Virus record (IMG/VR): IMGVR_UViG_3300021495_000002
Span: 1 to 64,000 of that record
Direction: 5' to 3' (one strand)
DNA from: a virus
Length of the DNA stretch: 64,000 bases
Below the pieces are notes generated by a model. That model ran no database searches. It was not told where the DNA came from and saw only the letters and a list, made by a program, of their open reading frames with translations. Within the stretch, counting starts at the first letter, position 1. Each line of letters starts with the position of its first letter. Position numbers and translations under genes: made by a program. Positions 1-64,000 of the stretch are shown here, piece after piece.

Positions 1-1331
1 CGCTCATAGGCTGTAACTTCTGCTGCTAAGTCCCTGTTATAGAATCTGGATTTTTCATATCCTAACATCCCTACACAAGCGTTGAGCAAGAACTTGTAAG
101 ACACATTCCATATCTGACTCTGGGTGTCCCCTCTTTCTTTATATAGTTTTTTGAATTCAAGTCTTCTTTCAAATATTTCTTTGATTGTCTCTGTGAGGAT
201 TCCAGGATTTCTAATGTCTCTATCAGGAGATATATTGAAGTGCATAACTATCGAAGGATATAGACTGACCAAGTCTAAGACTGTGACGTCTCTGTGCAAG
301 CCTTTTTGTGGATCCCTGACAAGTGCTCCTTTATATTTCGTGTGTGACACCTGTCCCCTATTTGGGAGAACGTATTTATTGTGATAACGTTTTAAGAGAT
401 AGGCTTCGATAATACTACTACGATTCATTATATCAATGGTATTGAGGGGAACGAGATTTTGAAATGAAAAGACCAATTGTGACAATCTCAGTTTCTCATC
501 AATCTCCTTGGTCAAAGTCACATCCTCTATACAATGTAAGAGTTCTGGAAGGGATTTGTCTTTACGTCTCCCTAAAACAAGATAAGCAACATGATCTAAG
601 AAATATCTTCCTCCCCTCTCCCCAAATTCTCTATATGCTCTCATTAAATCGAGAGGTTGGCTTTCTCCTATGGTTAATTCATCATGATAACTATGAAATA
701 TCTTTCTTGTCCTCGAACGATTGAAGAGGTAGGGCAAGTCGTAGTTCGAGGAATTCCAACCTACTAACAAATCAAAATCTAATTTCTTACAGAATGAGAA
801 GAATGAATTCAGAAGTTGTTCATCATTCTTAAATATGAATGCTTTAACTCCATCTATCGCATAATCCTCCAATACGAATGGATAATGTCTGTTCGTGAAA
901 TTATCATAAGCATCAATCACGGTAATAGGGAGTGGAGCGTTCTCAGTATCAAGAGAACCATTCCCTCTCTCAACTTCTATATCAAAATAAAGAATCCTTC
1001 TATTGAGTCCGTATGTCAATCCTGAATCTATGAGGTAGCGAGTGAGGTATGGAATATCTGCTTCTGCACAAAAATCTACGTTTCTCTTTCCTTTTTCGAG
1101 ATCCTTTATTGAATTGAAAGAAATTTTATCTAAGGGTTCTCCAGTATAGGACTTGAATCCACTCTCTCTTTTCACAATTGGAAACGATGTGCTCTCATCG
1201 GGTCTGATGTAGAAATATGGATACTCTCCTTTTCTCACTGAGTAGGTGACACTCCAGCCATCTCTAAATTTGAGCTTAAGAGTTGGTCTTGAACTTCTTG
1301 AGCCAATAAGTGAAGCATTTACAAGTTCCAT
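1..1331 (-). CDS. polB: Family B DNA polymerase, N-terminal part (gene continues past the left edge)
   Basis: Own minus-strand translation; absent from the ORF track because there is no stop in the window. Starts MELVNASLIG from the ATG at 1331. Exo I ILYFDIEVERG (~965-1000), Exo II GWNSSNYDLPYLF (~725-765), pol motif A VLDLVSLYPSIV (~235-270), motif B-like YKFLLNACVGMLG (~65-105). Frame stays open down to nt 1. Confidence 0.9.
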   Translation of the reverse strand, partial: MELVNASLIGSRSSRPTLKLKFRDGWSVTYSVRKGEYPYFYIRPDESTSFPIVKRESGFKSYTGEPLDKISFNSIKDLEKGKRNVDFCAEADIPYLTRYLIDSGLTYGLNRRILYFDIEVERGNGSLDTENAPLPITVIDAYDNFTNRHYPFVLEDYAIDGVKAFIFKNDEQLLNSFFSFCKKLDFDLLVGWNSSNYDLPYLFNRSRTRKIFHSYHDELTIGESQPLDLMRAYREFGERGGRYFLDHVAYLVLGRRKDKSLPELLHCIEDVTLTKEIDEKLRLSQLVFSFQNLVPLNTIDIMNRSSIIEAYLLKRYHNKYVLPNRGQVSHTKYKGALVRDPQKGLHRDVTVLDLVSLYPSIVMHFNISPDRDIRNPGILTETIKEIFERRLEFKKLYKERGDTQSQIWNVSYKFLLNACVGMLGYEKSRFYNRDLAAEVTAYE

Positions 1332-2032
1332 TCCCAAAACTCCTCCAAACTTCTTTGATTCTTATCTCTACCCAAAACTCTTTCCTGTGTTATTTCACAA
1401 TATTTTTCTGATATTTCTATTGCAATCCATCTGCGATTGTATTTTTCACACGCTACCGCCGTTACGCCTGTGCCCCCGAATGGATCAAGGACAATTTCCC
1501 CTTCCTTAGGACTGCCACGGAGTAGTAACCTCTCCCAAAATTTAAGTGGCTTAGGGCAAGGGTGATCATACGATTGATTATCTAATCCTGTTGCTTCTAT
1601 GACGTCACTTCTCGCACCAAGTCCCTCTCTCAAATACGGATCTACTCCATACGCGAGAATAGGCTGCCATTGAGCAAATCCCCACTTACCTCTTGAGTTT
1701 GTTGTCTTGTATATCCATGCTAAAATCCAACGTGGAGGAGGATAGAGGGAAATATTAGTAAGACCACAGGTAAGTAACATGACTTTACTCACGCGTAAGG
1801 CTTGAGGCATGAATTCCTTTATAATAGATTTGAGATTTTCCTCAGTATCTTCGTAAGTATCATACTCCTTACCTAATGCGTAAGGAGGATCTGTCAATGT
1901 TAAATCGACGCTTTTATCGGGAAGAGTTTTCAAGATTTCGATGCAGTCTCCACAGAGCAATATTCCGTTGTCTGTGTGAAAATAATGATATTTGCTTTCG
2001 ATTAACTTCCTCTGCAATTCACGCCAATCCAT
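1319..2032 (-). CDS. DNA methyltransferase, N6-adenine/N4-cytosine class (DPPY)
   Basis: Catalytic motif LTDPPYALG near the N terminus and AdoMet motif VLDPFGGTGVTAVA near the C terminus. Confidence 0.85.
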   Translation of the reverse strand: MDWRELQRKLIESKYHYFHTDNGILLCGDCIEILKTLPDKSVDLTLTDPPYALGKEYDTYEDTEENLKSIIKEFMPQALRVSKVMLLTCGLTNISLYPPPRWILAWIYKTTNSRGKWGFAQWQPILAYGVDPYLREGLGARSDVIEATGLDNQSYDHPCPKPLKFWERLLLRGSPKEGEIVLDPFGGTGVTAVACEKYNRRWIAIEISEKYCEITQERVLGRDKNQRSLEEFWEWNL

Positions 2033-2033
2033 T

Positions 2034-3170
2034 TTAAAATCCTATTCTTTCGATTGTAGATGGTTTCTCGAATAGTTTTGTTTGTGCAACTACTGATTTC
2101 AATTCTTGATAAGCCATTTCACAATAGTCCCTGTTCAGATCTATTACAATACTGTTCCGTCCTAATTTTTCTGCCACTATTCCGACGGTTCCCCTTCCTC
2201 CGAAGGGATCGAGTATAGTATTGCCTGCTCGACTTCCAACTTTTATCAATGGAAATATAAGTTTCTCAGGAAACGTTGCAAAGTGCATACCCGAAAATGA
2301 AGAATGAGAAATTGACCAAACGTCACCAGGATTAGCACCTAACGGGTGAAGATTTACCACTAAATAATCTCCCTCCGCGTATTGATATTGAGATATTGCC
2401 ATATTTTGTTCTCTTTGATATTTCTTCGACTTATCGAGTAAGTCACTAAAGGTAACAGATACTTTTCGTTTTGCATTTGGTCTTGGCTTATTTATTCTAC
2501 CACCACCACCATACTCAGGGTGATTTGAGTATTTGTGTTTGTTGCTAACTGCTCTCAAGACTCTCTTCTTGCTTGTTTCTTTGTGAGGAACTCTTACTGT
2601 GTCTAAATCAAACCAGTAGTTTTTATTCTTCACTAACATAAATACAGGTTCATAAGTATTCGTAAATCTGTCTTTCACACTTTCAGGTTTGTGATTAGGT
2701 TTATACCAAATGATCACATTCCTCAGTATAAGCCCTAATTCATCTACACAACGAGCAATAAACCTGAAATTTTGAAGTGCCAAACATTTAGTTTTTACTT
2801 GACGTCCTTCGCTTCTCCTTCTCGGATTGCTCTCATAAGGCAAGTGATAGTTTTCTTTAGAGTTTAAGACTTCTGGCGGATTTTTCCACGCTCCTGCTCC
2901 ACTACCTCCGTAGCAGTCTCCGTGATTCCAAAAAATGACTCCCGTCTTCTTTAATACTCTTTTCAACTCCTGCATTACTTCTATAAGATGATCGAGATAT
3001 AAATCTAATGTTGGCTCTAATCCAATTTCTTTCTTTTTGTCTGAATGGTCATCTGGGAGATATGAGCGTAAACCCCAGTAGGGTGGCGAAGTGACAATAC
3101 AATCTACACACTCATCTGGCAACGTCTTTAGAACTTCAAGCGTGTCTCCACAAATTATCTTATGCCTCAT
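2034..3170 (-). CDS. DNA methyltransferase, N4-cytosine/N6-adenine class (SPPY)
   Basis: IVTSPPYWGLRSY catalytic motif and ILDPFGGRGTVGIVA AdoMet motif. Abuts the other methyltransferase gene. Confidence 0.85.
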   Translation of the reverse strand: MRHKIICGDTLEVLKTLPDECVDCIVTSPPYWGLRSYLPDDHSDKKKEIGLEPTLDLYLDHLIEVMQELKRVLKKTGVIFWNHGDCYGGSGAGAWKNPPEVLNSKENYHLPYESNPRRRSEGRQVKTKCLALQNFRFIARCVDELGLILRNVIIWYKPNHKPESVKDRFTNTYEPVFMLVKNKNYWFDLDTVRVPHKETSKKRVLRAVSNKHKYSNHPEYGGGGRINKPRPNAKRKVSVTFSDLLDKSKKYQREQNMAISQYQYAEGDYLVVNLHPLGANPGDVWSISHSSFSGMHFATFPEKLIFPLIKVGSRAGNTILDPFGGRGTVGIVAEKLGRNSIVIDLNRDYCEMAYQELKSVVAQTKLFEKPSTIERIGF

Positions 3171-3171
3171 T

Positions 3172-3825
3172 CTAACATATCTTTCTCATTCGTTTTTGAA
3201 GATCTTCTATATCTATATCAAACTTCTTCTGGAGTTCTTCTTTTCTGATATACAATTGGGTGACCAAATCATCTTTTACTTTGACTATTTTAGCTAACCC
3301 CTCCAATAATTCGTTTATCTTTTCCTTGTTTTGGAATTCGACCTTGAGTCGTCTCTGAAGATCCAATATCCGAGAAGACTTTTCTATCTCAGTGTTTGCA
3401 GTCTTCAATTTTCGTGAAATTTTGTAAACCTCTCGTATCAATTGACGGATCTCCTCATCGTCTTGCGATTGAACAATCTCTAAAAACTCCCTCCGCGTTA
3501 GGGAAAACGGTGAAATTATAAATCCACCACTCTTAATCTTGAAACCAGAGAATCGACCATATCCGCTTTCTTCTTTAAGTATTTCGTCCACCGCTATCAA
3601 TTTCCTTACGTAATCATCAGAGTAGTCAATGGCGATTGAAAGATAATAATCGTCTTCAGGGAAATACTGTCCATAACATGTGTCACTGTTGTGATAAACG
3701 ACTTCAAGTAAAACGTCCTCTAATTCACCCTTAAGAACTTTATTAAGAATGCGAACATTCGTCTCAAGCATTGTGATTTCTTGAGAAATTCGTTCCCTAT
3801 CTATCCAATCACTTAGTTTTTTCAT
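3172..3825 (-). CDS. Hypothetical protein with a coiled-coil C-terminal half
   Basis: 217-aa ORF packed between neighbours on the same strand. K/E-rich heptad-like C terminus. No motif recognised. Confidence 0.6.
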   Translation of the reverse strand: MKKLSDWIDRERISQEITMLETNVRILNKVLKGELEDVLLEVVYHNSDTCYGQYFPEDDYYLSIAIDYSDDYVRKLIAVDEILKEESGYGRFSGFKIKSGGFIISPFSLTRREFLEIVQSQDDEEIRQLIREVYKISRKLKTANTEIEKSSRILDLQRRLKVEFQNKEKINELLEGLAKIVKVKDDLVTQLYIRKEELQKKFDIDIEDLQKRMRKIC

Positions 3826-3942
3826 TTTTCCTCTCCTTATATTGTTCAGGAATAGTGGTCCAGTATAGACTATAACAATAAGGACAATACAACAATCCCA
3901 ATTTCAGTCTTTTCAAATTCGTATTATTACAAACCGGGCACT

Positions 3943-4800
3943 CTAACATTTATGTTTCCTCCATTTACACAATTTGGGAACACAATATCCCTGCTTTCGT
4001 ATCTTTCCACATGACGGAATTCTGTATTTTTTACTCCTTATTTGGTTTATCTGGTATTCTGTCATTTCCTCATCCCAGTCTTCCCAGTTGTATCGTCTTG
4101 CTTCATCAATAATTTCTTCGTTGCTCTTACCTTGCGCTATCCTTAGAGCCGCCCACCCAAACCTTATGAATTGAGATGGGTGACTTTCTTGAATGAAATA
4201 TTCAATACAGGGACGATAATATTCCTGATCTATTTCGTCTGGTAACGAGTGAAAGACTCTTGTTGGCAACTCATTGCCATCGAGAACCTCAAAAGGACTT
4301 ACGAATCTCGTCAGATTTTGTTTTATTATCCTTACCCTCCGATTGAGTTCTGGATAATAACTCCCTGGAAGACGAGCGATGCCATTCAAGATGCCATCTG
4401 TGATGTCATCATAATATTCAATTCCAACTGTCTCAATAATATAGTCTGAAATACATCGAAACGCGTTTGTATCAGTTTCGATAGGCGAGAGATGAAGATA
4501 GAAATGATAGCCACGCTTAGGCTCTGCAACAGTGTAAGAATAATTTCGTCGTTTACAAAAATTTTGAAGTTTGATAATTTCTCTTTCCGCTTTAAGCTTT
4601 TCACAATCAAAATCAAAAAAGAAGTAAAGAGGAAATGCTTTATTCTCTTGGAAGACGCTAATGCTTGCATAAAGAGGGGACCGAGTCATCAATCGTTTCT
4701 TAATTTCCCTCGATGAATGAACCGGAAATTGCTTTCGACTCTCCACAGCAATTCTTCGGTAAAAACCTTTAGGGATATAATAGAATATATCGTAGTTCAT
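3943..4800 (-). CDS. Archaeo-eukaryotic primase (AEP) superfamily primase-polymerase-like protein
   Basis: AEP-like motifs YFFFDFDCE (DxD), KRGYHFYLHL (sxH) and IARLPGSYY. Cys-rich C-terminal tail CGKIRKQGYCVPKLCKWRKHKC. Confidence 0.6.
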   Translation of the reverse strand: MNYDIFYYIPKGFYRRIAVESRKQFPVHSSREIKKRLMTRSPLYASISVFQENKAFPLYFFFDFDCEKLKAEREIIKLQNFCKRRNYSYTVAEPKRGYHFYLHLSPIETDTNAFRCISDYIIETVGIEYYDDITDGILNGIARLPGSYYPELNRRVRIIKQNLTRFVSPFEVLDGNELPTRVFHSLPDEIDQEYYRPCIEYFIQESHPSQFIRFGWAALRIAQGKSNEEIIDEARRYNWEDWDEEMTEYQINQIRSKKYRIPSCGKIRKQGYCVPKLCKWRKHKC

Positions 4801-4946
4801 TTCAGAGATATTGTCTTGTCTGTGATTACAGTACGAGCATCCACTATTGTGACGTCGCCTTTAGTTGAGATGTACACATCTCCGTTTCTAAAGACTGTGA
4901 CTCGAACACCATACATCTCAATTGTCTGACCTTCCATTGGCTTCAT
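4797..4946 (-). CDS. Small hypothetical protein (49 aa)
   Basis: Own translation MKPMEGQTIEMYGVRVTVFRNGDVYISTKGDVTIVDARTVITDKTISLK. Its stop overlaps the ATG of the AEP gene (ATGA). Below the ORF-track size cutoff. Confidence 0.4.
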   Translation of the reverse strand: MKPMEGQTIEMYGVRVTVFRNGDVYISTKGDVTIVDARTVITDKTISLK

Positions 4947-5624
4947 TTAAACTCCTCCTTTTAAAAGAAAAGTTTCAAGATTATCTGCAACATCTTCTGC
5001 TGAATCCAGTACATTCTCTAATCTTTTAAGAATGTCCAGCAAAAGTATTCTTTCACCTTCACTTTTAAAAACTCCATTTGTGATGGAAGTGAACCATTTC
5101 CTGTACAATTCATCTCCTCTGATTTCACATTTGTTGATGCTCTCTATGAAGCTACTCAGTTGTTTCTGATTGTGAATTACGTCGGGAAGTAGCGTTACTG
5201 CATAATACGTGTCAATTATGGCTTTCTCGATATATTGAATAAAAGAATCACGCAATTGAAGGGCACGAGGATTACAATCGAAATTGGTTATCCTCCACAC
5301 TACCGCCTCTATACTATCTATAATATCATCAAGATTCTGTAAGAAGTTTCGAATGTCCTCTTTCTCTTCGGTCACTCTCGTGTGATCATACAAGAGGGAT
5401 CTAATTATATCATGAACTATAACGTCAGCTTCTACTTCCAGTGTCTTGGCTCTCACGTTCGTGGTAGAAGGATGTTCATTTTCTCCCAGATGTTTTAAAT
5501 TGTCAACGCTTTTCACTGCCAAGGATGCCAATTTTTCAAAATCCGAAAAGTATTTTTGAGTCCTTGGCAAGGCATGACTGAGAACCCTCCTAATTTGTTC
5601 CAAAATTTCGTTTAGGGTTTTCAT
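4947..5624 (-). CDS. DUF47 / PhoU-like (TIGR00153-type) protein
   Basis: Pattern LEVEADVIVHDI...EKEDIRNFLQNLDDIIDSIE...INKCEIRGDELYRK...ILKRLENVLDSAEDVADNLETFLLK follows the two-repeat DUF47 signature. Start taken at MKTLNEIL (5624) rather than the track start at 5690. Confidence 0.7.
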   Translation of the reverse strand: MKTLNEILEQIRRVLSHALPRTQKYFSDFEKLASLAVKSVDNLKHLGENEHPSTTNVRAKTLEVEADVIVHDIIRSLLYDHTRVTEEKEDIRNFLQNLDDIIDSIEAVVWRITNFDCNPRALQLRDSFIQYIEKAIIDTYYAVTLLPDVIHNQKQLSSFIESINKCEIRGDELYRKWFTSITNGVFKSEGERILLLDILKRLENVLDSAEDVADNLETFLLKGGV

Positions 5625-6267
5625 TTTGATTATCTTTATCCTCTCCATAAAAGAAATCATATATACGTTTCTTTGCGGGGGTATCCGCATTTTTGGCTTC
5701 TTCTATTACGCTTATGAGAGTCCCGTATTCCCGAAGTAATTTTTCAGCAGTCACATTACCAATACGAGGAACGCACATAAGAGAAGCAATCCTTAGTGAA
5801 TGTAAATTCGCATTAAGTTTTGAGATCTTGAGGTCTGCTGTTCGAGGAGGTTTTACACTCACCTTCTTCTGGAACATCACATCAAGGTGTTTGAATGCAC
5901 TACTCAACTTTGCAAATTCTATGATTGGGATGCCCATCATAAGGACTGAAACCTTTGCACCTTCTACCATTGAATTAGTGATTCCCCTCCTTGAGATCAC
6001 TTCTCGCCAAGAGAAATCATCCCCGTCAATAAGAAGAAACGAATGTTTGTAATTTGTTTTCATTACATACAGATTTGTCCAAAAATCTGAACGCCTTGCA
6101 GATGTGACGAAATCCGAAGGCGTCTTTCGTTCTACTATTATGTCCTCGAATTGAATATCCCCAACCTCTAATTTAGCTCGTTTAACTTTGTAGTCCTTGA
6201 GAGTTTTGGTTGCAATGTCAAGAACGTGTTTGGGTTCTCGAGTGTCAATTATTACCTCTTTGTCCAT
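5590..6267 (-). CDS. ERCC4-type (XPF/Mus81/Hef family) structure-specific nuclease with C-terminal HhH
   Basis: VIIDTREP plus the GDxnERKx3D signature (VGDIQFEDIIVERKTPSDF). C-terminal helix-hairpin-helix LMCVPRIGNVTAEKLLREYGTL. Confidence 0.85.
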   Translation of the reverse strand: MDKEVIIDTREPKHVLDIATKTLKDYKVKRAKLEVGDIQFEDIIVERKTPSDFVTSARRSDFWTNLYVMKTNYKHSFLLIDGDDFSWREVISRRGITNSMVEGAKVSVLMMGIPIIEFAKLSSAFKHLDVMFQKKVSVKPPRTADLKISKLNANLHSLRIASLMCVPRIGNVTAEKLLREYGTLISVIEEAKNADTPAKKRIYDFFYGEDKDNQNENPKRNFGTN

Positions 6268-6269
6268 CT

Positions 6270-6662
6270 CTACCTATACATAGGATTGTCAGAAGAGATA
6301 GTATTTGTATTTGAATTTACATCGGGATATGATGCACCTTGAAGGGAGAGCAGGTCCTCCTCACTCAACTCCTCAAATAATTCTGCAATAAGCTCCTCCA
6401 AAAACAAATCTATTGCGTCATCTAAGTCTTCTTTCTTTATGTCCTTAGCCAGTTCCTCAAGGCACATGACCAGCGCTGCTCGTAGTATAGCTGGATTGTC
6501 TTCCCTTTCCTTCAGCTTTAGAAGTATATCCTCTTTCAGTTTCTTAGCTGATTGTTTACCTTTCTTAGAACTAATGACTGTGCCTATCGCAGCACTTATC
6601 CTCTCTAAGTTTATCTTCATGCTTCTTGCTCCATCTTTGACAATCGAATTATACAAAACCAT
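6270..6662 (-). CDS. Hypothetical acidic protein
   Basis: 130-aa ORF overlapping the upstream gene end. E/D/L-rich. No motif recognised. Confidence 0.55.
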   Translation of the reverse strand: MVLYNSIVKDGARSMKINLERISAAIGTVISSKKGKQSAKKLKEDILLKLKEREDNPAILRAALVMCLEELAKDIKKEDLDDAIDLFLEELIAELFEELSEEDLLSLQGASYPDVNSNTNTISSDNPMYR

Positions 6663-7413
6663 GATCTTTTTTCAAGGGAAGCTGATGCCATTTACTTTCC
6701 AGCTTCCCCAAATATCTTCTTCTTCGTATTTGTTTATAGAGGGTCTTGGCGTCAGTTTCTACTTTAAAATTAGGAGTACGAAGTTGAAGAACATATTTTG
6801 CATTATAAGCTAAAGTGTCTCCACCCCAAATCCTTCCTTCATCAAATTTATTTGCTTTATCTTGACTCTGATGTGATACCACTACTATAGCTACATTTGT
6901 TTCGTCTAAAATTAACGATAACTGACCAAGGATCCGAGATATGACATCTGCCCTCGCACCAAAGTTCTGTCTCGCGCTACCCATCGCACCTTTGATTGGA
7001 GTAGTGATAGAATCAAGTACCAAGATGTCACATTTATGTTGTTTAATGTATTCTAAGACTGGAAATTTATCAGTGGTAGTAATATTACTCTCGACTTTCC
7101 CTGCCTTGCCCTCTTGTCCTTTAGTGATTAGTTGAATATCTAATCCAAGTACATTAGCTAATGAATAGAGAGAACGACAATTCAATTGAAAGGGCTGACG
7201 AAATCGCTTTTCGAATCTGGGTTGGAGAAACTCACTAAATGCTTTTGGATCTCCGATCTCGGTATTTATAACTACACTATTGTATTGACAAGCTAACTGA
7301 TAAGCCAATAAAGACTTACCAGAATTGGGACCCCCAAAGAGAAATAGCATCTCATTGGGGGTCAATCCGCCATCTACTAATTCATCGGCTACTTTCGAGT
7401 CAAATTTGAACAT
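6649..7413 (-). CDS. RecA/RadA/KaiC-superfamily ATPase (RadB-like)
   Basis: Walker A FGGPNSGKSLLAYQLA and Walker B DILVLDSITT. Size and layout resemble archaeal RadA paralogs. Confidence 0.7.
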   Translation of the reverse strand: MFKFDSKVADELVDGGLTPNEMLFLFGGPNSGKSLLAYQLACQYNSVVINTEIGDPKAFSEFLQPRFEKRFRQPFQLNCRSLYSLANVLGLDIQLITKGQEGKAGKVESNITTTDKFPVLEYIKQHKCDILVLDSITTPIKGAMGSARQNFGARADVISRILGQLSLILDETNVAIVVVSHQSQDKANKFDEGRIWGGDTLAYNAKYVLQLRTPNFKVETDAKTLYKQIRRRRYLGKLESKWHQLPLKKDHGFV

Positions 7414-8296
7414 TTTCTAAAGACTCCAATATGGACAATACAGATACGTTGGGTGGTTTTACGGTGCCACCCTTAGCTTCTGCGTGTCCACCAACTTCAA
7501 TCTCTATATTGGATTTTTCAGCTCCTTCTCTGAGTTTTTGTTCAAGCCACGAAGATAAATCACCCCGTATTGAGAATGAACCTGTCTCTGAATTCTGTAT
7601 CAATACTGTCTCTTGCATGTCCCTTGAGAGTTGAGTCGCTATCCGACCCTCAACCACTATGTCCGATGATATCGTTCCTATCAAAACGTCGTTCCACTCT
7701 ACTAACTCCAACTCTTGTAGAATGGAATTGGTGGTTGTTTTTAGCAACTTCTTTGCTTCTACACATCGAGGATCATTTACAACATCCATCGGACTCTCTG
7801 CTTCCTCGAGGACATCCCAAGCGTCAAATTCTTGTCCTAATCTACACAAGGCGTTTACGCCAGACGATAACAGATGATACAATCTGAGATGAAAAGGCTC
7901 GTGTTTCCAGCCATAGAATTTTGTGTGTCTCGCTTTCAACATGGGACAAGTATCCCACACTTCTGGAGGAATTGAATAAGGTTCCATATCTCCAACCGCT
8001 CCAACTGCAGTAATCCACCACTTTTCTGTGGGAATCTTGTCCTTGTAATTCTTAAAGACAATCACAGTTGTTGGAGTATCATCGAAAATCAGTTTATATT
8101 TTCTATTCTCTGGATGACCTGGGTGGTGATCGATTACGAGTCCCTTGAACGAGGGACTCGGGTGCATATCAAGGACAACAGTTGAACCTTTCGCTACGTC
8201 TCCAAAATTACGAATCTCTACCTCAGTATCTCCACTTGCTAAAGAATAAAGATAGGCAGAGGCGAGACCATCCGCGTCATGGTGAGTGGAAATCAT
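7400..8296 (-). CDS. DHH-family phosphoesterase (RecJ/GAN/Cdc45-like)
   Basis: THHDADGLASAYLY (DHH motifs I-II), VVLDMHP and VIDHHPGHP (DHH motif III). Confidence 0.75.
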   Translation of the reverse strand: MISTHHDADGLASAYLYSLASGDTEVEIRNFGDVAKGSTVVLDMHPSPSFKGLVIDHHPGHPENRKYKLIFDDTPTTVIVFKNYKDKIPTEKWWITAVGAVGDMEPYSIPPEVWDTCPMLKARHTKFYGWKHEPFHLRLYHLLSSGVNALCRLGQEFDAWDVLEEAESPMDVVNDPRCVEAKKLLKTTTNSILQELELVEWNDVLIGTISSDIVVEGRIATQLSRDMQETVLIQNSETGSFSIRGDLSSWLEQKLREGAEKSNIEIEVGGHAEAKGGTVKPPNVSVLSILESLENVQI

Positions 8297-8892
8297 TTCT
8301 TCAGTTTCAGTCCGTTCTTACCCAAGGAGTACACTCTACCCTTAAGAGATGTCAAAACTTCCTTTACAGAATCGAAGTCCTCTTCTCCTATTTCAAGTCC
8401 AACTTTTAGTGCTAACTCGTCGATGTTCGCGTATGTCTCACCCTCGCAGTTCTTCAGAGCCTCCTTTACCTTTCCCTCTAACTCACCCATCTCTTTGATT
8501 GAAACCTTCCATGTCTGGGTGCCTTTCCTCTGCATCGTAAACACCAAGTCGGTCCACTCCTCAGGATTATCAACGTCTCGTCCACTCTCCTCTATCGCTT
8601 TTCTTATTGCACCTACTGCACTCTCCGTTACAGATAGGACAGCAACTGCATCCTCCTCCATTGCAAATATGTACGTTTCCAGTACTCCATTTCTAAGCTT
8701 CTCGCTCACTTCCCTCCCAGCAAGATCCGTTTCCCCTGGGAAGTATCGTATCCACTCACCCTTACCGAGCTGTGTACCTTCAGGAGTTGTCCCTCCCTCA
8801 AATCTAAATGTTACCACTTTTCCATCATTCTGTCCAAAAAATATCACAGGAACTGTGGTTTTTATTTCACCCATCTTAACTACTTCTGGCAT
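8293..8892 (-). CDS. Hypothetical protein in the replication module
   Basis: 199-aa ORF with a 4-nt overlap to the DHH gene. Normal amino-acid composition. The antisense 220-aa ORF (8279-8941) is S/P/F-rich shadow. Confidence 0.6.
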   Translation of the reverse strand: MPEVVKMGEIKTTVPVIFFGQNDGKVVTFRFEGGTTPEGTQLGKGEWIRYFPGETDLAGREVSEKLRNGVLETYIFAMEEDAVAVLSVTESAVGAIRKAIEESGRDVDNPEEWTDLVFTMQRKGTQTWKVSIKEMGELEGKVKEALKNCEGETYANIDELALKVGLEIGEEDFDSVKEVLTSLKGRVYSLGKNGLKLKK

Positions 8893-8918
8893 ATTTCATA
8901 CCTCCTCTTTTTTTAATT

Positions 8919-9341
8919 TTATATTTTATCCTCTTCTCTAAATAAACAATGCAAAGCGGTTGTATAAGATGCTCGCAAAGCTCCTTTGTGAATCTTTATC
9001 AATTCCTTTTCATACTTCTCTTTGTTAGCTACGTTGGCAATGGGAAGAACTTGTTTCCACTTCATAGCCTCACAATGAATTGCGGAATCAAATGTATCTG
9101 TTATGTCTCTGACTATACTCCTTTGGCTAAAATCTCCTCTAAATAACTTGGAGATTCTTTTACGATAACTATCTCTAATTTGTTCTCTTTCAAGAGGTAA
9201 ATGAAAGTCTCGATTTTCGATCTCAGCACTTATAGCTCTTTCAAAGATATCCAATATTTTCTCTACTATATCAGTCATATCTCCTTCCTCCCTTAACGCT
9301 ATAAATATATTAAGACCAAGGAGAGTGCTTTGATAACTCAT
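8919..9341 (-). CDS. Hypothetical protein
   Basis: Track ORF is 8919-9398. Start moved to MSYQSTLLG (9341) because it forms an ATGA overlap with the stop of an upstream small ORF. Confidence 0.5.
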   Translation of the reverse strand: MSYQSTLLGLNIFIALREEGDMTDIVEKILDIFERAISAEIENRDFHLPLEREQIRDSYRKRISKLFRGDFSQRSIVRDITDTFDSAIHCEAMKWKQVLPIANVANKEKYEKELIKIHKGALRASYTTALHCLFREEDKI

Positions 9342-9502
9342 TGAAACGACTCCCGAATTTGTTTCTGTGTTCTTGAAGAAAAGTACCATCGAAGCCAACT
9401 TTTCTTGCGATGATGAACACCCACCTCTGTGATGCGTCCATACCTATTCACAAGAAACTTCTTTATGAATCTCCACTGGTCTTCTATTTCTAAAACCTTC
9501 AT
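9338..9502 (-). CDS. Small hypothetical protein (54 aa)
   Basis: Own translation MKVLEIEDQWRFIKKFLVNRYGRITEVGVHHRKKSWLRWYFSSRTQKQIRESFQ. Stop overlaps the next ATG. Confidence 0.35.
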   Translation of the reverse strand: MKVLEIEDQWRFIKKFLVNRYGRITEVGVHHRKKSWLRWYFSSRTQKQIRESFQ

Positions 9503-9540
9503 TTTGTGTTCCAATATAATATTTCAAATTTGAAAGTATG

Positions 9541-9801
9541 TTAGTGTGCTTTACATGGCTGGATGATCGAGGTGATTCGTGAATTACTCACGCCGACCCT
9601 ACAAAGATAAAATGACGTCTCTTTTTCACAGTATCCCTCTGCCACAATAAAACTTAGTTTTTTGTCTTCATTCATTAGAATTATATCTCCAGGTTCTAAG
9701 TACTGAAATTCACCTACTCTTGAATTATAATGAGTGAGTTTTCTATGTTCCTTTTTGCATAGAGGACACTTGTGAGGAATAGACAAAATTATAGTGCCCA
9801 T
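9541..9801 (-). CDS. Small protein with a CxxC pair
   Basis: 86 aa, contains HKCPLCKK; further Cys residues lie downstream. Confidence 0.45.
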   Translation of the reverse strand: MGTIILSIPHKCPLCKKEHRKLTHYNSRVGEFQYLEPGDIILMNEDKKLSFIVAEGYCEKETSFYLCRVGVSNSRITSIIQPCKAH

Positions 9802-9804
9802 TGT

Positions 9805-9954
9805 TTAGTACTTGTCTTTCTCATATACAACATAAATGATGTCTTCGTCTCCATGAGGAGTTACAAACATCGCTTTGACTGTAACTCCAGGTTGATTCAA
9901 TAGTTTTTCTACCTCAAACAAAAGATTACTTTTAAACCTTCTTATATGTTTCAT
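9805..9954 (-). CDS. Small hypothetical protein (49 aa)
   Basis: Own translation MKHIRRFKSNLLFEVEKLLNQPGVTVKAMFVTPHGDEDIIYVVYEKDKY. Confidence 0.35.
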   Translation of the reverse strand: MKHIRRFKSNLLFEVEKLLNQPGVTVKAMFVTPHGDEDIIYVVYEKDKY

Positions 9955-9964
9955 TTTCACACCT

Positions 9965-10123
9965 CTATATTTCAAACATCAAAATAGCCGTAATCGAAAG
10001 GACCGTAAATAAAAATGTTATAAAAGCTAAGGTGACCAATACCCGCTTGAATATAGCTATGACATCGTCGAGATATTCTCTTTCATTCTTCCAAATTACT
10101 TTCAATCGTTCCAACGTTTTCAT
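9965..10123 (-). CDS. Small membrane protein (52 aa)
   Basis: Own translation MKTLERLKVIWKNEREYLDDVIAIFKRVLVTLAFITFLFTVLSITAILMFEI. GGAGG 7 nt upstream of the ATG. One C-terminal TM helix. Confidence 0.5.
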   Translation of the reverse strand: MKTLERLKVIWKNEREYLDDVIAIFKRVLVTLAFITFLFTVLSITAILMFEI

Positions 10124-10174
10124 TTTAATATTCCTCCTTCAATATATTTTGTTTATCTTAGGAGTTAAGGAGTT

Positions 10175-10441
10175 TCATACTCTTTCTCCCAACATTAGGA
10201 GTAATCCTACTCCAAATTCCTTCAATTCTTCTAACGACTCGCTATTATGTTTTAAGATAGCTCCATTAAAATTCCAGATTTCCATCGTCTTCCACGATCT
10301 CCCGAAACGAGGAATGGTAGAAGCTTTATATAGGGAATGATTATACATCCAATACAGCTTACTGAAATCCTTCTCTGAGATAGACAACAAAAGACTTGCT
10401 CCTTTAGTAGAATAATTTCGAAAAAAGATTATAAGTTTCAA
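10175..10441 (-). CDS. Truncated member (88 aa) of the paralog-array family
   Basis: N terminus MKLIIFFRNY resembles MKLIPF/MRLIPFF of array members 1-2. C terminus GAILKHNSESLEELKEFGVGLLLML matches the family tail. TTG start with AGAGG upstream. Confidence 0.55.
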   Translation of the reverse strand: MKLIIFFRNYSTKGASLLLSISEKDFSKLYWMYNHSLYKASTIPRFGRSWKTMEIWNFNGAILKHNSESLEELKEFGVGLLLMLGERV

Positions 10442-10666
10442 TTTCCTCTATTTTTCCCATGATATAGTCGATCTTTTTCTTGAGCTTGACTTCGAAGACA
10501 ATATAGTAGGTATCGTTTTCGATAAAAGACACTAATTCTATTATTGACTTGATATATTTTTTTGGAAACTTGAACAAATGCCCGAATCTTACGATTGCAG
10601 TATTCTCTTCATTTTAGAAATCCCCACTACTTCAGCAGGAGTAGCTACCAGAAGCTCCTTCATTTC

Positions 10667-10918
10667 CTACGGCTCAATTTGTTCTGGTTCTCCCCATTCT
10701 GTTGCTGAAAATCCTTTCTCGCATTTTAGTCGTTTCAAAATAACCGTCACCATGTCTAAGAGTTGTTTTTCGCTTAAACAAGTATATTCTCGTCCAATGG
10801 TAAATTGGATACAGTGCCCGTATTTCCGTCCTCCCATGAAGGCTGTTAAGAGCAGGTCTTTACCACCTCTAAGATCTTTCTCATCAATTGATTCGTATAT
10901 CCTTATGTTTTTACTCAT
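10667..10918 (-). CDS. Hypothetical protein
   Basis: 83-aa ORF overlapping the end of the upstream gene by 8 nt. Confidence 0.5.
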   Translation of the reverse strand: MSKNIRIYESIDEKDLRGGKDLLLTAFMGGRKYGHCIQFTIGREYTCLSEKQLLDMVTVILKRLKCEKGFSATEWGEPEQIEP

Positions 10919-11138
10919 TTTTACATATCATCTTTCTTATTTCATCTAAGGATAGCTTGTTAAATTCGTCTTCACTCATGCCTTCTTTGTAGTGATAATA
11001 ATAAACCTCTGGGTATCTTTGATAAGCGGTCAACAAAACACTCTCTACAAAAGCTTTCTCTCCCTTCTTGATAGTGACACCACATGCTTCACACACGTGA
11101 TCCTTTCGTACTTTAACAACTCTAATTCGTCTGCTCAT
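10911..11138 (-). CDS. Small hypothetical protein with a CxxC pair
   Basis: 75 aa, contains HVCEACGVTIKKGEKA. Confidence 0.5.
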   Translation of the reverse strand: MSRRIRVVKVRKDHVCEACGVTIKKGEKAFVESVLLTAYQRYPEVYYYHYKEGMSEDEFNKLSLDEIRKMICKNE

Positions 11139-11166
11139 CTTTTTGCCACCTCCATTTATTTAGGAT

Positions 11167-11496
11167 TTATCTTCTTCTTTTTCCAAAGTTTGTAAATGGT
11201 GATGATACAATCGTTTTCATTGTTTCATCATCATTTCCATTGTAAGCTTTTATGAACTCTCGTTCTGCCGTTGCGTCTATCTTCCTCTGATGTGTTTCGC
11301 ATGGATTCCGTCCTTTTTCACACAACTCTTGGAACTCCTCCAAGGACAATTTACACTTTCTCTCCTTTGAGTCCCAAAATCTACATTCAATCGGGAAATC
11401 ACAACTCATTTTATATGTCCTCCTCAATCTTTGTTGAACTGATCTTGGAACACCAAAAATTTTGCCATGATTTGCACATATTTCATTCCTACGCAA
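11167..11496 (-). CDS. Cys-rich hypothetical protein
   Basis: 109 aa with 7 Cys residues (CANHG, CDFPIECRFW, CKLS, CEKGRNPCETH). Confidence 0.5.
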   Translation of the reverse strand: MRRNEICANHGKIFGVPRSVQQRLRRTYKMSCDFPIECRFWDSKERKCKLSLEEFQELCEKGRNPCETHQRKIDATAEREFIKAYNGNDDETMKTIVSSPFTNFGKRRR

Positions 11497-11572
11497 ATTT
11501 TTTCTTTAGTTCCAATATTTTCTATGAATTGGAACTTAAATTTTGTTATATCGCATTTATGTTGATCTGACA

Positions 11573-12052
11573 TTACATGAGGGAATCATAATCTGCTGGA
11601 GAGAGAAGACTCAACATCCCAACGCCTGTTTCGATGAGTTCCTCTTTCTTTTCGCCATCAGAAACCAAAATCACTCCTACAGTGAGAGGACTAATGCGCA
11701 TTTCTCCTTTCATTCCTCCTAAATAATAATTGGTAAGACAGGATAGATAAACGTACAATTTATAATCATAAGAGGTGACAAACTCAATCTCTTTGTTTAC
11801 ATGAACACGTATTTCTTGCAGATTAAGGGAAACTATTTCTTTCTCCAAATTGAGAAGCAAGAGGATATTCTCATTCCTTATGCTAAATCTTGAAGGAAAG
11901 GACTTGGTTTTTGGAGAAGAATACAGAGTATAGATTTTAGCTAAGAACTTCTCTGAGCGAGGAAGAGTAAGTCTGTTTAAAATTACCAATTTAGTACTGT
12001 CTTTCTCAAAGAAGAATTTAAGAGAATCCGAAACAAAGGGGATTAGTTTCAT
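11573..12052 (-). CDS. Paralog-array protein 1 (unknown family)
   Basis: 159 aa. MKLIPFVSDSLKFFF N terminus, as in member 2. Tail LTVGVILVSDGEKKEELIETGVGMLSLL. Confidence 0.7.
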   Translation of the reverse strand: MKLIPFVSDSLKFFFEKDSTKLVILNRLTLPRSEKFLAKIYTLYSSPKTKSFPSRFSIRNENILLLLNLEKEIVSLNLQEIRVHVNKEIEFVTSYDYKLYVYLSCLTNYYLGGMKGEMRISPLTVGVILVSDGEKKEELIETGVGMLSLLSPADYDSLM

Positions 12053-12053
12053 T

Positions 12054-12551
12054 TTACATATACTTTTGAAGAATTTCGTCAGGTGAATAAATGCTCAGCA
12101 TTCCGGTACCAACTTCGATGATCTCTTCTTCATTTTCATCCTCATCATAAAAGACGACCATTCCTGTTAGAGGAGGACTGATATGCAATTCCCCATTCCC
12201 CGCCTTATATAATTTATTATTATTAGTTATATTTATTATATTATTATATATTTTATTATTATACGTACTGTGTAGGACAAACTTTATTCTTTTTAAGGCA
12301 CATATCTTGGATACAGGAATAGAGACAATTGAGTAGTCTTTATTAAGAATCAACATGATCTTCTTATCCTCAATACAAAACGTTAAAGGAAGAGAGACAT
12401 TATTGATAGTCAACTTTCTTCTATAATAATAAACCCTTCCTAAAAATCTAAAGGAGTAAGGAAGATAGGTTTTATCGACAATCTCCAGTGAAGGACTATC
12501 TCTTGCAAAGAAGAACCTAAGTGATCTCGAAAAGAACGGTATTAATCTCAT
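12054..12551 (-). CDS. Paralog-array protein 2
   Basis: 165 aa. MRLIPFFSRSLRFFF; tail LTGMVVFYDEDENEEEIIEVGTGMLSIY. Contains an Asn/Ile low-complexity insert. Confidence 0.7.
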   Translation of the reverse strand: MRLIPFFSRSLRFFFARDSPSLEIVDKTYLPYSFRFLGRVYYYRRKLTINNVSLPLTFCIEDKKIMLILNKDYSIVSIPVSKICALKRIKFVLHSTYNNKIYNNIINITNNNKLYKAGNGELHISPPLTGMVVFYDEDENEEEIIEVGTGMLSIYSPDEILQKYM

Positions 12552-12615
12552 TTATTTGTTCTCCATCACAAACTCGTGCACCTTTCGTCTTATCTCCTTC
12601 CAACTTTCTCCAGAT

Positions 12616-13134
12616 CTATTCATCTCTTCCTGAAAGAGTCAAGTATGAAACTGCTAATTCATACACTTCTCTTTCATTCTTTATCTCACTACTCGAATAG
12701 ACCAATATCAATCCTTTTAGAGGATAAGTTTGTGTGAAGTCATAAAGGTACGGATATTTCCAATTTTCAAACGGGGAAAGGGTTAGTATTAAATAACGAG
12801 TGATATCAACGTAGCTTGGAGGAAAATTGTTATGCGCAGAAGTCGAATGAGGATTGACAACATAATAAACGTTCTCTGGAAATCCTTTTAGTGATGATGA
12901 ATATTCTGCATTAACAACGTTTCTAAACTCAAAGCTATGAAGATGAAATGGCACATATCTTCCTTTCAAGATGAAGATACACGCAGCTCGTTTATCTTTA
13001 TCGATTAAACCAATTGGCAGTTCGGGATCGGACTGATCCAATTCAAACTTAAATTGAAGACGCTGGGATGAAAAATCGAGGGATATATCGGTAGTAATCT
13101 CTTTCAATACGCCATTAATTTTATAGGCTTCCAT
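12616..13134 (-). CDS. Paralog-array protein 3
   Basis: 172 aa. Tail LKGLILVYSSSEIKNEREVYELAVSYLTL. Confidence 0.65.
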   Translation of the reverse strand: MEAYKINGVLKEITTDISLDFSSQRLQFKFELDQSDPELPIGLIDKDKRAACIFILKGRYVPFHLHSFEFRNVVNAEYSSSLKGFPENVYYVVNPHSTSAHNNFPPSYVDITRYLILTLSPFENWKYPYLYDFTQTYPLKGLILVYSSSEIKNEREVYELAVSYLTLSGRDE

Positions 13135-13138
13135 TGTA

Positions 13139-13591
13139 TTACCTCACAATGGTTAAATAGGCTATTCCTAAGTTGATCAGATCCTCTTCAATCTCTTCTT
13201 CACAACTCAAAACTATTCCTTCGAATCCCCATAGCGAGAAAAGTCCTTTGATTTCAAGATCTTTATAGTTTAGAGGGGATCTGATCACTAATTCTTCTAT
13301 CAATCTACTATACTCTTCAAATTGTTTCTTTTGGAGTGGTGAAAATTCGATCCAGATGCTATACGGAAAGTGTGCAATTCCATTATGTTTGAAGCGTATA
13401 GAAGTTATTTTTCCTATTAATACTTTTTCGTTTGATAATGTAAATATTAGATAAGAGGGGACGGGTTGAGAAAGCATGTCTCTTAATTGTCTAAGGAAAG
13501 CTCTTGACACACTCCAATTTATCGAGAACGTTTGTTTTGAATCATCCTTTCTCACTAAGACTCTAAATTCTGAAATTCGTAGAATATTCAT
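13139..13591 (-). CDS. Paralog-array protein 4
   Basis: 150 aa. Tail FEGIVLSCEEEIEEDLINLGIAYLTIVR. Confidence 0.7.
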   Translation of the reverse strand: MNILRISEFRVLVRKDDSKQTFSINWSVSRAFLRQLRDMLSQPVPSYLIFTLSNEKVLIGKITSIRFKHNGIAHFPYSIWIEFSPLQKKQFEEYSRLIEELVIRSPLNYKDLEIKGLFSLWGFEGIVLSCEEEIEEDLINLGIAYLTIVR

Positions 13592-14094
13592 ATTAAGACT
13601 CCTCCATCAAGAAATAGATAAGCTGATCCGATTTCTTTTATCTCGTTAGGATTTGCTTTTTTGTGAGACTTTAAAACTAATCCACATACGTGCCAAAACT
13701 GTTGCTTATTAAGAATGTTCTCCATTTCCGTATAGTCTATGACGTCTAACATAGAACACTTTAGGTTTATTAAGTAATACTCTTTTGATGATACTCTTGT
13801 CCATACATCTTCAAGACGGCACAAATAGAAACTGTGTGTAGAAGGTACCGCGAAGGGATGTATTAAAGAAAATAGAAAATAATGAAGGTATTTCTTGTTA
13901 TTGAGATCACTACTTATATCTAAGAGAGTTTCAAATTCACTCTTAGAGAGGATTGGTACATCAAAAGAAATTTCTTGTTTCCAAAACTTTCCTGTTTCTA
14001 CTAAAGCACTCCAGCCTTTCTTTGTTCGAAACTCGAAGACTACTTCTATTTTCCCCCTTTCTTTTTCTTTTTCTTTCTTAAAAATGTTAAACAT
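13588..14094 (-). CDS. Paralog-array protein 5
   Basis: 168 aa. Tail VCGLVLKSHKKANPNEIKEIGSAYLFL. 4-nt overlap with member 4. Confidence 0.7.
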   Translation of the reverse strand: MFNIFKKEKEKERGKIEVVFEFRTKKGWSALVETGKFWKQEISFDVPILSKSEFETLLDISSDLNNKKYLHYFLFSLIHPFAVPSTHSFYLCRLEDVWTRVSSKEYYLINLKCSMLDVIDYTEMENILNKQQFWHVCGLVLKSHKKANPNEIKEIGSAYLFLDGGVLI

Positions 14095-14106
14095 ACTAAT
14101 TGAGAG

Positions 14107-14718
14107 TTATTCAAGATTTTCTTTGAGTCTTTTAAGCACAATTTGTTTTCCTAATCTTCGAGCATACACATAGAGTTCTGAAGTCTTTACTTTCTCATCT
14201 TGTAATCCCTCTTTTATACACTCTAAGCCTCCGCAATACTGGGGTTTATCAAGGCAATCAATTAGAGTCTTTTCTCGATTGGTAATCCATATTCTCGTTT
14301 CGTTTATGAAGCCACTCTGTAAGCCAAACATTTCATTTGTGTGAATAATCCAAAAATCTAATCCAAGTAGCTTGAGTTTCTTGCCCCTCTTCGGGGTTTG
14401 AATGAATACTGTATTCGGGATTTGACTGGTTAGACCCCAATAGCTCAGAGCGCTCCAATAAGCTATCGCATAAGGCTGAACAATCGAAGACGCTAAAATG
14501 TATTCATGTTCAGTATACTTCCCTTTCTCTGCACCCAAAGGAATTATCATGTACTTACCTCTATAAATTCGTTCTATCCATCCTGCTTTCTCAAGCTCTT
14601 GAAGGAACCTCACTATTTTCTTTCTGTTTCTCGACTCATCAAGTTCGACTGCATCTTCGATCGAAAAGACGGTTTTGTTACTTCTGACTAATTCATCTAA
14701 TAATTTAATTCTTTTCAT
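14107..14718 (-). CDS. AbiEi-family (COG5340-like) antitoxin / wHTH transcriptional regulator
   Basis: N-terminal wHTH FSIEDAVEL...IVRFLQELEKAGWIERIYRGKYMIIP. Then YAIAYWSALSYWGLTSQIPNTVFIQT, WITNREKTLIDCLDKPQYCGG and YARRLGKQIVLKRL, which follow the AbiEi domain pattern. Confidence 0.7.
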   Translation of the reverse strand: MKRIKLLDELVRSNKTVFSIEDAVELDESRNRKKIVRFLQELEKAGWIERIYRGKYMIIPLGAEKGKYTEHEYILASSIVQPYAIAYWSALSYWGLTSQIPNTVFIQTPKRGKKLKLLGLDFWIIHTNEMFGLQSGFINETRIWITNREKTLIDCLDKPQYCGGLECIKEGLQDEKVKTSELYVYARRLGKQIVLKRLKENLE

Positions 14719-15124
14719 TTAAAACTAAATAGGTGTATCCCAAACTCTTAGCGTCTTCGGGGTTGGTCCCTTGGAGGATTATTCCGTGTACTGTTTCCCA
14801 TAGTATTCCTTCCCATAGACCAAGGAGTCTTTCCATTATTTTATATTCGTTTTGGTTTAAAATAGTTCCTTCCAAGTCTGCTGTGAGTAGTGTTTTCTTC
14901 CTCCTTACTATGTGAATATCATCCAAGTGACAAATAAAAAGGTGAACATCTCCTCTTCTTATGTTAAATATGAGATAGTAAATAGATTTTTTAAGTTTTC
15001 TTTTTATCTTCCAGAGTAAATCTCTTTCTGTTTGGCTTATTACGATAGTTATTGCTACTCCCCGAATTTTATTTCTGTTTAAGCCTACTTCCCCATCGAA
15101 TCTTACGAACTCAAATTCGATCAT
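14705..15124 (-). CDS. Paralog-array protein 6
   Basis: 139 aa. Tail VHGIILQGTNPEDAKSLGYTYLVL. Overlaps the AbiEi-like gene by 14 nt. Confidence 0.7.
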   Translation of the reverse strand: MIEFEFVRFDGEVGLNRNKIRGVAITIVISQTERDLLWKIKRKLKKSIYYLIFNIRRGDVHLFICHLDDIHIVRRKKTLLTADLEGTILNQNEYKIMERLLGLWEGILWETVHGIILQGTNPEDAKSLGYTYLVLNEKN

Positions 15125-15672
15125 ATCTTGTTATCCTCATTTAGGAGTAGATAAGCACACCCCAAATTTTTAATGTCTTCAAGGTTATCTTCTTCTGTCT
15201 TAAGTAGCAATCCTTTCAGGTCCCACGCTTCAACCTTCCATTCTCTTCTGTGATTCCGAGAAGTTTCGGCTATACCAAACGCTGACTGCGACATCGTAGC
15301 AGCCATCACCTCTTCCATGTAATTGCAACCTGAAAAGTAAATCGAACGCATTGATTTAGTCAGGTCCTCATGTTCTTTTTCTTCCATCTCAAGTGTTAAC
15401 TCGATGATTGCTAATGGATCCAATACGGAAGATCTTGGTTGAGATAATATTTCTCCCCTTATCAATCTTCCAACGAAACAGGCATTGTTAAAAAGAAAGA
15501 TCAAGTGGTAAGTATCGACACCAGACGTAATTTCATTTATTACGTTCATTGTATTACACAGAAATTTGCTGTTGTACTTGTGAATAAAAAATGACACATT
15601 AAGATAGCTCGTCTTCTCTTTTATGTATGATTTTAGTAACGTCCTCCAAGAGGATATAAATAAAGAGTTCAT
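15121..15672 (-). CDS. Paralog-array protein 7
   Basis: 183 aa. Tail LKGLLLKTEEDNLEDIKNLGCAYLLL. 4-nt overlap with member 6. Confidence 0.7.
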   Translation of the reverse strand: MNSLFISSWRTLLKSYIKEKTSYLNVSFFIHKYNSKFLCNTMNVINEITSGVDTYHLIFLFNNACFVGRLIRGEILSQPRSSVLDPLAIIELTLEMEEKEHEDLTKSMRSIYFSGCNYMEEVMAATMSQSAFGIAETSRNHRREWKVEAWDLKGLLLKTEEDNLEDIKNLGCAYLLLNEDNKI

Positions 15673-15713
15673 TTTTCAAGCCCTTTCCCAGTAATGTGTA
15701 TCAATTATCTCAT

Positions 15714-16256
15714 TCATTTCAGGTAAGTAATATAGCCCATCATGAGTCTTTTAATGTCTTCTAACGTTTCATCCTCCTTTTTCTTGATGACTATGCCCAT
15801 GAATGAGAACGTGTTCGATCGCATCCATCCTTTCTGAATTCTTCGTGTGATTGAATCCCACCACTTTCCCATTGCAGTAGCTTCAGAGGAAAAGAAATAT
15901 GAAGAGGCGGTAAATTTGAACATTGCAAGTAATCTCATAAATTTGTCTCGGTCACAAGACACGAGGAACAATCTTATAATAGCATCGTCCTCGTCAGGAT
16001 ATACTTTACACATTTGAAGAGAAGAACTTAGTATTTGAAAGAGTAAGATATGATTTTTAAATCCGTCTGAGATTTCAAGACATAAATACGCATCTGCTGA
16101 AGATTTACTGAGACCTTTAATTTTTTTTATTGTTTCTGGATCAAAAGTCGGGAATGTCAATTCAACATAATTCGGGACACGCTTATCAACGAGGAACACT
16201 GCCGTGGCTGTCTTTATGAGAATTATATCATTGTTTATTGACTCAATCGTTTTCAT
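15714..16256 (-). CDS. Paralog-array protein 8
   Basis: 180 aa. GKWWDSITRRIQKGWMRSNTFSFMGIVIKKKEDETLEDIKRLMMGYITY, closely parallel to member 9. Confidence 0.7.
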   Translation of the reverse strand: MKTIESINNDIILIKTATAVFLVDKRVPNYVELTFPTFDPETIKKIKGLSKSSADAYLCLEISDGFKNHILLFQILSSSLQMCKVYPDEDDAIIRLFLVSCDRDKFMRLLAMFKFTASSYFFSSEATAMGKWWDSITRRIQKGWMRSNTFSFMGIVIKKKEDETLEDIKRLMMGYITYLK

Positions 16257-16786
16257 AAGCAGGTGAGGTATCCTAATCCTAATCTTCTTAAGTCCTCTAA
16301 AGTTTCACTTTGTTTCCTTCTAATGATTACCGCTTCAAAAGGAAAAATGCTCGATCTCACCCATCCTTTTTTAATCTTATATGATATCAATTCCCACCAC
16401 TTGCCGGTGGAAGTCACTGGTGAGAATAAAGGACTTGAGATAGAAAAGGGGAAACTCTTAATCAATTTAGTGAAATCACTGTCATCAAGTGGACTAAGAT
16501 AAAATCTGACTATGGAATCATCCGTATTGGGATTTATTTCTAAGGGTTGAAGAGTAAAATCTTCTATTTTAAAGAGAAAGTTTAATTTATCACCTCTCGG
16601 ATCTTGAAATGCAGAACTCAAATACAAATCTGAGAAGTTTGAGACACTAAGCAAATTTCTTAATTGGTGAATAGTATTTGGATCATTGCACGGAAAACTC
16701 AGATCTATATAGTCCCTAAAGTGTTCATTGACAAGGAAAAGTGCAACAGAGTTACTCATCTGAATCACGTCCATTTCCTTTGGCAT
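16253..16786 (-). CDS. Paralog-array protein 9
   Basis: 177 aa. GKWWELISYKIKKGWVRSSIFPFEAVIIRRKQSETLEDLRRLGLGYLTC. Confidence 0.7.
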   Translation of the reverse strand: MPKEMDVIQMSNSVALFLVNEHFRDYIDLSFPCNDPNTIHQLRNLLSVSNFSDLYLSSAFQDPRGDKLNFLFKIEDFTLQPLEINPNTDDSIVRFYLSPLDDSDFTKLIKSFPFSISSPLFSPVTSTGKWWELISYKIKKGWVRSSIFPFEAVIIRRKQSETLEDLRRLGLGYLTCL

Positions 16787-16831
16787 CGTTTCAGTTTTTT
16801 TTCTTTTTAAATACGTGACGGTGAAATTACA

Positions 16832-18070
16832 TTATTCTTCTCTTCCTCTTCCCCCATCGTAAAACACTACTCTTCCAAACGGAAGTTTCTGATGTCTGTC
16901 TCTAAGACTGTCCGGAACCAGCCAAATCACTGGAAAATTTGGCACGCTATTTGGAGACGTGCCATACGTGTCCGTAATGTATATCAAGCCCCTAAGCTCT
17001 GGATATTTTTCAATTTCTTTAAAGACTGGTCTGAAGTCCGTGCCCCCTCCTCCTTTCCACTCAATCTCATCGAGTTCTTCGGGACTGTGTATCCAGTGTT
17101 TTACCTGAACCTTAGCATCACATTGAAGCAGTAATACATTCAGGTCCCCCTTGAAATATGAGAACAGGAACTGCATACCTGCCTTGAATTCAGAAAGTAG
17201 TTCAGTATCTATTGAGCCACTTGTATCAATGGCTACACATATCTGAAGTCTGTTCCTTCCTTTGATTTGGGGATATAGCAACGGCGGATATCGCCTTTTG
17301 TGTAATCTTTTCCAATTCCGTTTACTATAACTTCTTTCAAGTACAAAAGAAGATATAATTTCACTGATTGGAAGAGGAGGATGAAGTATGTTTAACACTT
17401 CTCTTTTTAAAGAGGCTGGTAACGTACCCTGCATGAAAGAACGTAGAAGGGACTGTCTTATCGTCCGTCCTAATGCGTCATTCTCCTTGCTGTGTTTCCA
17501 TATTTTGTGACCTTGAAGACGCTTTTTCCCTTCAGTATTTTTGCCCCTGCTATTTTCTTCCCCTTGTCCACTTTTAGGTTCTGATTGTCCTCCACTTGCA
17601 GACTGTCCACACTGGGATTGTTCTCCAATACCTTGAAAATTCTTCATGAGTTCTCTATACACTTGCTCAAACGTCTTGCTTGTATATTTTTCATCGAATA
17701 GAAAAGAAGACGGCAAATATCCAAACTCCTCTTTAATTATAGCGTTGGTAACATAATCCGCTGCCATATTTGCTATTTCCCATTCTACGTCATTGGTTGC
17801 AATCCTTAGTCTTAAATCCCATATATGAGATAGAAGTATGTGAAGATACTCATGGGCTAAGTCAAATGTGAGATCACTTGGAGAAATTCTATCAAGATAA
17901 TCTTCGTTCAAGTAGAAGGTCTTTCCATCAGTGGCTGCTACTTCAATTGGCACTCCTTTAAATTCTTTGCCTATCTCCACTGGCACGGTGAGCACTCCAG
18001 ACCAAAATGGCTTCTTCTGTAAGAACATGAATTTTGCTCGTCTTATCTTCTTGAGACGGTTTTCGTTCAT
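16832..18070 (-). CDS. Predicted metallopeptidase (DUF2201-like) fused to a von Willebrand A domain
   Basis: HExxH (DLAHEYLHILLSH) in the N-terminal half. MIDAS motif ICVAIDTSGSID in the C-terminal half. G/S/Q-rich linker between the halves. Confidence 0.75.
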   Translation of the reverse strand: MNENRLKKIRRAKFMFLQKKPFWSGVLTVPVEIGKEFKGVPIEVAATDGKTFYLNEDYLDRISPSDLTFDLAHEYLHILLSHIWDLRLRIATNDVEWEIANMAADYVTNAIIKEEFGYLPSSFLFDEKYTSKTFEQVYRELMKNFQGIGEQSQCGQSASGGQSEPKSGQGEENSRGKNTEGKKRLQGHKIWKHSKENDALGRTIRQSLLRSFMQGTLPASLKREVLNILHPPLPISEIISSFVLERSYSKRNWKRLHKRRYPPLLYPQIKGRNRLQICVAIDTSGSIDTELLSEFKAGMQFLFSYFKGDLNVLLLQCDAKVQVKHWIHSPEELDEIEWKGGGGTDFRPVFKEIEKYPELRGLIYITDTYGTSPNSVPNFPVIWLVPDSLRDRHQKLPFGRVVFYDGGRGREE

Positions 18071-18079
18071 TTTATTCTC

Positions 18080-18349
18080 TCACTCCATATAATCATCGTA
18101 AATGGTTATTGTGTAACGAGCCTCTTTTTGTTTCCAGTGTTGCACCTTCTTGACAAGAGATTGTATATATTTCTTTTTAAACTTTTCCTCATCTCTTTCG
18201 TATTCTTCGAGATAATCGTTCTTGCCTATAATTACTGGACAATCATGTTTATTGATTAAATCTAATATTTCGTTTAGATCCTCAAAAGACTCTACGCTCG
18301 TATTACTCAAGTCGCTTGCACTTCGGATTACAAAATTCATTTTCTTCAT
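18080..18349 (-). CDS. Hypothetical protein
   Basis: 89 aa. N terminus MKKMNFVIRSASD resembles the N terminus of the next small ORF. Confidence 0.5.
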   Translation of the reverse strand: MKKMNFVIRSASDLSNTSVESFEDLNEILDLINKHDCPVIIGKNDYLEEYERDEEKFKKKYIQSLVKKVQHWKQKEARYTITIYDDYME

Positions 18350-18352
18350 TTT

Positions 18353-18541
18353 TCATTCTATAAACATGAAATATAGAAGTAAGAAAGTAATGAAACAAGC
18401 TATTACTATGTCCTCCATTATTTCATTCTTTATGATTTCTCGTTTTATTTCTTCTATGTCTATTTCTTCTATATCCGAGTCCATCTTGATCATTTCCTCA
18501 AATCCACATATATTGCGTATATCAAAATTTATGTTTTTCAC
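18353..18541 (-). CDS. Small hypothetical protein with a C-terminal TM segment
   Basis: 62 aa. Starts MKNINFDIRNICG and ends with the hydrophobic stretch IACFITFLLLYFMFI. Confidence 0.4.
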   Translation of the reverse strand: MKNINFDIRNICGFEEMIKMDSDIEEIDIEEIKREIIKNEIMEDIVIACFITFLLLYFMFIE

Positions 18542-18597
18542 GATTAAATTATATTAGCTTGAGTAAAAAATTTGCGTGAGGAGCAAATATGTGCATC

Positions 18598-18810
18598 TCA
18601 CGCTATTTCTTCTTCTTCTTCTTCTTCTTCTTCTTCTTCTTCTTCTTCAGTATTTTCACATTCTGTTTTCCCGTCCATGTCCATAAGCAGAGTTCCTGTG
18701 ACTATAAGCATCATGCCAAGAGCAAGAGGAAATTCTGTATCAAAGTACTGAATTGATAGAACAATTCCCCAAGCCAATAAGGCTCTACCCATACACTGAA
18801 AGAATGTCAT
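18598..18810 (-). CDS. Small two-TM membrane protein with a poly-Glu tail
   Basis: 70 aa with two hydrophobic helices followed by ENT(E)14IA. 4-nt overlap with the MoxR gene. Confidence 0.55.
   Translation of the reverse strand: MTFFQCMGRALLAWGIVLSIQYFDTEFPLALGMMLIVTGTLLMDMDGKTECENTEEEEEEEEEEEEEEIA
18607..18648 (-). repeat. (GAA)14 trinucleotide microsatellite, seen as (TTC)14 on the plus strand
   Basis: Perfect 42-nt ttc repeat read directly from the sequence. Encodes the 14-Glu run. Confidence 0.95.
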
Positions 18811-19874
18811 TCTCCACTCAGTAATGGTAGTATTTCTCTGCCTATGTTCTTCATCAATTCTCTAAAGTTTTCATCACTGAGCATCTTTGAGAACATTTCA
18901 CTCGGCATTGCATTCTTATAGTCTACGAGGAACGCCGCTGCTCCTTCCACGAATCCTCCGTATGCTGGATCACTACCCTTTTCCCAAACGGCTCGTACGT
19001 ATTTGAAATATGCCTTCGAGTAGCTCATTTGCTTCTTCGAATTCTTCTCTCTACTTATCACGGAAAGAAGAGTTTGTATTGTATAGGTCAGGACGTCAAA
19101 TTCACTCGGTATATCACTGACGTCTCCTTTCAATATCTTTTGAATGTCTGGAAGTTTATCTCTTAAATCTGTGAAGGCTAAGAACTTGGCTGCTACTGAA
19201 CCTCCGATCGAACCAGAGAGATCTTCGATGCTTGACAGTCCTTGTTCTAAGAGAAGAGATACTCGTTCCCATCCTCTTCCACAAGTCACTTTCTCTCCCC
19301 TGTGCTCTGGTAGTATGTAAAGGTCTTCGGGATGAGCACTCAAGTAGGCTATAATCTCTGGAGCGATGTGATTTTTCAATGCCCACGCTTTCCACACTTG
19401 TATGTCGGGCTCTACGTAGATCTCATGAAGACGTGCTTCGAGTGGTATCTCAAGATCCCCAACGACTGCTCCATGTTCTCTCTTGTTCCCCGTTCCACAT
19501 GGGACTATCCCATCTGGTAGTGGTGTATCCCCGATCATTCTGTCATAGAATACACGGTACAGTGCTTTCTGCATTTCATTGGAAGCATGATTCAATTCAT
19601 CGAACAACAAGAATCCTCGTGCGTTGTCTTCATACTTTGCCCACTCTGGTGGTAATTGAAGCACCAATCCAGAACTTGGATCTGGTACTGTCCATCCTTC
19701 CAAGTCTGGAGGCTCAAGAGTCAGCAACGACTTAGAGACACACAATACTCCCATCTCTTGAGCGACTTCCCTTATTATGGAACTCTTCCCTACTCCAGTT
19801 GGACCCCAAAGAATAAAGGGAATTCGCTTTTCGTATAATTTCTTAATCCTTTCTTTAGTTTCTCTTAAGTTCAT
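18807..19874 (-). CDS. MoxR-like AAA+ ATPase
   Basis: Walker A ILWGPTGVGKSSI, Walker B GFLLFDELNHA. Size and single AAA module are typical of MoxR/CbbQ-type ATPases. Paired with the VWA gene downstream. Confidence 0.8.
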   Translation of the reverse strand: MNLRETKERIKKLYEKRIPFILWGPTGVGKSSIIREVAQEMGVLCVSKSLLTLEPPDLEGWTVPDPSSGLVLQLPPEWAKYEDNARGFLLFDELNHASNEMQKALYRVFYDRMIGDTPLPDGIVPCGTGNKREHGAVVGDLEIPLEARLHEIYVEPDIQVWKAWALKNHIAPEIIAYLSAHPEDLYILPEHRGEKVTCGRGWERVSLLLEQGLSSIEDLSGSIGGSVAAKFLAFTDLRDKLPDIQKILKGDVSDIPSEFDVLTYTIQTLLSVISREKNSKKQMSYSKAYFKYVRAVWEKGSDPAYGGFVEGAAAFLVDYKNAMPSEMFSKMLSDENFRELMKNIGREILPLLSGE

Positions 19875-20302
19875 ATTCCATGCCTCCTTTTAATTTCGTT
19901 TATTCTTTTCATTATCATAGTTTCAATTCTTTCTACAATAGCAATTTGCACACTACATATAGCCGCATCGTCCATTGTACAACACTCTTCTTGCCTCTTC
20001 CTCAATTTTGTCTTCTGTTCCTTTTCGATTTCATTGCGCAACTCTGTTAGTATCGTTATTGCATACTTTCCTAATGCACGTCCAACCGCCTTGTCCAACT
20101 GTTTCCTTTTCTTAAGTTCCTTCTTCCTCTTTTCTATTTCCTTCTCCACTATGCGTACACCTTCCATTAAACCATCGGACATGTAACTGTACTTCAGTTT
20201 GTCTTCTGCGTCTTCTTCATTACAAGCTTTCTCTTCTAACTCTATGGCTCTTGTTATTAACTTCAGTCCCAAATCGCTTAATTCTTCTATCATGTTTCTC
20301 AC
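19871..20302 (-). CDS. Hypothetical coiled-coil protein
   Basis: 143 aa, K/E-rich. 4-nt overlap with the MoxR gene. Confidence 0.55.
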   Translation of the reverse strand: MRNMIEELSDLGLKLITRAIELEEKACNEEDAEDKLKYSYMSDGLMEGVRIVEKEIEKRKKELKKRKQLDKAVGRALGKYAITILTELRNEIEKEQKTKLRKRQEECCTMDDAAICSVQIAIVERIETMIMKRINEIKRRHGI

Positions 20303-20333
20303 CTATTCTTTTTATTAAAAGAGTATGTGAGTC

Positions 20334-21512
20334 TTAAATTATGACATATCGCCTCTTCTTTAATCCCTCTGCGTAGTTATTTAAGGCTTCAAGGATAGTT
20401 GTATTTCTCAAGAATTCTGATCCCTCGTATCCTTTCTCAAGAATCTGAGACAAATCTCGTTTCATTCCTTCTACAATAAAACTTCTTAGAAGGAAGAGTT
20501 GATAATTAAGAATAGCTGGTGCTTCTTCTATTATCCAAGATGAGCAGTAAGCGTCGTAAAGACTCATTGATATCATTTCATTAAAACTCTTTAAAAGATG
20601 ATAATTAATAAACTTTATTATCTTTCCTGCAACAATCTCGAAGTGTTGTGGGAGGCACTCGGTGGAGGAACATGATAAGAATGAAGAATGAACTGGCAGA
20701 CGATAATAAATACGTTCCCGTATCTTGGGATCTCTAATTTTTATACCCTTATTGAGATTAACATAAATTGGAATCGTATGTATGCTTATCTCGCCTAATA
20801 TATCGTGAATATAAATTGGAGGAAAGTCAGAAATTCTTATAGAATCCGTTCTCATACGATATAATTCACCGTCCGATGATTCATAATCAAACTCTTGTGC
20901 CTTTTCCTTCTCTTCAGTATATCGTTCCCTAATCCCCTCCAGTATCCACATCGCCAAATAAGGAGTTGCTGAAATATCACTCTTCGCAAGATAGATGATA
21001 CGATCTACTATATGTCTATTGACAGCCCATTCTGAGTTCGATTCAAACGAAAAGATTTGCAAAAACTCTTGTCTGTACTCATTTAACTGTCTTCTCTTCC
21101 TTCCTCCACGAAAAAAATGAGAATCTATATCCTCTACGATCTCTCTATTTTTCAACAATCGATCATATAATAAATTAGTGAACTTTAATAAATTGATTGG
21201 ATTGGAGAGGTACGCCTCTGCATCTACTACTTTCCATTGGTTCGTTTCTATCTTGGACTCCTTTCCGTTTATATCTTCGATTACGAAATTACAAGTCCTC
21301 GTAAATTGAATCTCTTTCACGAAATATATCTCATCTTCTTTAGGAGGCAGTGAGTGAGGTGATATCGTTTTTCCAAATAGTCCAAGGATATACCACGCGG
21401 GTATATCTTCCCAAAGCTTGGAAACGTTAATTTTCTTCATCGTTATCATCCAGCTCTTCCTCAAGAAATTGAGACTGTTGAAATATAAACTCTTGAGCTT
21501 CCTGCCATTCAT
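20334..21512 (-). CDS. Hypothetical protein (392 aa)
   Basis: Long ORF with normal composition. The start may instead be MKKINVSKL at ~21440. No motif recognised. Confidence 0.6.
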   Translation of the reverse strand: MNGRKLKSLYFNSLNFLRKSWMITMKKINVSKLWEDIPAWYILGLFGKTISPHSLPPKEDEIYFVKEIQFTRTCNFVIEDINGKESKIETNQWKVVDAEAYLSNPINLLKFTNLLYDRLLKNREIVEDIDSHFFRGGRKRRQLNEYRQEFLQIFSFESNSEWAVNRHIVDRIIYLAKSDISATPYLAMWILEGIRERYTEEKEKAQEFDYESSDGELYRMRTDSIRISDFPPIYIHDILGEISIHTIPIYVNLNKGIKIRDPKIRERIYYRLPVHSSFLSCSSTECLPQHFEIVAGKIIKFINYHLLKSFNEMISMSLYDAYCSSWIIEEAPAILNYQLFLLRSFIVEGMKRDLSQILEKGYEGSEFLRNTTILEALNNYAEGLKKRRYVII

Positions 21513-21538
21513 TAGACTTCAGTCTCAATCTAATCATA

Positions 21539-21883
21539 TTAATCATATTTTCTAATTATGGACTTAATCTGATACGAAACTTCTGCAAGACTGTCGAACT
21601 TGCCCCACCAGTATCTTTCGTCTTCACTCTCTGTGGCACAGTCCTCTGCCCAATCTCTTTCCCCTTTTATGCACACTAATAAGTTTTTCAGTTCTTCGAT
21701 GATATCTTTTGACATTTCAGATCTAAGTTGTTCATAAGTTCGATTAGGTAGATTTGAACGAAAAAGACTAAGTAATTTTGTTGTATCTTCAGTTATTTCA
21801 TCATCACTTGGAAAATCTGAAGGAGTCAATTCAATTTTTAGAGGATGGCTCGATCTGGCTCCGTGAATTTTTATTGTTTTCAT
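21539..21883 (-). CDS. Hypothetical protein
   Basis: 114-aa ORF abutting the Ntn-hydrolase gene. Confidence 0.55.
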   Translation of the reverse strand: MKTIKIHGARSSHPLKIELTPSDFPSDDEITEDTTKLLSLFRSNLPNRTYEQLRSEMSKDIIEELKNLLVCIKGERDWAEDCATESEDERYWWGKFDSLAEVSYQIKSIIRKYD

Positions 21884-21884
21884 T

Positions 21885-22772
21885 TTATATGTACCCGTAT
21901 AGTTTGGCTAAAATTATAGACTTGTTTCCAGATTTATCTGTACTCTTGATTATCCGTTCCTCTCCATCTTCTTCGAAAACGAAAGCCCCACCTCGTGAAG
22001 TTACGTAATCATAGGCTTCTTGTTTGTCCTTGAAGGATAATTTTTTGACTACATCGAGAAACTGTTCCCCTCTGAAATAAGTGCCCTCAACTCTACCATC
22101 CTCTTTTCTATCCTCATTTTCTTTTCTCTTGTAGTCTTTTACTTCGTATTTTCCCTTACCTACTTTCACTATTTTTCCTCTTTTCCCCCAACCTGTATCT
22201 TGGTTATAGAGGCTACGCCAGTCCCATTTCCATGTGAGATCCGTAAATCTCCGTTTTCCATCTACTCGGAAATTGCCAATCAAGATAGGATCTTTTCTTC
22301 GTTCCAACAAAAGCACAAACTTTGATCCTCCGAGCATCTCTTGGAACTCCTTTGATAGCATCATTAGAATTAACTGCCTCTCTGTTAGTCGAAGAGAAGA
22401 CAAAAACAAGGTAAATTTCGCTGTATCACTAAGTTCATCGTAACTATTCCATGATGAAAACGCTGACATGTGTCCCCTGTGGAATAATATGGCTCTCCTC
22501 TTTCCTTTCAGTGTGACTACGAACGGGTGAGTTAGTTTCGGTTTGACCTCCCCAGCACTCGCCATCCTCCAGTGTGACACCACCGGATACTTTCCTTGTA
22601 CCTCATCAAGAACTTGATATGCACCATCTGGATCCATCAAGCCTTTCATTACGTTCCACTTGTTTCCTTTGAAATACGCAAACCCGAACCCATCAGGGTT
22701 CTGGTTCCATATCTTCTCGAACTCGTCGTACTCCACTTTCCCTCCTTCTTTAATTACGGCTATTTGGCACAT
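21885..22772 (-). CDS. Class-II glutamine amidotransferase-like Ntn hydrolase
   Basis: N-terminal nucleophile MCQIAV. SHWRMASAGEVKPKLTHPF and ILFHRGHM mirror the H-R-x-A-[ST]-x-G...HPF / HNG blocks of class-II GATases. Confidence 0.6.
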   Translation of the reverse strand: MCQIAVIKEGGKVEYDEFEKIWNQNPDGFGFAYFKGNKWNVMKGLMDPDGAYQVLDEVQGKYPVVSHWRMASAGEVKPKLTHPFVVTLKGKRRAILFHRGHMSAFSSWNSYDELSDTAKFTLFLSSLRLTERQLILMMLSKEFQEMLGGSKFVLLLERRKDPILIGNFRVDGKRRFTDLTWKWDWRSLYNQDTGWGKRGKIVKVGKGKYEVKDYKRKENEDRKEDGRVEGTYFRGEQFLDVVKKLSFKDKQEAYDYVTSRGGAFVFEEDGEERIIKSTDKSGNKSIILAKLYGYI

Positions 22773-22773
22773 C

Positions 22774-23115
22774 CTATTTTTCCCTCCTTTTTCTAAATAA
22801 ACACTCTATTGCTCGTCTCAATCGTTCAGGATCTTTTCGAATCATTTTTTGTCTGAAGGTATACGGTAAACCAACAATTATAGTTCTACCGTCCATGAAT
22901 CTGTTTAAACTCTCAGAATTTATGATCCTCAAGTCACAGTCGATTAGATTTTTTTTCACGATATTATAGCTCTTCGGATCCCCAACGTATACTCTATCGC
23001 CGTGGAAATATGATACTCCGAAGACTACTATTCTCTCGATCCCTGGAATATTTACTTCAGCATCAATCTCTTCTCGTGGGAGATGGTCATCATATCGATT
23101 ACATACTACTTTCAT
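22774..23115 (-). CDS. Small protein, tandem paralog A
   Basis: Start taken at MKVVCNRY (23115), directly after the stop of paralog B. C terminus IIVGLPYTFRQKMIRKDPERLRRAIECLF parallels paralog B. Confidence 0.55.
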   Translation of the reverse strand: MKVVCNRYDDHLPREEIDAEVNIPGIERIVVFGVSYFHGDRVYVGDPKSYNIVKKNLIDCDLRIINSESLNRFMDGRTIIVGLPYTFRQKMIRKDPERLRRAIECLFRKRREK

Positions 23116-23420
23116 TGAAACAAACACCTCAGAACTTTTTTCAAAACTTCTGGATTGCCTTTGATATACTGCAATCTAAATAAATGTGGTAATCCAATAC
23201 CTATTATACCTTCTTCCTTTTCTCCTCGAAAATCCACTTTGATTATCTTTGCATCAGTTGTATTTCTTCTGATGTGATCTGCCCACTCGCTCGAAATGAG
23301 GATCTCATCTCCGTAACTACCGAATACCTCGATTCGTTTAACGTTTTCTAATCCCTTTATTTGCATTTGGAACTCTTTTTTAGGCAAGCCCTCAAAATCT
23401 CCGATATACGTTACTTTCAT
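23112..23420 (-). CDS. Small protein, tandem paralog B
   Basis: 102 aa. IIGIGLPHLFRLQYIKGNPEVLKKVLRCLF. Confidence 0.55.
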   Translation of the reverse strand: MKVTYIGDFEGLPKKEFQMQIKGLENVKRIEVFGSYGDEILISSEWADHIRRNTTDAKIIKVDFRGEKEEGIIGIGLPHLFRLQYIKGNPEVLKKVLRCLFQ

Positions 23421-24139
23421 AACTTTCTAACTAATCTTCTTTGAATGTCCTCGAATTTAAAAGGATCTTTTATGAATTTCTTTATGAACAGCGTTACCAC
23501 GAGTAATTGGCGATACGTGGTTATCTTAGGCAATCTGAATTCAACCGTACCGAGACCATTAGTCATTGTATTAACGAAGAAATATCGTTCATTGGGTTCA
23601 TCTTGATTTGCGAACTCATTCGGATTTCTACCCCACAGGCGTCTGTCTGTCACAACGTCTTCGAGATACCCCTGTGCTCTTTCGATTCTTTGCAATTCAT
23701 CAGAAGATACTCCTACATGAATATGCGATGATACAAGATAAGTCTTTAGATAATCTGAGTAATCTTTATATATTGGTCTGAGTGACTGAACAAAAGAACG
23801 CCTTGACAAATAAATTGGAGATTTCATTTCACAATCACTCACGGTTGCATCCTCAGTGGGGAGGAATCCTCTTAATAACAGTCTTGCAAATATCGCAGTT
23901 CGAATATGTTTGTCTTCTTGATCTGGAGATCGAAACTCGAGTTCGGTGCCCCACGTATAATCACCGGTATCCCTGGCTTTTCGCGTACCTCTTACTTCCT
24001 CGTTTTTTGTGGGATAAGGATGAGTACTATAGAAATGGTCATCACAAATATACCCTATCCCCTTGACGTACACAGAACATGCTCTCTCTCTTTGACACAA
24101 TCTGCACTTTTTAACATTAAATCCACGGATTCCGATCAT
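23417..24139 (-). CDS. Putative amidoligase (glutamine-synthetase-like, Amidoligase_2-type) with an N-terminal Cys-rich (putative zinc-binding) segment
   Basis: WGTELEF (E-x-E), SSHIHVGV (H-x-H) and GTVEFRLP (E-F-R) blocks in the order expected for the family. CRLCQRERAC...ICDDH at the N terminus. Confidence 0.55.
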   Translation of the reverse strand: MIGIRGFNVKKCRLCQRERACSVYVKGIGYICDDHFYSTHPYPTKNEEVRGTRKARDTGDYTWGTELEFRSPDQEDKHIRTAIFARLLLRGFLPTEDATVSDCEMKSPIYLSRRSFVQSLRPIYKDYSDYLKTYLVSSHIHVGVSSDELQRIERAQGYLEDVVTDRRLWGRNPNEFANQDEPNERYFFVNTMTNGLGTVEFRLPKITTYRQLLVVTLFIKKFIKDPFKFEDIQRRLVRKL

Positions 24140-24372
24140 AGAACTATCTTACCCCTCAGTTCCAATTGGGTTACTGGATCAAAGTGTTCTTCTATTTCGT
24201 ACTTTTCGCTTTTCCTGTACAATTCGTATAATTCTCTAAAATTCTTTCCCGGTTTGTGCAGACCATCTGCGTCTCGAAATAACGTTACCCCGACTCGCCT
24301 AAAATAAATAAAGGTTCCCAGTCTCTGTCCATCTTTTTTCTTTCGTACTATCAACTTTGAGACGTTATGCAT
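24136..24372 (-). CDS. Hypothetical protein
   Basis: 78-aa ORF with a 4-nt overlap to the amidoligase gene. Confidence 0.5.
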   Translation of the reverse strand: MHNVSKLIVRKKKDGQRLGTFIYFRRVGVTLFRDADGLHKPGKNFRELYELYRKSEKYEIEEHFDPVTQLELRGKIVL

Positions 24373-24487
24373 TAGTCCTCACCTCCTGTTTCTTTCCAAA
24401 CTCAAACGCCTCTCGCTTATCATACGAGAGGACGAAAAACCACGAAGATATATCTATTCCCTCTTCTCCATTATAGGTGTCACTCAT
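24365..24487 (-). CDS. Small hypothetical protein (40 aa)
   Basis: Own translation MSDTYNGEEGIDISSWFFVLSYDKREAFEFGKKQEVRTNA. GGAGG upstream. Its 3' end (through the stop codon) overlaps the start of the next gene by 8 nt. Confidence 0.3.
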   Translation of the reverse strand: MSDTYNGEEGIDISSWFFVLSYDKREAFEFGKKQEVRTNA

Positions 24488-24519
24488 TTTTGATCCTCCA
24501 AGAATTTATATACGTCAGA

Positions 24520-24810
24520 CTACTCCTTATATTCCCCCATCTTTTCAATCTTCCATCCCCTTTCCACGAAGTCTATTAGTGTATATCTCACAGCCGGGCA
24601 CTCTGGATCCTCCACTATAAACCCCAAGTGATAATCATCTGCATAACCCTCTCCGTCGCTATATTTCCTGAATCGCACTACACCTTCATGTATAATCTTT
24701 CCTTTTTTGTTTGTTGCTCTTAGTATATCTCCTATCCTAAATATCCTTCTGTCTATCTCTACTCCATCTTCTCTCAGTTTAATTATGTGCATTTTCTTTT
24801 TTTCCTCCAT
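24520..24810 (-). CDS. Hypothetical protein
   Basis: 96-aa ORF. Confidence 0.5.
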   Translation of the reverse strand: MEEKKKMHIIKLREDGVEIDRRIFRIGDILRATNKKGKIIHEGVVRFRKYSDGEGYADDYHLGFIVEDPECPAVRYTLIDFVERGWKIEKMGEYKE

Positions 24811-25069
24811 TCAACAAACCAACATTTTGAAGTTTTTGCGTAACATCTTGGACTGTGATTTCGAGCCCCCTCTTTTCGATCAATTCTTGAACCACTTTCA
24901 CCACGCCTTCATTACACTCAATTTTTGAGGGAAGAACAAAAGCTCGATCCAACACCTCATTCAGCGTATAGTCATAAATTTCTTCATAATGCAAATAATG
25001 TATTATGAAATTAGTTATAAGAATTCCCTTTTCTCGTAGTTCCATGTTTCCTTCACCGCGATTTTTCAA
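24779..25069 (-). CDS. Hypothetical protein
   Basis: 96-aa ORF. The start may be MELREKG at ~25045. Confidence 0.5.
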   Translation of the reverse strand: MKNRGEGNMELREKGILITNFIIHYLHYEEIYDYTLNEVLDRAFVLPSKIECNEGVVKVVQELIEKRGLEITVQDVTQKLQNVGLLNGGKKENAHN

Positions 25070-25313
25070 AAAACTCTAACCACTTGTCCACCCAATCTTT
25101 TTTCTTAGTTTCCTTTTTTGTTCTTCATTCTCTGACTGAGGTTTATTTTTCTTCATCTTGCATCACCAACTATTTTCAACTCTTTAATTATTTCTTTAAT
25201 TTCCTTTATTTCTTTCCACAAACTTTCTATCTCCTCGTCAATCATTTTTACAATTTCTCTTTCTGTCACTACTCTCCCTTCTTCGTATTCCTTTGCAATC
25301 TTTTCCAGTATTT

Positions 25314-25604
25314 TCATTTTATATCTTCCCAACGAATATATCCTGCTTCTTTGAACGCTCGATCTATTATTTCTGAGACTTCTTCATCCCTAATCCCCTC
25401 AAATTCTCCTTCGAGGGAGTCTTCAATGAACCCTCCATAACGAGCAATTAATCGTTTGTATATCTCTTCTTCCTTTTCACTTGTTATATAGCTTCCGAAA
25501 GGGTCGCTTATCTTCGATATCGTTTTTCTCTCTTCGGGTTTGAGATTTTCGAGATCTTCCAGTATTTTCTTGTTTAACTTTACATAAGCAAATACAGTCC
25601 TCAT
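25314..25604 (-). CDS. Hypothetical acidic protein
   Basis: 96-aa ORF. The plus-strand ORF 25084-25440 is low-complexity shadow. Confidence 0.5.
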   Translation of the reverse strand: MRTVFAYVKLNKKILEDLENLKPEERKTISKISDPFGSYITSEKEEEIYKRLIARYGGFIEDSLEGEFEGIRDEEVSEIIDRAFKEAGYIRWEDIK

Positions 25605-25803
25605 TTACCACCACCGTCCCAGAGTCATGACATGTCCACAGATCGGCACTTTGGGTTTCTCGTCGAAGAGCAAATCTGTATCGTGTCGTGTCTATTATTG
25701 CACCAATAAAATTCCTTCTTTTTGTTATTTATCAATTCTGCGTCCATTCCACCTTCTCCTTTCAATCAAATCCCGCCACCAAAAGAGTTTTGGCGTTGCT
25801 CAT

Positions 25804-26333
25804 TTACTTCCATGATTGCTTTAGAAATTTATACCTTATTCGTTTTAGTTGTTTTGCACTCAGCTCTTGGACTGCGATTTGATTCTCAATAAGATATTTA
25901 GTAATCTTTTTATATATTTCAAGGTTTAAAGATTTTAATTTATCAATATCTCGTCTGGAAATGTGGAACTTAGCTTGTATTTCTTTCGTGTTCGGATTGA
26001 AAAAGGGATTATCGTCCATGATAATAGTTAGACTTCCTGCTATTTCATCTCTTAGGTCTTCAAGAATATCTCTATCAGGAAATAAATCCAGTAAGGCAGT
26101 GCAGAGATAAATACTACAAGGCAATCTTCTTCCCTCGTTCCTAAAACATGCGTTTCACCAAAAGAACATAATCCACAACAGTATCCTCTACATATCTCCT
26201 CACAATACTCGCGTATCCCCGAATCTATCATAAAGTCTTCGACTACTTCCAGTGCCTCTTTATACGTGTACTCGTCCTTCATATTTATCACCAATCTATA
26301 TATCCCTTTTATAATATATAAACATAAAACCAA
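25804..26333 (-). CDS. Cys-rich protein apparently split over two frames (frameshift, sequencing error, or two overlapping genes)
   Basis: ORF 26052-26333 reads sensibly to ...CCGLCSFGETHVLGTREEDC, then turns into hydrophobic junk. The -1 frame is open from ~26155 and continues PCSIYLCTALLDLFPDRD... to 25804. Confidence 0.35.
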
Positions 26334-26476
26334 TCTTTTATATATAAATGAATCTTAACATTTTGAGACTCTCGCCACTCCTCAATCTTATAATAATATA
26401 ATATATAAATATATAAAAATAAAGAGAGAAAAAGGAAGGGGACTAAACGTCCTATATTCAATCAATCAATCTAAGC

Positions 26477-26764
26477 TTATATGTAGGCTCTTAGGCTTGT
26501 GTCCGGTTCTACCTGATCCCAGTAGTCCGGATTAAGATATCCGAAGAAGTCAAACTCTGTGCCCCACTCTCTGCATGTCTTGCCGGCGTGTATTTTCCCG
26601 TTCTCATCTTCGATGGGTCTCAATCGTTTGTTGCTTCTGATCCTATAGACTTTACCTTGTGTATCTTTGACCAAAAAACTCTTTCCTTTAATCCCCAAAT
26701 ATAAGACCACATCGTTTACCTTTGTGTCTTTTAGAGTCTGTAGTAAGCAATACACGGTTATCAC
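26477..26764 (-). CDS. Hypothetical protein; first gene of the minus-strand arm
   Basis: 95-aa ORF with GGAGGTGA immediately upstream of the ATG on the minus strand. Confidence 0.55.
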   Translation of the reverse strand: MITVYCLLQTLKDTKVNDVVLYLGIKGKSFLVKDTQGKVYRIRSNKRLRPIEDENGKIHAGKTCREWGTEFDFFGYLNPDYWDQVEPDTSLRAYI

Positions 26765-27613
26765 CTCCTATTTATCCTCGATGGATTAGAGGAATATCAA
26801 TCTAAATTTGATCGGTGCACCCGTGAGGACTTCCATCCTCAAACGGATGCACCAATCTATTTAGGCAGTGGGGCAGGAGCAAAGGAGGGGCTATTAAAGA
26901 GAAGCGTAAATTTTTCATCCGCTTATGTTTGCATCAATCTAAAATGAATAGTAGAATCTCAACCTCTTTCCTCTTTTGCGTTCCCTTCTTCTCTCTATTA
27001 GAGAGAAGAATAAATAAACAAATAAAGGTATAAAGCATAAGATAAACAGAACAACATAATAGATTATAATCAAAGACATGTTAAACATTTTGATTCTCAC
27101 CTACCATATTCTTCATGTATGCAATTTTTATTCTCATGGGTATATTATTATATCCCCTTCATTGGATATTTTGTTATATCTCATCATTTTGTCTCTCATG
27201 TGATTTTTCCCTCACCCTATCCCACCACATTTTGAGTATGTGAGTGGTGAATTACAAAAACCCTAAATTTGTCACACACCGTAACACAAAGATACCGGTT
27301 GGTGTTAAGCTTTATGTTGTTGTGAAGGATTCCTGGATGTGTGTCACTTCTTCATAAAGATGGCTCAGGATAACACATGTTCATACACAATTGGTATGAA
27401 TTCACATCACATTTTTATGCCGATCAACATACTTCTTGATTGGCTGGTAACACGGGTTATGTTTGCCCCAGCTTGCCCTCTTACAAAATGCTAAAATGCA
27501 CACATGTGGACATGATATTTGAATTTTTCTTTAAGGGTTCATGAAGATTTTTTGTTATGAAAAATAGGGTTAAATAGGGGCTTAAACATAGGGTTAATTG
27601 GTGATAAAGAAAA
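26765..27613. promoter_or_regulatory. Noncoding divergence hub between the minus-strand and plus-strand arms (divergent promoters; possible origin)
   Basis: About 850 nt without a credible ORF. All genes to the left are minus, all to the right plus. Contains CAATCTA[AT] repeats (26798, 26853, 26943), a hairpin at 26821-26846 and a perfect palindrome at 26986-27010. Confidence 0.6.
26986..27010. repeat. Perfect 11-bp inverted repeat with a 3-nt spacer
   Basis: ttcttctctct-att-agagagaagaa, read directly from the sequence. Confidence 0.9.
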
Positions 27614-28582
27614 ATGAATAAAAAAACATCACCAAAGGAAAAACCGGTTAAGGAGAGTAGCGAATCCTTAACACATAAAGAGAAGAACGCTAAAGAAGAG
27701 ATGGAGAAGAAGGAAGAAATAAAGAAGGAGGAAAAAGAGGAAAAAGAGGAAACAAGAGATAGGTACGTCATACAATACAATAAGACAACAGAGGAAGACA
27801 ATTATGAAACATTGAGGAAAGAAGGAAAGGTATACGTAACAAGCAATAAAGATAAAGCACAAGAGATAGCGGAGAAGCTTCTAAGTAAACACGTGGATTT
27901 AACGATGGTAAGGATATGCAGAGTGTCCAACAATATCCTTATACCCGAAGTAGAATTAACGGGTAAGGATATTGTAATGAAAAACAAGGAAGTGTTGCCC
28001 AAAGAAATGCGAGGAGTAATTAGCGAGGACATGCTACAATACATGGATGACTCAGAAATATCTTCTATCCGCAATTTGATAGCTGAATACATGAGGAAGA
28101 AACAAGAGATAGAAACATTTAGTAGGCTTGCAGTGCAAAGATCAGCTTTTCGACGAGATAAAGAAATGGTGAAGAAGCTTGAGGAGATAAAACATAATTA
28201 TCAAGCTTCTAAACAGACGTACGAAGACGCGAAGAAGATATGGGAAGAAGCTAAAAAGGAAACAGAAGAGTTCATAGAAGAATGCGAAAAGAAGTTTCCA
28301 TCAATTGGTCGATGGCTCCGCGTGGAGATCACCGGCACGGGGAGGACAGTAAGAAGAACATCGGGAAGGACACGCACAACGGGGGGCAAAAGGGAGATAA
28401 TCCTAAAGTTCCTCCGGGAACATAAGGGGGAAAGATTCAAGGAAAGCGAGATAAGAAGGAAGCTTCAAGAGATAAACAAAGAATATTCATGGACTCAGCA
28501 GTCAACTTGGAATCCCCTTAAATCCTTGAGAGAAGAGGGGATAATCAGTCAAGACGATAAGGGAAGATATTATCTTCCCTAA
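27614..28582 (+). CDS. K/E-rich protein with a C-terminal winged-helix DNA-binding domain
   Basis: 322 aa. C terminus KREIILKFLREHKGERFKESEIRRKLQE...WNPLKSLREEGIISQDDKGRYYL has a MarR/wHTH-like pattern. First gene of the plus-strand arm. Confidence 0.55.
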   Translation: MNKKTSPKEKPVKESSESLTHKEKNAKEEMEKKEEIKKEEKEEKEETRDRYVIQYNKTTEEDNYETLRKEGKVYVTSNKDKAQEIAEKLLSKHVDLTMVRICRVSNNILIPEVELTGKDIVMKNKEVLPKEMRGVISEDMLQYMDDSEISSIRNLIAEYMRKKQEIETFSRLAVQRSAFRRDKEMVKKLEEIKHNYQASKQTYEDAKKIWEEAKKETEEFIEECEKKFPSIGRWLRVEITGTGRTVRRTSGRTRTTGGKREIILKFLREHKGERFKESEIRRKLQEINKEYSWTQQSTWNPLKSLREEGIISQDDKGRYYLP

Positions 28583-28604
28583 AATTTTTCAAGGAGGGAT
28601 AAAG

Positions 28605-28754
28605 ATGGGAGATTGGGAAGATGCATGGGCAAAAGAGATGGAGATCAGTGAAGCACAGGAAGCTTTGGATAAATTGAGGGACGCGATAAAGAAGATGAGG
28701 GAAACAGAAGAGAAGGTGAACAAGCTACTGGTGATGCTAAATGCTAATCATTAA
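28605..28754 (+). CDS. Small hypothetical protein (49 aa)
   Basis: Own translation MGDWEDAWAKEMEISEAQEALDKLRDAIKKMRETEEKVNKLLVMLNANH. AAGGAGGG lies 6 nt upstream. Confidence 0.45.
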   Translation: MGDWEDAWAKEMEISEAQEALDKLRDAIKKMRETEEKVNKLLVMLNANH

Positions 28755-28893
28755 GAAAAACCCGTTGCATCCTGAAACGGGAAGCCTATTTCTCAAATAC
28801 CGGGATGGTGAGGAGGGATTTATAAGAATCATTCCCTCCAGTGAGATGCGAGAGATCGAAAAAGGAGAAAGAGAGATAAAGAGAGAGGGATAA
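28741..28893 (+). CDS. Small hypothetical protein (50 aa)
   Basis: Own translation MLIIKKNPLHPETGSLFLKYRDGEEGFIRIIPSSEMREIEKGEREIKREG. Overlaps the previous small ORF. Confidence 0.35.
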   Translation: MLIIKKNPLHPETGSLFLKYRDGEEGFIRIIPSSEMREIEKGEREIKREG

Positions 28894-29059
28894 TTTCATT
28901 CCCCTCTAATTTTATTTCGCGTTATTTCTAAATTTTATTTGAATGACCAAAAAGCTTTAAGGTTCATCACACCTATATATTAACTGGTGATAGAAAAATG
29001 CGAGAAATAGCAATAGCTGTGTATGTAGTAGCTTTTGTATTAGCAATAAGCTATTATGT

Positions 29060-29490
29060 AGTCATAACAATAGCTTGATTTTTCTTATTTTTTATTATTT
29101 TTTGATTTTATGAATTTTTCATATTCTTTCATTATTTTTTCTTAAATTTTGTTATTCTGAATTCTTCATAAAAAATTTTTAAGATTTATGAAAATTTAAG
29201 ATTTGTGAATTGTTCATAAAAGTGAAAAAATAAATCTTAAAAAATAAAATTTTATGAAAAGTCCCGATTTTCTTCATAAAAAATAAGAATTCACAAGAAA
29301 TTATAAAAATTTTCTTGATTTTATGCTCTCAATAGCAATTTTGAATTGATTTTTCTTATTAAATTTGAATTTTTCATCCAGGAATATCAAGGAATAAAAC
29401 AAAAACCAAAGAAAAATAAGATAAAATTATAAGAAGTGAAATGAAATTCATACGAAATCATAAGAAACCCGGAAAAAATATGAATTTTTA
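29060..29490. repeat. AT-rich, repeat-dense noncoding block (iteron-like; candidate origin or packaging/regulatory region)
   Basis: TTCATAAAA at 29165, 29213 and 29273. Its complement T(T)TTATGAA(AA) at 29106, 29185 and 29250. Perfect 15-bp direct repeats ttgatttttcttatt (29065/29346) and ttcttcataaaaaat (29163/29270). Inverted tgtgaatt/aattcaca (29203/29288). Confidence 0.7.
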
Positions 29491-29789
29491 ATATGCTGGC
29501 ATTAGCACACACCCACAGGGGGAGGGGAGGGGTGTATCTAACTCTTACGAAAATGGTTATTTTGGCAAATAAAATGGTAGGGGCAAATATCTGGGTTTTA
29601 AGCCCAACGCTGCCTCCGTTAGGCGATTCTCCGAGGAGTTTGAATAAAAATCCTCTGAGAGGGCTTCGTTTAAGAGGCGTCTCGTGATGTTCACTGTAAT
29701 CGGTTTCGTGTGTTTGACCATTCTCCGCCGCTCTTTTATTGTTTTCTCTTACGTAATCGTTTAAGTGTTTTATTCCTTCACTACGTAGT

Positions 29790-30533
29790 ATGAAGGTAGT
29801 AAAAATTATCCTTTTATTATTAATATTTATTTTATTATATTTATTTTTATTTTATTATTGGGGGACAAAAATCAGGATGCAAGCTATTGAATACGAAATG
29901 CGAAAAAACACATCTCTATTTGTAGGAGTCATCTTTTCTCCTTCCTTCCCATATTGGCATATAGAGGCTCTCCAAGCTTTCTTAAATACTAAGAAGCCTC
30001 TTAGGTGGATGCTTGATATAGAAAGAAATCATGGTATTGCTGCTGCAAGAAATAAAATAGTTCAGTCCTTTCTTAATACAACCTATACGCATCTTATGCT
30101 CCTCGACTCAGACGTGATTTTGTACGAGGATACGGTAACTCGAATGCTCGAAATAGACGAAGATGTGGTAGTTGCAAACGTACCACAAAAGCCCGACGGA
30201 GGTGTTCCATGTGTAGAGCATTCAGAGTTACCATACAAAAGGGGCAAACAAATATCCGTAAATGGTGCCCAACCAGTGAAGAAATTCATGCTCTGTGGTC
30301 TTGGATGTATTCTCGTGAAGCGGGAAGTCTTTGAACAAATGGACTTTCCTTATTTCCGATATGCTTCACAGGAATTTGATACTCTACCGGATTGGTATAG
30401 AGTATCAGAGGACTATTTCTTCTTTGTACGTTTAGAAGAGCTTGGTATAAAGCCAGTTTATCTTCCTAAAGCAAAAACTAAGCATATTACGAGTGCTGCG
30501 CTTGAGTGCGGAAAGGGGTTGGTGCTTGTATGA
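29790..30533 (+). CDS. GT2-family glycosyltransferase with an N-terminal TM anchor
   Basis: Hydrophobic N terminus, AARNKIVQ, LMLLDSDVIL (DxD), and GCILVKREVFEQMDFPYF typical of GT-A enzymes. Confidence 0.65.
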   Translation: MKVVKIILLLLIFILLYLFLFYYWGTKIRMQAIEYEMRKNTSLFVGVIFSPSFPYWHIEALQAFLNTKKPLRWMLDIERNHGIAAARNKIVQSFLNTTYTHLMLLDSDVILYEDTVTRMLEIDEDVVVANVPQKPDGGVPCVEHSELPYKRGKQISVNGAQPVKKFMLCGLGCILVKREVFEQMDFPYFRYASQEFDTLPDWYRVSEDYFFFVRLEELGIKPVYLPKAKTKHITSAALECGKGLVLV

Positions 30534-31666
30534 AAGTAGGAGTCATAACTTCGGTTTTCTTTCCTCTTATAGACAATGCTTACAAGTTCTATGGAGGAAT
30601 GGAAATTAGAACTTTGTCCTTGATTGAATATCTAAGCCAGAGAGGGCACGATGTACATGTCTTTGCAACCAAAGATTCTTCTCTTCACATAAAGAATGTG
30701 ACTCTTCATACTGGAAATTACCCTATTTGGGATGGCAAACGTTTATCATCCTACGATACAGAAAAAGATATCATAGTGAGCAATTTGGATATCCTAAAGA
30801 GTTGTGATGCAGTTATTGAGGATAACCATTTTCATTATTACAATTATCTTGCTTCGAAGAAGGGCTTCAAACAAAATGTAGCAATGTCTTGGGACTTCTA
30901 TCCAAATAACCTCAAGGTCTTACCTCCCACACCAAGAAATGTACTTTGTGTATCGAAGTGGCTACGCAATGAGATTAGAGATAAGTTCGCTCATGCCGGA
31001 CACAAAATCTACTACGCTTATTCTGGACTGAACTTGGATTACTATAAACCTTTTAATAACCACCCCTCCTTTGATGGACCAATTTTGTTCCTCAATAGAT
31101 TTTCTCACATCAAAGGAGGGCATATATTCCTTCAGTTGGCAAAAGATATGCCTGACGAGGAATTCCTAATGATGGGCGACGTTCTCTTTACACAAGAAGG
31201 TACTTACGCGTGGAAACTCAAACAAATAGCAGACGATATGCCTAATGTAAAAGTTATATTCAATGCTTCATGGGAAGAAAAGATTAATGCGTTGCAGACG
31301 TGTAAATTTCTTGTTCATCCGTGCATAGTCCCAGAGCCTCTTGGACTCGACTGTCTTGAGGCACAATATCTTGGCAAATATGTCATAGGATTTGCGATGG
31401 GTGGACTCCTTGAAACAGTTAAGGAAGGCAAAACAGGAAGCTTAGTCTTTCCTGAAAGAAATTCAGAGATAAATTACAAGAAGTTGAAAGAGAGAGTCGA
31501 AATTTTTACATCAAAAGAACCGAATCCTAAAGTCTGTATTAGGAATGTCGAAGAAAATTTTAATTTCAAGAAGTTTTCAGCCCCTGTTTATGAAGCAATA
31601 TTGATGGGCAAAAGCGAAGATGAAATCCACGAATTAGAACGTAAACAAAATGCTGTCGTGATATGA
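30530..31666 (+). CDS. GT4/GT1-type (GT-B) glycosyltransferase
   Basis: MKVGVITSVFFP...GGMEIRTLSLIEYLSQRGHDVHVF at the N terminus. EPLGLDCLEAQYLGKYVIGFAMGGLLETVKEGKTGSL matches the E-x7-E GT-B C-terminal motif. ATG at 30530 forms an ATGA overlap with the upstream stop. Confidence 0.75.
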   Translation: MKVGVITSVFFPLIDNAYKFYGGMEIRTLSLIEYLSQRGHDVHVFATKDSSLHIKNVTLHTGNYPIWDGKRLSSYDTEKDIIVSNLDILKSCDAVIEDNHFHYYNYLASKKGFKQNVAMSWDFYPNNLKVLPPTPRNVLCVSKWLRNEIRDKFAHAGHKIYYAYSGLNLDYYKPFNNHPSFDGPILFLNRFSHIKGGHIFLQLAKDMPDEEFLMMGDVLFTQEGTYAWKLKQIADDMPNVKVIFNASWEEKINALQTCKFLVHPCIVPEPLGLDCLEAQYLGKYVIGFAMGGLLETVKEGKTGSLVFPERNSEINYKKLKERVEIFTSKEPNPKVCIRNVEENFNFKKFSAPVYEAILMGKSEDEIHELERKQNAVVI

Positions 31667-32160
31667 AGGATACGACCCCGATTCTTGTTAAGAGCACAAC
31701 AAAGCAGAAACTTTCGGAGGCAAAAGAGATCCTTCGAAAGACTTGGGATGACTTCCTTGTTTACCTTCTTGAGTTTTATATTTCCCACGCAGATGAGGAC
31801 GACAGGGAGTTAGACAAGGCTGATGTGATGCGCTATTGCATCTCTTCTCCTGACACGAGTTCACTCGAGTTCCATAGAGATCAGCTTACGAAGATTCTTA
31901 CCGATTTAGAACACACGTACGCAACAACCGGCGATCCAAAAGACAAAGCGACAATTGCTGAGAAGATTGCTCGTATTAATGCCTCTCTTAAGGACATTTC
32001 AAAAACTGATGAAAGTAGTCGAGTACTTGAAGAGATAGCACAAATAAAAAAGAACAGATTGAAAATTTTAAAGAATATAGCTCCAACAAAGACTGTAAAA
32101 CGAAATGAAGATAAAGAAGAGATATCGGAAACTGAGAGTGAACAAGAAGCAAGTAATTAA
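31663..32160 (+). CDS. Hypothetical protein; candidate small terminase / RHH-type DNA-binding protein
   Basis: 165 aa, directly upstream of TerL. N terminus ILVKSTTKQKLSEAKEIL looks like a ribbon-helix-helix strand-helix. The call rests on position only. Confidence 0.3.
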   Translation: MKDTTPILVKSTTKQKLSEAKEILRKTWDDFLVYLLEFYISHADEDDRELDKADVMRYCISSPDTSSLEFHRDQLTKILTDLEHTYATTGDPKDKATIAEKIARINASLKDISKTDESSRVLEEIAQIKKNRLKILKNIAPTKTVKRNEDKEEISETESEQEASN

Positions 32161-33730
32161 GGTCATTTGTGATTATTGTGGAAAGGAATACGAGGTCACT
32201 GAGCAAGTTTACTATGCTAAGATGCGACAGGGCTTTAGATACTTCTTCTGTTCGGAGCAATGTTTAGCCCGTGCTCGTGCAGAATACTTGTGGAACCGTA
32301 AAGCACCTGTCAATATTCCTGATGAACTTAAAGAAGAGCCTGAAGTTGAAGTATCTCTCATACCGGAGGACATGCAAGGCTTTTGTTACTATTGTCATCG
32401 ACGAATCCCAAAGTCAGCAATATTCTGTGAAGAACATGCAACTAAAGAACATCTTGCAATATTTGAAGCAACTCAGGAATTACCAGTTCACCCAAGAGGT
32501 TGGTGGTCCTACGAAATAATTAAGGATTGGCTTTCTGGCTACAAGAAGATTCTTTTAAAAGCTCCCTCTGGAACGGGTAAGAGCGTTCTTGAGGACATTA
32601 TGGCATATTTGAATTTGACACTCTTTGATAATTCCTTCACTCTCATAGGTTCAATTTCAATGCCAATAGCCGTGCAGCATATAGACAGAATCCGTGGATG
32701 GGTGGCTATGTCTCCCTTTAGAAACTTCATAGTGTATGACAGTAAAGAACAAATAAAACTCAAGAATGGTTCAAGGGTCTTAGCGATAGCGCAAAATGAA
32801 AAGACTCGAGGTGGTTACCATCCTGATTTGATTCTGTTGGATGAGCTTGCTCGTATACGACCTTCTGCCTATTATGGCTTGTTTTATCAGATGGGAAAAA
32901 CAAAGGGGGCAACTGAAATAGGAGTATCGACTCCATTCCTCAACTCAGGAGCCTTTCTCAAGCTTTGGCATTCAGGAACGTCCAGAAATTATTCAGTAAA
33001 GCTTGAAGATTGTTGGTTTATTACTGAAGAAATGATAAGGGATGCTCAAAAAGACATGTCCCCCTCCTTTTTTGATCAAGTATTTAAAGCTGAATTTGTA
33101 GCAACCTCTAATAGAGTGATTCCGGATGAGCAACTTCTCAACGCTATTACGGATACAAGATCGAAATATACAGGAGAAACAATAATGGGTCTCGACTTTG
33201 GACGTAAGCGAGATCATACAGCATTAGTAGTCCTTAACGATAAGGGTCATGTCATATACACCGAAATTTTGCCTCTCAAGACAACTTGGCGAGAACAATA
33301 TGCCATAATACGCGATAGAGCAAAAAAATTTAATCCCACCACGATATATGCGGATCAGACATCGATTGGTGATCCCATACTGGAAGAACTTTCGGACCTT
33401 CCGATTGAGCCTGTCCTAATGTCTAACGATAAATTAAAAAAGAAGATTATTGACAATTTGGTTTTGTGTTTTGCTTATAATTCGATTCACATACCTAAAG
33501 ATGAACAAAAGTTGATTGATCAGCTTTCAGCTTTTGTATATTTAGATGATAACTTAAGTAAATGTGGTCCCGAAGGAGGAGCACATGACGACCTCGTGGA
33601 CGCGTTGGCTCTCGCCTCCTTGGGACTCGAACGACATATTGATGAGGAAGAAACTACGGATATTTGGGGAGCGATTGGTGGAGAACGGTCGCTTGATATG
33701 GAGGAAAGTCCTTGGACAATTGTATGGTGA
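32105..33730 (+). CDS. terL: Terminase large subunit with an N-terminal zinc-ribbon extension
   Basis: Walker A LLKAPSGTGKSVL, Walker B LILLDELARI. Nuclease-domain acidic blocks GLDFGRKRDHTALVV, IYADQTSIGD and AHDDLVDALALA. N-terminal CDYC...FFCSEQC and CYYC...FCEEH. Confidence 0.85.
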   Translation: MKIKKRYRKLRVNKKQVIKVICDYCGKEYEVTEQVYYAKMRQGFRYFFCSEQCLARARAEYLWNRKAPVNIPDELKEEPEVEVSLIPEDMQGFCYYCHRRIPKSAIFCEEHATKEHLAIFEATQELPVHPRGWWSYEIIKDWLSGYKKILLKAPSGTGKSVLEDIMAYLNLTLFDNSFTLIGSISMPIAVQHIDRIRGWVAMSPFRNFIVYDSKEQIKLKNGSRVLAIAQNEKTRGGYHPDLILLDELARIRPSAYYGLFYQMGKTKGATEIGVSTPFLNSGAFLKLWHSGTSRNYSVKLEDCWFITEEMIRDAQKDMSPSFFDQVFKAEFVATSNRVIPDEQLLNAITDTRSKYTGETIMGLDFGRKRDHTALVVLNDKGHVIYTEILPLKTTWREQYAIIRDRAKKFNPTTIYADQTSIGDPILEELSDLPIEPVLMSNDKLKKKIIDNLVLCFAYNSIHIPKDEQKLIDQLSAFVYLDDNLSKCGPEGGAHDDLVDALALASLGLERHIDEEETTDIWGAIGGERSLDMEESPWTIVW

Positions 33731-34724
33731 TCGGGATACAGATCCTTGGAAAGTAGGTGCTCCGAGTGGTGAAGACGAGAGTGATGAGTCTTCCAGAACT
33801 TTTAAGACTACACACGCGTTAGAGGTGGGTGGACCATCTCAAGAAGACTGGGAATTGTATTTGACAAGTCCTCCAGCATTTGCAGCAGTTGAAGCCGTCA
33901 CCTTTGCTGTTCTCTCTGCTGGTTTTGAAATTCATGGTGAGAGTGAGCAAATTAGGGAAAGATACACACGGCGCTTTGATAAAGTATTTCCAAAGCTTTA
34001 TTCTGTTATGCGAGACGCTTTAGTGTTTGGCGACAGTTATTCGAGAATCCTCTTCGGGAGGGATAACCATTTTACTGATATTGAAGTTTTATTTCCGCTC
34101 AATGTAGTAACTCAGAATGGTGATTACTTTGTACGAGAAGGTGGAAAGCTTGTTCGTGTAAAGAACATTTGGCACTTTCAAGCTATGGCTCGTACAGACT
34201 CATCTTTTGGCATATCTATGATAGGTGTAGCAAGACAACCTCTTAAATGGAAGAAGGAAATTGACGAGAGTGTCCACGAGGGTATTATCAGACACGGTTT
34301 TGCGAAATATCATATTCAGTGCCTTCCCGATAGACGAGGACTTTATCCTGATGAAAATAAGCTTAAGGAATTGGAGAGACAGTTTAGAAAAATTCACGTG
34401 GGTCATGAGTTTGTTTCGACAGACAAGGTTAAAATTGATCCAATTGACACATCTGGATTTCCAGCTCTCTTAGACTATCTGCAATATTACACAAGTCTTG
34501 CTGCGACCGGCTTAATGGTTCCGGCTGAGACACTTGGGCAGGGCATAGCAACTTCACAGTATGCAACTGCTAAGGTAAGGATGGAATTCTTCCTCAAGAA
34601 TACTATTCCTTATTTCCAGAGAGTCCTTGAATGTTCCATTAATGATAACCTTATGGGCGAAAGGGCTGAGGGAGCTATATTTAAACTGAATGAACCAAAA
34701 GAGATCTCATATAAGACAGGATGA
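33564..34724 (+). CDS. Putative portal protein (start uncertain)
   Basis: Position immediately after TerL. 386-aa ORF overlapping TerL by up to 167 nt. Alternative starts are ATG 33642 or the TTG/GTG at ~33672-33677, which sit behind GGGGAG. Confidence 0.5.
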   Translation: MVPKEEHMTTSWTRWLSPPWDSNDILMRKKLRIFGERLVENGRLIWRKVLGQLYGDRDTDPWKVGAPSGEDESDESSRTFKTTHALEVGGPSQEDWELYLTSPPAFAAVEAVTFAVLSAGFEIHGESEQIRERYTRRFDKVFPKLYSVMRDALVFGDSYSRILFGRDNHFTDIEVLFPLNVVTQNGDYFVREGGKLVRVKNIWHFQAMARTDSSFGISMIGVARQPLKWKKEIDESVHEGIIRHGFAKYHIQCLPDRRGLYPDENKLKELERQFRKIHVGHEFVSTDKVKIDPIDTSGFPALLDYLQYYTSLAATGLMVPAETLGQGIATSQYATAKVRMEFFLKNTIPYFQRVLECSINDNLMGERAEGAIFKLNEPKEISYKTG

Positions 34725-35152
34725 TTCACGATACATATTTTCCTTTAGGACGAGAGAAAAAGGACATATTTCACGATAGGATTTTAGTAGAGAGTGGGGA
34801 CATGTTATATGATTCCACATCTCAAGGTGTTCCCATTTTTATCCCTCCCAATGTTCTGAAAAACGCTCGTATCCCCAAGAAGTTACCATTTCAGATTTTT
34901 CACAATGGAAAGGAAGTTGGGGAAGTTAAAAATATTCGATGGGATGGTAGAGCACTTCGGGGAGATATTCATGTCTATCCCCAACATAATGAGGAGGTAG
35001 TTAGAGAGCTCTTGAGAGGAAATCATGGTTTGTCTGTGCGTTTCTCTTCTATTGATGAGGATTATAAAACTTATACATTGATTAAAGACTTGACGTTGGA
35101 GCATTTAGCTCTTGTTCCAGCTCCAGCGTCACCGTCTGCAAGAATAGTGTAA
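34721..35152 (+). CDS. Short prohead-protease-like protein (HK97 U35/S78-like)
   Basis: QIFHNGKEVGEVKNIRWDGRALRGDIHV and the C-terminal LEHLALVPAPASPSARIV resemble the H...G and SLV..PA..A blocks of HK97-type proteases. Sits between the portal gene and the first capsid paralog. Confidence 0.4.
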   Translation: MIHDTYFPLGREKKDIFHDRILVESGDMLYDSTSQGVPIFIPPNVLKNARIPKKLPFQIFHNGKEVGEVKNIRWDGRALRGDIHVYPQHNEEVVRELLRGNHGLSVRFSSIDEDYKTYTLIKDLTLEHLALVPAPASPSARIV

Positions 35153-35182
35153 AATTCTACGAAAGAGTTAAGGAGAAAAGAA

Positions 35183-36037
35183 ATGGGTGAATTAGCTGAT
35201 AGGTTAAAAGAATACGTCGCTAAGGTGCAGACCCACGAACTCAGTACGTCTGATGACATACGACGACTGACACAGAAAGCCTATTATAATGCTGTCATAG
35301 CTGGAGCTAAACGAAGGGAATTCATGAGGAAGATATTACCTGTTGTTAAAACAAGTTCGCATAGAGTGAGAGTATTCACGTCTAACGCAAACGGATACGC
35401 TTCAAAAGGAGCTTATAAAGGAGAACCTCCTATTTTCCATCCTAAATACACAAGCATTGATGCTGTAACCGAAAAAGCTTGGACTTTGCCCCTTGCTCCT
35501 AAAGAGTTAGTTGAAGACGCAGAATTCGATTTAATTGAAAACGAGGTTTCTCTCGCTGGCATGAGATTAGAGAATACTTTGAATCAGGATGCGATTTCTG
35601 CATTAATAGACAATGCAGAACATTCTCAAGTGTGTGACGGAACTTCTCCGGTTGTGGCAATTGGAAACGCTTGTGTGGACATTGCAGATTCTCAATTCAC
35701 ACCAACTCACATGATTGCTACTCCTCAGTTTTATAATGTGGCACTTACTACGTTTCAAACTCCACTCATGTATAATAAAAAACAGGGAGGTCTGCTTGAC
35801 ATGAGTCTGCTTGCCGTTATTTCAAATGGCGACGAGAATTGGGCGTGGGGGGATACCGGAGATGTTGGAGCGGTAATCTTGGATGCTGAAATGGCAGGAT
35901 TAATTCTCATGAAGGAAGATATAACGGTTAAGAAGTATTCTGATCCTCTTAATGATTTACGTGGTGCAATAGTAGAAATGAAATACAAAGTTGTAGTAAC
36001 AAAACCCAAGGCTATTTGTATAATTAAGCATGATTAG
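35183..36037 (+). CDS. HK97-fold major-capsid-protein paralog 1 (284 aa)
   Basis: Alignable by eye along its length with the 52541-53527 protein: KELVEDAEFDLIE/EELIEEEEFDVIE, FTPTHMIATPQ/FEPDTIVMTPD, YSDPLNDLRG/FEDPLNDLRN. Canonical TerL-portal-protease-MCP position. Confidence 0.65.
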   Translation: MGELADRLKEYVAKVQTHELSTSDDIRRLTQKAYYNAVIAGAKRREFMRKILPVVKTSSHRVRVFTSNANGYASKGAYKGEPPIFHPKYTSIDAVTEKAWTLPLAPKELVEDAEFDLIENEVSLAGMRLENTLNQDAISALIDNAEHSQVCDGTSPVVAIGNACVDIADSQFTPTHMIATPQFYNVALTTFQTPLMYNKKQGGLLDMSLLAVISNGDENWAWGDTGDVGAVILDAEMAGLILMKEDITVKKYSDPLNDLRGAIVEMKYKVVVTKPKAICIIKHD

Positions 36038-36046
36038 GAGAAGAAA

Positions 36047-36724
36047 ATGCGAACAATTGCTCTGTTAGTAACTCTTTTAGTGTTGTGTCTCGTTCCGCTT
36101 TCTCAAGCAGCCCTTTCCAGTGTGGTTACGCTTAACGCCACGGATGCGTCAGGGATAAATCATGAGTTGTATTACATTGATTTCCGAGAAGACTTGGATG
36201 AAGGGGTAATTTATAACTCACAGAGTACTGCTGATCGTGGAACTGTTTTATTCAAGCAAGAGGCTATGAGTACTGGAAATACCATGATGGTAGCTACAAA
36301 TTATACCTATTTTGAAGGATATGCTTTAATATCAGGTGCATCTTTAGTAGAGAATATGGGCGGAGTCAATGTTTACAATGCCAATTACTCATTAGGTGTG
36401 GTAGGTCTAAAGGGAACTTCCAGTTCCAAATTAGCTGTGGCTTCTGCTTCGAGTGTCTCTCCCTACGATGTGCAGTATCAGTACAGCGTTTCGGGAGCAA
36501 ATGGAGGCGCAGGGATTGGTGCTGCTGAGGTAAGTAACACAGGTAAGACCTATGCAAAAACAACAATAAGAGGTGCAAAACAATTTTCATTGTCTGGTGA
36601 GTTGAGTTGGTCAGTACCAAAACCTGCTGGAGGAATGGAAGTGCCAAGTACGGACATATCACATTTGTGTGTATGGGCTCAGGAGAGTCCTGCCTATCCC
36701 ATCTTTCCAGGAATAGGAGCGTGA
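36047..36724 (+). CDS. Secreted/surface protein with a signal peptide
   Basis: MRTIALLVTLLVLCLVPLSQAAL signal-like N terminus. G/S/A/V-rich mature part. Confidence 0.55.
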   Translation: MRTIALLVTLLVLCLVPLSQAALSSVVTLNATDASGINHELYYIDFREDLDEGVIYNSQSTADRGTVLFKQEAMSTGNTMMVATNYTYFEGYALISGASLVENMGGVNVYNANYSLGVVGLKGTSSSKLAVASASSVSPYDVQYQYSVSGANGGAGIGAAEVSNTGKTYAKTTIRGAKQFSLSGELSWSVPKPAGGMEVPSTDISHLCVWAQESPAYPIFPGIGA

Positions 36725-36725
36725 A

Positions 36726-37721
36726 ATGAAAACTCCTCTTTCCTCTATTTTTAATTTTGGAGCAATTCCCTCTCCTTGGGATAAAAGGGACGTTATATAC
36801 GCGGCTCTTACTTCAAAAGAGAAGCCGGAGGCATTTAGTCTTAAGGAATACCAAGGACCGGTAGTAGACCAGGGTTCTCGACAGATATGCGTTCCTTGTG
36901 CGTTGTGTGCAATTGCAGAGTCAAAACAATTTTACAATACTAATTTGTCTGAATGTTACATTTACAAGCGTCGTTCCCATAAGGGAGATGGCATGGTGCT
37001 GAGGAACGCTCTCAAAATTATGCAAAAGGAAGGCACTTGTCAAGAAATGTGTTTTCCGTTGTCTACGTGTCAAGAACGATGCAGTGAAAGCTCAATTAAA
37101 AAGAACGCCCTATCTTATAGGATAGGAGAATACCATAGAGTATTCAATGATATTACCGGTACGATGTATATTCATAAGCTACCAGTATTTGCAGCCGTTC
37201 CTGTGTATGATAATTGGTCCTATGATGCTCGTATACCAATGCCCTCTGGTGAATTCTTAGGTTTTCACGCTATTACGATTGTAGGATATAACCTCACAGA
37301 GAAATATTATGAATTCAAAAATTCCTGGGGAACAGAATGGGGGAATGGGGGATACGGGGTGTTGCCTTTAAACTATCCGATAGCTGAAGCATGGATAGTT
37401 GAGCCGAGACTTGGGAATGATTACGATGATTTGCTTCCTGATGACATAACAATTAAAAATACAATATGTGGCATGTCCATATTTGGGCTTGGTATCGAAC
37501 TCGAGATTACTGTTCCTTGGGACTGTATTGTAAGACCCAACTTCGGAATATTCCGATTTCCACGTATGCTTCATAAAGGCACGAATTCAGTGATGTTTAG
37601 ATTTCCATTTAAGAAAGGTTCACAGCCACTAAGTTTAACCTTTAAGCATAAGAATTCTTATATTAGAATGTCTGCTACTCTTTCTAATACCATTCAATTG
37701 AGTGAGTGGGAAAGAATTTGA
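36726..37721 (+). CDS. Papain-family (C1) cysteine peptidase with a C-terminal beta-rich extension
   Basis: DQGSRQICVPCALCA (Gln/Cys block), GFHAITIVGYN (His block) and KNSWGTEWGNGGYG (Asn-Ser-Trp block), in papain order. Confidence 0.8.
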   Translation: MKTPLSSIFNFGAIPSPWDKRDVIYAALTSKEKPEAFSLKEYQGPVVDQGSRQICVPCALCAIAESKQFYNTNLSECYIYKRRSHKGDGMVLRNALKIMQKEGTCQEMCFPLSTCQERCSESSIKKNALSYRIGEYHRVFNDITGTMYIHKLPVFAAVPVYDNWSYDARIPMPSGEFLGFHAITIVGYNLTEKYYEFKNSWGTEWGNGGYGVLPLNYPIAEAWIVEPRLGNDYDDLLPDDITIKNTICGMSIFGLGIELEITVPWDCIVRPNFGIFRFPRMLHKGTNSVMFRFPFKKGSQPLSLTFKHKNSYIRMSATLSNTIQLSEWERI

Positions 37722-37727
37722 ATTAGA

Positions 37728-40142
37728 ATGAGCTTACGAGTAACATTTCTCGGAGTAAATGCAGAAGCAAAGGGACATTCCTGTATATTAGTTGAGTCAT
37801 CCAAAGCGAGAATCCTCTTAGAGCCCACTCAGCGAGTTAGGGACGTTGATGCTGTTATAATCACGGATATAGACAGAGATGAATATAGCGAATGGAAATA
37901 TTATGCAGACCAAGGAATTCCTATATATTCGGTAGCAGCAATAAAGAGATGGGCAGAAGATGATGAACTTCGAGAGTCCATTCAAGTGATAAGCAACAAG
38001 TTCTCAATTAAGGGTCTCCACATGAATTGGCTAAAAGCTAACGTTGCTCCTCACGAACCAGCAGGCGGAGTTAGAATTCCAAGTTATGATGTAGATATAG
38101 TGCCTGAACTTCCAGCTTATATTCCTCAAGCTTTAATAAAGGCATTTGGATTGCCACCGTCCAATATTATAGTTGGCATTGGTTCTTATAAGAAATCAGA
38201 CCATAAAATATCGTTTGAGGATTTTCTTCTTCAGCTTGAGAAGACTCGAAGTGGTAAGGAAAAAGGTCTTTTATCTATTACCCTTACAAACTTCAGGAAG
38301 GATTTAAAAGAACATAAAAGTGAAGTTCTCAGAAGACTTAAAGAACGATGGGATATTCCCATCTTTTGGGCAGAAAAGGGCATGACGCTGGAATTTGCAA
38401 TAGATGGAGAAGTGATAAGAACAGATACCCTTCCTAAAGAAGACGAAAAGCTTCACTTCAAAGAATTCCTTTCCAAAGGAGTTGATTATGACATAAAGCA
38501 CGTCAAGACAAGATGGAAAGAGTGTATAGCAGATTTGCGATATTTGGCTAACAACGCCGTACCTCGCTTGAAAGCAGGAAAGAAGTGGGGTAAGTGGACT
38601 CTTGATGCGTGCTATAAATATTTTGCCGCTTTGATAGATGCTCTTCGTAGTGTGTATTTTGCACTCGTTCCCCCTACTCAACCTGAGCTATACAAAATAG
38701 AACATCCTAATAAAGATCCTAAAGAAGCACTTAAGACTTCTTTCTGGCAGACATACTTGAAGGCTAAGAAATACATGAAGTCCAAACCTCCCAAAGATGA
38801 GGAGGAATTAAAAGAGTGGAATAAGAAGCGAGCAAAAATAATAAGTGCATCTGAGGAAACGAAGAGCCTTAAAGTCGGATACCTTTCCAAGGCTAAACCA
38901 TATTTACGATTCTTCCTTCCTACTATTCATGAGGATATTGCGAGTGCTGGATGGGACGAAAAGAAGCTCCTTATCGATGTTAAAGCTGATGGTCTCAGAA
39001 TTACTCTTTGGAAGTCAGGCGGTAAAGGGTACGTGTTTGTGGATCCAGAAGAACTCAAACACAAGTCCCCATTAATAAACAAATATATTCCTCAGATAGT
39101 GAAAGAGATTGAAGAACGCTTCCCTGATAACACAGCTCTTGATGGGGAACTTTATGCAGCAAAAGGCAATGAAGCTTTACATAGAACCGTCATAAATGGA
39201 ATTATAAATACTAAGCTTCCTCCCGAAAGATTCATACCTTATGCGTACGCATTTGTATTCGATGTCCTTATTTATAAAGGGAATGATGTCCGAGATAAAC
39301 CTCTCGAAGAAAGGTTAAAACTGCTTCAGACTTTTAAGTCTACCGCACACATCAAAATAGAAAGAGTAAGCAAAGTTGCAATACCAAGCTATTCTGGATA
39401 CATAGTAGACGGGAATAACAAGAGTGCGATAGATAAAGCCATTCATTTGATAAAAACTTCAAAACACAGTCTCCATAAGGGATTGCAAGAGGGCGTCATG
39501 ATTAAAACTTTAGATCATTTCTATGAAGTTCCTACAAATAAAGGGGCAGCCAAATGTAAGTTTTGGCACGAAGTTGACACTGTGGTACTGGATAAGAAGT
39601 TGGTAAAAGGACAAACCGATGTGTGGAATTATTATCTGGGTATCGAAATACCAGCCGGATATGCTAAGATGATGCTTGATGACACTCAGGCGTATAAACG
39701 TGTTCGATGTTTGTATAATGGTCATCTTTATAAGAAGAAAGAGTGTCAAGATTATTTAGACAGACGAGGTACTCGATTCTTTATGGAATACGGAAAGTCG
39801 GATAACACAAAAATTAAGTGTGATGTTGGAGACGTTCTTAGAGTGTCCTCAGAAGAAGTCCTCTATAATGCAAATGAAACTCATCCAGAATACCCGTATT
39901 ATACAGGATACATAAATAGGGCGATGGAACCAGTACCAGAAAGAAAGACTTCTGATAATTTAGTCGTGTTGCATCGTCTTGCTTTACTTGAACCTCAACG
40001 GATACCCTTGGAAGTCTTAGCGAAATGGAAAGAAAGTATGCCTTCAGAGATAAAGAAGTATTGTGAATATATTAGGTCTTTACCCACTTCAAGACTAATT
40101 CAATTTTATAATGCACTGAAGAAGGTTCAAAATGAAGAGTGA
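37728..40142 (+). CDS. lig: ATP-dependent DNA ligase with a ~400-aa N-terminal extension
   Basis: Adenylation motif I DVKADGLRITLW (Lys at ~38982), motif III ALDGELYA, IIIa AFVFDVLIY, IV EGVMIKT and V KCKFWHEVDTVVL. Confidence 0.85.
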   Translation: MSLRVTFLGVNAEAKGHSCILVESSKARILLEPTQRVRDVDAVIITDIDRDEYSEWKYYADQGIPIYSVAAIKRWAEDDELRESIQVISNKFSIKGLHMNWLKANVAPHEPAGGVRIPSYDVDIVPELPAYIPQALIKAFGLPPSNIIVGIGSYKKSDHKISFEDFLLQLEKTRSGKEKGLLSITLTNFRKDLKEHKSEVLRRLKERWDIPIFWAEKGMTLEFAIDGEVIRTDTLPKEDEKLHFKEFLSKGVDYDIKHVKTRWKECIADLRYLANNAVPRLKAGKKWGKWTLDACYKYFAALIDALRSVYFALVPPTQPELYKIEHPNKDPKEALKTSFWQTYLKAKKYMKSKPPKDEEELKEWNKKRAKIISASEETKSLKVGYLSKAKPYLRFFLPTIHEDIASAGWDEKKLLIDVKADGLRITLWKSGGKGYVFVDPEELKHKSPLINKYIPQIVKEIEERFPDNTALDGELYAAKGNEALHRTVINGIINTKLPPERFIPYAYAFVFDVLIYKGNDVRDKPLEERLKLLQTFKSTAHIKIERVSKVAIPSYSGYIVDGNNKSAIDKAIHLIKTSKHSLHKGLQEGVMIKTLDHFYEVPTNKGAAKCKFWHEVDTVVLDKKLVKGQTDVWNYYLGIEIPAGYAKMMLDDTQAYKRVRCLYNGHLYKKKECQDYLDRRGTRFFMEYGKSDNTKIKCDVGDVLRVSSEEVLYNANETHPEYPYYTGYINRAMEPVPERKTSDNLVVLHRLALLEPQRIPLEVLAKWKESMPSEIKKYCEYIRSLPTSRLIQFYNALKKVQNEE

Positions 40143-42177
40143 ACTCATAGACACTCAGAATGTGAATACTCTACTCGAATTGGTAGAGTCGGAACTCAAT
40201 TATAGACACGCGAAAGGATTGCACATTCCAAATAGGGGAATGTATTTACCCTCGCTACACGCTAAGCTTATCCATGACGGTCACAAGACAGTAATTCTCA
40301 AGGATAGGAAATTTAAAATAGCGGGCGTTCCATTCCTTTACTGTGACAATAAATATGCTTATGGTGTATTAGAACTTAAAGAACCAAAAGAAATTAAGAC
40401 AGAAGGGCAATTTAAGGCTCTCCAGAAATATCATAGAGTAACCAAGAAAGAGTTTGAAAATTGGAATTGGTCATTTCCCCTCTACGCTTATTATATTAAA
40501 GAGGTTCGCAACTTTAGGAAACCTGTAAAGATTAACCTTCCTCAAGGCGTGCAAAACTTTATTAAGAATCCAATTCAATATTTAGAAGATAGTGAATATC
40601 CATTTACTGGTAAGCATGAATTATCTCTTCCTCTACAAATAAACTGTCCCAACTGTGGAAGGTGGATATACGTTCCACATTCTCCAATTCCGTCTGATTG
40701 TCCTTATTGTGGTTATCAATTGAAAGAAGTGGAAGAAGAAAAATCACGGATGGTTCCTCTTCCGAAAGAAGAATACTCTCGAATAGTTAAGGATTATCCT
40801 CTTAAACCTTTGCCTAAGAAATATTATAAAGATCAGAGAGGAGGAGTAGCTTGGTGCTTTGCTTCTCCTCGAACTAAAGTCCTCACGGAAGGTGGATGGA
40901 AGCCTTGGAACAAAATTTATCCGGGTGAGAGAGTCTTAACACATAAGGGCAGGTTCATGCGAGTCACTCGAAAGGACGTGTTTGAAGGCATTTATGACTG
41001 GATTAAGGTTCATCTTCAGTTTGATAACATAAAGGACCTCAAGTACGATATTCGAGTGACTGAGAATCATCCCTTCCTTACAACAGACGGTTGGAAAGAA
41101 GCTAAGGATTTAAAGGTTGGTGATAAGATTATTTCAAAAACACCTAAGCGTTGTCTCAAGTGTCGTGCTCCGATTCCACTTTCATGGAATGCAAAGACGG
41201 ATTTTATGTTTTGTAGTGATGAATGTGCACGAAACTATGAGTGGACAGAAGAGAGTTTGCACACTGAATACATTGATAAACAAATTTATGATAATTCTCT
41301 TGCTGACGTCACAGTCACAGTTGTTAAGATAGAACAGATTAAAATCCCAAAAGACTCTACTGTATGGACTCAAACTCACGCTTGTTCCTTAGAGGTAGAA
41401 GAAGATCACTCGTATATGACTCCTTTAGGATTCTCTCACAATTCACAATGGCACATAAGGGGCATAAAACCGGAAGACAAAGAAGCATACGATAAAGGTG
41501 AAATATCCTTCGAGGAGATGATTTTGCATCATAGTCTTCATCAAGACTTGAGATGGAAATTAAATGGCGTTTCAGTTCTTCCGCAGTGCACAATTACTGA
41601 GAGTGACATGAAGTCTTATGTGAGAGGAATGCTTGGACAACTTAATCCAGAACAGAAGGGTCCTGCCAACGTCCAAAAGGTTAAGGTAATTCCCAAGGTT
41701 GAGATCGCCAAGCCTACAATGCCAAAGTCCAAAATAAAGGAATTCCTTATAGACAAGGAAGGAGCTAAGCTTATTAATAAGATTATAATACATAAGACCT
41801 CTTACTGGATCAGTCCTGGAGAGATTGGGAGTTTGCCATACACTTGGGCTTACATGGGAACTATATGGACGGGAAAGGTGGCAACGGGGGTTGAGAGAGG
41901 AGATTTTCATGAGCTCTTCTTTTATCCCGATAAAGATCTTCCGGAACCAAATAGAAAATTCTTCGATGGACGATTCATATTAAGAGCCTTCAGAGGCGAA
42001 GCAGCACGAGGTGGCAAGACGTGGTGGTTGTGGAAATCTACAAAAAATCCTTATCCACAAAACCCTTGGTGTTATTGTGACCAAGGTGAACACGAAGTTC
42101 TTCCTCTTGATAAGATAAAGCATTGGGGACATGAAGATTATCCTGAATGGAAGACAAGAAAGGATGATTGTGAATAA
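40132..42177 (+). CDS. ASCH-like + zinc ribbon + intein-interrupted LigD-type 3'-phosphoesterase-like protein
   Basis: N terminus IHDGHKTVILKDRKF (ASCH-like). CPNCGRW...CPYCGY ribbon. Spliced extein GGVAW/SQWHIRG...HHSLHQDLRWKLNGV and GDFHELFF...FDGRFILRAFRG...KTWWLWKS resemble the H..H.D.R and C-terminal blocks of the LigD phosphoesterase domain. Confidence 0.45.
   Translation: MKSELIDTQNVNTLLELVESELNYRHAKGLHIPNRGMYLPSLHAKLIHDGHKTVILKDRKFKIAGVPFLYCDNKYAYGVLELKEPKEIKTEGQFKALQKYHRVTKKEFENWNWSFPLYAYYIKEVRNFRKPVKINLPQGVQNFIKNPIQYLEDSEYPFTGKHELSLPLQINCPNCGRWIYVPHSPIPSDCPYCGYQLKEVEEEKSRMVPLPKEEYSRIVKDYPLKPLPKKYYKDQRGGVAWCFASPRTKVLTEGGWKPWNKIYPGERVLTHKGRFMRVTRKDVFEGIYDWIKVHLQFDNIKDLKYDIRVTENHPFLTTDGWKEAKDLKVGDKIISKTPKRCLKCRAPIPLSWNAKTDFMFCSDECARNYEWTEESLHTEYIDKQIYDNSLADVTVTVVKIEQIKIPKDSTVWTQTHACSLEVEEDHSYMTPLGFSHNSQWHIRGIKPEDKEAYDKGEISFEEMILHHSLHQDLRWKLNGVSVLPQCTITESDMKSYVRGMLGQLNPEQKGPANVQKVKVIPKVEIAKPTMPKSKIKEFLIDKEGAKLINKIIIHKTSYWISPGEIGSLPYTWAYMGTIWTGKVATGVERGDFHELFFYPDKDLPEPNRKFFDGRFILRAFRGEAARGGKTWWLWKSTKNPYPQNPWCYCDQGEHEVLPLDKIKHWGHEDYPEWKTRKDDCE
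40855..41442 (+). mobile_element. Mini-intein (196 aa), no homing endonuclease, with an inserted CxxC...FCSxxC zinc ribbon
   Basis: Block A CFASPRTKVLTEGG (Cys1), block B VTENHPFLT (TxxH), blocks F/G SLEVEEDHSYMTPLGFSHN followed by the +1 Ser. Confidence 0.75.
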
Positions 42178-42206
42178 TTTTAGTTTAATACTCTTATTTC
42201 AGTAAC

Positions 42207-45200
42207 ATGGGTTGGTTATCTGGTTATTCTTATCGGAAAAAAGTAACAATTTCTGGCTCGAGTGGAGCTGGAGAGAATTATCAAGTTAAGTTATTAATTG
42301 GCTCGTCATCAGGAGGAGACTTTCATTTAGAAGGACATTGTGAAAATTTTCCTAACGACATTCGTTTTACGGACGATGATGGCACGACTCTCTTGGATTA
42401 CTGGATAGAAGATTCAACTCAAGACCCGATTACGGTATGGGTAAAAGTTAAAGATAATTTGGACAACAATGTGGATATTTATGTTTACTATGGCAATCCC
42501 TCTGCCAGTTCTGCGAGTGATGGGAACAGTGTTTTTCTTGATTTCATAGACAAAGAGGACGCTTCAAGTTTCACTTGTGATAGTAACCATTATGCAACAA
42601 CGTACAACGACTATCTAAGGATTTACAGCGATGCTGGTTCTGGGGAAAGATGCTATAAAGATATAGACATTCCAAAACCATTCGTATATGAAATGGTTTG
42701 GTATACTCATAACACAGATATAACAGACCAAGTCGGAATAATTGTTTCAACAGATTCAGGTGGTGGCGTTTCAAATCGTTACTTTTACACATTCCAGCCT
42801 CGCTCCCCCTCTCAAAATAAAGTACAGTACTATACAGGCTCTTTTAATGATCTCTATTCCTCTTTCAGTATGGGGACGACTTACAGATTCAAGATAATTG
42901 TCGATGATAATGTTGATTTCTATCTTTATGACGTTGATGGAAACCAACTTGCTTCGGCTTTAAACAAACCTTACGCTTATGGCTCTCCATCAGGTAACGC
43001 CAAAACTTTATGGATAGGCGATGCTACTGGGGGAACAGATATAAAAGGAGATATAAGAATAAAGTTTGCTTTCTTTCGCAAATACGCCTCTCCAGAGCCT
43101 TCTTTTGGTAGTGTTGGAAGTGAAACCTCATGTTTTTCTTGTACTGATGTGGTTGGATTGTTAGATACCTCCTCTCGGAGTGGACCTTTAGTAGGAAGTT
43201 GTGTCGATGCTTTGGGTGCTATTTCTTCCTCTTCTCTTTTCATGGAAGCCACTTGGCTTCCTGGTTTTACTTATAGAAAACGTCTTGTTATCTCAGGCTC
43301 AAATGGAGCAGGCACTGGATATCAAATTAAACTCAAGATAGGCTCCTCTTCTGGAGGGGATTTTCATTTGAACGGTCACTGTGACGACTTTCCCAATGAT
43401 ATACGTTTCACGAAAGACGACGGTCTTACTCTTCTCAAGTATTGGATAGAAGATCCTGATCAAGACCCAGTTACAGTGTGGGTGAAAATTGAAGACAATT
43501 TGGATGAGAACGTAGATATTTACTGTTATTACGGCAGTTCAATTGCAGATACTCTCAGTAATGGTGAAGCCGTCTTTGATTTCTTTGATGATTTTGATTA
43601 CGGGAATATCTCCAGTTATCTCGTTCATAATGGTACAAAGGACTGGGCTGTTGGAGGTATCGAGTTACCTAATGGTGATATTATTGCTGCTTGGGAGTAT
43701 AGTCCAACTGGAGTTGAGTGTTCTAACTCAAACTACATTTTAGCGAGCAGATCAACTGATGGTGGAAAAACATGGGGAAGTAGCTACACACTTCAAGACA
43801 CTCCCAATAGAAGAGACGTAGAACCTCAATTTTTAGTTCTGGGTAATACAGTGTATTTTTTCTATGGAATAGTCGATGAAAACGATTCAAATAGAGCTGG
43901 TGCAATATACTATAAGACTTCAACTGACAATGGTAATACATGGTCTGAAGCACATTTGATAGAAAGTTCCAGTCATCTTATAGCGACTATTTCTAATCCT
44001 ATTAAATTAGAAAATGGCGACTACGCAGGTCGTATTATTCTTCCCGCTCAAGAATGGGATGGAAGTCAGTGGCATTCGTATGTATATTACTCGGACGATA
44101 ATTGTAGCAGTTGGAATCGTAGTAATGTTGTTCAGAGTGATAAGAATCTCTGTGAACCAACGGTTGTTGAGCTTTCTGATGGCTCTCTATATATGCTGAT
44201 GCGTAATAGTGATTCACCAGGTGGAGAATGGCAATATGAGTCAAAATCAACAGACGGAGGCGTAACTTGGAGTAGTGCAACTTCATCAAGCATTCAGTCA
44301 CCGCGTGCACAGTCCAAACTTTTGAAGTTATCAAATGGACATATTATACTGTTATGGAACAATGTGTCTTCTTCTTCCAATACTCCAAGAGTTCCTCTGT
44401 CAGTTGCAGTCTCCACAGATGACTGCAATACATGGTCTGATGCGGTAGATATTAGAAGTGGTAGTGGGCAATATTCAAATATGGGCTTACTATTAAAGTC
44501 CAATGGCGAAATTGTTGCTTTATATACAGACGAAATTAACTTTGATATCTATGCTGCAATTTTTACTGAAGAAGTTTTCAATGAGCAGTTTTCAGATAAA
44601 TGGGATACGATTGGAAGTCCGAGTATTTCGTTTGAGAATTCAGTTATGTCCATGACATGCGATGATGAAGAATACATCAAGAGCAAATCATTCACAATTT
44701 CTCCTCCAGCGATATTAGAAGTAAAGTCAAAGGACAAAGATAGTGGAACAGAAAATTATCCTGGAACATACGGTTTTGGTTACTATCATGGTACAACTTA
44801 CGATACAAATGGTGTACAAAGAGGTGTTCATACTACTGAACAATATGATCTTGTAGTTTGTGATAATTCAGGACGAGATTATACTACTGATGGATTTCCT
44901 CGTAATACGAACTTTGCAACCTACAAAATAGTATGGACAAGTTCGATTTGTCACATCTATGAAAACGGTGTACAGAAAGATGATGGTGATGTCACGACCC
45001 ACATACCAACAGTGAGTTTACCGGTTGTAATAGGTAGAACATATTATTATAATCATCCAAACGCTTTTGATGTTGACTGGGTTTTTGTTAGGAAATACGC
45101 CGATTCGGAGCCATCATTCAGTAGTGCTCAAGCAGAGGAGGGACCTGTATTCACTTGTGGAGACGTACTTTCAAATTCAAGCATCTTCAATTCTCTTCTT

Positions 45201-46370
45201 TCAATAGTCTCACGTTCTCAGGACGCACTGGAATTGATAGATTCAGATATTTCTTTGACCATTCTTCTACTCAATGCAATTGACTCAATAGATGTCAGTG
45301 ATGGTTGTACTCTTTCTCTCTCGTTTACATCATCTTGTTTGGACGTATTGCATGCCATTGATAGTACCTCTTATCCATTGCCAAATGTGGTTAGTTGCTT
45401 AGATAGCTTAGGAACTCAAGACTCCATTTCGTCATTCCTCTCGATGTTATGCCAAAGTAAGGACAATATTGGAGGAGCGGATGGTGAAACTTCTCAACTT
45501 TCAGTCGAGCGAGCATTACTCGATATTCTCGCTTTCCAAGACACTTCCTCCTATCTTGCGGGTATTATTGCCTCCGCTTCTGACATTCTTAACATGCAAG
45601 ATTTAAATAGTATTCGCTTAACGTTTTCTTGTTCAAGTATAGACATTATTAAGAGTGTAGATAGTGGAGGAGTTAATGTTACGTTCCATTTGGATGGAAA
45701 TGACATACTCGAAGGAGCAGATTTTGTTTCTGGTAACCTTCAAGTCCTTCTTGATTCCCTGGCAGTCTTTGAGAGTACAGATCAAAGTGCCTCTTCGCTC
45801 TTAGGTTTTATTCTAAGATCAGCCTCTGATGTACTTGATATGTATGATTTGAACACAGCCACGCTTCAGATATCCTCTTCTTCGATAGACATCTTCAGGA
45901 CAGAAGATAATTCCTCTATTAATATTACGCTTCATTTAAATAGTGCAGATGTCTTTAAGAATTCTGATTCAGCAATTCTCAGTTTACAAGCTCTTCTTAG
46001 TGCATTAGAAACACTTAAGGTTAGTGATAGTGATACAGCTTCTCTGTTTACTGAGATACTAGCTTCCGCTTCCGATTTGCTTTCCACTTCTGACTACAAT
46101 GGAGTTCGCTTAGAGTTCCTTAATTCGTCTGTTGACGTAATTAAATCTGAAGATAGGGCTACTCCATCCATCACTTTACACTTGGACAGTTCAGATATTC
46201 TTCATGGATTAGATTCTGTTACAACTAAACTTGAAGCCATTTTATGTGCTATGTCTGAATTTAAAAACACCGATCGATCTTCAACACGCAGACAGATTAT
46301 TCACATTTCTCCTGTTAAGATATTTAAGGCTCAACAAAAAATCCTCGTTTTTAAAGCAGAGAACATTTAA
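42207..46370 (+). CDS. Giant tail-fibre/receptor-binding protein: DUF2341 x2, BNR sialidase-like beta-propeller, Ser/Asp-rich C-terminal repeats
   Basis: Two copies of YRK.VTISGS.GAG..YQ.KL.IGSSSGGDFHL.GHC..FPNDIRFT.DDG.TLL.YWIED (aa 8-100 and 355-445). Asp-boxes SRSTDGGKTW, TSTDNGNTW, SKSTDGGVTW, VSTDDCNTW. FFRKYASPEPSF / FVRKYADSEPSF close each DUF2341 unit. Confidence 0.8.
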   Translation: MGWLSGYSYRKKVTISGSSGAGENYQVKLLIGSSSGGDFHLEGHCENFPNDIRFTDDDGTTLLDYWIEDSTQDPITVWVKVKDNLDNNVDIYVYYGNPSASSASDGNSVFLDFIDKEDASSFTCDSNHYATTYNDYLRIYSDAGSGERCYKDIDIPKPFVYEMVWYTHNTDITDQVGIIVSTDSGGGVSNRYFYTFQPRSPSQNKVQYYTGSFNDLYSSFSMGTTYRFKIIVDDNVDFYLYDVDGNQLASALNKPYAYGSPSGNAKTLWIGDATGGTDIKGDIRIKFAFFRKYASPEPSFGSVGSETSCFSCTDVVGLLDTSSRSGPLVGSCVDALGAISSSSLFMEATWLPGFTYRKRLVISGSNGAGTGYQIKLKIGSSSGGDFHLNGHCDDFPNDIRFTKDDGLTLLKYWIEDPDQDPVTVWVKIEDNLDENVDIYCYYGSSIADTLSNGEAVFDFFDDFDYGNISSYLVHNGTKDWAVGGIELPNGDIIAAWEYSPTGVECSNSNYILASRSTDGGKTWGSSYTLQDTPNRRDVEPQFLVLGNTVYFFYGIVDENDSNRAGAIYYKTSTDNGNTWSEAHLIESSSHLIATISNPIKLENGDYAGRIILPAQEWDGSQWHSYVYYSDDNCSSWNRSNVVQSDKNLCEPTVVELSDGSLYMLMRNSDSPGGEWQYESKSTDGGVTWSSATSSSIQSPRAQSKLLKLSNGHIILLWNNVSSSSNTPRVPLSVAVSTDDCNTWSDAVDIRSGSGQYSNMGLLLKSNGEIVALYTDEINFDIYAAIFTEEVFNEQFSDKWDTIGSPSISFENSVMSMTCDDEEYIKSKSFTISPPAILEVKSKDKDSGTENYPGTYGFGYYHGTTYDTNGVQRGVHTTEQYDLVVCDNSGRDYTTDGFPRNTNFATYKIVWTSSICHIYENGVQKDDGDVTTHIPTVSLPVVIGRTYYYNHPNAFDVDWVFVRKYADSEPSFSSAQAEEGPVFTCGDVLSNSSIFNSLLSIVSRSQDALELIDSDISLTILLLNAIDSIDVSDGCTLSLSFTSSCLDVLHAIDSTSYPLPNVVSCLDSLGTQDSISSFLSMLCQSKDNIGGADGETSQLSVERALLDILAFQDTSSYLAGIIASASDILNMQDLNSIRLTFSCSSIDIIKSVDSGGVNVTFHLDGNDILEGADFVSGNLQVLLDSLAVFESTDQSASSLLGFILRSASDVLDMYDLNTATLQISSSSIDIFRTEDNSSINITLHLNSADVFKNSDSAILSLQALLSALETLKVSDSDTASLFTEILASASDLLSTSDYNGVRLEFLNSSVDVIKSEDRATPSITLHLDSSDILHGLDSVTTKLEAILCAMSEFKNTDRSSTRRQIIHISPVKIFKAQQKILVFKAENI
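45573..46292 (+). repeat. Three tandem ~246-nt (82-aa) coding repeats at the fibre C terminus
   Basis: Units start SASDILNMQDLNSIRLTFSCSSIDIIKS (45573), SASDVLDMYDLNTATLQISSSSIDIFRT (45819) and SASDLLSTSDYNGVRLEFLNSSVDVIKS (46065). Each continues ...TFHLDGNDIL / TLHLNSADVF / TLHLDSSDIL. Confidence 0.85.
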
Positions 46371-46380
46371 TATTTCTATT
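46368..46380 (+). promoter_or_regulatory. Late intergenic motif TAATATTTCTATT (copy 1)
   Basis: Exact string. It begins at the fibre stop codon and lies ~25 nt upstream of the next gene. Confidence 0.5.
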
Positions 46381-46403
46381 TTAAAACGAAATAGGTGACT
46401 GAT

Positions 46404-46913
46404 ATGAGTGGAAAGATAGGTATTGGTGGCGTATTTGAAATTGAGTGCTATGATAAGGATGGTGAATTGAAGTGGAAAGAAGACGCTCATAACATGTGGG
46501 TTCAAGAAGGCAGGGACTATATATTAAACGTGATATTTAAGAATGGCACTCGAAATGATCCACTTTATGTTGGTTTATTTGAACAGGATACACCAGCAGA
46601 TAACTGGACAATGTCTAACAACGGAACAACGTGGCATGAGAATGAAAGCTATTCTGAGTCAACTCGGCAAGAGTTTATAGACGGAAGCATTACTGGTACT
46701 ACAACTCGACAGCTCGATAACGATGCCAACAAAGCTACGTTTAGCATAACCGCAAGTGCAACTTTGAAGGGGGCGTTTATAACAACAGATAACACGAAGG
46801 GTGGCACGTCTGGTACATTACTATGTGCAGCCACATTTGATGAGGGTGACAGAAACGTGACAAATGGCGACACAGTGCAGGTTAAGTATACGGTCGGTTG
46901 TCAGGACGCATAA
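46404..46913 (+). CDS. Hypothetical virion/tail-associated protein
   Basis: ATG at 46404 (MSGKIGIGG) behind AGGTGA. General pattern resembles the 62735-63112 protein (LYVGL / MGVGNG ... F-x-E-x-G ... final beta strands). Confidence 0.5.
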   Translation: MSGKIGIGGVFEIECYDKDGELKWKEDAHNMWVQEGRDYILNVIFKNGTRNDPLYVGLFEQDTPADNWTMSNNGTTWHENESYSESTRQEFIDGSITGTTTRQLDNDANKATFSITASATLKGAFITTDNTKGGTSGTLLCAATFDEGDRNVTNGDTVQVKYTVGCQDA

Positions 46914-46918
46914 GCGAA

Positions 46919-47233
46919 ATGGTGCTAATTCCAGATCGTTGTTATAAACAGCCAAACGAAAAGGAGTATCTTCGGATTGATTTCTCCTCACGATTAGCAT
47001 CAAAGGAATTTATTACGGGGATACAAAAGTGTAGATGTTACAATTCAAATGGCGATGACGTAACAAGTGATATAATAGAAGATCCAGATTACGATGAGAC
47101 TTCAGTGAAATTTTGGTTTAAAGATGGAACGTCTGGAAGTACCTACAATTTGACCGTACGAGTGGAAACAAACAAAGGAGCCGTGTTAGAAGAAGATTTA
47201 ATCTTAGTGGTTGAGGAGATTGGGCATGATTAA
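46919..47233 (+). CDS. Hypothetical virion-associated protein
   Basis: Start taken at MVLIPDRCYK, just after the upstream stop. Pattern EYLRIDFSSRL...GSTYNLTVRVETNKGAVLEEDLILVV resembles small fibre-associated phage proteins. Confidence 0.45.
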   Translation: MVLIPDRCYKQPNEKEYLRIDFSSRLASKEFITGIQKCRCYNSNGDDVTSDIIEDPDYDETSVKFWFKDGTSGSTYNLTVRVETNKGAVLEEDLILVVEEIGHD

Positions 47234-47447
47234 CGCCAAAGAATTTCTATCCACTTATGCAGAACTCCACTCGTTCATCATGGGAATTTACGCGGGACTT
47301 ACAGAGTGGCGTGGTATAGATTCAAACATTTTGAATAATCCCGACGTCAGGAAAGAACCTCATTACTGCTATGGTGGTTACGTCTTTGGCACTCTACTTA
47401 GATGGATTATAATTCTTTCTGTGGGCTACAAGTTCTTCTTGGGCTAA
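47211..47447 (+). CDS. Small protein with a C-terminal TM segment (holin-like by size only)
   Basis: 78 aa with the hydrophobic stretch GGYVFGTLLRWIIILSVGYKFFLG. Confidence 0.35.
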   Translation: MRRLGMINAKEFLSTYAELHSFIMGIYAGLTEWRGIDSNILNNPDVRKEPHYCYGGYVFGTLLRWIIILSVGYKFFLG

Positions 47448-47457
47448 TACTTCTATT
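47445..47457 (+). promoter_or_regulatory. Late intergenic motif TAATACTTCTATT (copy 2)
   Basis: One mismatch. Begins at the stop codon of 47211-47447, 25 nt upstream of the GT2 gene. Confidence 0.45.
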
Positions 47458-47481
47458 ATTCTTTAATTTAGGTGGTGCAAT

Positions 47482-48264
47482 ATGCAATTTTCAATAATAG
47501 TTGCAACAAATCGTGGACCCGAACTTCTAAAATATCTATTTGTTTCTGCACATCCGGAGAGTGAACTCATAATAGTTGACTCTCACTATAATGAAAAAAC
47601 AAAAGACTTTCTCTCTCGCCAAGAGGGATATAGACAGATAGTCTACGCTCCACCTGAGCGTTCACCTTTTAGATGGCATAGAGACTTTTCTCAGTCTCTT
47701 AATACAGCACTATGTCTTGCTGAGCATGAATATATTGTACGTGCAGACGACTACATAGAATTCAAGGAGGACTTCTTTGACGTTGCTGAAAAGGACGTTA
47801 AGAGCTATCCAGAGAAGACTCTTATAATAGGACAGAAAGCACAAGAGTATAACAAGGAAGAAAAGTTCATTGACTACATGTCCCAAAGAGGAATAGGTGG
47901 AGAATTTAGATATGTAAACATTGAGAACCCAGCGTTCACATTCTCCTTTGGAGTAGCACCTCTTCAGTTGTACCTTGACCTTAATGGCTATGATGAAAGG
48001 TACGATTCTGGTTGGGGTTTTGAAGACAGAGACTTTCTTCACAGAGCACTAAAGGCTGGTTATGTTGCAATGCTCGATAAGCTTCTTATGGGATATGGTC
48101 ATGCTCACAAGCCAGCTTGGGAAACAATTTCGATGCCTCACATAATTTATGAGGTAACAAAGACAGAAATAGAGGGTGGCAAAGTTTGGGCTTATAATCC
48201 TTACAAACTCAAGGATAGACGGGAACAGAAATTGCAGGAGAAAGAGAAATGGATAGTAAGATAA
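47482..48264 (+). CDS. GT2-family glycosyltransferase
   Basis: FSIIVATNRGPELL, ELIIVDSHYNEKT, VRADDYIEF and GWGFEDRDFLHRA are typical GT-A blocks. Confidence 0.7.
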   Translation: MQFSIIVATNRGPELLKYLFVSAHPESELIIVDSHYNEKTKDFLSRQEGYRQIVYAPPERSPFRWHRDFSQSLNTALCLAEHEYIVRADDYIEFKEDFFDVAEKDVKSYPEKTLIIGQKAQEYNKEEKFIDYMSQRGIGGEFRYVNIENPAFTFSFGVAPLQLYLDLNGYDERYDSGWGFEDRDFLHRALKAGYVAMLDKLLMGYGHAHKPAWETISMPHIIYEVTKTEIEGGKVWAYNPYKLKDRREQKLQEKEKWIVR

Positions 48265-49187
48265 GCATGATTCAGATACAGACCACGAGTGTATGTCCAG
48301 GAAGGTGCATCATTTGTCCTTACAAAGACAGTTGGCTACGAAAGGCTCATGGTTATATGAGTGATGAAGATTACGTTCACGTCTTAGAAGAGATTAAGTC
48401 CTATCTTGGTGATTACAAAGAAAAGCTTCCACTTTACTTGATGAATGATCCATTTGCGGACAGGAAAATTATTGAGCGAATGGAATTAGCTTATCAGTAT
48501 TTTCCCAAATGCAAATTGGAGTTGTCCACCAATGGTTTGCTCCTCACCGAAAAGCTATCCAAGAAAATAGTGGAAACTGTGACTCATTATAATGGTGAAG
48601 ACACGTTTGAACTCTGGATTTCTTTTCATGGAGCAAGTAGGCAGACATGGGAATTCCTAAATAATTTGCCCGGTAAATTTGATAGAGTCCTTAAGAATAT
48701 CATCACGTATCTTAAGATAAACAATGGTCAACTCAAAACAGTCATTAACTCAGCGGGAGGAGCATCTCGTGATGGTTCTATGTTCTTTTATTCCCAGAGT
48801 GCTTGGAAACAATTCCTAAACTCTATATTTCAAACTTATAACCTTCCATTGGAGAACGTTCATTTTCGATACTATGCCTTTCACAACAGAGCTGGAAATG
48901 TAAGACTGTGTAATTGGGATGGAACAGAGTACTATCGAGAAATAGGTCCCGAGTATCCCTTTGATTGTTGGCGATTCAGGAGTGGCATTCATATTCTTTA
49001 CGATCTGGACGTAATTCTCTGTTGTATGGATTGGAAAAAAGAAACTGTCCTTGGAAACCTTAAGGAGCGAACTCTCAAAGAAATATGGGAGAGTGAAAAA
49101 CGACGTACTTTTGTTGATATGGCATCTGGTAGAAAACCTTCTCCTAAAGACTTTATATGTAAGAGGTGCATGTCGCCAGGCGGGTGA
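48249..49187 (+). CDS. Radical SAM enzyme with a SPASM/twitch-like Cys-rich C terminus
   Basis: CX3CX2C cluster TSVCPGRCIICPY. C-terminal CWRF...LCCMDW...CKRC. Alternative start at ATG 48267. Confidence 0.75.
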   Translation: MDSKISMIQIQTTSVCPGRCIICPYKDSWLRKAHGYMSDEDYVHVLEEIKSYLGDYKEKLPLYLMNDPFADRKIIERMELAYQYFPKCKLELSTNGLLLTEKLSKKIVETVTHYNGEDTFELWISFHGASRQTWEFLNNLPGKFDRVLKNIITYLKINNGQLKTVINSAGGASRDGSMFFYSQSAWKQFLNSIFQTYNLPLENVHFRYYAFHNRAGNVRLCNWDGTEYYREIGPEYPFDCWRFRSGIHILYDLDVILCCMDWKKETVLGNLKERTLKEIWESEKRRTFVDMASGRKPSPKDFICKRCMSPGG

Positions 49188-49192
49188 GTATT

Positions 49193-50095
49193 ATGGATAA
49201 CGTAACAGCGATTGTGAAAACCTTTATGCGTCCTGAAAAATTCGAGTTGTGTTTGAGAAGCTTAGTGTCTGCTGGACTCAAGAAAATTATTGTCTCTTTT
49301 GATGGTCCCGAAGAGTACCTCGAAAGGCATAGAAGAGTAATAGGCAAGTATCAAAGAAATGTAACTATTCGTTTCTTAGAGCTTCCCTTCAATGTAGGAC
49401 TCGCAGCCGCAAGAAATAGAATGATAGAAAAAGTGAATACAGAGTTCATCTTGATGATTGATGATGATAATTACGTTCCGCTTCAAGTCTTAGAGATGGT
49501 ACATGGATTATCGCAACTTCCTGAAGATGTAGGGGGAGTAGCTATGGGATGGCTGCCAGCTTTTAATCCTCTTCCACAGATGGATGCTTGGGACTTCGAG
49601 ATAGTAAACAGGATACTCTTTAAGACATGGCGAAGTGATAAGCAACGTGCAATTATTAATGGTAACGCTTATATGTTTCCTTTTGATTTTATTCCTAATC
49701 AAGTTCTCTTCAGACGAAAGCTCTTTAATGATGTGCAGTGGGATGAACATTATATCATAAGCAGGGAACATGAGGACTTTTATCTGACATGCAAGAAAGA
49801 AACAGATTGGAAGTTTGGAATATGCACATCCATGTACTCCGTACATGATCCGGGTGGAAGCAAAGAGTACATACGTGAGTATCGAGCAGGAAAGGAATGC
49901 GATAAATCTGCCGAATATTTTCTTAAGAAGTGGGACCTGAGAGGCATTGCTCCTCAAAGGTATAGCGATGATTATACTTCGCTGTTTTATGATGCCCCTT
50001 GGCAAGTAAGACGAAACCTTGATAAGAATAGGTATATAAGATGGAAGTTGGAGACGAATCAGGCTTTGCCTGATGACGTCTTCCAAACCCGTTGA
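49193..50095 (+). CDS. GT2-family glycosyltransferase
   Basis: VTAIVKTFMRPEKFELCLRSL, GLAAARNRMIE and FILMIDDDNYV (DxD). ATG 49193 preferred over the GTG at 49166. Confidence 0.7.
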   Translation: MDNVTAIVKTFMRPEKFELCLRSLVSAGLKKIIVSFDGPEEYLERHRRVIGKYQRNVTIRFLELPFNVGLAAARNRMIEKVNTEFILMIDDDNYVPLQVLEMVHGLSQLPEDVGGVAMGWLPAFNPLPQMDAWDFEIVNRILFKTWRSDKQRAIINGNAYMFPFDFIPNQVLFRRKLFNDVQWDEHYIISREHEDFYLTCKKETDWKFGICTSMYSVHDPGGSKEYIREYRAGKECDKSAEYFLKKWDLRGIAPQRYSDDYTSLFYDAPWQVRRNLDKNRYIRWKLETNQALPDDVFQTR

Positions 50096-50097
50096 GT

Positions 50098-51009
50098 ATG
50101 TTGGATAAAGAGGAAATAAAAAATTTAACAAAGAAAAGTATGGAGAAGGCTTACCTCCCAGTGCCTTCTCATGGGGGACTCAAGACTGCAAAGTTTACTC
50201 TTGAGGACGTCCAAAGGTGTTTCAGGCAGCCTGCTCTTCTTCGAGACCTCGTGTATTTGGTTGGAGGAGTAGCAGTTCATGGCAAAGGCAATGATGTTGA
50301 CTTAGTGATACGTGGAGATGATTTATCGGAACCTCAACGTGAAGCTCTTTTGTTTCGTCTTTATCGAGCATTTGGTGATTACTTCAATATTCCTTACGAT
50401 ATGACACCTAAGCATTTACACGTAACCTTCAACAATTATGGTCCTTTTACAGACCACGTTCTCTTATATCACTTAGCAATTGTTCCTTCTGAAGACCGAA
50501 GTATCCACGAAATGGAAGCCATGAAGTCCGTATCCTCCAATGGTGAATGGATAGTTTATGGTTATGGTTCGATAGACGCAATTGACCTTGAAGGTGATGA
50601 AATAACCATTGATGCTCTCAAAGGCATGTGGGAGGAAATGCAAAAGACCCCGAAGAAGTACTGGAATGTCATGAATGAACATGGTGGTGTACAAGTAGGA
50701 GAAATCCTCCCAGAGTGGAATGGGCTCAAAACTCACGTTGACGAAAAAGGGTTCTTTGTAATAGTGAAGCTCCGTAAGGATATAGACGCAGCACGAAGGA
50801 TATGGGAAGCAATTCATTCTGACAATGAAGCAGAACGTATCAAGAGTTTCTCAATTCACATTGAGTATCCTGGAGGTGTGCAAAATTGTACAGAAAAGGT
50901 TTGTGACAAAAACAGATGCTGGCGTAAGATAACCAAGGCAAGATTCCTTGAGTTGAGTTTCACAAGAAATCCTGCTAATCCGTTATGTATTTTTAAACCC
51001 GCGTTCTAA
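50098..51009 (+). CDS. HK97-type prohead protease (U35/S78) with an N-terminal Pol-beta nucleotidyltransferase-like segment
   Basis: Protease blocks IVYGYGSIDAIDLEGDEITIDAL, NVMNEHGGVQVGEIL, DEKGFFVIVKL and ELSFTRNPANP. The N-terminal VYLVGGVAVHGKGNDVDLVI fits G[GS]-x(8-13)-D-x-D. Confidence 0.7.
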   Translation: MLDKEEIKNLTKKSMEKAYLPVPSHGGLKTAKFTLEDVQRCFRQPALLRDLVYLVGGVAVHGKGNDVDLVIRGDDLSEPQREALLFRLYRAFGDYFNIPYDMTPKHLHVTFNNYGPFTDHVLLYHLAIVPSEDRSIHEMEAMKSVSSNGEWIVYGYGSIDAIDLEGDEITIDALKGMWEEMQKTPKKYWNVMNEHGGVQVGEILPEWNGLKTHVDEKGFFVIVKLRKDIDAARRIWEAIHSDNEAERIKSFSIHIEYPGGVQNCTEKVCDKNRCWRKITKARFLELSFTRNPANPLCIFKPAF

Positions 51010-51039
51010 CTCTAACATTTAAAATTAAAGGTGAGCGAG

Positions 51040-51285
51040 ATGCAAGAGCTTTATATAGGAGAGAAACCTTATGACAATTATTTAAGGGCACTTGGAGATT
51101 CCGAGAGTGTTAGCGTGTTAGCAAGGGGCAAGAATATTAAGAAGGCAATAGATGTAGCACTCATGGCTCAGAGGCTAAGTCAGTTTGAAATTAGGAATGT
51201 AGTCCTTTACGATGAAAAGATGACAAGTGACGATGGAGAACGTGAATATTATGTTAGTGCCATAAGGATAGACTTGAGTCGCTAA
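51040..51285 (+). CDS. alba: Alba-family DNA/RNA-binding protein
   Basis: LYIGEKPYDNYLRALGD...SVLARGKNIKKAIDVALMAQRL...YVSAIRIDLSR follows the Alba pattern (I.IG.KP.M.Y......ARG.AI..AVDVAE......VS.IEI.L). ATG 51040 behind AGGTGA. Confidence 0.65.
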   Translation: MQELYIGEKPYDNYLRALGDSESVSVLARGKNIKKAIDVALMAQRLSQFEIRNVVLYDEKMTSDDGEREYYVSAIRIDLSR

Positions 51286-51314
51286 TTATATTATAGAATA
51301 TAGAGGAATTGAAA

Positions 51315-51926
51315 ATGGCAACTCAAGAAGAGGAGTTTGAGGAATTCTTTAAAGAATTGGAAGAGTCAATGAAAGAGGACACAGAGAACGAGGAAGAGAA
51401 GTCAGAGGAGGAACCAACTGAGGATGAAAGTGAGGGCGAGAAAGCTCTCACAAAGGCAGACGTAATTAAGATAGTCAGGGATGAAATAAAGACGTTCTGG
51501 AAGGGTGTCTTAAAGGGCAAGTATCCACTTCCAAAGTATCCCTACGCCAAGTATCCTTACGCAAAGTATCCTGCTCCGAGTTCCAAGAAAAGTTTAGATG
51601 ATGGCGACTTCGTACCAATGTATCCCGCATTTGTGGTGGTTCCACAGATGCAAATGCAGACAGATAATACAAAGGGTGAAAGCGTGAAGACCGAAACAAC
51701 CGAACAGAAGAATACACAGACAGATGACACAAAGAAAGACACGAAAGATGACGTGATTGAAGAGCAGAAGTCTCAGATAGAGGAACTCAAAAAGACAGTA
51801 GAGGATCTTCAGAAGAAACTCGAAGAGATTAGTGCTCAACCAGCTCCTGAGAAAGAGGAAGGTGAAGCTAAACCTGATTACGTCCCAGACGTCCTAATTG
51901 ATGGTGACACAATATCTCGACCCTAA
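51315..51926 (+). CDS. Putative scaffolding protein
   Basis: Acidic, coiled-coil-prone, low-complexity protein between the protease and capsid genes. Contains KYPLP-KYPYA-KYPYA-KYPAP, encoded by 4 x 15-nt tandem repeats (51519-51578). Confidence 0.5.
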   Translation: MATQEEEFEEFFKELEESMKEDTENEEEKSEEEPTEDESEGEKALTKADVIKIVRDEIKTFWKGVLKGKYPLPKYPYAKYPYAKYPAPSSKKSLDDGDFVPMYPAFVVVPQMQMQTDNTKGESVKTETTEQKNTQTDDTKKDTKDDVIEEQKSQIEELKKTVEDLQKKLEEISAQPAPEKEEGEAKPDYVPDVLIDGDTISRP

Positions 51927-52049
51927 ATATCTCTAAGACAATTCTCAAATTTTACACCATTTGCACATATTTGCGTCTGAGTGCAATTTTTCCACTAAGC
52001 ATGATAAATTATTCATGGGCTTACTTTCATTCGCATATAGCGCATATCT

Positions 52050-52062
52050 GTGCATCTGGTAA
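52050..52062 (+). promoter_or_regulatory. Late intergenic motif TAACATTTCTATT (copy 3), followed by TTTAAAAG
   Basis: One mismatch. Lies in the 174-nt spacer upstream of the decoration/capsid genes. Confidence 0.45.
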
Positions 52063-52100
52063 CATTTCTATTTAAAAGTTTGAAATGAGGTAAATTAAAA

Positions 52101-52505
52101 ATGGCTGAAGTTGAAGATGTGGTTGCTGGTGCACCAGTCATAGTGACATTCTTGGCTGGTGCAGACATTGAGGCAGGGCAGGTGGTAGGCTATGATGTGA
52201 GTGCTTCTCCTGATGATATGACCGTTGCTCCTGCACTTCAGGATGGGTATGACACGATACCTGTTGGTGTCGCAGTAGATTCAGTAGCGGAGGATGACCC
52301 CGTGCCAGTGGCTATTCCGCCCTCGATAGTGAGGGTAAGAGCATCAAGTAATGTAACTGCTGGTCAGTTGGTACAGCTCAATGAGAGTGACGCAGGTCAG
52401 GTTGAACCTTACAACTCGGGTGATAACACTTGGGCATTGGGTCAGGCATTAGAGGATATAACTGCAGACTCGACTGGTAGAGTGAGGTTACTCCTCACAA
52501 AATAA
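52101..52505 (+). CDS. Head decoration/cement protein (DUF2190-like)
   Basis: 134 aa, Ala/Gly/Val-rich: AGQVVGYD...GVAVDSVAEDD...VTAGQLVQL...ALGQALEDI...GRVRLLL. Lies immediately upstream of the capsid gene. Confidence 0.5.
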   Translation: MAEVEDVVAGAPVIVTFLAGADIEAGQVVGYDVSASPDDMTVAPALQDGYDTIPVGVAVDSVAEDDPVPVAIPPSIVRVRASSNVTAGQLVQLNESDAGQVEPYNSGDNTWALGQALEDITADSTGRVRLLLTK

Positions 52506-52540
52506 ATACCTCTATATTAAATTAAAAGAAGGTAAGAAAA

Positions 52541-53527
52541 ATGGGTGATTTTGCAAACTTACTCCGGATTGTTAAGGCTGGTGATGATGCTAATCAGAAA
52601 AGCTACTGGATGAAAAGACTCAGTAAGGGTACTCACGAATTGATGCAGGCTTACAACGTGACTGCTGAGCACCTTGTTCGAGAGGAATTATACAAAGAGG
52701 TGCTCCGTGGCGCTGAGGAAGTGCTCTGTATGAGAGAGGTTCTCCCAATTTACAGAATGAAGAGGAATGAACTCAGGTTCGTTCTCACAGATGCTCCAAC
52801 TGGTATGCTTCCACTTGTAGCACCTGGTTCAAGCCTTCCTGAGGGTCCAGACGTCAAGTTCAAGAGTGATGTTACATTTGTGGCTCAGAAATATGGTGAG
52901 AAAGTTGGTATCCCAGAGGAACTCATAGAGGAGGAAGAGTTCGATGTGATAGAGCTATTAGTTCACAATGAAGGTCGTCGAGCGGAGAACCGACTAAATG
53001 ACGTAGCAATGAAGGCGCTATTAAACGCAAAGAGCAGTGTGGAGAGTACAGACAATGTTTCGATAATAGACAGGATAGTGGCAATGGTAAAGAAAATGCG
53101 AAAGAACAAGTTTGAACCAGATACCATCGTAATGACTCCAGACGCGGAGGCAGAGATACTCAAGTACATGGTGGGTGAAACAAAAGTAGCAAATACAACT
53201 GGCGAGGCTGGTTATGGCAAAACTGGTGTTCCAGAGGTATTCAGGACCAAAGAGATAGGCAGACCAATAGTTGGTCTTAAGCCATACGTGTTGTCAAAGG
53301 AGGTGGCTGGTGATTCCCTGAGTTGGGGTGGTGATGATACCAATGCACACATCTGCATCCTTGATAGAAGGATGGCGGGTGGTATTGGTATGAGAAGCGA
53401 TATAGCAATAAAGAGGTTCGAGGACCCACTTAACGACTTGAGAAACCTGAAGATTACTATGAGAATATGTGCAGAGACATTCTTTGCTAACGCAATTGAA
53501 CTGGGTGACATAGCGAGCCTCTTGTAA
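52541..53527 (+). CDS. HK97-fold major capsid protein (paralog 2, 328 aa)
   Basis: Position after protease/scaffold/decoration genes. FEPDTIVMTPDAEAEIL and the C-terminal ILDRRMAGGIGMRSDIAIKRFEDPLNDLRN blocks. Paralogous to 35183-36037. Confidence 0.75.
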   Translation: MGDFANLLRIVKAGDDANQKSYWMKRLSKGTHELMQAYNVTAEHLVREELYKEVLRGAEEVLCMREVLPIYRMKRNELRFVLTDAPTGMLPLVAPGSSLPEGPDVKFKSDVTFVAQKYGEKVGIPEELIEEEEFDVIELLVHNEGRRAENRLNDVAMKALLNAKSSVESTDNVSIIDRIVAMVKKMRKNKFEPDTIVMTPDAEAEILKYMVGETKVANTTGEAGYGKTGVPEVFRTKEIGRPIVGLKPYVLSKEVAGDSLSWGGDDTNAHICILDRRMAGGIGMRSDIAIKRFEDPLNDLRNLKITMRICAETFFANAIELGDIASLL

Positions 53528-53565
53528 ACGTAAACTTTATATTTCTATTCTTTCTTTTGTTCGCT
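53524..53565 (+). promoter_or_regulatory. Extended conserved element after the capsid gene (GTAAACGTAAAC-TTATATTTCTATT-CTTTCTTTTGTT)
   Basis: About 40 nt that align nearly base for base with 56058-56100. Ends in T-runs. Confidence 0.5.
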
Positions 53566-53603
53566 GTTTCAGATTTTTACTAATATTCGAGGAGTAGTCG
53601 CAA

Positions 53604-53759
53604 ATGTTAGGATTGTCATTGATAATAGTGGGAGTGATAGGAGTTTGGGCTGCTGTAATAATGGAGATAAAGACACATGCGGATTTATGGGAAATCCTCA
53701 TGAAGGTATTTCCAACGTTCTTTGGTGTAGGTACATTTCTATACTCAATAGGACGTTAG
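53604..53759 (+). CDS. Small two-TM membrane protein (51 aa)
   Basis: Own translation MLGLSLIIVGVIGVWAAVIMEIKTHADLWEILMKVFPTFFGVGTFLYSIGR. GAGGAG upstream. Confidence 0.4.
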   Translation: MLGLSLIIVGVIGVWAAVIMEIKTHADLWEILMKVFPTFFGVGTFLYSIGR

Positions 53760-53762
53760 GAT

Positions 53763-53933
53763 ATGTGGAGTAAAAAACATTGGCATAAGGAATATTTCGA
53801 AATAATAAACAAGGGCTCAATAGACAAGGACAGTGTATCAGACTGGGAGTACGAGTGGGCGGGTCTTTCATTCCCAGATGGTTATCATCCACGTAGAATA
53901 CTTGTAGGTGGACGATTAGATTATAAGCCATGA
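53763..53933 (+). CDS. Small hypothetical protein (56 aa)
   Basis: Own translation MWSKKHWHKEYFEIINKGSIDKDSVSDWEYEWAGLSFPDGYHPRRILVGGRLDYKP. Stop overlaps the next ATG (ATGA). Confidence 0.4.
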   Translation: MWSKKHWHKEYFEIINKGSIDKDSVSDWEYEWAGLSFPDGYHPRRILVGGRLDYKP

Positions 53934-54436
53934 TAAATCCCACAATTTCTTTCAAGACGGACAAACTAAAAATATTAGGAAAGGATAAAGAATTAGCTTC
54001 TCATTTATACACTGCGAGTGAGAAGTCTCTCACTATAATGTTGAGAACGCTCCGTCGAAATTGTCCTGTGGGCAAAAGACCTGCCAGAGAAACTCACCCC
54101 GGTGAACCTCGAATGAAGAATGCCATCTTTGCTAAGAGATATAGAGAACCCGGATTATTTGGTGGAAGCGTTTACATAGATACTAAGATTTGTCCTCACG
54201 CGTATTACTACACTTACGGTCGAAGAGGTGGTACTTTGATCTTCCCTAAACAGAAAAAAGCTCTCACAATTGTGAAACATTGGATGACCAAGTCAGAAGC
54301 ACCATTACGTAAGTGGTCCCGATTGGGTAGTATGAGAGGACATACAGAGTATCTTCAAAAGACAGTAACTGAGGTCCAACCAAAAATACGTAGCCTATTT
54401 AGAGGAGCTGTCAAAGTTTGGATGGGTGAGTTATAA
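53930..54436 (+). CDS. Head-tail joining protein (HK97 gp10-like?)
   Basis: 168 aa in the connector region. LRRNCPVGKR...HPGEPRMKNAI loosely resembles the gp10-family block. Confidence 0.35.
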   Translation: MINPTISFKTDKLKILGKDKELASHLYTASEKSLTIMLRTLRRNCPVGKRPARETHPGEPRMKNAIFAKRYREPGLFGGSVYIDTKICPHAYYYTYGRRGGTLIFPKQKKALTIVKHWMTKSEAPLRKWSRLGSMRGHTEYLQKTVTEVQPKIRSLFRGAVKVWMGEL

Positions 54437-54766
54437 ATGTACGGAAACATTAGAAACCTGAAGCGTCTTTTGGAAATTCCAGAGAATGATGTCACCTACG
54501 ATTCAACCCTTGAGTATCTTCTTGAACAAGCCAATGTTTGGTTGAGTACAAGAGAGAGCGTGACTCTTGATGATGATATTAAAAATTCAGCTTGTGAATT
54601 CTTCGCAGCTTATCTTTATCGTAGTAGAGCAGAAATGTTATCTCCCTCAGGTGAAATAAGTGGAGTTGCCTCTCAGTATAAACAGATAGCCAATCAACTC
54701 ATTGACAATGGAATAAAACAAGCTACTAAAGATAGAGACTTTGCATTTAAGAAGGTGAATGAATAA
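54437..54766 (+). CDS. Head-tail connector/adaptor (gp6-like)
   Basis: 109 aa. N-terminal LKRLLEIPENDVTYDSTLEYLLEQANVWL is typical of gp6-like connector proteins. Confidence 0.45.
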   Translation: MYGNIRNLKRLLEIPENDVTYDSTLEYLLEQANVWLSTRESVTLDDDIKNSACEFFAAYLYRSRAEMLSPSGEISGVASQYKQIANQLIDNGIKQATKDRDFAFKKVNE

Positions 54767-55200
54767 TGTTCATAGAAGGCGGAAAGAAATATTTGGATGT
54801 GATAGTAGATTGCATAAGAGAGGAACTCGATAGTGCAAACAAAAACATTCCGGTGTTTGTTCAACATTTCCTCAGACCCTCTGATACTGGACGGGTGCCG
54901 TTTATATCAGTAATTCTCGATAGGATTGATAGAAATTCTACTACCATAGGACGGGCACTTCAACTTGCTAACATTTACTATCTCATAACTCTGGTAGAAA
55001 AATACAAAGAAGAAACACTCTTTACAGACCTTCCTACGATAGAGGACGCCTTGATGAAAGTCCAAGGTAGGCTCCCGCAGGAAACCGAGAGTGCTTCCAT
55101 AATTTCCATAGAGGTTGCTTATGAAGAGATAGGCAACTTAGTTCTTCAAGCTTCTCAAATTTCTTTCGTAGTAGAAGCCACTTTAGAATACTTTTATTAA
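54766..55200 (+). CDS. Hypothetical head-tail/neck protein
   Basis: 144-aa ORF; start overlaps the upstream stop. Position only. Confidence 0.4.
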   Translation: MFIEGGKKYLDVIVDCIREELDSANKNIPVFVQHFLRPSDTGRVPFISVILDRIDRNSTTIGRALQLANIYYLITLVEKYKEETLFTDLPTIEDALMKVQGRLPQETESASIISIEVAYEEIGNLVLQASQISFVVEATLEYFY

Positions 55201-55217
55201 ATTAGGGAGGACATTAA

Positions 55218-55550
55218 ATGAAAGAGATAGCAGAACAGATTGTGAACGTTTTCGAATCAGCAATTGAAGCTGAACGAGAAAAATTAAAAAGATGTAGTTC
55301 TTCTGATATTACACAGGAAGACGCAAGGAAGCATTACCTTGGAGAGGTTTTAGAGTCTCTTGAGAAAAATGGCTTCAATAAAAATCAAATAATTAAGATT
55401 TTCCGTTGGGCAGTGTACCTTGAAGCTGCTCAGCGTGTCGGATTTTCAGAGAAGAGATCGAGGTATGGTCGCATTCATGAGTGCAGAGACGCTTTGATTT
55501 CCTCTTATTCAGAGGCTTTAGATAGTCTATTAGATAATATACGAAACTAA
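55218..55550 (+). CDS. Hypothetical protein
   Basis: 110 aa, GGAGG upstream. No motif recognised. Confidence 0.45.
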   Translation: MKEIAEQIVNVFESAIEAEREKLKRCSSSDITQEDARKHYLGEVLESLEKNGFNKNQIIKIFRWAVYLEAAQRVGFSEKRSRYGRIHECRDALISSYSEALDSLLDNIRN

Positions 55551-55591
55551 ATTATTTCATATTTTTATGTATAAATTAAGGAGGAAGGCTT

Positions 55592-56062
55592 ATGCCTACA
55601 CCCATTAAAGGTTGGAAAGGTGAAGTCCGCATTATAGGTGCGGATGATAACAACTCATGGTTCGATGCTGCTCCTGATCCATTATTAGAACGAAGTCCGT
55701 TGAGTACGTCGGTACCTACTGACAAGGTATATGTGATAGGTAAGAAGAGTCCTGTCGCTATATTAGAGGGTGAGCAAGAGATTACAGGTACGGTAGAGAG
55801 GGCGTTCTTCGATAATGAGTCTGCAAATTACGTTGCTATGGTTGGCGGTGAGCTGAAGAGGCTCACAGATTTGGCTGGTGTAACAGAGACTGAGATGATT
55901 GAGTGTAAGATGAGGATACGACCAAATGAGTCCTTTGATATTCTGCCAGGTTACATCCTAAAAGGTGTAAAGTTCTCAGACTGGGGTCTTGATATGGCTG
56001 CTGGTGACATGACAAAAGAGCACGCAGACTACTCGGCAACAGATGTTGAGAAGGAAGAATAA
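55592..56062 (+). CDS. Putative major tail (tube) protein
   Basis: 156 aa with a strong AAGGAGG site. Position immediately upstream of the chaperone and tape-measure genes. Confidence 0.5.
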   Translation: MPTPIKGWKGEVRIIGADDNNSWFDAAPDPLLERSPLSTSVPTDKVYVIGKKSPVAILEGEQEITGTVERAFFDNESANYVAMVGGELKRLTDLAGVTETEMIECKMRIRPNESFDILPGYILKGVKFSDWGLDMAAGDMTKEHADYSATDVEKEE

Positions 56063-56100
56063 GCGTAAATTAATATTTCTATTACTTTTCTTTTCTTGTT
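56058..56100 (+). promoter_or_regulatory. Extended conserved element after the tail tube gene (ATAAGCGTAAAT-TAATATTTCTATT-ACTTTTCTTTTCTTGTT)
   Basis: Aligns with 53524-53565. Ends in T-runs. Confidence 0.5.
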
Positions 56101-56121
56101 ATTAAAAGGAGGCTAAAAGCT

Positions 56122-56511
56122 ATGAGCGAAATGAATTTGGAAGAATACCTGAAGAGGCAGAGAGAGGTGGAAGAGATAACTTTACCTTCGGGTCTTAAGG
56201 TCAAAATACGAAAGCGTCTTTCACCATTACGCTGTCTAAAGATATTGGGAAAAGCTAATGTGAGCTGGGATGAGATGGGTCCTGGTCTCTCCATAGATAA
56301 GTATAATGCGTTTTGTGAAATAGGCTTTTCTGAACTTCTTGTTGAACCTAAAGTTCCCGAAGATATAGCAGCCGAAGACTTTGAGGATAAAGACTTTAGT
56401 GAACTTCACAAGATACTCATACGAAACTTCCAAGGTAATATCGAGGAGGACGTAAAAGGGTTAGGACCCAAGGAGTTAGATAACAAGGATTTTACTACAC
56501 CGTCCGAGTAA
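56122..56511 (+). CDS. Tail assembly chaperone (G-like)
   Basis: 129-aa acidic protein directly upstream of the tape measure gene. GGAGG upstream. Confidence 0.55.
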   Translation: MSEMNLEEYLKRQREVEEITLPSGLKVKIRKRLSPLRCLKILGKANVSWDEMGPGLSIDKYNAFCEIGFSELLVEPKVPEDIAAEDFEDKDFSELHKILIRNFQGNIEEDVKGLGPKELDNKDFTTPSE

Positions 56512-56708
56512 TCTCGGAGAAATGTCACGTCAGACCATCGGATATTCTTGATCCTTATGACGAACTTCCATTTATAGATAAAATTAAATTAGATATCGCT
56601 GTGCTTACCTCCCGGACCAAGGAGGCGAGTCAAACCATGTCGCCTCAAGATGCTGAGGCTTATTTAGAACAACTGAAGATTAAGAAGAAAATTGGTAGAA
56701 AAGATTGA
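56484..56708 (+). CDS. Possible -1 frameshift extension of the chaperone (GT-like)
   Basis: The -1 frame is open from 56484 to the TGA at 56706-56708 and has no start codon of its own until an internal ATG at 56637. It overlaps the last 27 nt of the chaperone ORF, which contain a T-run (56490-56493). Confidence 0.35.
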   Translation, partial: QGFYYTVRVISEKCHVRPSDILDPYDELPFIDKIKLDIAVLTSRTKEASQTMSPQDAEAYLEQLKIKKKIGRKD

Positions 56709-59700
56709 GGTTGTATTGGAAGGAGTAGACCGAACGCAACAGGCGTTCGCTACTTTCCGTAAGAATGTAGAGAGTTCGGTTAGTGAGTTAAGAAAAGCAA
56801 GAGCAGACGTATTAGCGTACAGTGAGAGCGTCAAGAACGCCATCAAGTGGCAAGAGATGACAGCAAAACAGTATGTTGAAGCCACGTCTCAGCTTCGAGA
56901 ATACGACAAGTATGTTAGACGAATGACTACCCAGATTCCAGAGAATCAACAGGAGCAAGCTCGATGGGTTAAAGCTATTAAAGAGGGACTAAACCCAATA
57001 GAGAAGTACATTGCCAACTTTAAGGAAATCTCTCCTCTGTTAGATAAGGTTGCAGATAAAGCTTTAAATTATAACTACACACTATTAGAAAGTACAGGAT
57101 ACACAAAGAAGGGTTCAAAGTATACTGAGACACTGTCCAATAGATTTCGAAGATTAGCTCGTTCCTTCTCAGAGGCTCAAGGTCCTCTTTACAAATGGGG
57201 ACGGGTATTCAACCACTACTTGCCTATCATTTTCGTGGGTGTATACGCATTCCGGAATTTAGAACAAAAACTTGAACAAATAACAAAAGCCTTTGCTGAT
57301 TTCGAGTCCCAACTTGTGGTGGTAGAAAGGACAACAGGAATGGCTCACGATACAGTTGAGCGACTTGGCAAAATTTTCCTTACTCTCGGAGAACAATTAC
57401 CTGTGCCTCTTGAAGGGTTAGAGGATATAGCTATCACAGCAGGACGATTAGGAATACGAGGAGAAGCTAACATCCTTGCCTTCACTGATGCTATAGTCAA
57501 GATGTCTAATGCAACTGTGCTTTCTGCCGATTCAGCTTCCAATGCTCTTGCACGCATAGCTAATGCTATGGGCATTCCTATTCCTTATGTTGAGAATCTT
57601 GGTTCGAGTATAGACATCTTGGCAAACACATCCGCTGCTAATGCCGAACAGATAGCAACAGTCATGAGAAAGGCTGCTGGTGCAGCTAAAACTATGGAAC
57701 TCCCAGCTTCTGCTCTGGCTGCAATGGGTGCAACTCTTGTGGAAAGTGGTGAAGAGGCAGCACGAGCTGGTACCAGAATATCGAGAGCTTTGGTGTATGC
57801 CTCAACAAAGACTGGAGTGATGGCAAGACAAATGGGACTGTCAGTGAAAGAGCTCAGAAAGAGGATGGAAGAAGATATGCTTGGTGTGCTTCTCGATTAT
57901 TTAAAAATGCTCAGAGATACTCCTTCCAAAGTAGAGCGTCTTTCGATGGCACATGAAGTCTTCGGAATGATAGGCACAAAAGCAATAGTGAAGCTTGCAA
58001 ACAATTACGATACCTTAGAGAAACACATAAAAGACGCTCAGGACGATATGGTGTATAATATCACACTTGAACGAGAGTATGCGAAAACACTTGATACCAC
58101 GGCAGCCAAAATGCAGATGTTGGATAACGCAATAGAACGACAGAGAATCATCTTAGGAGAAAAGCTTGCTCCAGTATACTTTAAGATGAAAGAGATTGTA
58201 CTTTCTTTCTTCAAGGCTTTGGCTGGACCTGAACCAATTGAATATGGAAACATTGTAGTATCTCTTGGTGAAAACTTAGAAAGATTGTTAACGCCCAGTA
58301 AGTCTCTCTTAGCTATTTCAGATAAACAAACATCTTTTTATGAAAAGTCTTTAGAGGACATGCCGCATTTGATAGCTTATGAAGACGCTTTTGCTAAAGC
58401 CATAAACGCGACGTCTCAATATGAGTTTATAGGATATACTCGTGCGAAACAAAGATACGAAGAGATCAAGAAAAATAGGCGCACTATTGAGGAGTCGAGC
58501 AGAAGTTTGTTATCTCATGCCAAAGCGATGATGGAAGATGCTGCATTCACTGGAAGCTCCATCATCCAGCACGCATATCTCAATAAAGTTATGCAGGGCA
58601 CAATTCACTTTGTGTCACGTTACGAAACAGGCATTCAAAGCTTAAATAAAGCCAAAGATTTACTCTTAGATTTAACTCTAAGAGGTTTGGGTATTCAGGA
58701 AGCTTGGGATAATGCTCTGATGCAGGAAATTAAGAACATTGAAAAAGATGTTAAAGCTCATCATGGCTCTGCTGTGGAATTTCTTGCGAGAGCCGATGCT
58801 GTCAAAGAGGGCGCTTTCTCTCAAATTGTATTCAACGACGCCATGAATAAAGGGATGCGAGTACTCGCTAAATACTCTCCTCACATGAAGCGTGCAGTTT
58901 CTCTTGCCGGTTCTCTGACCAAGACTCTTATAGAAGAAGGTGTAGCTTCGACCGAACTTAAGAACGTATGGGAAAAATTAGGAGAGTTGTTAGAGGAGCG
59001 AATAGAACTGTCAACTGAGCTATCTCAAGTCGAACTCCAATGGAATGCTACCACAGAACATAAACTGGACCTTGAAGCTGAACTCTCAAAGATTTGGGAA
59101 GATCAATTAGATGTGATTAGTAAGCTATTAGAAGGTAGCGACAATTTAGCTCAGTCTTATTTTACTCTTAATGATGCTCTTCAATATTTGAATGGTCAAT
59201 ATCCCACATTTGAGTCTCTCACGAGAGGAATACTCGCGTCAGTAGAGGGAGCCGTAGTTCCTATCAAAGCCCTTGATTTAGGTATAATAAAATTGGGAGA
59301 TATCCTCCCTTCTAAGTACTTTAAACCTCTCGATATCCTTCTAAAAAAACACGCAAAAGTAGTTGAAAGCTTCGATGAATTGAACGCTGCCGAGCTTGAA
59401 TATGGAGCTGGCAGTGAAGAGGTAATAAAAGCAAGAGCTAAGACTCAAGAAGCTGTGGACGATTATAGTAAGACTCTTACCGAATTCGCACCACTTTTGA
59501 CGGAACTCAATAAAAAAGAAAAGGAATGGGGACTTACGGAGAGTAAGCGCTATATGCAAATTAAGGATATGGCTGTTCTTTCAAAAGATGAATTAGACAC
59601 ATATAAAAAGGCTATTGATGCTTCTTCTCAATACTATAGCAATTTAGACCGTATGATGGAAATTCGAGATGAAATAGCTTCCCTTACTCAACTCCAAACC

Positions 59701-62166
59701 AGAGCTGAAAGGTTGTGGCAAGACGCTTCCAGAGATTCTCTCACTGAGCTTGAGGCATACAATAAAGTTTTGGACATGGTAGGGATTACAGAGGAGAAGG
59801 AGAGAGAAACCGCTTTAAAGCGAATACAAGAAATTATGTCAAGCGATCGTCCTCTTGAAGAGCGCAATAGATTGCTCGTGGATTATATTGCAGGACTATT
59901 AACCGTTGTAGAAAAGAAAGAAAGATTGGCTTCAGTAGATGCAGAGATAAACAAGCTGAGAACTGAGGGCAATAGACTGTTGTATGAGAATCTTCAAACT
60001 TTAGCTAACACAGGATACATATCTGGAACGGTTGCGGATGATCTCAAACTCCTTGTCAGTGCAGCTCAGGATGTAGCCGAGATATCACAAGAGGACAAAG
60101 TTGCTCTTAAGGACATGATAATGTCCTTTATTTATGTAGGAAAAAGTACAGGAACTCTTGATGAACAGATGCAGACTCTTGGCGAGACGTTAAGAGGTTT
60201 CGGTTTTTCCTTCCAGTATATTCCCGATAACGCGGAGACAGCTATGGATGAAACCAGATTAATTATTAAGGACGCTATGGGTGGAATAGTTTTTGATAGT
60301 TCAAAAGAGTTCCAAACTATAGAAGATTTCATAAATAGACTCCCAGAAAATACTAAAGAAAATTTAGCTAAAGGAGTAGAGAAATGGGGTACGCTCTTCG
60401 AGAAAGCAAAAGTCCTTAACATTGCGTTTAGTGCTCCTATGGAGGATGTGTTCAGAAATCAATTAGTAGAACTTACTGAAATTAAAGGAAACTTAGAAAC
60501 AATTGTACAGAAAGGAATAAAGGTAACTAAAGTAAAGTCAATGCACACTGGCGGTAAAGTAGAATACACAGGATTACACCTTCTACATAAGGGGGAAATA
60601 GTAGTTCCAGAAAAGATAGCTCGACAGTTGGGTACTTCACACTCACCTATAAGAGAAGATGTAATATCTCCCATAATTAAGAATAATGTAGAGTTTGGAG
60701 GATTCATTGTTCCTCTTGAAGATCTTAAGAGGCTTCTTTCCTCTTTGGTGAATCAACCTGAAGTCCATTCAAGCGTCATTAAGGATGTTTCAAATAAGGA
60801 AGTCCTCAAAGACTTTAGGGAAAGGGGAGTAGGACAACAATATATTAAAAAGGTAATGCACGACTCTAACATCATAAGGAAGTCCTCAGTGGTAACATCC
60901 CTCTTACCAATTAACGTATCCACATCTTCTCCTGTACTATCCTTATCTCTCCCGAGAGTGGACGTGAAACCAAGTGATATGTCAGTGCGAATTGACACAA
61001 AAATACCAAGAGATAGGATCATCAAGACCCACCTCATAGATTCGCATGAGACATTCATAAATGGCGTACAACGCAATGTAATTGATAAGTCCGATACAAA
61101 TATCATAGAAAGAACATTTAGCACCATATCTTCATATTTGCGCTCTAATGAAATTTATGAAAATAACCGAGAAATGCTCAGAGAGGTAAGTCACGTCTTC
61201 GATAATAAAGTAGTAAGAGAGAACAACTTTATTGAGAATCTACAAACATTGAAAGAGGCTATTTTTAAGGACAGAGAGGTGATCAATAATAACATTCAGA
61301 ATGTTCGAGATAACAATGTGATTACTCGATATTCTTATATTCAAAAGGAGAGAATTAACAATTTCGTTGAGAAAAATACAACGTCGTTATTAAGAGGAGG
61401 AGAGCTTCCTGCACTCAACAAGGAAGTAGTGAAGGAGGACCATTATAAAGAAAAAATAATCACTCTCCGAGATAACATTCTTAAGAATGTAGAAGCCCTA
61501 AGATACTACAATGAAACTGTGAAACCTCTGACAATTAAAGATCACACACCTCCGATAAGACAATTTGACGTCGAAAAAGAATTAGTTACGTCACAAGTCA
61601 ATAATTTGATTGAGAAGAGTAAAATCTTAACATTGAAAGAGGAGGCATTCTCCTCCAACAGTGAGAAGATAACAAAGGATCGTATTCATGAAAAATTAAA
61701 TGTAATAAAGGATATATACTTTAAGAGTAAAGAATTAATAAAATATAATAATATAATTAATAATATAAAGGAACAAAGCATTGTACCACAAACAGGACTA
61801 TTCCAAGTTGAGAAAGGGGATATTGTGATACCAGAACCAAGGGTAAACAATTTGATTGAAAACTCGCTTAACTTGGAGGCATTGAATTCTTTGTTGACTT
61901 CTCTCAAAAGACTTCAAGGATTCTCTTCCAATACAAATTCAAGTCTTCGAGAAATATTAAAGAAGGGAGTACTTGGTTCACTCCAAACAGGTGGTTCTGT
62001 TGGAGAGACGGGACTTTACCTCTTACACGAGGGAGAGTACGTTGTGCCAAAGTCCGCTCCTTCACAAGTCTTGAATATCCACATAGAACACATAAGCTTG
62101 AGTCCAGAATACACAGCAGAGAAATTCCTTAAAGACTTAGAGTCATATAGGTTCTCTCCATTATAA
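56692..62166 (+). CDS. Tape measure protein (1824 aa)
   Basis: Very long, largely helical ORF after the chaperone. Internal repeated motifs HTGGKVEYTGLHLLHKGEIVVPEK / QTGGSVGETGLYLLHEGEYVVPKS and VNNLIEKS / VNNLIENS. TTG start as in the ORF track. Confidence 0.8.
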   Translation: MVEKIEVVLEGVDRTQQAFATFRKNVESSVSELRKARADVLAYSESVKNAIKWQEMTAKQYVEATSQLREYDKYVRRMTTQIPENQQEQARWVKAIKEGLNPIEKYIANFKEISPLLDKVADKALNYNYTLLESTGYTKKGSKYTETLSNRFRRLARSFSEAQGPLYKWGRVFNHYLPIIFVGVYAFRNLEQKLEQITKAFADFESQLVVVERTTGMAHDTVERLGKIFLTLGEQLPVPLEGLEDIAITAGRLGIRGEANILAFTDAIVKMSNATVLSADSASNALARIANAMGIPIPYVENLGSSIDILANTSAANAEQIATVMRKAAGAAKTMELPASALAAMGATLVESGEEAARAGTRISRALVYASTKTGVMARQMGLSVKELRKRMEEDMLGVLLDYLKMLRDTPSKVERLSMAHEVFGMIGTKAIVKLANNYDTLEKHIKDAQDDMVYNITLEREYAKTLDTTAAKMQMLDNAIERQRIILGEKLAPVYFKMKEIVLSFFKALAGPEPIEYGNIVVSLGENLERLLTPSKSLLAISDKQTSFYEKSLEDMPHLIAYEDAFAKAINATSQYEFIGYTRAKQRYEEIKKNRRTIEESSRSLLSHAKAMMEDAAFTGSSIIQHAYLNKVMQGTIHFVSRYETGIQSLNKAKDLLLDLTLRGLGIQEAWDNALMQEIKNIEKDVKAHHGSAVEFLARADAVKEGAFSQIVFNDAMNKGMRVLAKYSPHMKRAVSLAGSLTKTLIEEGVASTELKNVWEKLGELLEERIELSTELSQVELQWNATTEHKLDLEAELSKIWEDQLDVISKLLEGSDNLAQSYFTLNDALQYLNGQYPTFESLTRGILASVEGAVVPIKALDLGIIKLGDILPSKYFKPLDILLKKHAKVVESFDELNAAELEYGAGSEEVIKARAKTQEAVDDYSKTLTEFAPLLTELNKKEKEWGLTESKRYMQIKDMAVLSKDELDTYKKAIDASSQYYSNLDRMMEIRDEIASLTQLQTRAERLWQDASRDSLTELEAYNKVLDMVGITEEKERETALKRIQEIMSSDRPLEERNRLLVDYIAGLLTVVEKKERLASVDAEINKLRTEGNRLLYENLQTLANTGYISGTVADDLKLLVSAAQDVAEISQEDKVALKDMIMSFIYVGKSTGTLDEQMQTLGETLRGFGFSFQYIPDNAETAMDETRLIIKDAMGGIVFDSSKEFQTIEDFINRLPENTKENLAKGVEKWGTLFEKAKVLNIAFSAPMEDVFRNQLVELTEIKGNLETIVQKGIKVTKVKSMHTGGKVEYTGLHLLHKGEIVVPEKIARQLGTSHSPIREDVISPIIKNNVEFGGFIVPLEDLKRLLSSLVNQPEVHSSVIKDVSNKEVLKDFRERGVGQQYIKKVMHDSNIIRKSSVVTSLLPINVSTSSPVLSLSLPRVDVKPSDMSVRIDTKIPRDRIIKTHLIDSHETFINGVQRNVIDKSDTNIIERTFSTISSYLRSNEIYENNREMLREVSHVFDNKVVRENNFIENLQTLKEAIFKDREVINNNIQNVRDNNVITRYSYIQKERINNFVEKNTTSLLRGGELPALNKEVVKEDHYKEKIITLRDNILKNVEALRYYNETVKPLTIKDHTPPIRQFDVEKELVTSQVNNLIEKSKILTLKEEAFSSNSEKITKDRIHEKLNVIKDIYFKSKELIKYNNIINNIKEQSIVPQTGLFQVEKGDIVIPEPRVNNLIENSLNLEALNSLLTSLKRLQGFSSNTNSSLREILKKGVLGSLQTGGSVGETGLYLLHEGEYVVPKSAPSQVLNIHIEHISLSPEYTAEKFLKDLESYRFSPL

Positions 62167-62167
62167 A

Positions 62168-62518
62168 ATGAGTTGGAAGGTTAAATTTGGGGATTTGGAA
62201 TTGGAATATGTTGAGTCATGGTCTCCAGGCATTGACCCAATGAAGAAAATCTATACGATGTACGATGGCTCAACTGATGTTGCCTCCTTTAATAAGGTGA
62301 GGTGGAGACCTAAGATAGTTGGGATATGTGATGAAACTAAAATTACTCAGATTGCTGAAGCCGCTAAGAAGACTCAAGACACTCTCCAAATAAACACAGA
62401 AGAAGGAATATTTGAATTTGAGAAAGCTTCTATTGTTAACGTGAATTTGGATTATTGGCGTCACGCTGAAGGAAAAAATTATTATCGTGTAACAATAGAA
62501 TTTATAGTCTTAGGATAA
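62168..62518 (+). CDS. Hypothetical distal tail protein
   Basis: 116-aa ORF starting 1 nt after the tape-measure stop. Position only. Confidence 0.45.
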   Translation: MSWKVKFGDLELEYVESWSPGIDPMKKIYTMYDGSTDVASFNKVRWRPKIVGICDETKITQIAEAAKKTQDTLQINTEEGIFEFEKASIVNVNLDYWRHAEGKNYYRVTIEFIVLG

Positions 62519-62530
62519 TGAGGTGATAGA

Positions 62531-62704
62531 ATGGCAACAAATAACCTTCCGAGTAAAATACGAGCAGAAGTGGTTGTACATAGAGCAGATGGAACCACTG
62601 AACGTCACTTACCAATCGCTTTTGATTTGATGGAGGAAGACAGAAAAGCGATAGAAAACCATTTATTGTTAAGAAGAGCTTTAGCTTTAACTCGTATTAT
62701 CTAA
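62531..62704 (+). CDS. Small hypothetical protein (57 aa)
   Basis: Own translation MATNNLPSKIRAEVVVHRADGTTERHLPIAFDLMEEDRKAIENHLLLRRALALTRII. AGGTGA upstream. Confidence 0.4.
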   Translation: MATNNLPSKIRAEVVVHRADGTTERHLPIAFDLMEEDRKAIENHLLLRRALALTRII

Positions 62705-62734
62705 TTATAACAAACTAAGGAGGTCTTTAATGAA

Positions 62735-63112
62735 ATGGCAGTTACGAGTAGTGCGATAACTAATGTTGCTAAAGTTAATTTAGCGTATGCTCTCATAAAC
62801 CAGAATGATTCCTCATTTGACTATCGATGTATGGGAGTGGGTAATGGTAGTCAGCCGGCGAGTAATGGAGATACAGGATTATATGGCAACGAAAGCAAAT
62901 ATGTAACTGTGGACGGTGTCTACGAGGCAGATTACACTGCCAAGTGGAGCCATACTTGGGGTTATGATGATCTACCCTCTCACGAATTCCGAGAAGCGGG
63001 AATTTTCAAAAACGAGTCAGAACTCGAAATGCTTGGAAGGATTGTCTTTGATCCAATTACTCTCAATGAGAGCGATTATATAGAGATAACAATGCGAGTC
63101 AAGTTCCCATAA
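62735..63112 (+). CDS. Hypothetical tail/baseplate protein
   Basis: 125 aa, AAGGAGG upstream. Loose pattern resemblance to the 46404-46913 protein. Confidence 0.5.
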   Translation: MAVTSSAITNVAKVNLAYALINQNDSSFDYRCMGVGNGSQPASNGDTGLYGNESKYVTVDGVYEADYTAKWSHTWGYDDLPSHEFREAGIFKNESELEMLGRIVFDPITLNESDYIEITMRVKFP

Positions 63113-63116
63113 ACGT

Positions 63117-64000
63117 ATGGCTTGGCTTGATCCTTGGGGAATTAGGCAAAAAGTAAAGGTTACGAACAACTCGGGTCGATACCTTTATAACTATCAGATA
63201 CTTATAGAGCTTACCAGCTCCAATTTTGATTTTGAGAATTGTAAATCGGACGGTAGTGACATTAGATTCACCGAGTCTGATGGGGTTACGGAGCTCCCTT
63301 ATTGGATAGAAAAGTGGGACTCAGAAAATAAACACGCTCGTGTATGGGTAAGAGTTTTCGTACTACCACCCTTGGAATCTTTTCTGTTCCTTTACTATGG
63401 CAATCCGGAAGCAGAGAGCGAAAGTAACGGAGATTTAACCTTCAAATTTTTTGATGACTTTGAAAATGATGATTTGAGTAGCTGGATAAAGCGAAATTGG
63501 TACGGAACCGTTAATTATTGGATAGAAGATACGGATTCCCACGGTAAAGTATTACACGTTGGTCAAAGTAGTAAAACAACTGGAATCTTATTTAAGGAAT
63601 TCAAAGTTGAAGGACCCGGTTTTAAACTTGATTATGAATTTTATGATGTAGATTACGGTCACGGGTCATCTCAAGAAGGGCTCGATGCGATAGGTTTGAG
63701 CTTCTTTAGTTCAGTGGAAGGTGACGCGAATGATAGTGACAATTACACTGATCATATTCATACTTATGCTGAAGGATTTTCTAATAAAGTTCAAGATTAT
63801 CAAGCAGATGGAAGCATATATCAAAAATGGAACACTTTCAAGTACAGTCCAAGAGAGGATCATACTTGGACGAACTTAGCCGATTTGTACTCTCCGGGAC
63901 AATGGATATCAAGAAGTGTTGGTGGAGCTAATTCAAACATAAAAAAGGTTAGAATTTTTGTTAGGCACGAAGATGGTTACAAAGTTTATAATGATGCTCG
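63117..64000 (+). CDS. DUF2341-domain tail fibre/baseplate protein, N-terminal part (runs off the right edge)
   Basis: Own translation MAWLDPWGIRQKVKVTNNSG...SDIRFTESDGVTELPYWIEKWDSENKHARVWVRVF...LYYGNPEAES. Same module as in the 42207 fibre. No stop before nt 64000. Confidence 0.75.
   Translation, partial: MAWLDPWGIRQKVKVTNNSGRYLYNYQILIELTSSNFDFENCKSDGSDIRFTESDGVTELPYWIEKWDSENKHARVWVRVFVLPPLESFLFLYYGNPEAESESNGDLTFKFFDDFENDDLSSWIKRNWYGTVNYWIEDTDSHGKVLHVGQSSKTTGILFKEFKVEGPGFKLDYEFYDVDYGHGSSQEGLDAIGLSFFSSVEGDANDSDNYTDHIHTYAEGFSNKVQDYQADGSIYQKWNTFKYSPREDHTWTNLADLYSPGQWISRSVGGANSNIKKVRIFVRHEDGYKVYNDA

Follow-up and report, generated by a model that had tools for sequence, protein, structure and literature searches.

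A viral gene beside a DNA ligase gene codes for a highly divergent LigD 3'-phosphoesterase relative carrying a mini-intein

The window analyzed here comprises 64,000 nucleotides of viral DNA (positions 1 to 64,000 of IMG/VR record IMGVR_UViG_3300021495_000002). In it, a tailed-virus gene (40132-42177) next to an ATP-dependent DNA ligase gene codes for a highly divergent relative of LigD 3'-phosphoesterase (PE), an enzyme that cleans DNA ends, and contains a mini-intein (Table 1). The start of the precursor gene had been described in a first-pass annotation as overlapping the ligase stop; indeed, the two reading frames share 11 nt. The precursor frame is intact on either side of the intein. We refer to the family of the viral PE-like domain as the X family, with P- and L-numbers denoting its homologous proteins and loci. 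Catalytic-site residues are numbered either in the X family (Q36, H38, H67, D69, R71) or in the 681-residue precursor (Gln439, His441, His470, Asp472, Arg474).

Table 1. Features of the ligase/PE locus (window coordinates; a slash in a motif marks the splice junction)
Feature	Nucleotides	Residues	Strand	Details and basis
Papain-family (C1) peptidase gene, directly upstream of ligase gene, in head module	36726..37721		+	Pfam Peptidase_C1 5.8e-13; PHROG peptidase 1.9e-19
Ligase gene	37728..40142	804 aa	+	N-terminal MBL-like domain (degenerate metal motif), then ATP-dependent DNA ligase
Precursor ORF: ASCH-like domain, zinc ribbon, intein-interrupted PE-like domain	40132..42177	681 aa + stop	+	ATG start
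Predicted ASCH-fold N-terminal domain	40234..40536	~35-135	+	AF2 and Foldseek
Zinc ribbon CPNCG-x14-CPYCG	40645..40713	172-194	+	Sequence pattern
N-extein part of PE-like domain	40753..40854	208-241	+	Helix, PLPxxYY motif, beta-1 start ...GGVAW; alignment, model
Class-1 mini-intein (196 aa)	40855..41442	242-437	+	Cys242 ... His436-Asn437; motifs, Pfam, homologous inteins
Intein block A	from 40855		+	Cys242 in W/CFASPRTKVLT
Intein block B	41056-41079		+	V309-TENH-PFL (T310, H313)
Intein-internal zinc finger CxxC...CxxxC	41152..41226	341-365	+	Alignment with P0021 intein
Intein block F	41380-41421	417-430	+	ACSLEVEEDHSYMT; Asp-His intact
Intein block G	41422-41442		+	PLGFSHN437, then Ser438
C-extein: rest of PE-like barrel, conserved C-terminal tail	41443..42174		+	Alignment, model
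C-extein motif Ser438(+1)-Q439-W-H441	from 41443		+	
C-extein motif H470-x-D472-x-R474	41530-41553		+	
C-extein motif NVQK		513-516		
C-extein motif PGEIG		562-566		
C-extein motifs R593, HE		593, 597-598		In ERGDFHELFFY (588-598)
C-extein motif GRFILRAF				In DGRFILRAF (612-620)
C-extein motif TWWLWK		630-635		
C-extein tail NPWC..D.G...EDYPEW...C				

For the N-terminal domain, structure prediction points to an ASCH fold (AF2 model meb93eec7b5ee, pLDDT 65-87 in this region). Foldseek matched it to 2dp9 in the PDB (E 2.3e-5, TMt 0.75) and to ZmASCH 5guq/5y6b (~1e-4), in line with the ASCH-like domain first suggested; the Pfam ASCH profile found no sequence match. The predicted fold matches that of known ASCH proteins (PF04266; ZmASCH 5GUQ, TTHA0113 2DP9, TRIP4 ASCH) with probability 1.0. 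Unlike in these, however, the GxKxxExR-type motif reads G-x-K-x-x-[IV]-L-K-x-R, its glutamate therefore being replaced, and the viral copy is joined in one protein to a zinc ribbon and a PE-like domain. The pattern of the zinc ribbon, also proposed earlier, is present and draws weak Pfam zinc-ribbon matches (E 0.004-0.1). In our alignment the ribbon occurs in only part of the X family and is missing from P0007 and P0009-11.

The adenylation domain of the ligase (residues 410-604, with Lys419 in the KxDG motif) matches Pfam DNA_ligase_A_M (1.3e-13), and its best NCBIfam matches are ATP-dependent DNA ligase models. The N-terminal domain of the same protein is homologous to P0022 (E 4e-17), and its homologues match Lactamase_B_2 and Lactamase_B_3. 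Ligase/PE synteny is kept in L001 and L003. P0031, P0089, and P0096 are fusions of MBL, ligase, and X domains, P0102 joins a nucleotidyltransferase, ligase, X, and UDG, a 937-aa protein of L003 joins MBL, ligase, and ASCH, and P0022 joins MBL-like and ASCH. The MBL-like, ligase, ASCH, and PE domains form a conserved ordered unit in the head-gene module; related viruses spread it over one, two, or three polypeptides, the order being unchanged. It is unlikely that this module repairs RNA, such as tRNA cut by host anticodon nucleases, with the PE-like domain removing 2',3'-cyclic or 3'-phosphates and the ASCH domain binding RNA. ASCH domains are commonly associated with RNA, ZmASCH is among our fold matches, P0096 additionally matches Pfam RNA_ligase weakly, and LigD PE reportedly acts, in work from the Shuman laboratory, on ribonucleotide-terminated 3' ends. 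Yet the ligase fits the DNA ligase models best, fusion partners in the X family include the DNA enzymes UDG and a Dam methylase, and no 5'-kinase domain was seen.

The combination of ligase and PE is LigD-like, and the window also encodes an ERCC4 nuclease and a RadA/KaiC-like ATPase. The first-pass annotation had likened the pair to an NHEJ toolkit, seeing no Ku-like gene but an AEP primase-polymerase at another place in the window. In 30 ORFs scanned with Pfam and PHROGs, neither Ku nor an AEP or LigD-Pol domain was detected, which leaves an NHEJ role unsupported. Relatives keep the pair inside a TerL-portal-capsid-fibre module, and other phages have prohead-protease fusions: P0080 combines ligase, X, and head maturation protease, and P0079, P0085, and P0081 combine X and protease, these fusions being located between portal and putative capsid genes. 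We thus consider it very unlikely that the pair belongs to a Ku-type toolkit repairing double-strand breaks with an AEP polymerase. The conserved surroundings of the pair, placed in the late structural region by the first-pass annotation, are those of a capsid-morphogenesis module and not of a repair operon, and the C1 peptidase may be the head-maturation protease. As the genes in this window are not fused to a protease, virion association would be by analogy.

A direct search did not link the C-terminal domain to PE: the spliced extein gave no match to Pfam LigD_N (PF13298) even at E<=1 and no direct match in NCBIfam, PHROGs, or a profile search of PDB sequences, and direct hhalign of the X family against PE was insignificant (P 0.01-0.03). 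We modeled the spliced C-domain (AF2; pLDDT 74, pTM 0.72) and found archaeal LigD 3'-PE (3p43) as its top Foldseek match in the PDB (E 2e-3, probability 1.00, TM 0.72 over the target), followed by a second-ranked match with a TM of 0.23; the top 50 holds only one of four distinct PDB PE chain sequences. With the full-length model, which is of lower quality (pLDDT 63), Foldseek recovered no PE match. An HMM built from 120 PF13298 proteins matches distant X members, retrieved independently by the X profile, at 12-22 bits, the best of 580 shuffled control sequences reaching 6.3 bits. In hhalign comparisons, a bridging-sequence profile aligned both with PE (97.4%, E 1.4e-11, 132 columns), spanning the whole domain, and with the X family (99.9%, E 2.2e-33). 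As to the register, P0112 ('RFVLQAHVRGKSVHYDFRYEF') aligns to both profiles; Q36/H38 correspond to PE Q40/H42, and H67/D69/R71 to PE H48/D50/R52. These five residues are 97-98% conserved in 59 diverse X members, and conservation in the family is highest at the PE catalytic residues. No positions in the X family could be assigned as counterparts of PE His84, Tyr88, and Glu82. The C-terminal strands (GVxR..HE.FFY, GRFI.R, and WW.WK) match the last PE strands. The PE-like assignment first made from sequence alone is thus supported, and its Q-x-H and H-x-D-x-R mapping and the likeness of the C terminus are correct, with membership of the LigD PE superfamily indicated only by predicted fold and intermediate sequences.

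Alternatively, the domain could be a beta-barrel of other descent, such as a CYTH/TTM-like tunnel or a capsid-associated structural domain, its QxH/HxDxR likeness being convergent or accidental; the missing direct Pfam and hhalign matches and the fusions to head proteases speak for this. CYTH/TTM barrels (2een, 5a67, 6yp4) are among the weak Foldseek matches, but with a probability of <=0.21 and a TM of <=0.28. The bridging profile, PE HMM scores far above the shuffled controls, the catalytic-residue conservation, and the recurrent fusion to ligase, UDG, and nucleotidyltransferase make this alternative highly improbable. Compared with LigD PE (PF13298; 3N9B/3N9D from P. aeruginosa, archaeal 3P43 and 3P4H, 5DMP from Methanocella), the PE-like X domain shares the predicted beta-barrel fold, both motifs on the first two strands, the C-terminal strands, and a DNA ligase partner. 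However, it is about twice the size (~270 aa versus ~130-150 aa, ~130 extra residues): a helical hairpin of ~23 aa separates beta-1 from beta-2, there are other inserts, a helix at the N terminus bears PLPxxYY, and a conserved tail containing Cys and Asp lies at the C terminus. It is also viral, head-module-encoded, intein-bearing, without a Ku or Pol partner among the 30 ORFs scanned, and missed by PF13298.

The insert is a genuine class-1 mini-intein without an endonuclease, as judged from its sequence. It scores above the Pfam PT-HINT gathering score of 27.7 (28.3 bits in the full protein, 31.9 bits when excised) and at 25-27 bits for Intein_splicing, below the cut-off of 35.8. Homologous inteins at the same site in P0002, P0021, and P0011 (67%, 49%, and 39% identical) keep Cys1, T-x-x-H, and SHN, so that the conservation of Hint blocks on which the original proposal hinged is borne out, as are its exact boundaries, the Ser following SHN, and the site just before the first predicted catalytic His; the intein lies one residue ahead of the catalytic Gln-x-His motif. 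Splicing in silico yields a 485-aa extein that aligns end to end with intein-free P0005, P0006, P0007, and P0010 at 98% coverage and with a gapless junction; intein-free P0013 and P0016 have the identical junction ...AW/SQ[WM]HIRG. The predicted fusion of RGGVAW to SQWHIRG is thus seamless, which goes beyond chance. The P0021 intein is larger (333 aa; Pfam DUF559 23.6 bits, gathering score 20.6; zf-FCS_1 at E 0.028), and in its alignment with the 196-aa intein a remnant of the deleted DUF559/Vsr-like homing endonuclease (HTEYIDKQIYD) follows the zinc finger, marking the shorter one as a deletion derivative. It is very unlikely that the insert is splicing-dead (a decayed intein or BIL-like domain, leaving a pseudogene or permanently interrupted protein). 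The endonuclease deletion, the sub-threshold Intein_splicing score, and the related allele P0008, disrupted past block B, might point that way, but mini-inteins without endonucleases normally splice, and Cys1, TxxH, block F Asp-His, the final His-Asn, and Ser+1 have all been kept. The intact ORF, together with exteins that share 89-98% identity with their counterparts in relatives, suggests that the spliced product is under selection.

The X family is an intein hot spot, with inteins at seven sites among ~100 cluster representatives, all adjoining conserved motifs. Like other class-1 mini-inteins (e.g. Ssp DnaB and the Mtu RecA mini-intein derivatives; Hint fold), the present one carries Cys1, TxxH in block B, block F, and His-Asn before Ser+1, lies by the active-site motif of an enzyme acting on nucleic acids, and lacks a functional homing endonuclease; unlike them, it keeps a zinc finger and a DUF559/Vsr-like stub rather than LAGLIDADG or HNH. 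Several independent sites clustered at conserved motifs of one protein family are also seen in phage and archaeal proteins of replication or packaging that are rich in inteins (terminase, portal, RNR, helicases, archaeal DNA ligase), but the X family is an uncharacterized end-healing-type domain with its seven sites in so small a sample. The PE-like domain is absent from the intein hosts named in a survey (PMC4760082).

We are fairly confident that the gene encodes a splicing precursor whose mature ASCH/zinc ribbon/PE-like product is an end-healing partner of the ligase. Given the complete set of canonical residues, we infer that the intein excises itself post-translationally: an N-S acyl shift at Cys242 would be followed by transesterification to Ser438, Asn437 cyclization, and an O-N shift, joining ...GGVAW to SQWHIRG... 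Having lost its endonuclease, the intein would now be a passenger, and host protein function would need splicing; as it precedes the Gln-x-His strand by one residue, the unspliced precursor should be unable to form the barrel. By homology, the mature 485-aa protein combines a nucleic-acid-binding domain of ASCH fold with a zinc ribbon and a much-enlarged divergent PE barrel, whose predicted metal/phosphate site is formed by Gln439, His441, His470, Asp472, and Arg474. Family function and the fusions suggest that the enzyme heals 3' ends, converting 3'-phosphate or 3'-ribonucleotide blocks to 3'-OH for the upstream ligase, and that MBL-like, ligase, ASCH, and PE domains would work as one functional unit. 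Its head-module location and the prohead-protease fusions in other phages point to a possible role of this unit on the viral genome, during packaging or entry, instead of one in Ku-dependent NHEJ.

We analyzed the protein encoded directly after the ligase gene, which the first-pass annotation had read as a class-1 mini-intein at residues 242-437 splitting a LigD-type 3'-phosphoesterase (PE) domain. The intein part of this reading was borne out. The insert (nt 40855-41442) begins with a cysteine and ends in SHN followed by Ser-438, and the splicing residues Cys-242, T310-E-N-H313, His-436-Asn-437 and Ser-438 at +1 are present, with block B (VTENHPFL) and block F (ACSLEVEEDHSYMT) both inside it. 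The Pfam model PT-HINT matches with 28.3 and 31.9 bits, above its gathering score of 27.7, and Intein_splicing matches significantly (25-27 bits), yet under its own gathering score of 35.8. Matches to PDB sequences near block B (a BIL domain, a DnaB intein, the PI-MtuI intein) are weak, though of the type expected. We searched 5.8 billion proteins with the spliced 485-aa extein and obtained 22 homologs. The insert is missing from P0005, P0006, P0007 and P0010 (407-490 aa; P numbers denote homologous proteins retrieved in our searches), each of which covers 98% of the spliced extein. In a MAFFT alignment with the homologs, the spliced window sequence is free of gaps at the junction, and the intein-free P0013 and P0016 carry the identical junction ...AW/SQ[WM]HIRG (slash, splice point). 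The same insertion site is used by homologous inteins of P0001-4 (98-67% identical), P0021 and P0069, every one of which retains Cys1, T-x-x-H and the terminal Asn, with Ser or Cys at +1. The inteins of P0002, P0021 and P0011 conserve Cys1, T-x-x-H, the terminal His-Asn and the +1 residue. Because the junction is gap-free against intein-free homologs and the splicing residues are conserved in same-site inteins, residues 242-437 almost certainly represent a true intein, one that is very probably able to splice. Its GC content (0.40) is little different from that of the exteins (0.37 and 0.41) and thus gives no compositional sign of recent invasion. A related allele, P0008 (483 aa), consists of the N-extein and the first ~90 intein residues and then continues with unrelated sequence; a disruption, a frameshift or a chimera probably explains this copy.

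No endonuclease is matched by Pfam within the 196-aa window intein. The intein of P0021, inserted at the same site, comprises 333 aa and is 49% identical across 195 shared columns. Its extra ~137 aa match Pfam DUF559, a Vsr-like PD-(D/E)xK endonuclease (23.6 bits against a gathering score of 20.6), which is preceded by an FCS-type zinc finger. Compared with P0021, the window intein has a ~137-aa deletion spanning the DUF559 domain. The zinc finger is kept (aa 341-365), and an endonuclease stub, HTEYIDKQIYD, aligns to HTYWADAAIPD of P0021; the remaining endonuclease is gone. Judged from this alignment, the window insert is a deletion-derived mini-intein. The inteins of both P0021 and P0011 contain a DUF559/Vsr-like (PD-(D/E)xK) endonuclease with an FCS-type zinc finger, not LAGLIDADG or HNH (the region concerned is nt 41152-41300 of the window). 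They may represent a line of intein homing endonucleases that has received little description.

For the host domain, the proposed kinship with the LigD phosphoesterase stood at the level of the superfamily, and the Pfam family itself was not recovered. PF13298 (LigD_N) is absent from the full protein and from the spliced extein at E<=1 in Pfam, NCBIfam returned no LigD 3'-phosphoesterase match for either, and PHROGs offered no relevant match to the C-domain when searched with the spliced extein. Searching PDB sequences (hmmsearch) with a profile of the family of the window's PE-like domain, here termed the X family, likewise gave nothing relevant. Direct hhalign comparison of X and PE is insignificant (P 0.01-0.03), with 10 columns aligned for a 4-sequence PE alignment and 31 for a 120-sequence one. 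The spliced C-domain was modeled with AF2 (pLDDT 74, pTM 0.72). The first-ranked Foldseek match is 3P43, an archaeal LigD 3'-PE (E 2e-3, probability 1.00, target-normalized TM 0.72); the second match has a TM of 0.23, and the top 50 for this model of pLDDT 74 contain only one PE structure. BFVD yielded one significant match, the viral, unnamed A0A516LT18. Searching with the model of the whole extein (pLDDT 63) gave the ASCH fold but no PE match.

We searched 1.84 billion representatives (50% identity clusters) exhaustively with the family profile and obtained 101 X-family members. We built a PE HMM from 120 PF13298 proteins, which gives the most distant X-family members, the bridge proteins, 12-22 bits, whereas none of 580 shuffled controls scored above 6.3 bits. 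A 19-sequence bridge profile aligns in hhalign with canonical PE over the whole domain (97.4%, E 1.4e-11, 132 columns) and with the X family (99.9%, E 2.2e-33). The segment RFVLQAHVRGKSVHYDFRYEF of the bridge protein P0112 can be aligned with PE fvvQrH..lHyDfRle as well as with X positions 63-74, gHSlHqDlRlkl. Therefore, Q36/H38 of X correspond to Gln40/His42 of PE, and H67/D69/R71 to His48/Asp50/Arg52, a register carried through P0112, P0110 and P0103. The five X residues (Q439, H441, H470, D472 and R474 of the precursor) are 97-98% conserved among 59 diverse members. From structures of the Shuman laboratory, we take His42, His48 and Asp50 to be the metal ligands of the P. aeruginosa enzyme, together with Arg52 and Gln40, and His84 to contact the phosphate, with Tyr88/Glu82 grouped with it; the sequence used for numbering matches 3N9B at 99%. 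An alternative register obtained with hhalign -mact 0.05, placing PE beta-1 on X 82-90, is contradicted by the bridging sequences and by the AF2 topology.

Four independent lines, namely fold, intermediate sequences, profile-profile linkage and motif register, together indicate that the host domain is in all likelihood a homolog within the PE superfamily. Relative to PE, it has an additional helical hairpin of ~23 aa linking strands 1 and 2, further inserts, an N-terminal PLPxxYY segment and a conserved C-terminal tail. The bridge proteins carry K-x-x-[HQ]-P-x-x-W at the position of PE His84 and Tyr88/Glu82. In the window's subfamily, the segment corresponding to His84 and Tyr88 resisted alignment, conserved K119 and N110/K113 of X being candidates only. 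Given these structural differences and the unplaced His84/Tyr88, we class the domain as a divergent superfamily branch and not as a member of PF13298. A specific role in 3'-end healing is, in our estimate, slightly favored at best.

Intein sites in the X family, identified by split HMM matches and junction inspection and given in domain numbering, fall at seven distinct positions. The site shared by the window, P0001-4, P0021 and P0069 lies between W34 and S35, one residue ahead of Gln36 and three before the first metal-binding His, in agreement with the annotated position just before the first predicted catalytic His. The others are found between Q36 and C37 (P0011), between H67 and C68, splitting the H-x-D metal motif (P0056), at about L115 and C116, after NVQK (P0023), between G163 and S/T164 (P0009, P0019, P0045, P0049), between R186 and S187 (P0073), and between Y243 and C244 (P0020, P0062). 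Most of the other X-family inteins contain LAGLIDADG domains. All seven sites adjoin near-invariant residues of the family, and the inteins thus mark these motifs independently as functionally critical.

The ASCH-like N-terminal domain seen in the first pass was recovered as a fold and not as a profile: the PF04266 (ASCH) HMM has no match at E<=1. In the full-extein model (pLDDT 63 overall), aa 35-135 are modeled well, and Foldseek places this region with 2dp9 (E 2.3e-5, target-normalized TM 0.75), with the ASCH-fold structures of ZmASCH (5guq/5y6b, about 1e-4), and with AF2351 and TRIP4; 5guq, 5y6b, 5gus and 2kku are all at probability 1.00. Only some members of the X family share the CxxC-x14-CxxC ribbon that follows (aa 172-194).

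The upstream partner is an 804-aa ATP-dependent DNA ligase. It matches Pfam DNA_ligase_A_M (1.3e-13, aa 410-604) as well as several ligase models of NCBIfam, and it has the KxDG motif with Lys-419. Its end overlaps the target ATG by 11 nt, confirming the overlap initially described. Its ~230-aa N-terminal domain (window 37728-38900) is homologous to MBL-like domains of fusion proteins, and its HxHxDH motif is degenerate (ITDIDRDEY). The ligase/PE pair is found at the same place in two related loci, L001 and L003. Across relatives, the domain boundaries shift and the order is constant. In L003, a protein of 937 aa combines MBL-like, ligase and ASCH domains, and the PE-like ORF comes separately after it; P0022 joins MBL-like and ASCH, and P0031, P0089 and P0096, whose MBL domains match Lactamase_B_2 and _3, unite MBL, ligase and PE-like domains in one chain. 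P0054 adds a Dam methylase. P0102 (1258 aa) is a single polypeptide of nucleotidyltransferase, ATP-dependent ligase, PE-like domain and uracil-DNA glycosylase, a multi-enzyme DNA-repair composition that supports a DNA-repair role of the PE-like domain. The constant domain order and the fusions make a strong guilt-by-association case that the MBL-like, ligase, ASCH and PE domains act together in processing and sealing ends, which would be analogous to LigD.

The comparison with a stand-alone NHEJ toolkit, drawn initially from the ligase, the phosphoesterase and an AEP primase-polymerase elsewhere in the window, is not supported. Among 30 window ORFs scanned with Pfam and PHROGs, a set that takes in part of the small ORFs, we found neither Ku, in line with the earlier reading, nor an AEP polymerase.

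The window represents a tailed-virus genome, and the ligase/PE pair was correctly located in its late structural region, between the capsid-region genes and the fiber gene.

Features of the window, in order of position
Feature	Position (nt)	Strand	Remarks
Two DNA methyltransferases	1319-3170	-	
PhoU_div/DUF47 protein	4947-5690	-	
ERCC4/XPF-type nuclease	5590-6267	-	
RadA/KaiC-like ATPase	6649-7413	-	
AbiEi-like regulator	14107-14718	-	
MoxR-like AAA ATPase and VWA/DUF2201 partner	16832-19874	-	
GATase_4-like protein	21885-22772	-	
Glycosyltransferases	ahead of TerL	+	
TerL	32105-33730	+	N-terminal TRASH domain
Portal	33564-34724	+	
Capsid-like protein	35183-36037	+	
Papain-family (C1) cysteine peptidase	36726-37721	+	
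Ligase	37728-40142	+	
Target ORF	40132-42177	+	681 aa, ATG start
BNR/DUF2341 fiber	42207-46370	+	
Tape measure	56692-62166	+	

The minus-strand genes at 1-24300 form a replication and accessory module. The coding strand switches at ~24000-28000, and so does the sign of the GC skew, whose cumulative curve is lowest at 26-28 kb; long ORFs are few here. A divergent promoter or an origin of replication could lie in this stretch. The ORFs listed for TerL and the portal share 167 nt, and the GTG start assigned to the portal is therefore probably too early. The papain-family peptidase, encoded in the head module, directly follows the capsid-region genes and is an unusual candidate head-maturation protease for a tailed virus. 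The fiber-like protein (1387 aa) contains two DUF2341 domains and a BNR/sialidase beta-propeller, with repeated segments of ~60-70 aa each in its C-terminal region (…SASDILNMQDLN…SIDI…). The N-terminal domain of TerL is of the TRASH/YHS zinc type, typical of archaea. P0004, 98% identical, is labeled as from a Micrarchaeota MAG.

In other phages, PE-like proteins are fused to head-maturation proteases. P0080 (locus L004, 4057-7122) joins ligase, PE-like domain and protease, and P0079 (locus L005, 8001-11063), P0085 and P0081 join a PE-like domain and a DUF2213 or S78 protease. The ligase/PE-like moiety is N-terminal to the protease in all four fusions, whose genes lie between portal/MuF and putative capsid genes, the position of the protease. 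This suggests incorporation into proheads in those phages; for the window it would hold by analogy. Since such fusions imply prohead loading, the MBL-like/ligase and ASCH/PE-like proteins might be capsid-internal cargo, delivered with the genome and healing and sealing ends or nicks in the viral DNA on entry, a reading we regard as rather unlikely. If true, they would constitute a virion-packaged DNA end-repair kit, with the intein as a post-translational gate on the phosphoesterase.

Inteins and the PE superfamily are known kinds. The enlarged viral PE branch, its intein density and its head-module placement and fusion appear undescribed so far: tblastn of the PE-like domain against 50,697 GenBank phage records found no homolog, a literature search returned nothing combining LigD, phosphoesterase and intein, the single paper that came up for inteins with DUF559 deals, by its title and abstract, with a comparison of cyanobacterial genomes, and a survey of intein hosts makes no mention of phosphoesterase (PMC4760082). 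With our findings, the PE-like protein becomes a new intein host, its seven insertion sites being unusually densely set, and an intein lineage built on a DUF559/Vsr-like endonuclease is documented together with its decay to a mini-intein. The LigD 3'-phosphoesterase superfamily gains a large, Pfam-invisible viral branch, which belongs to a conserved unit for end processing and sealing; the four domains of this unit (MBL-like, ligase, ASCH, PE) lie within the head modules of tailed viruses. The protease fusions raise the testable idea that DNA-repair enzymes may be packaged into the capsids of some viruses.
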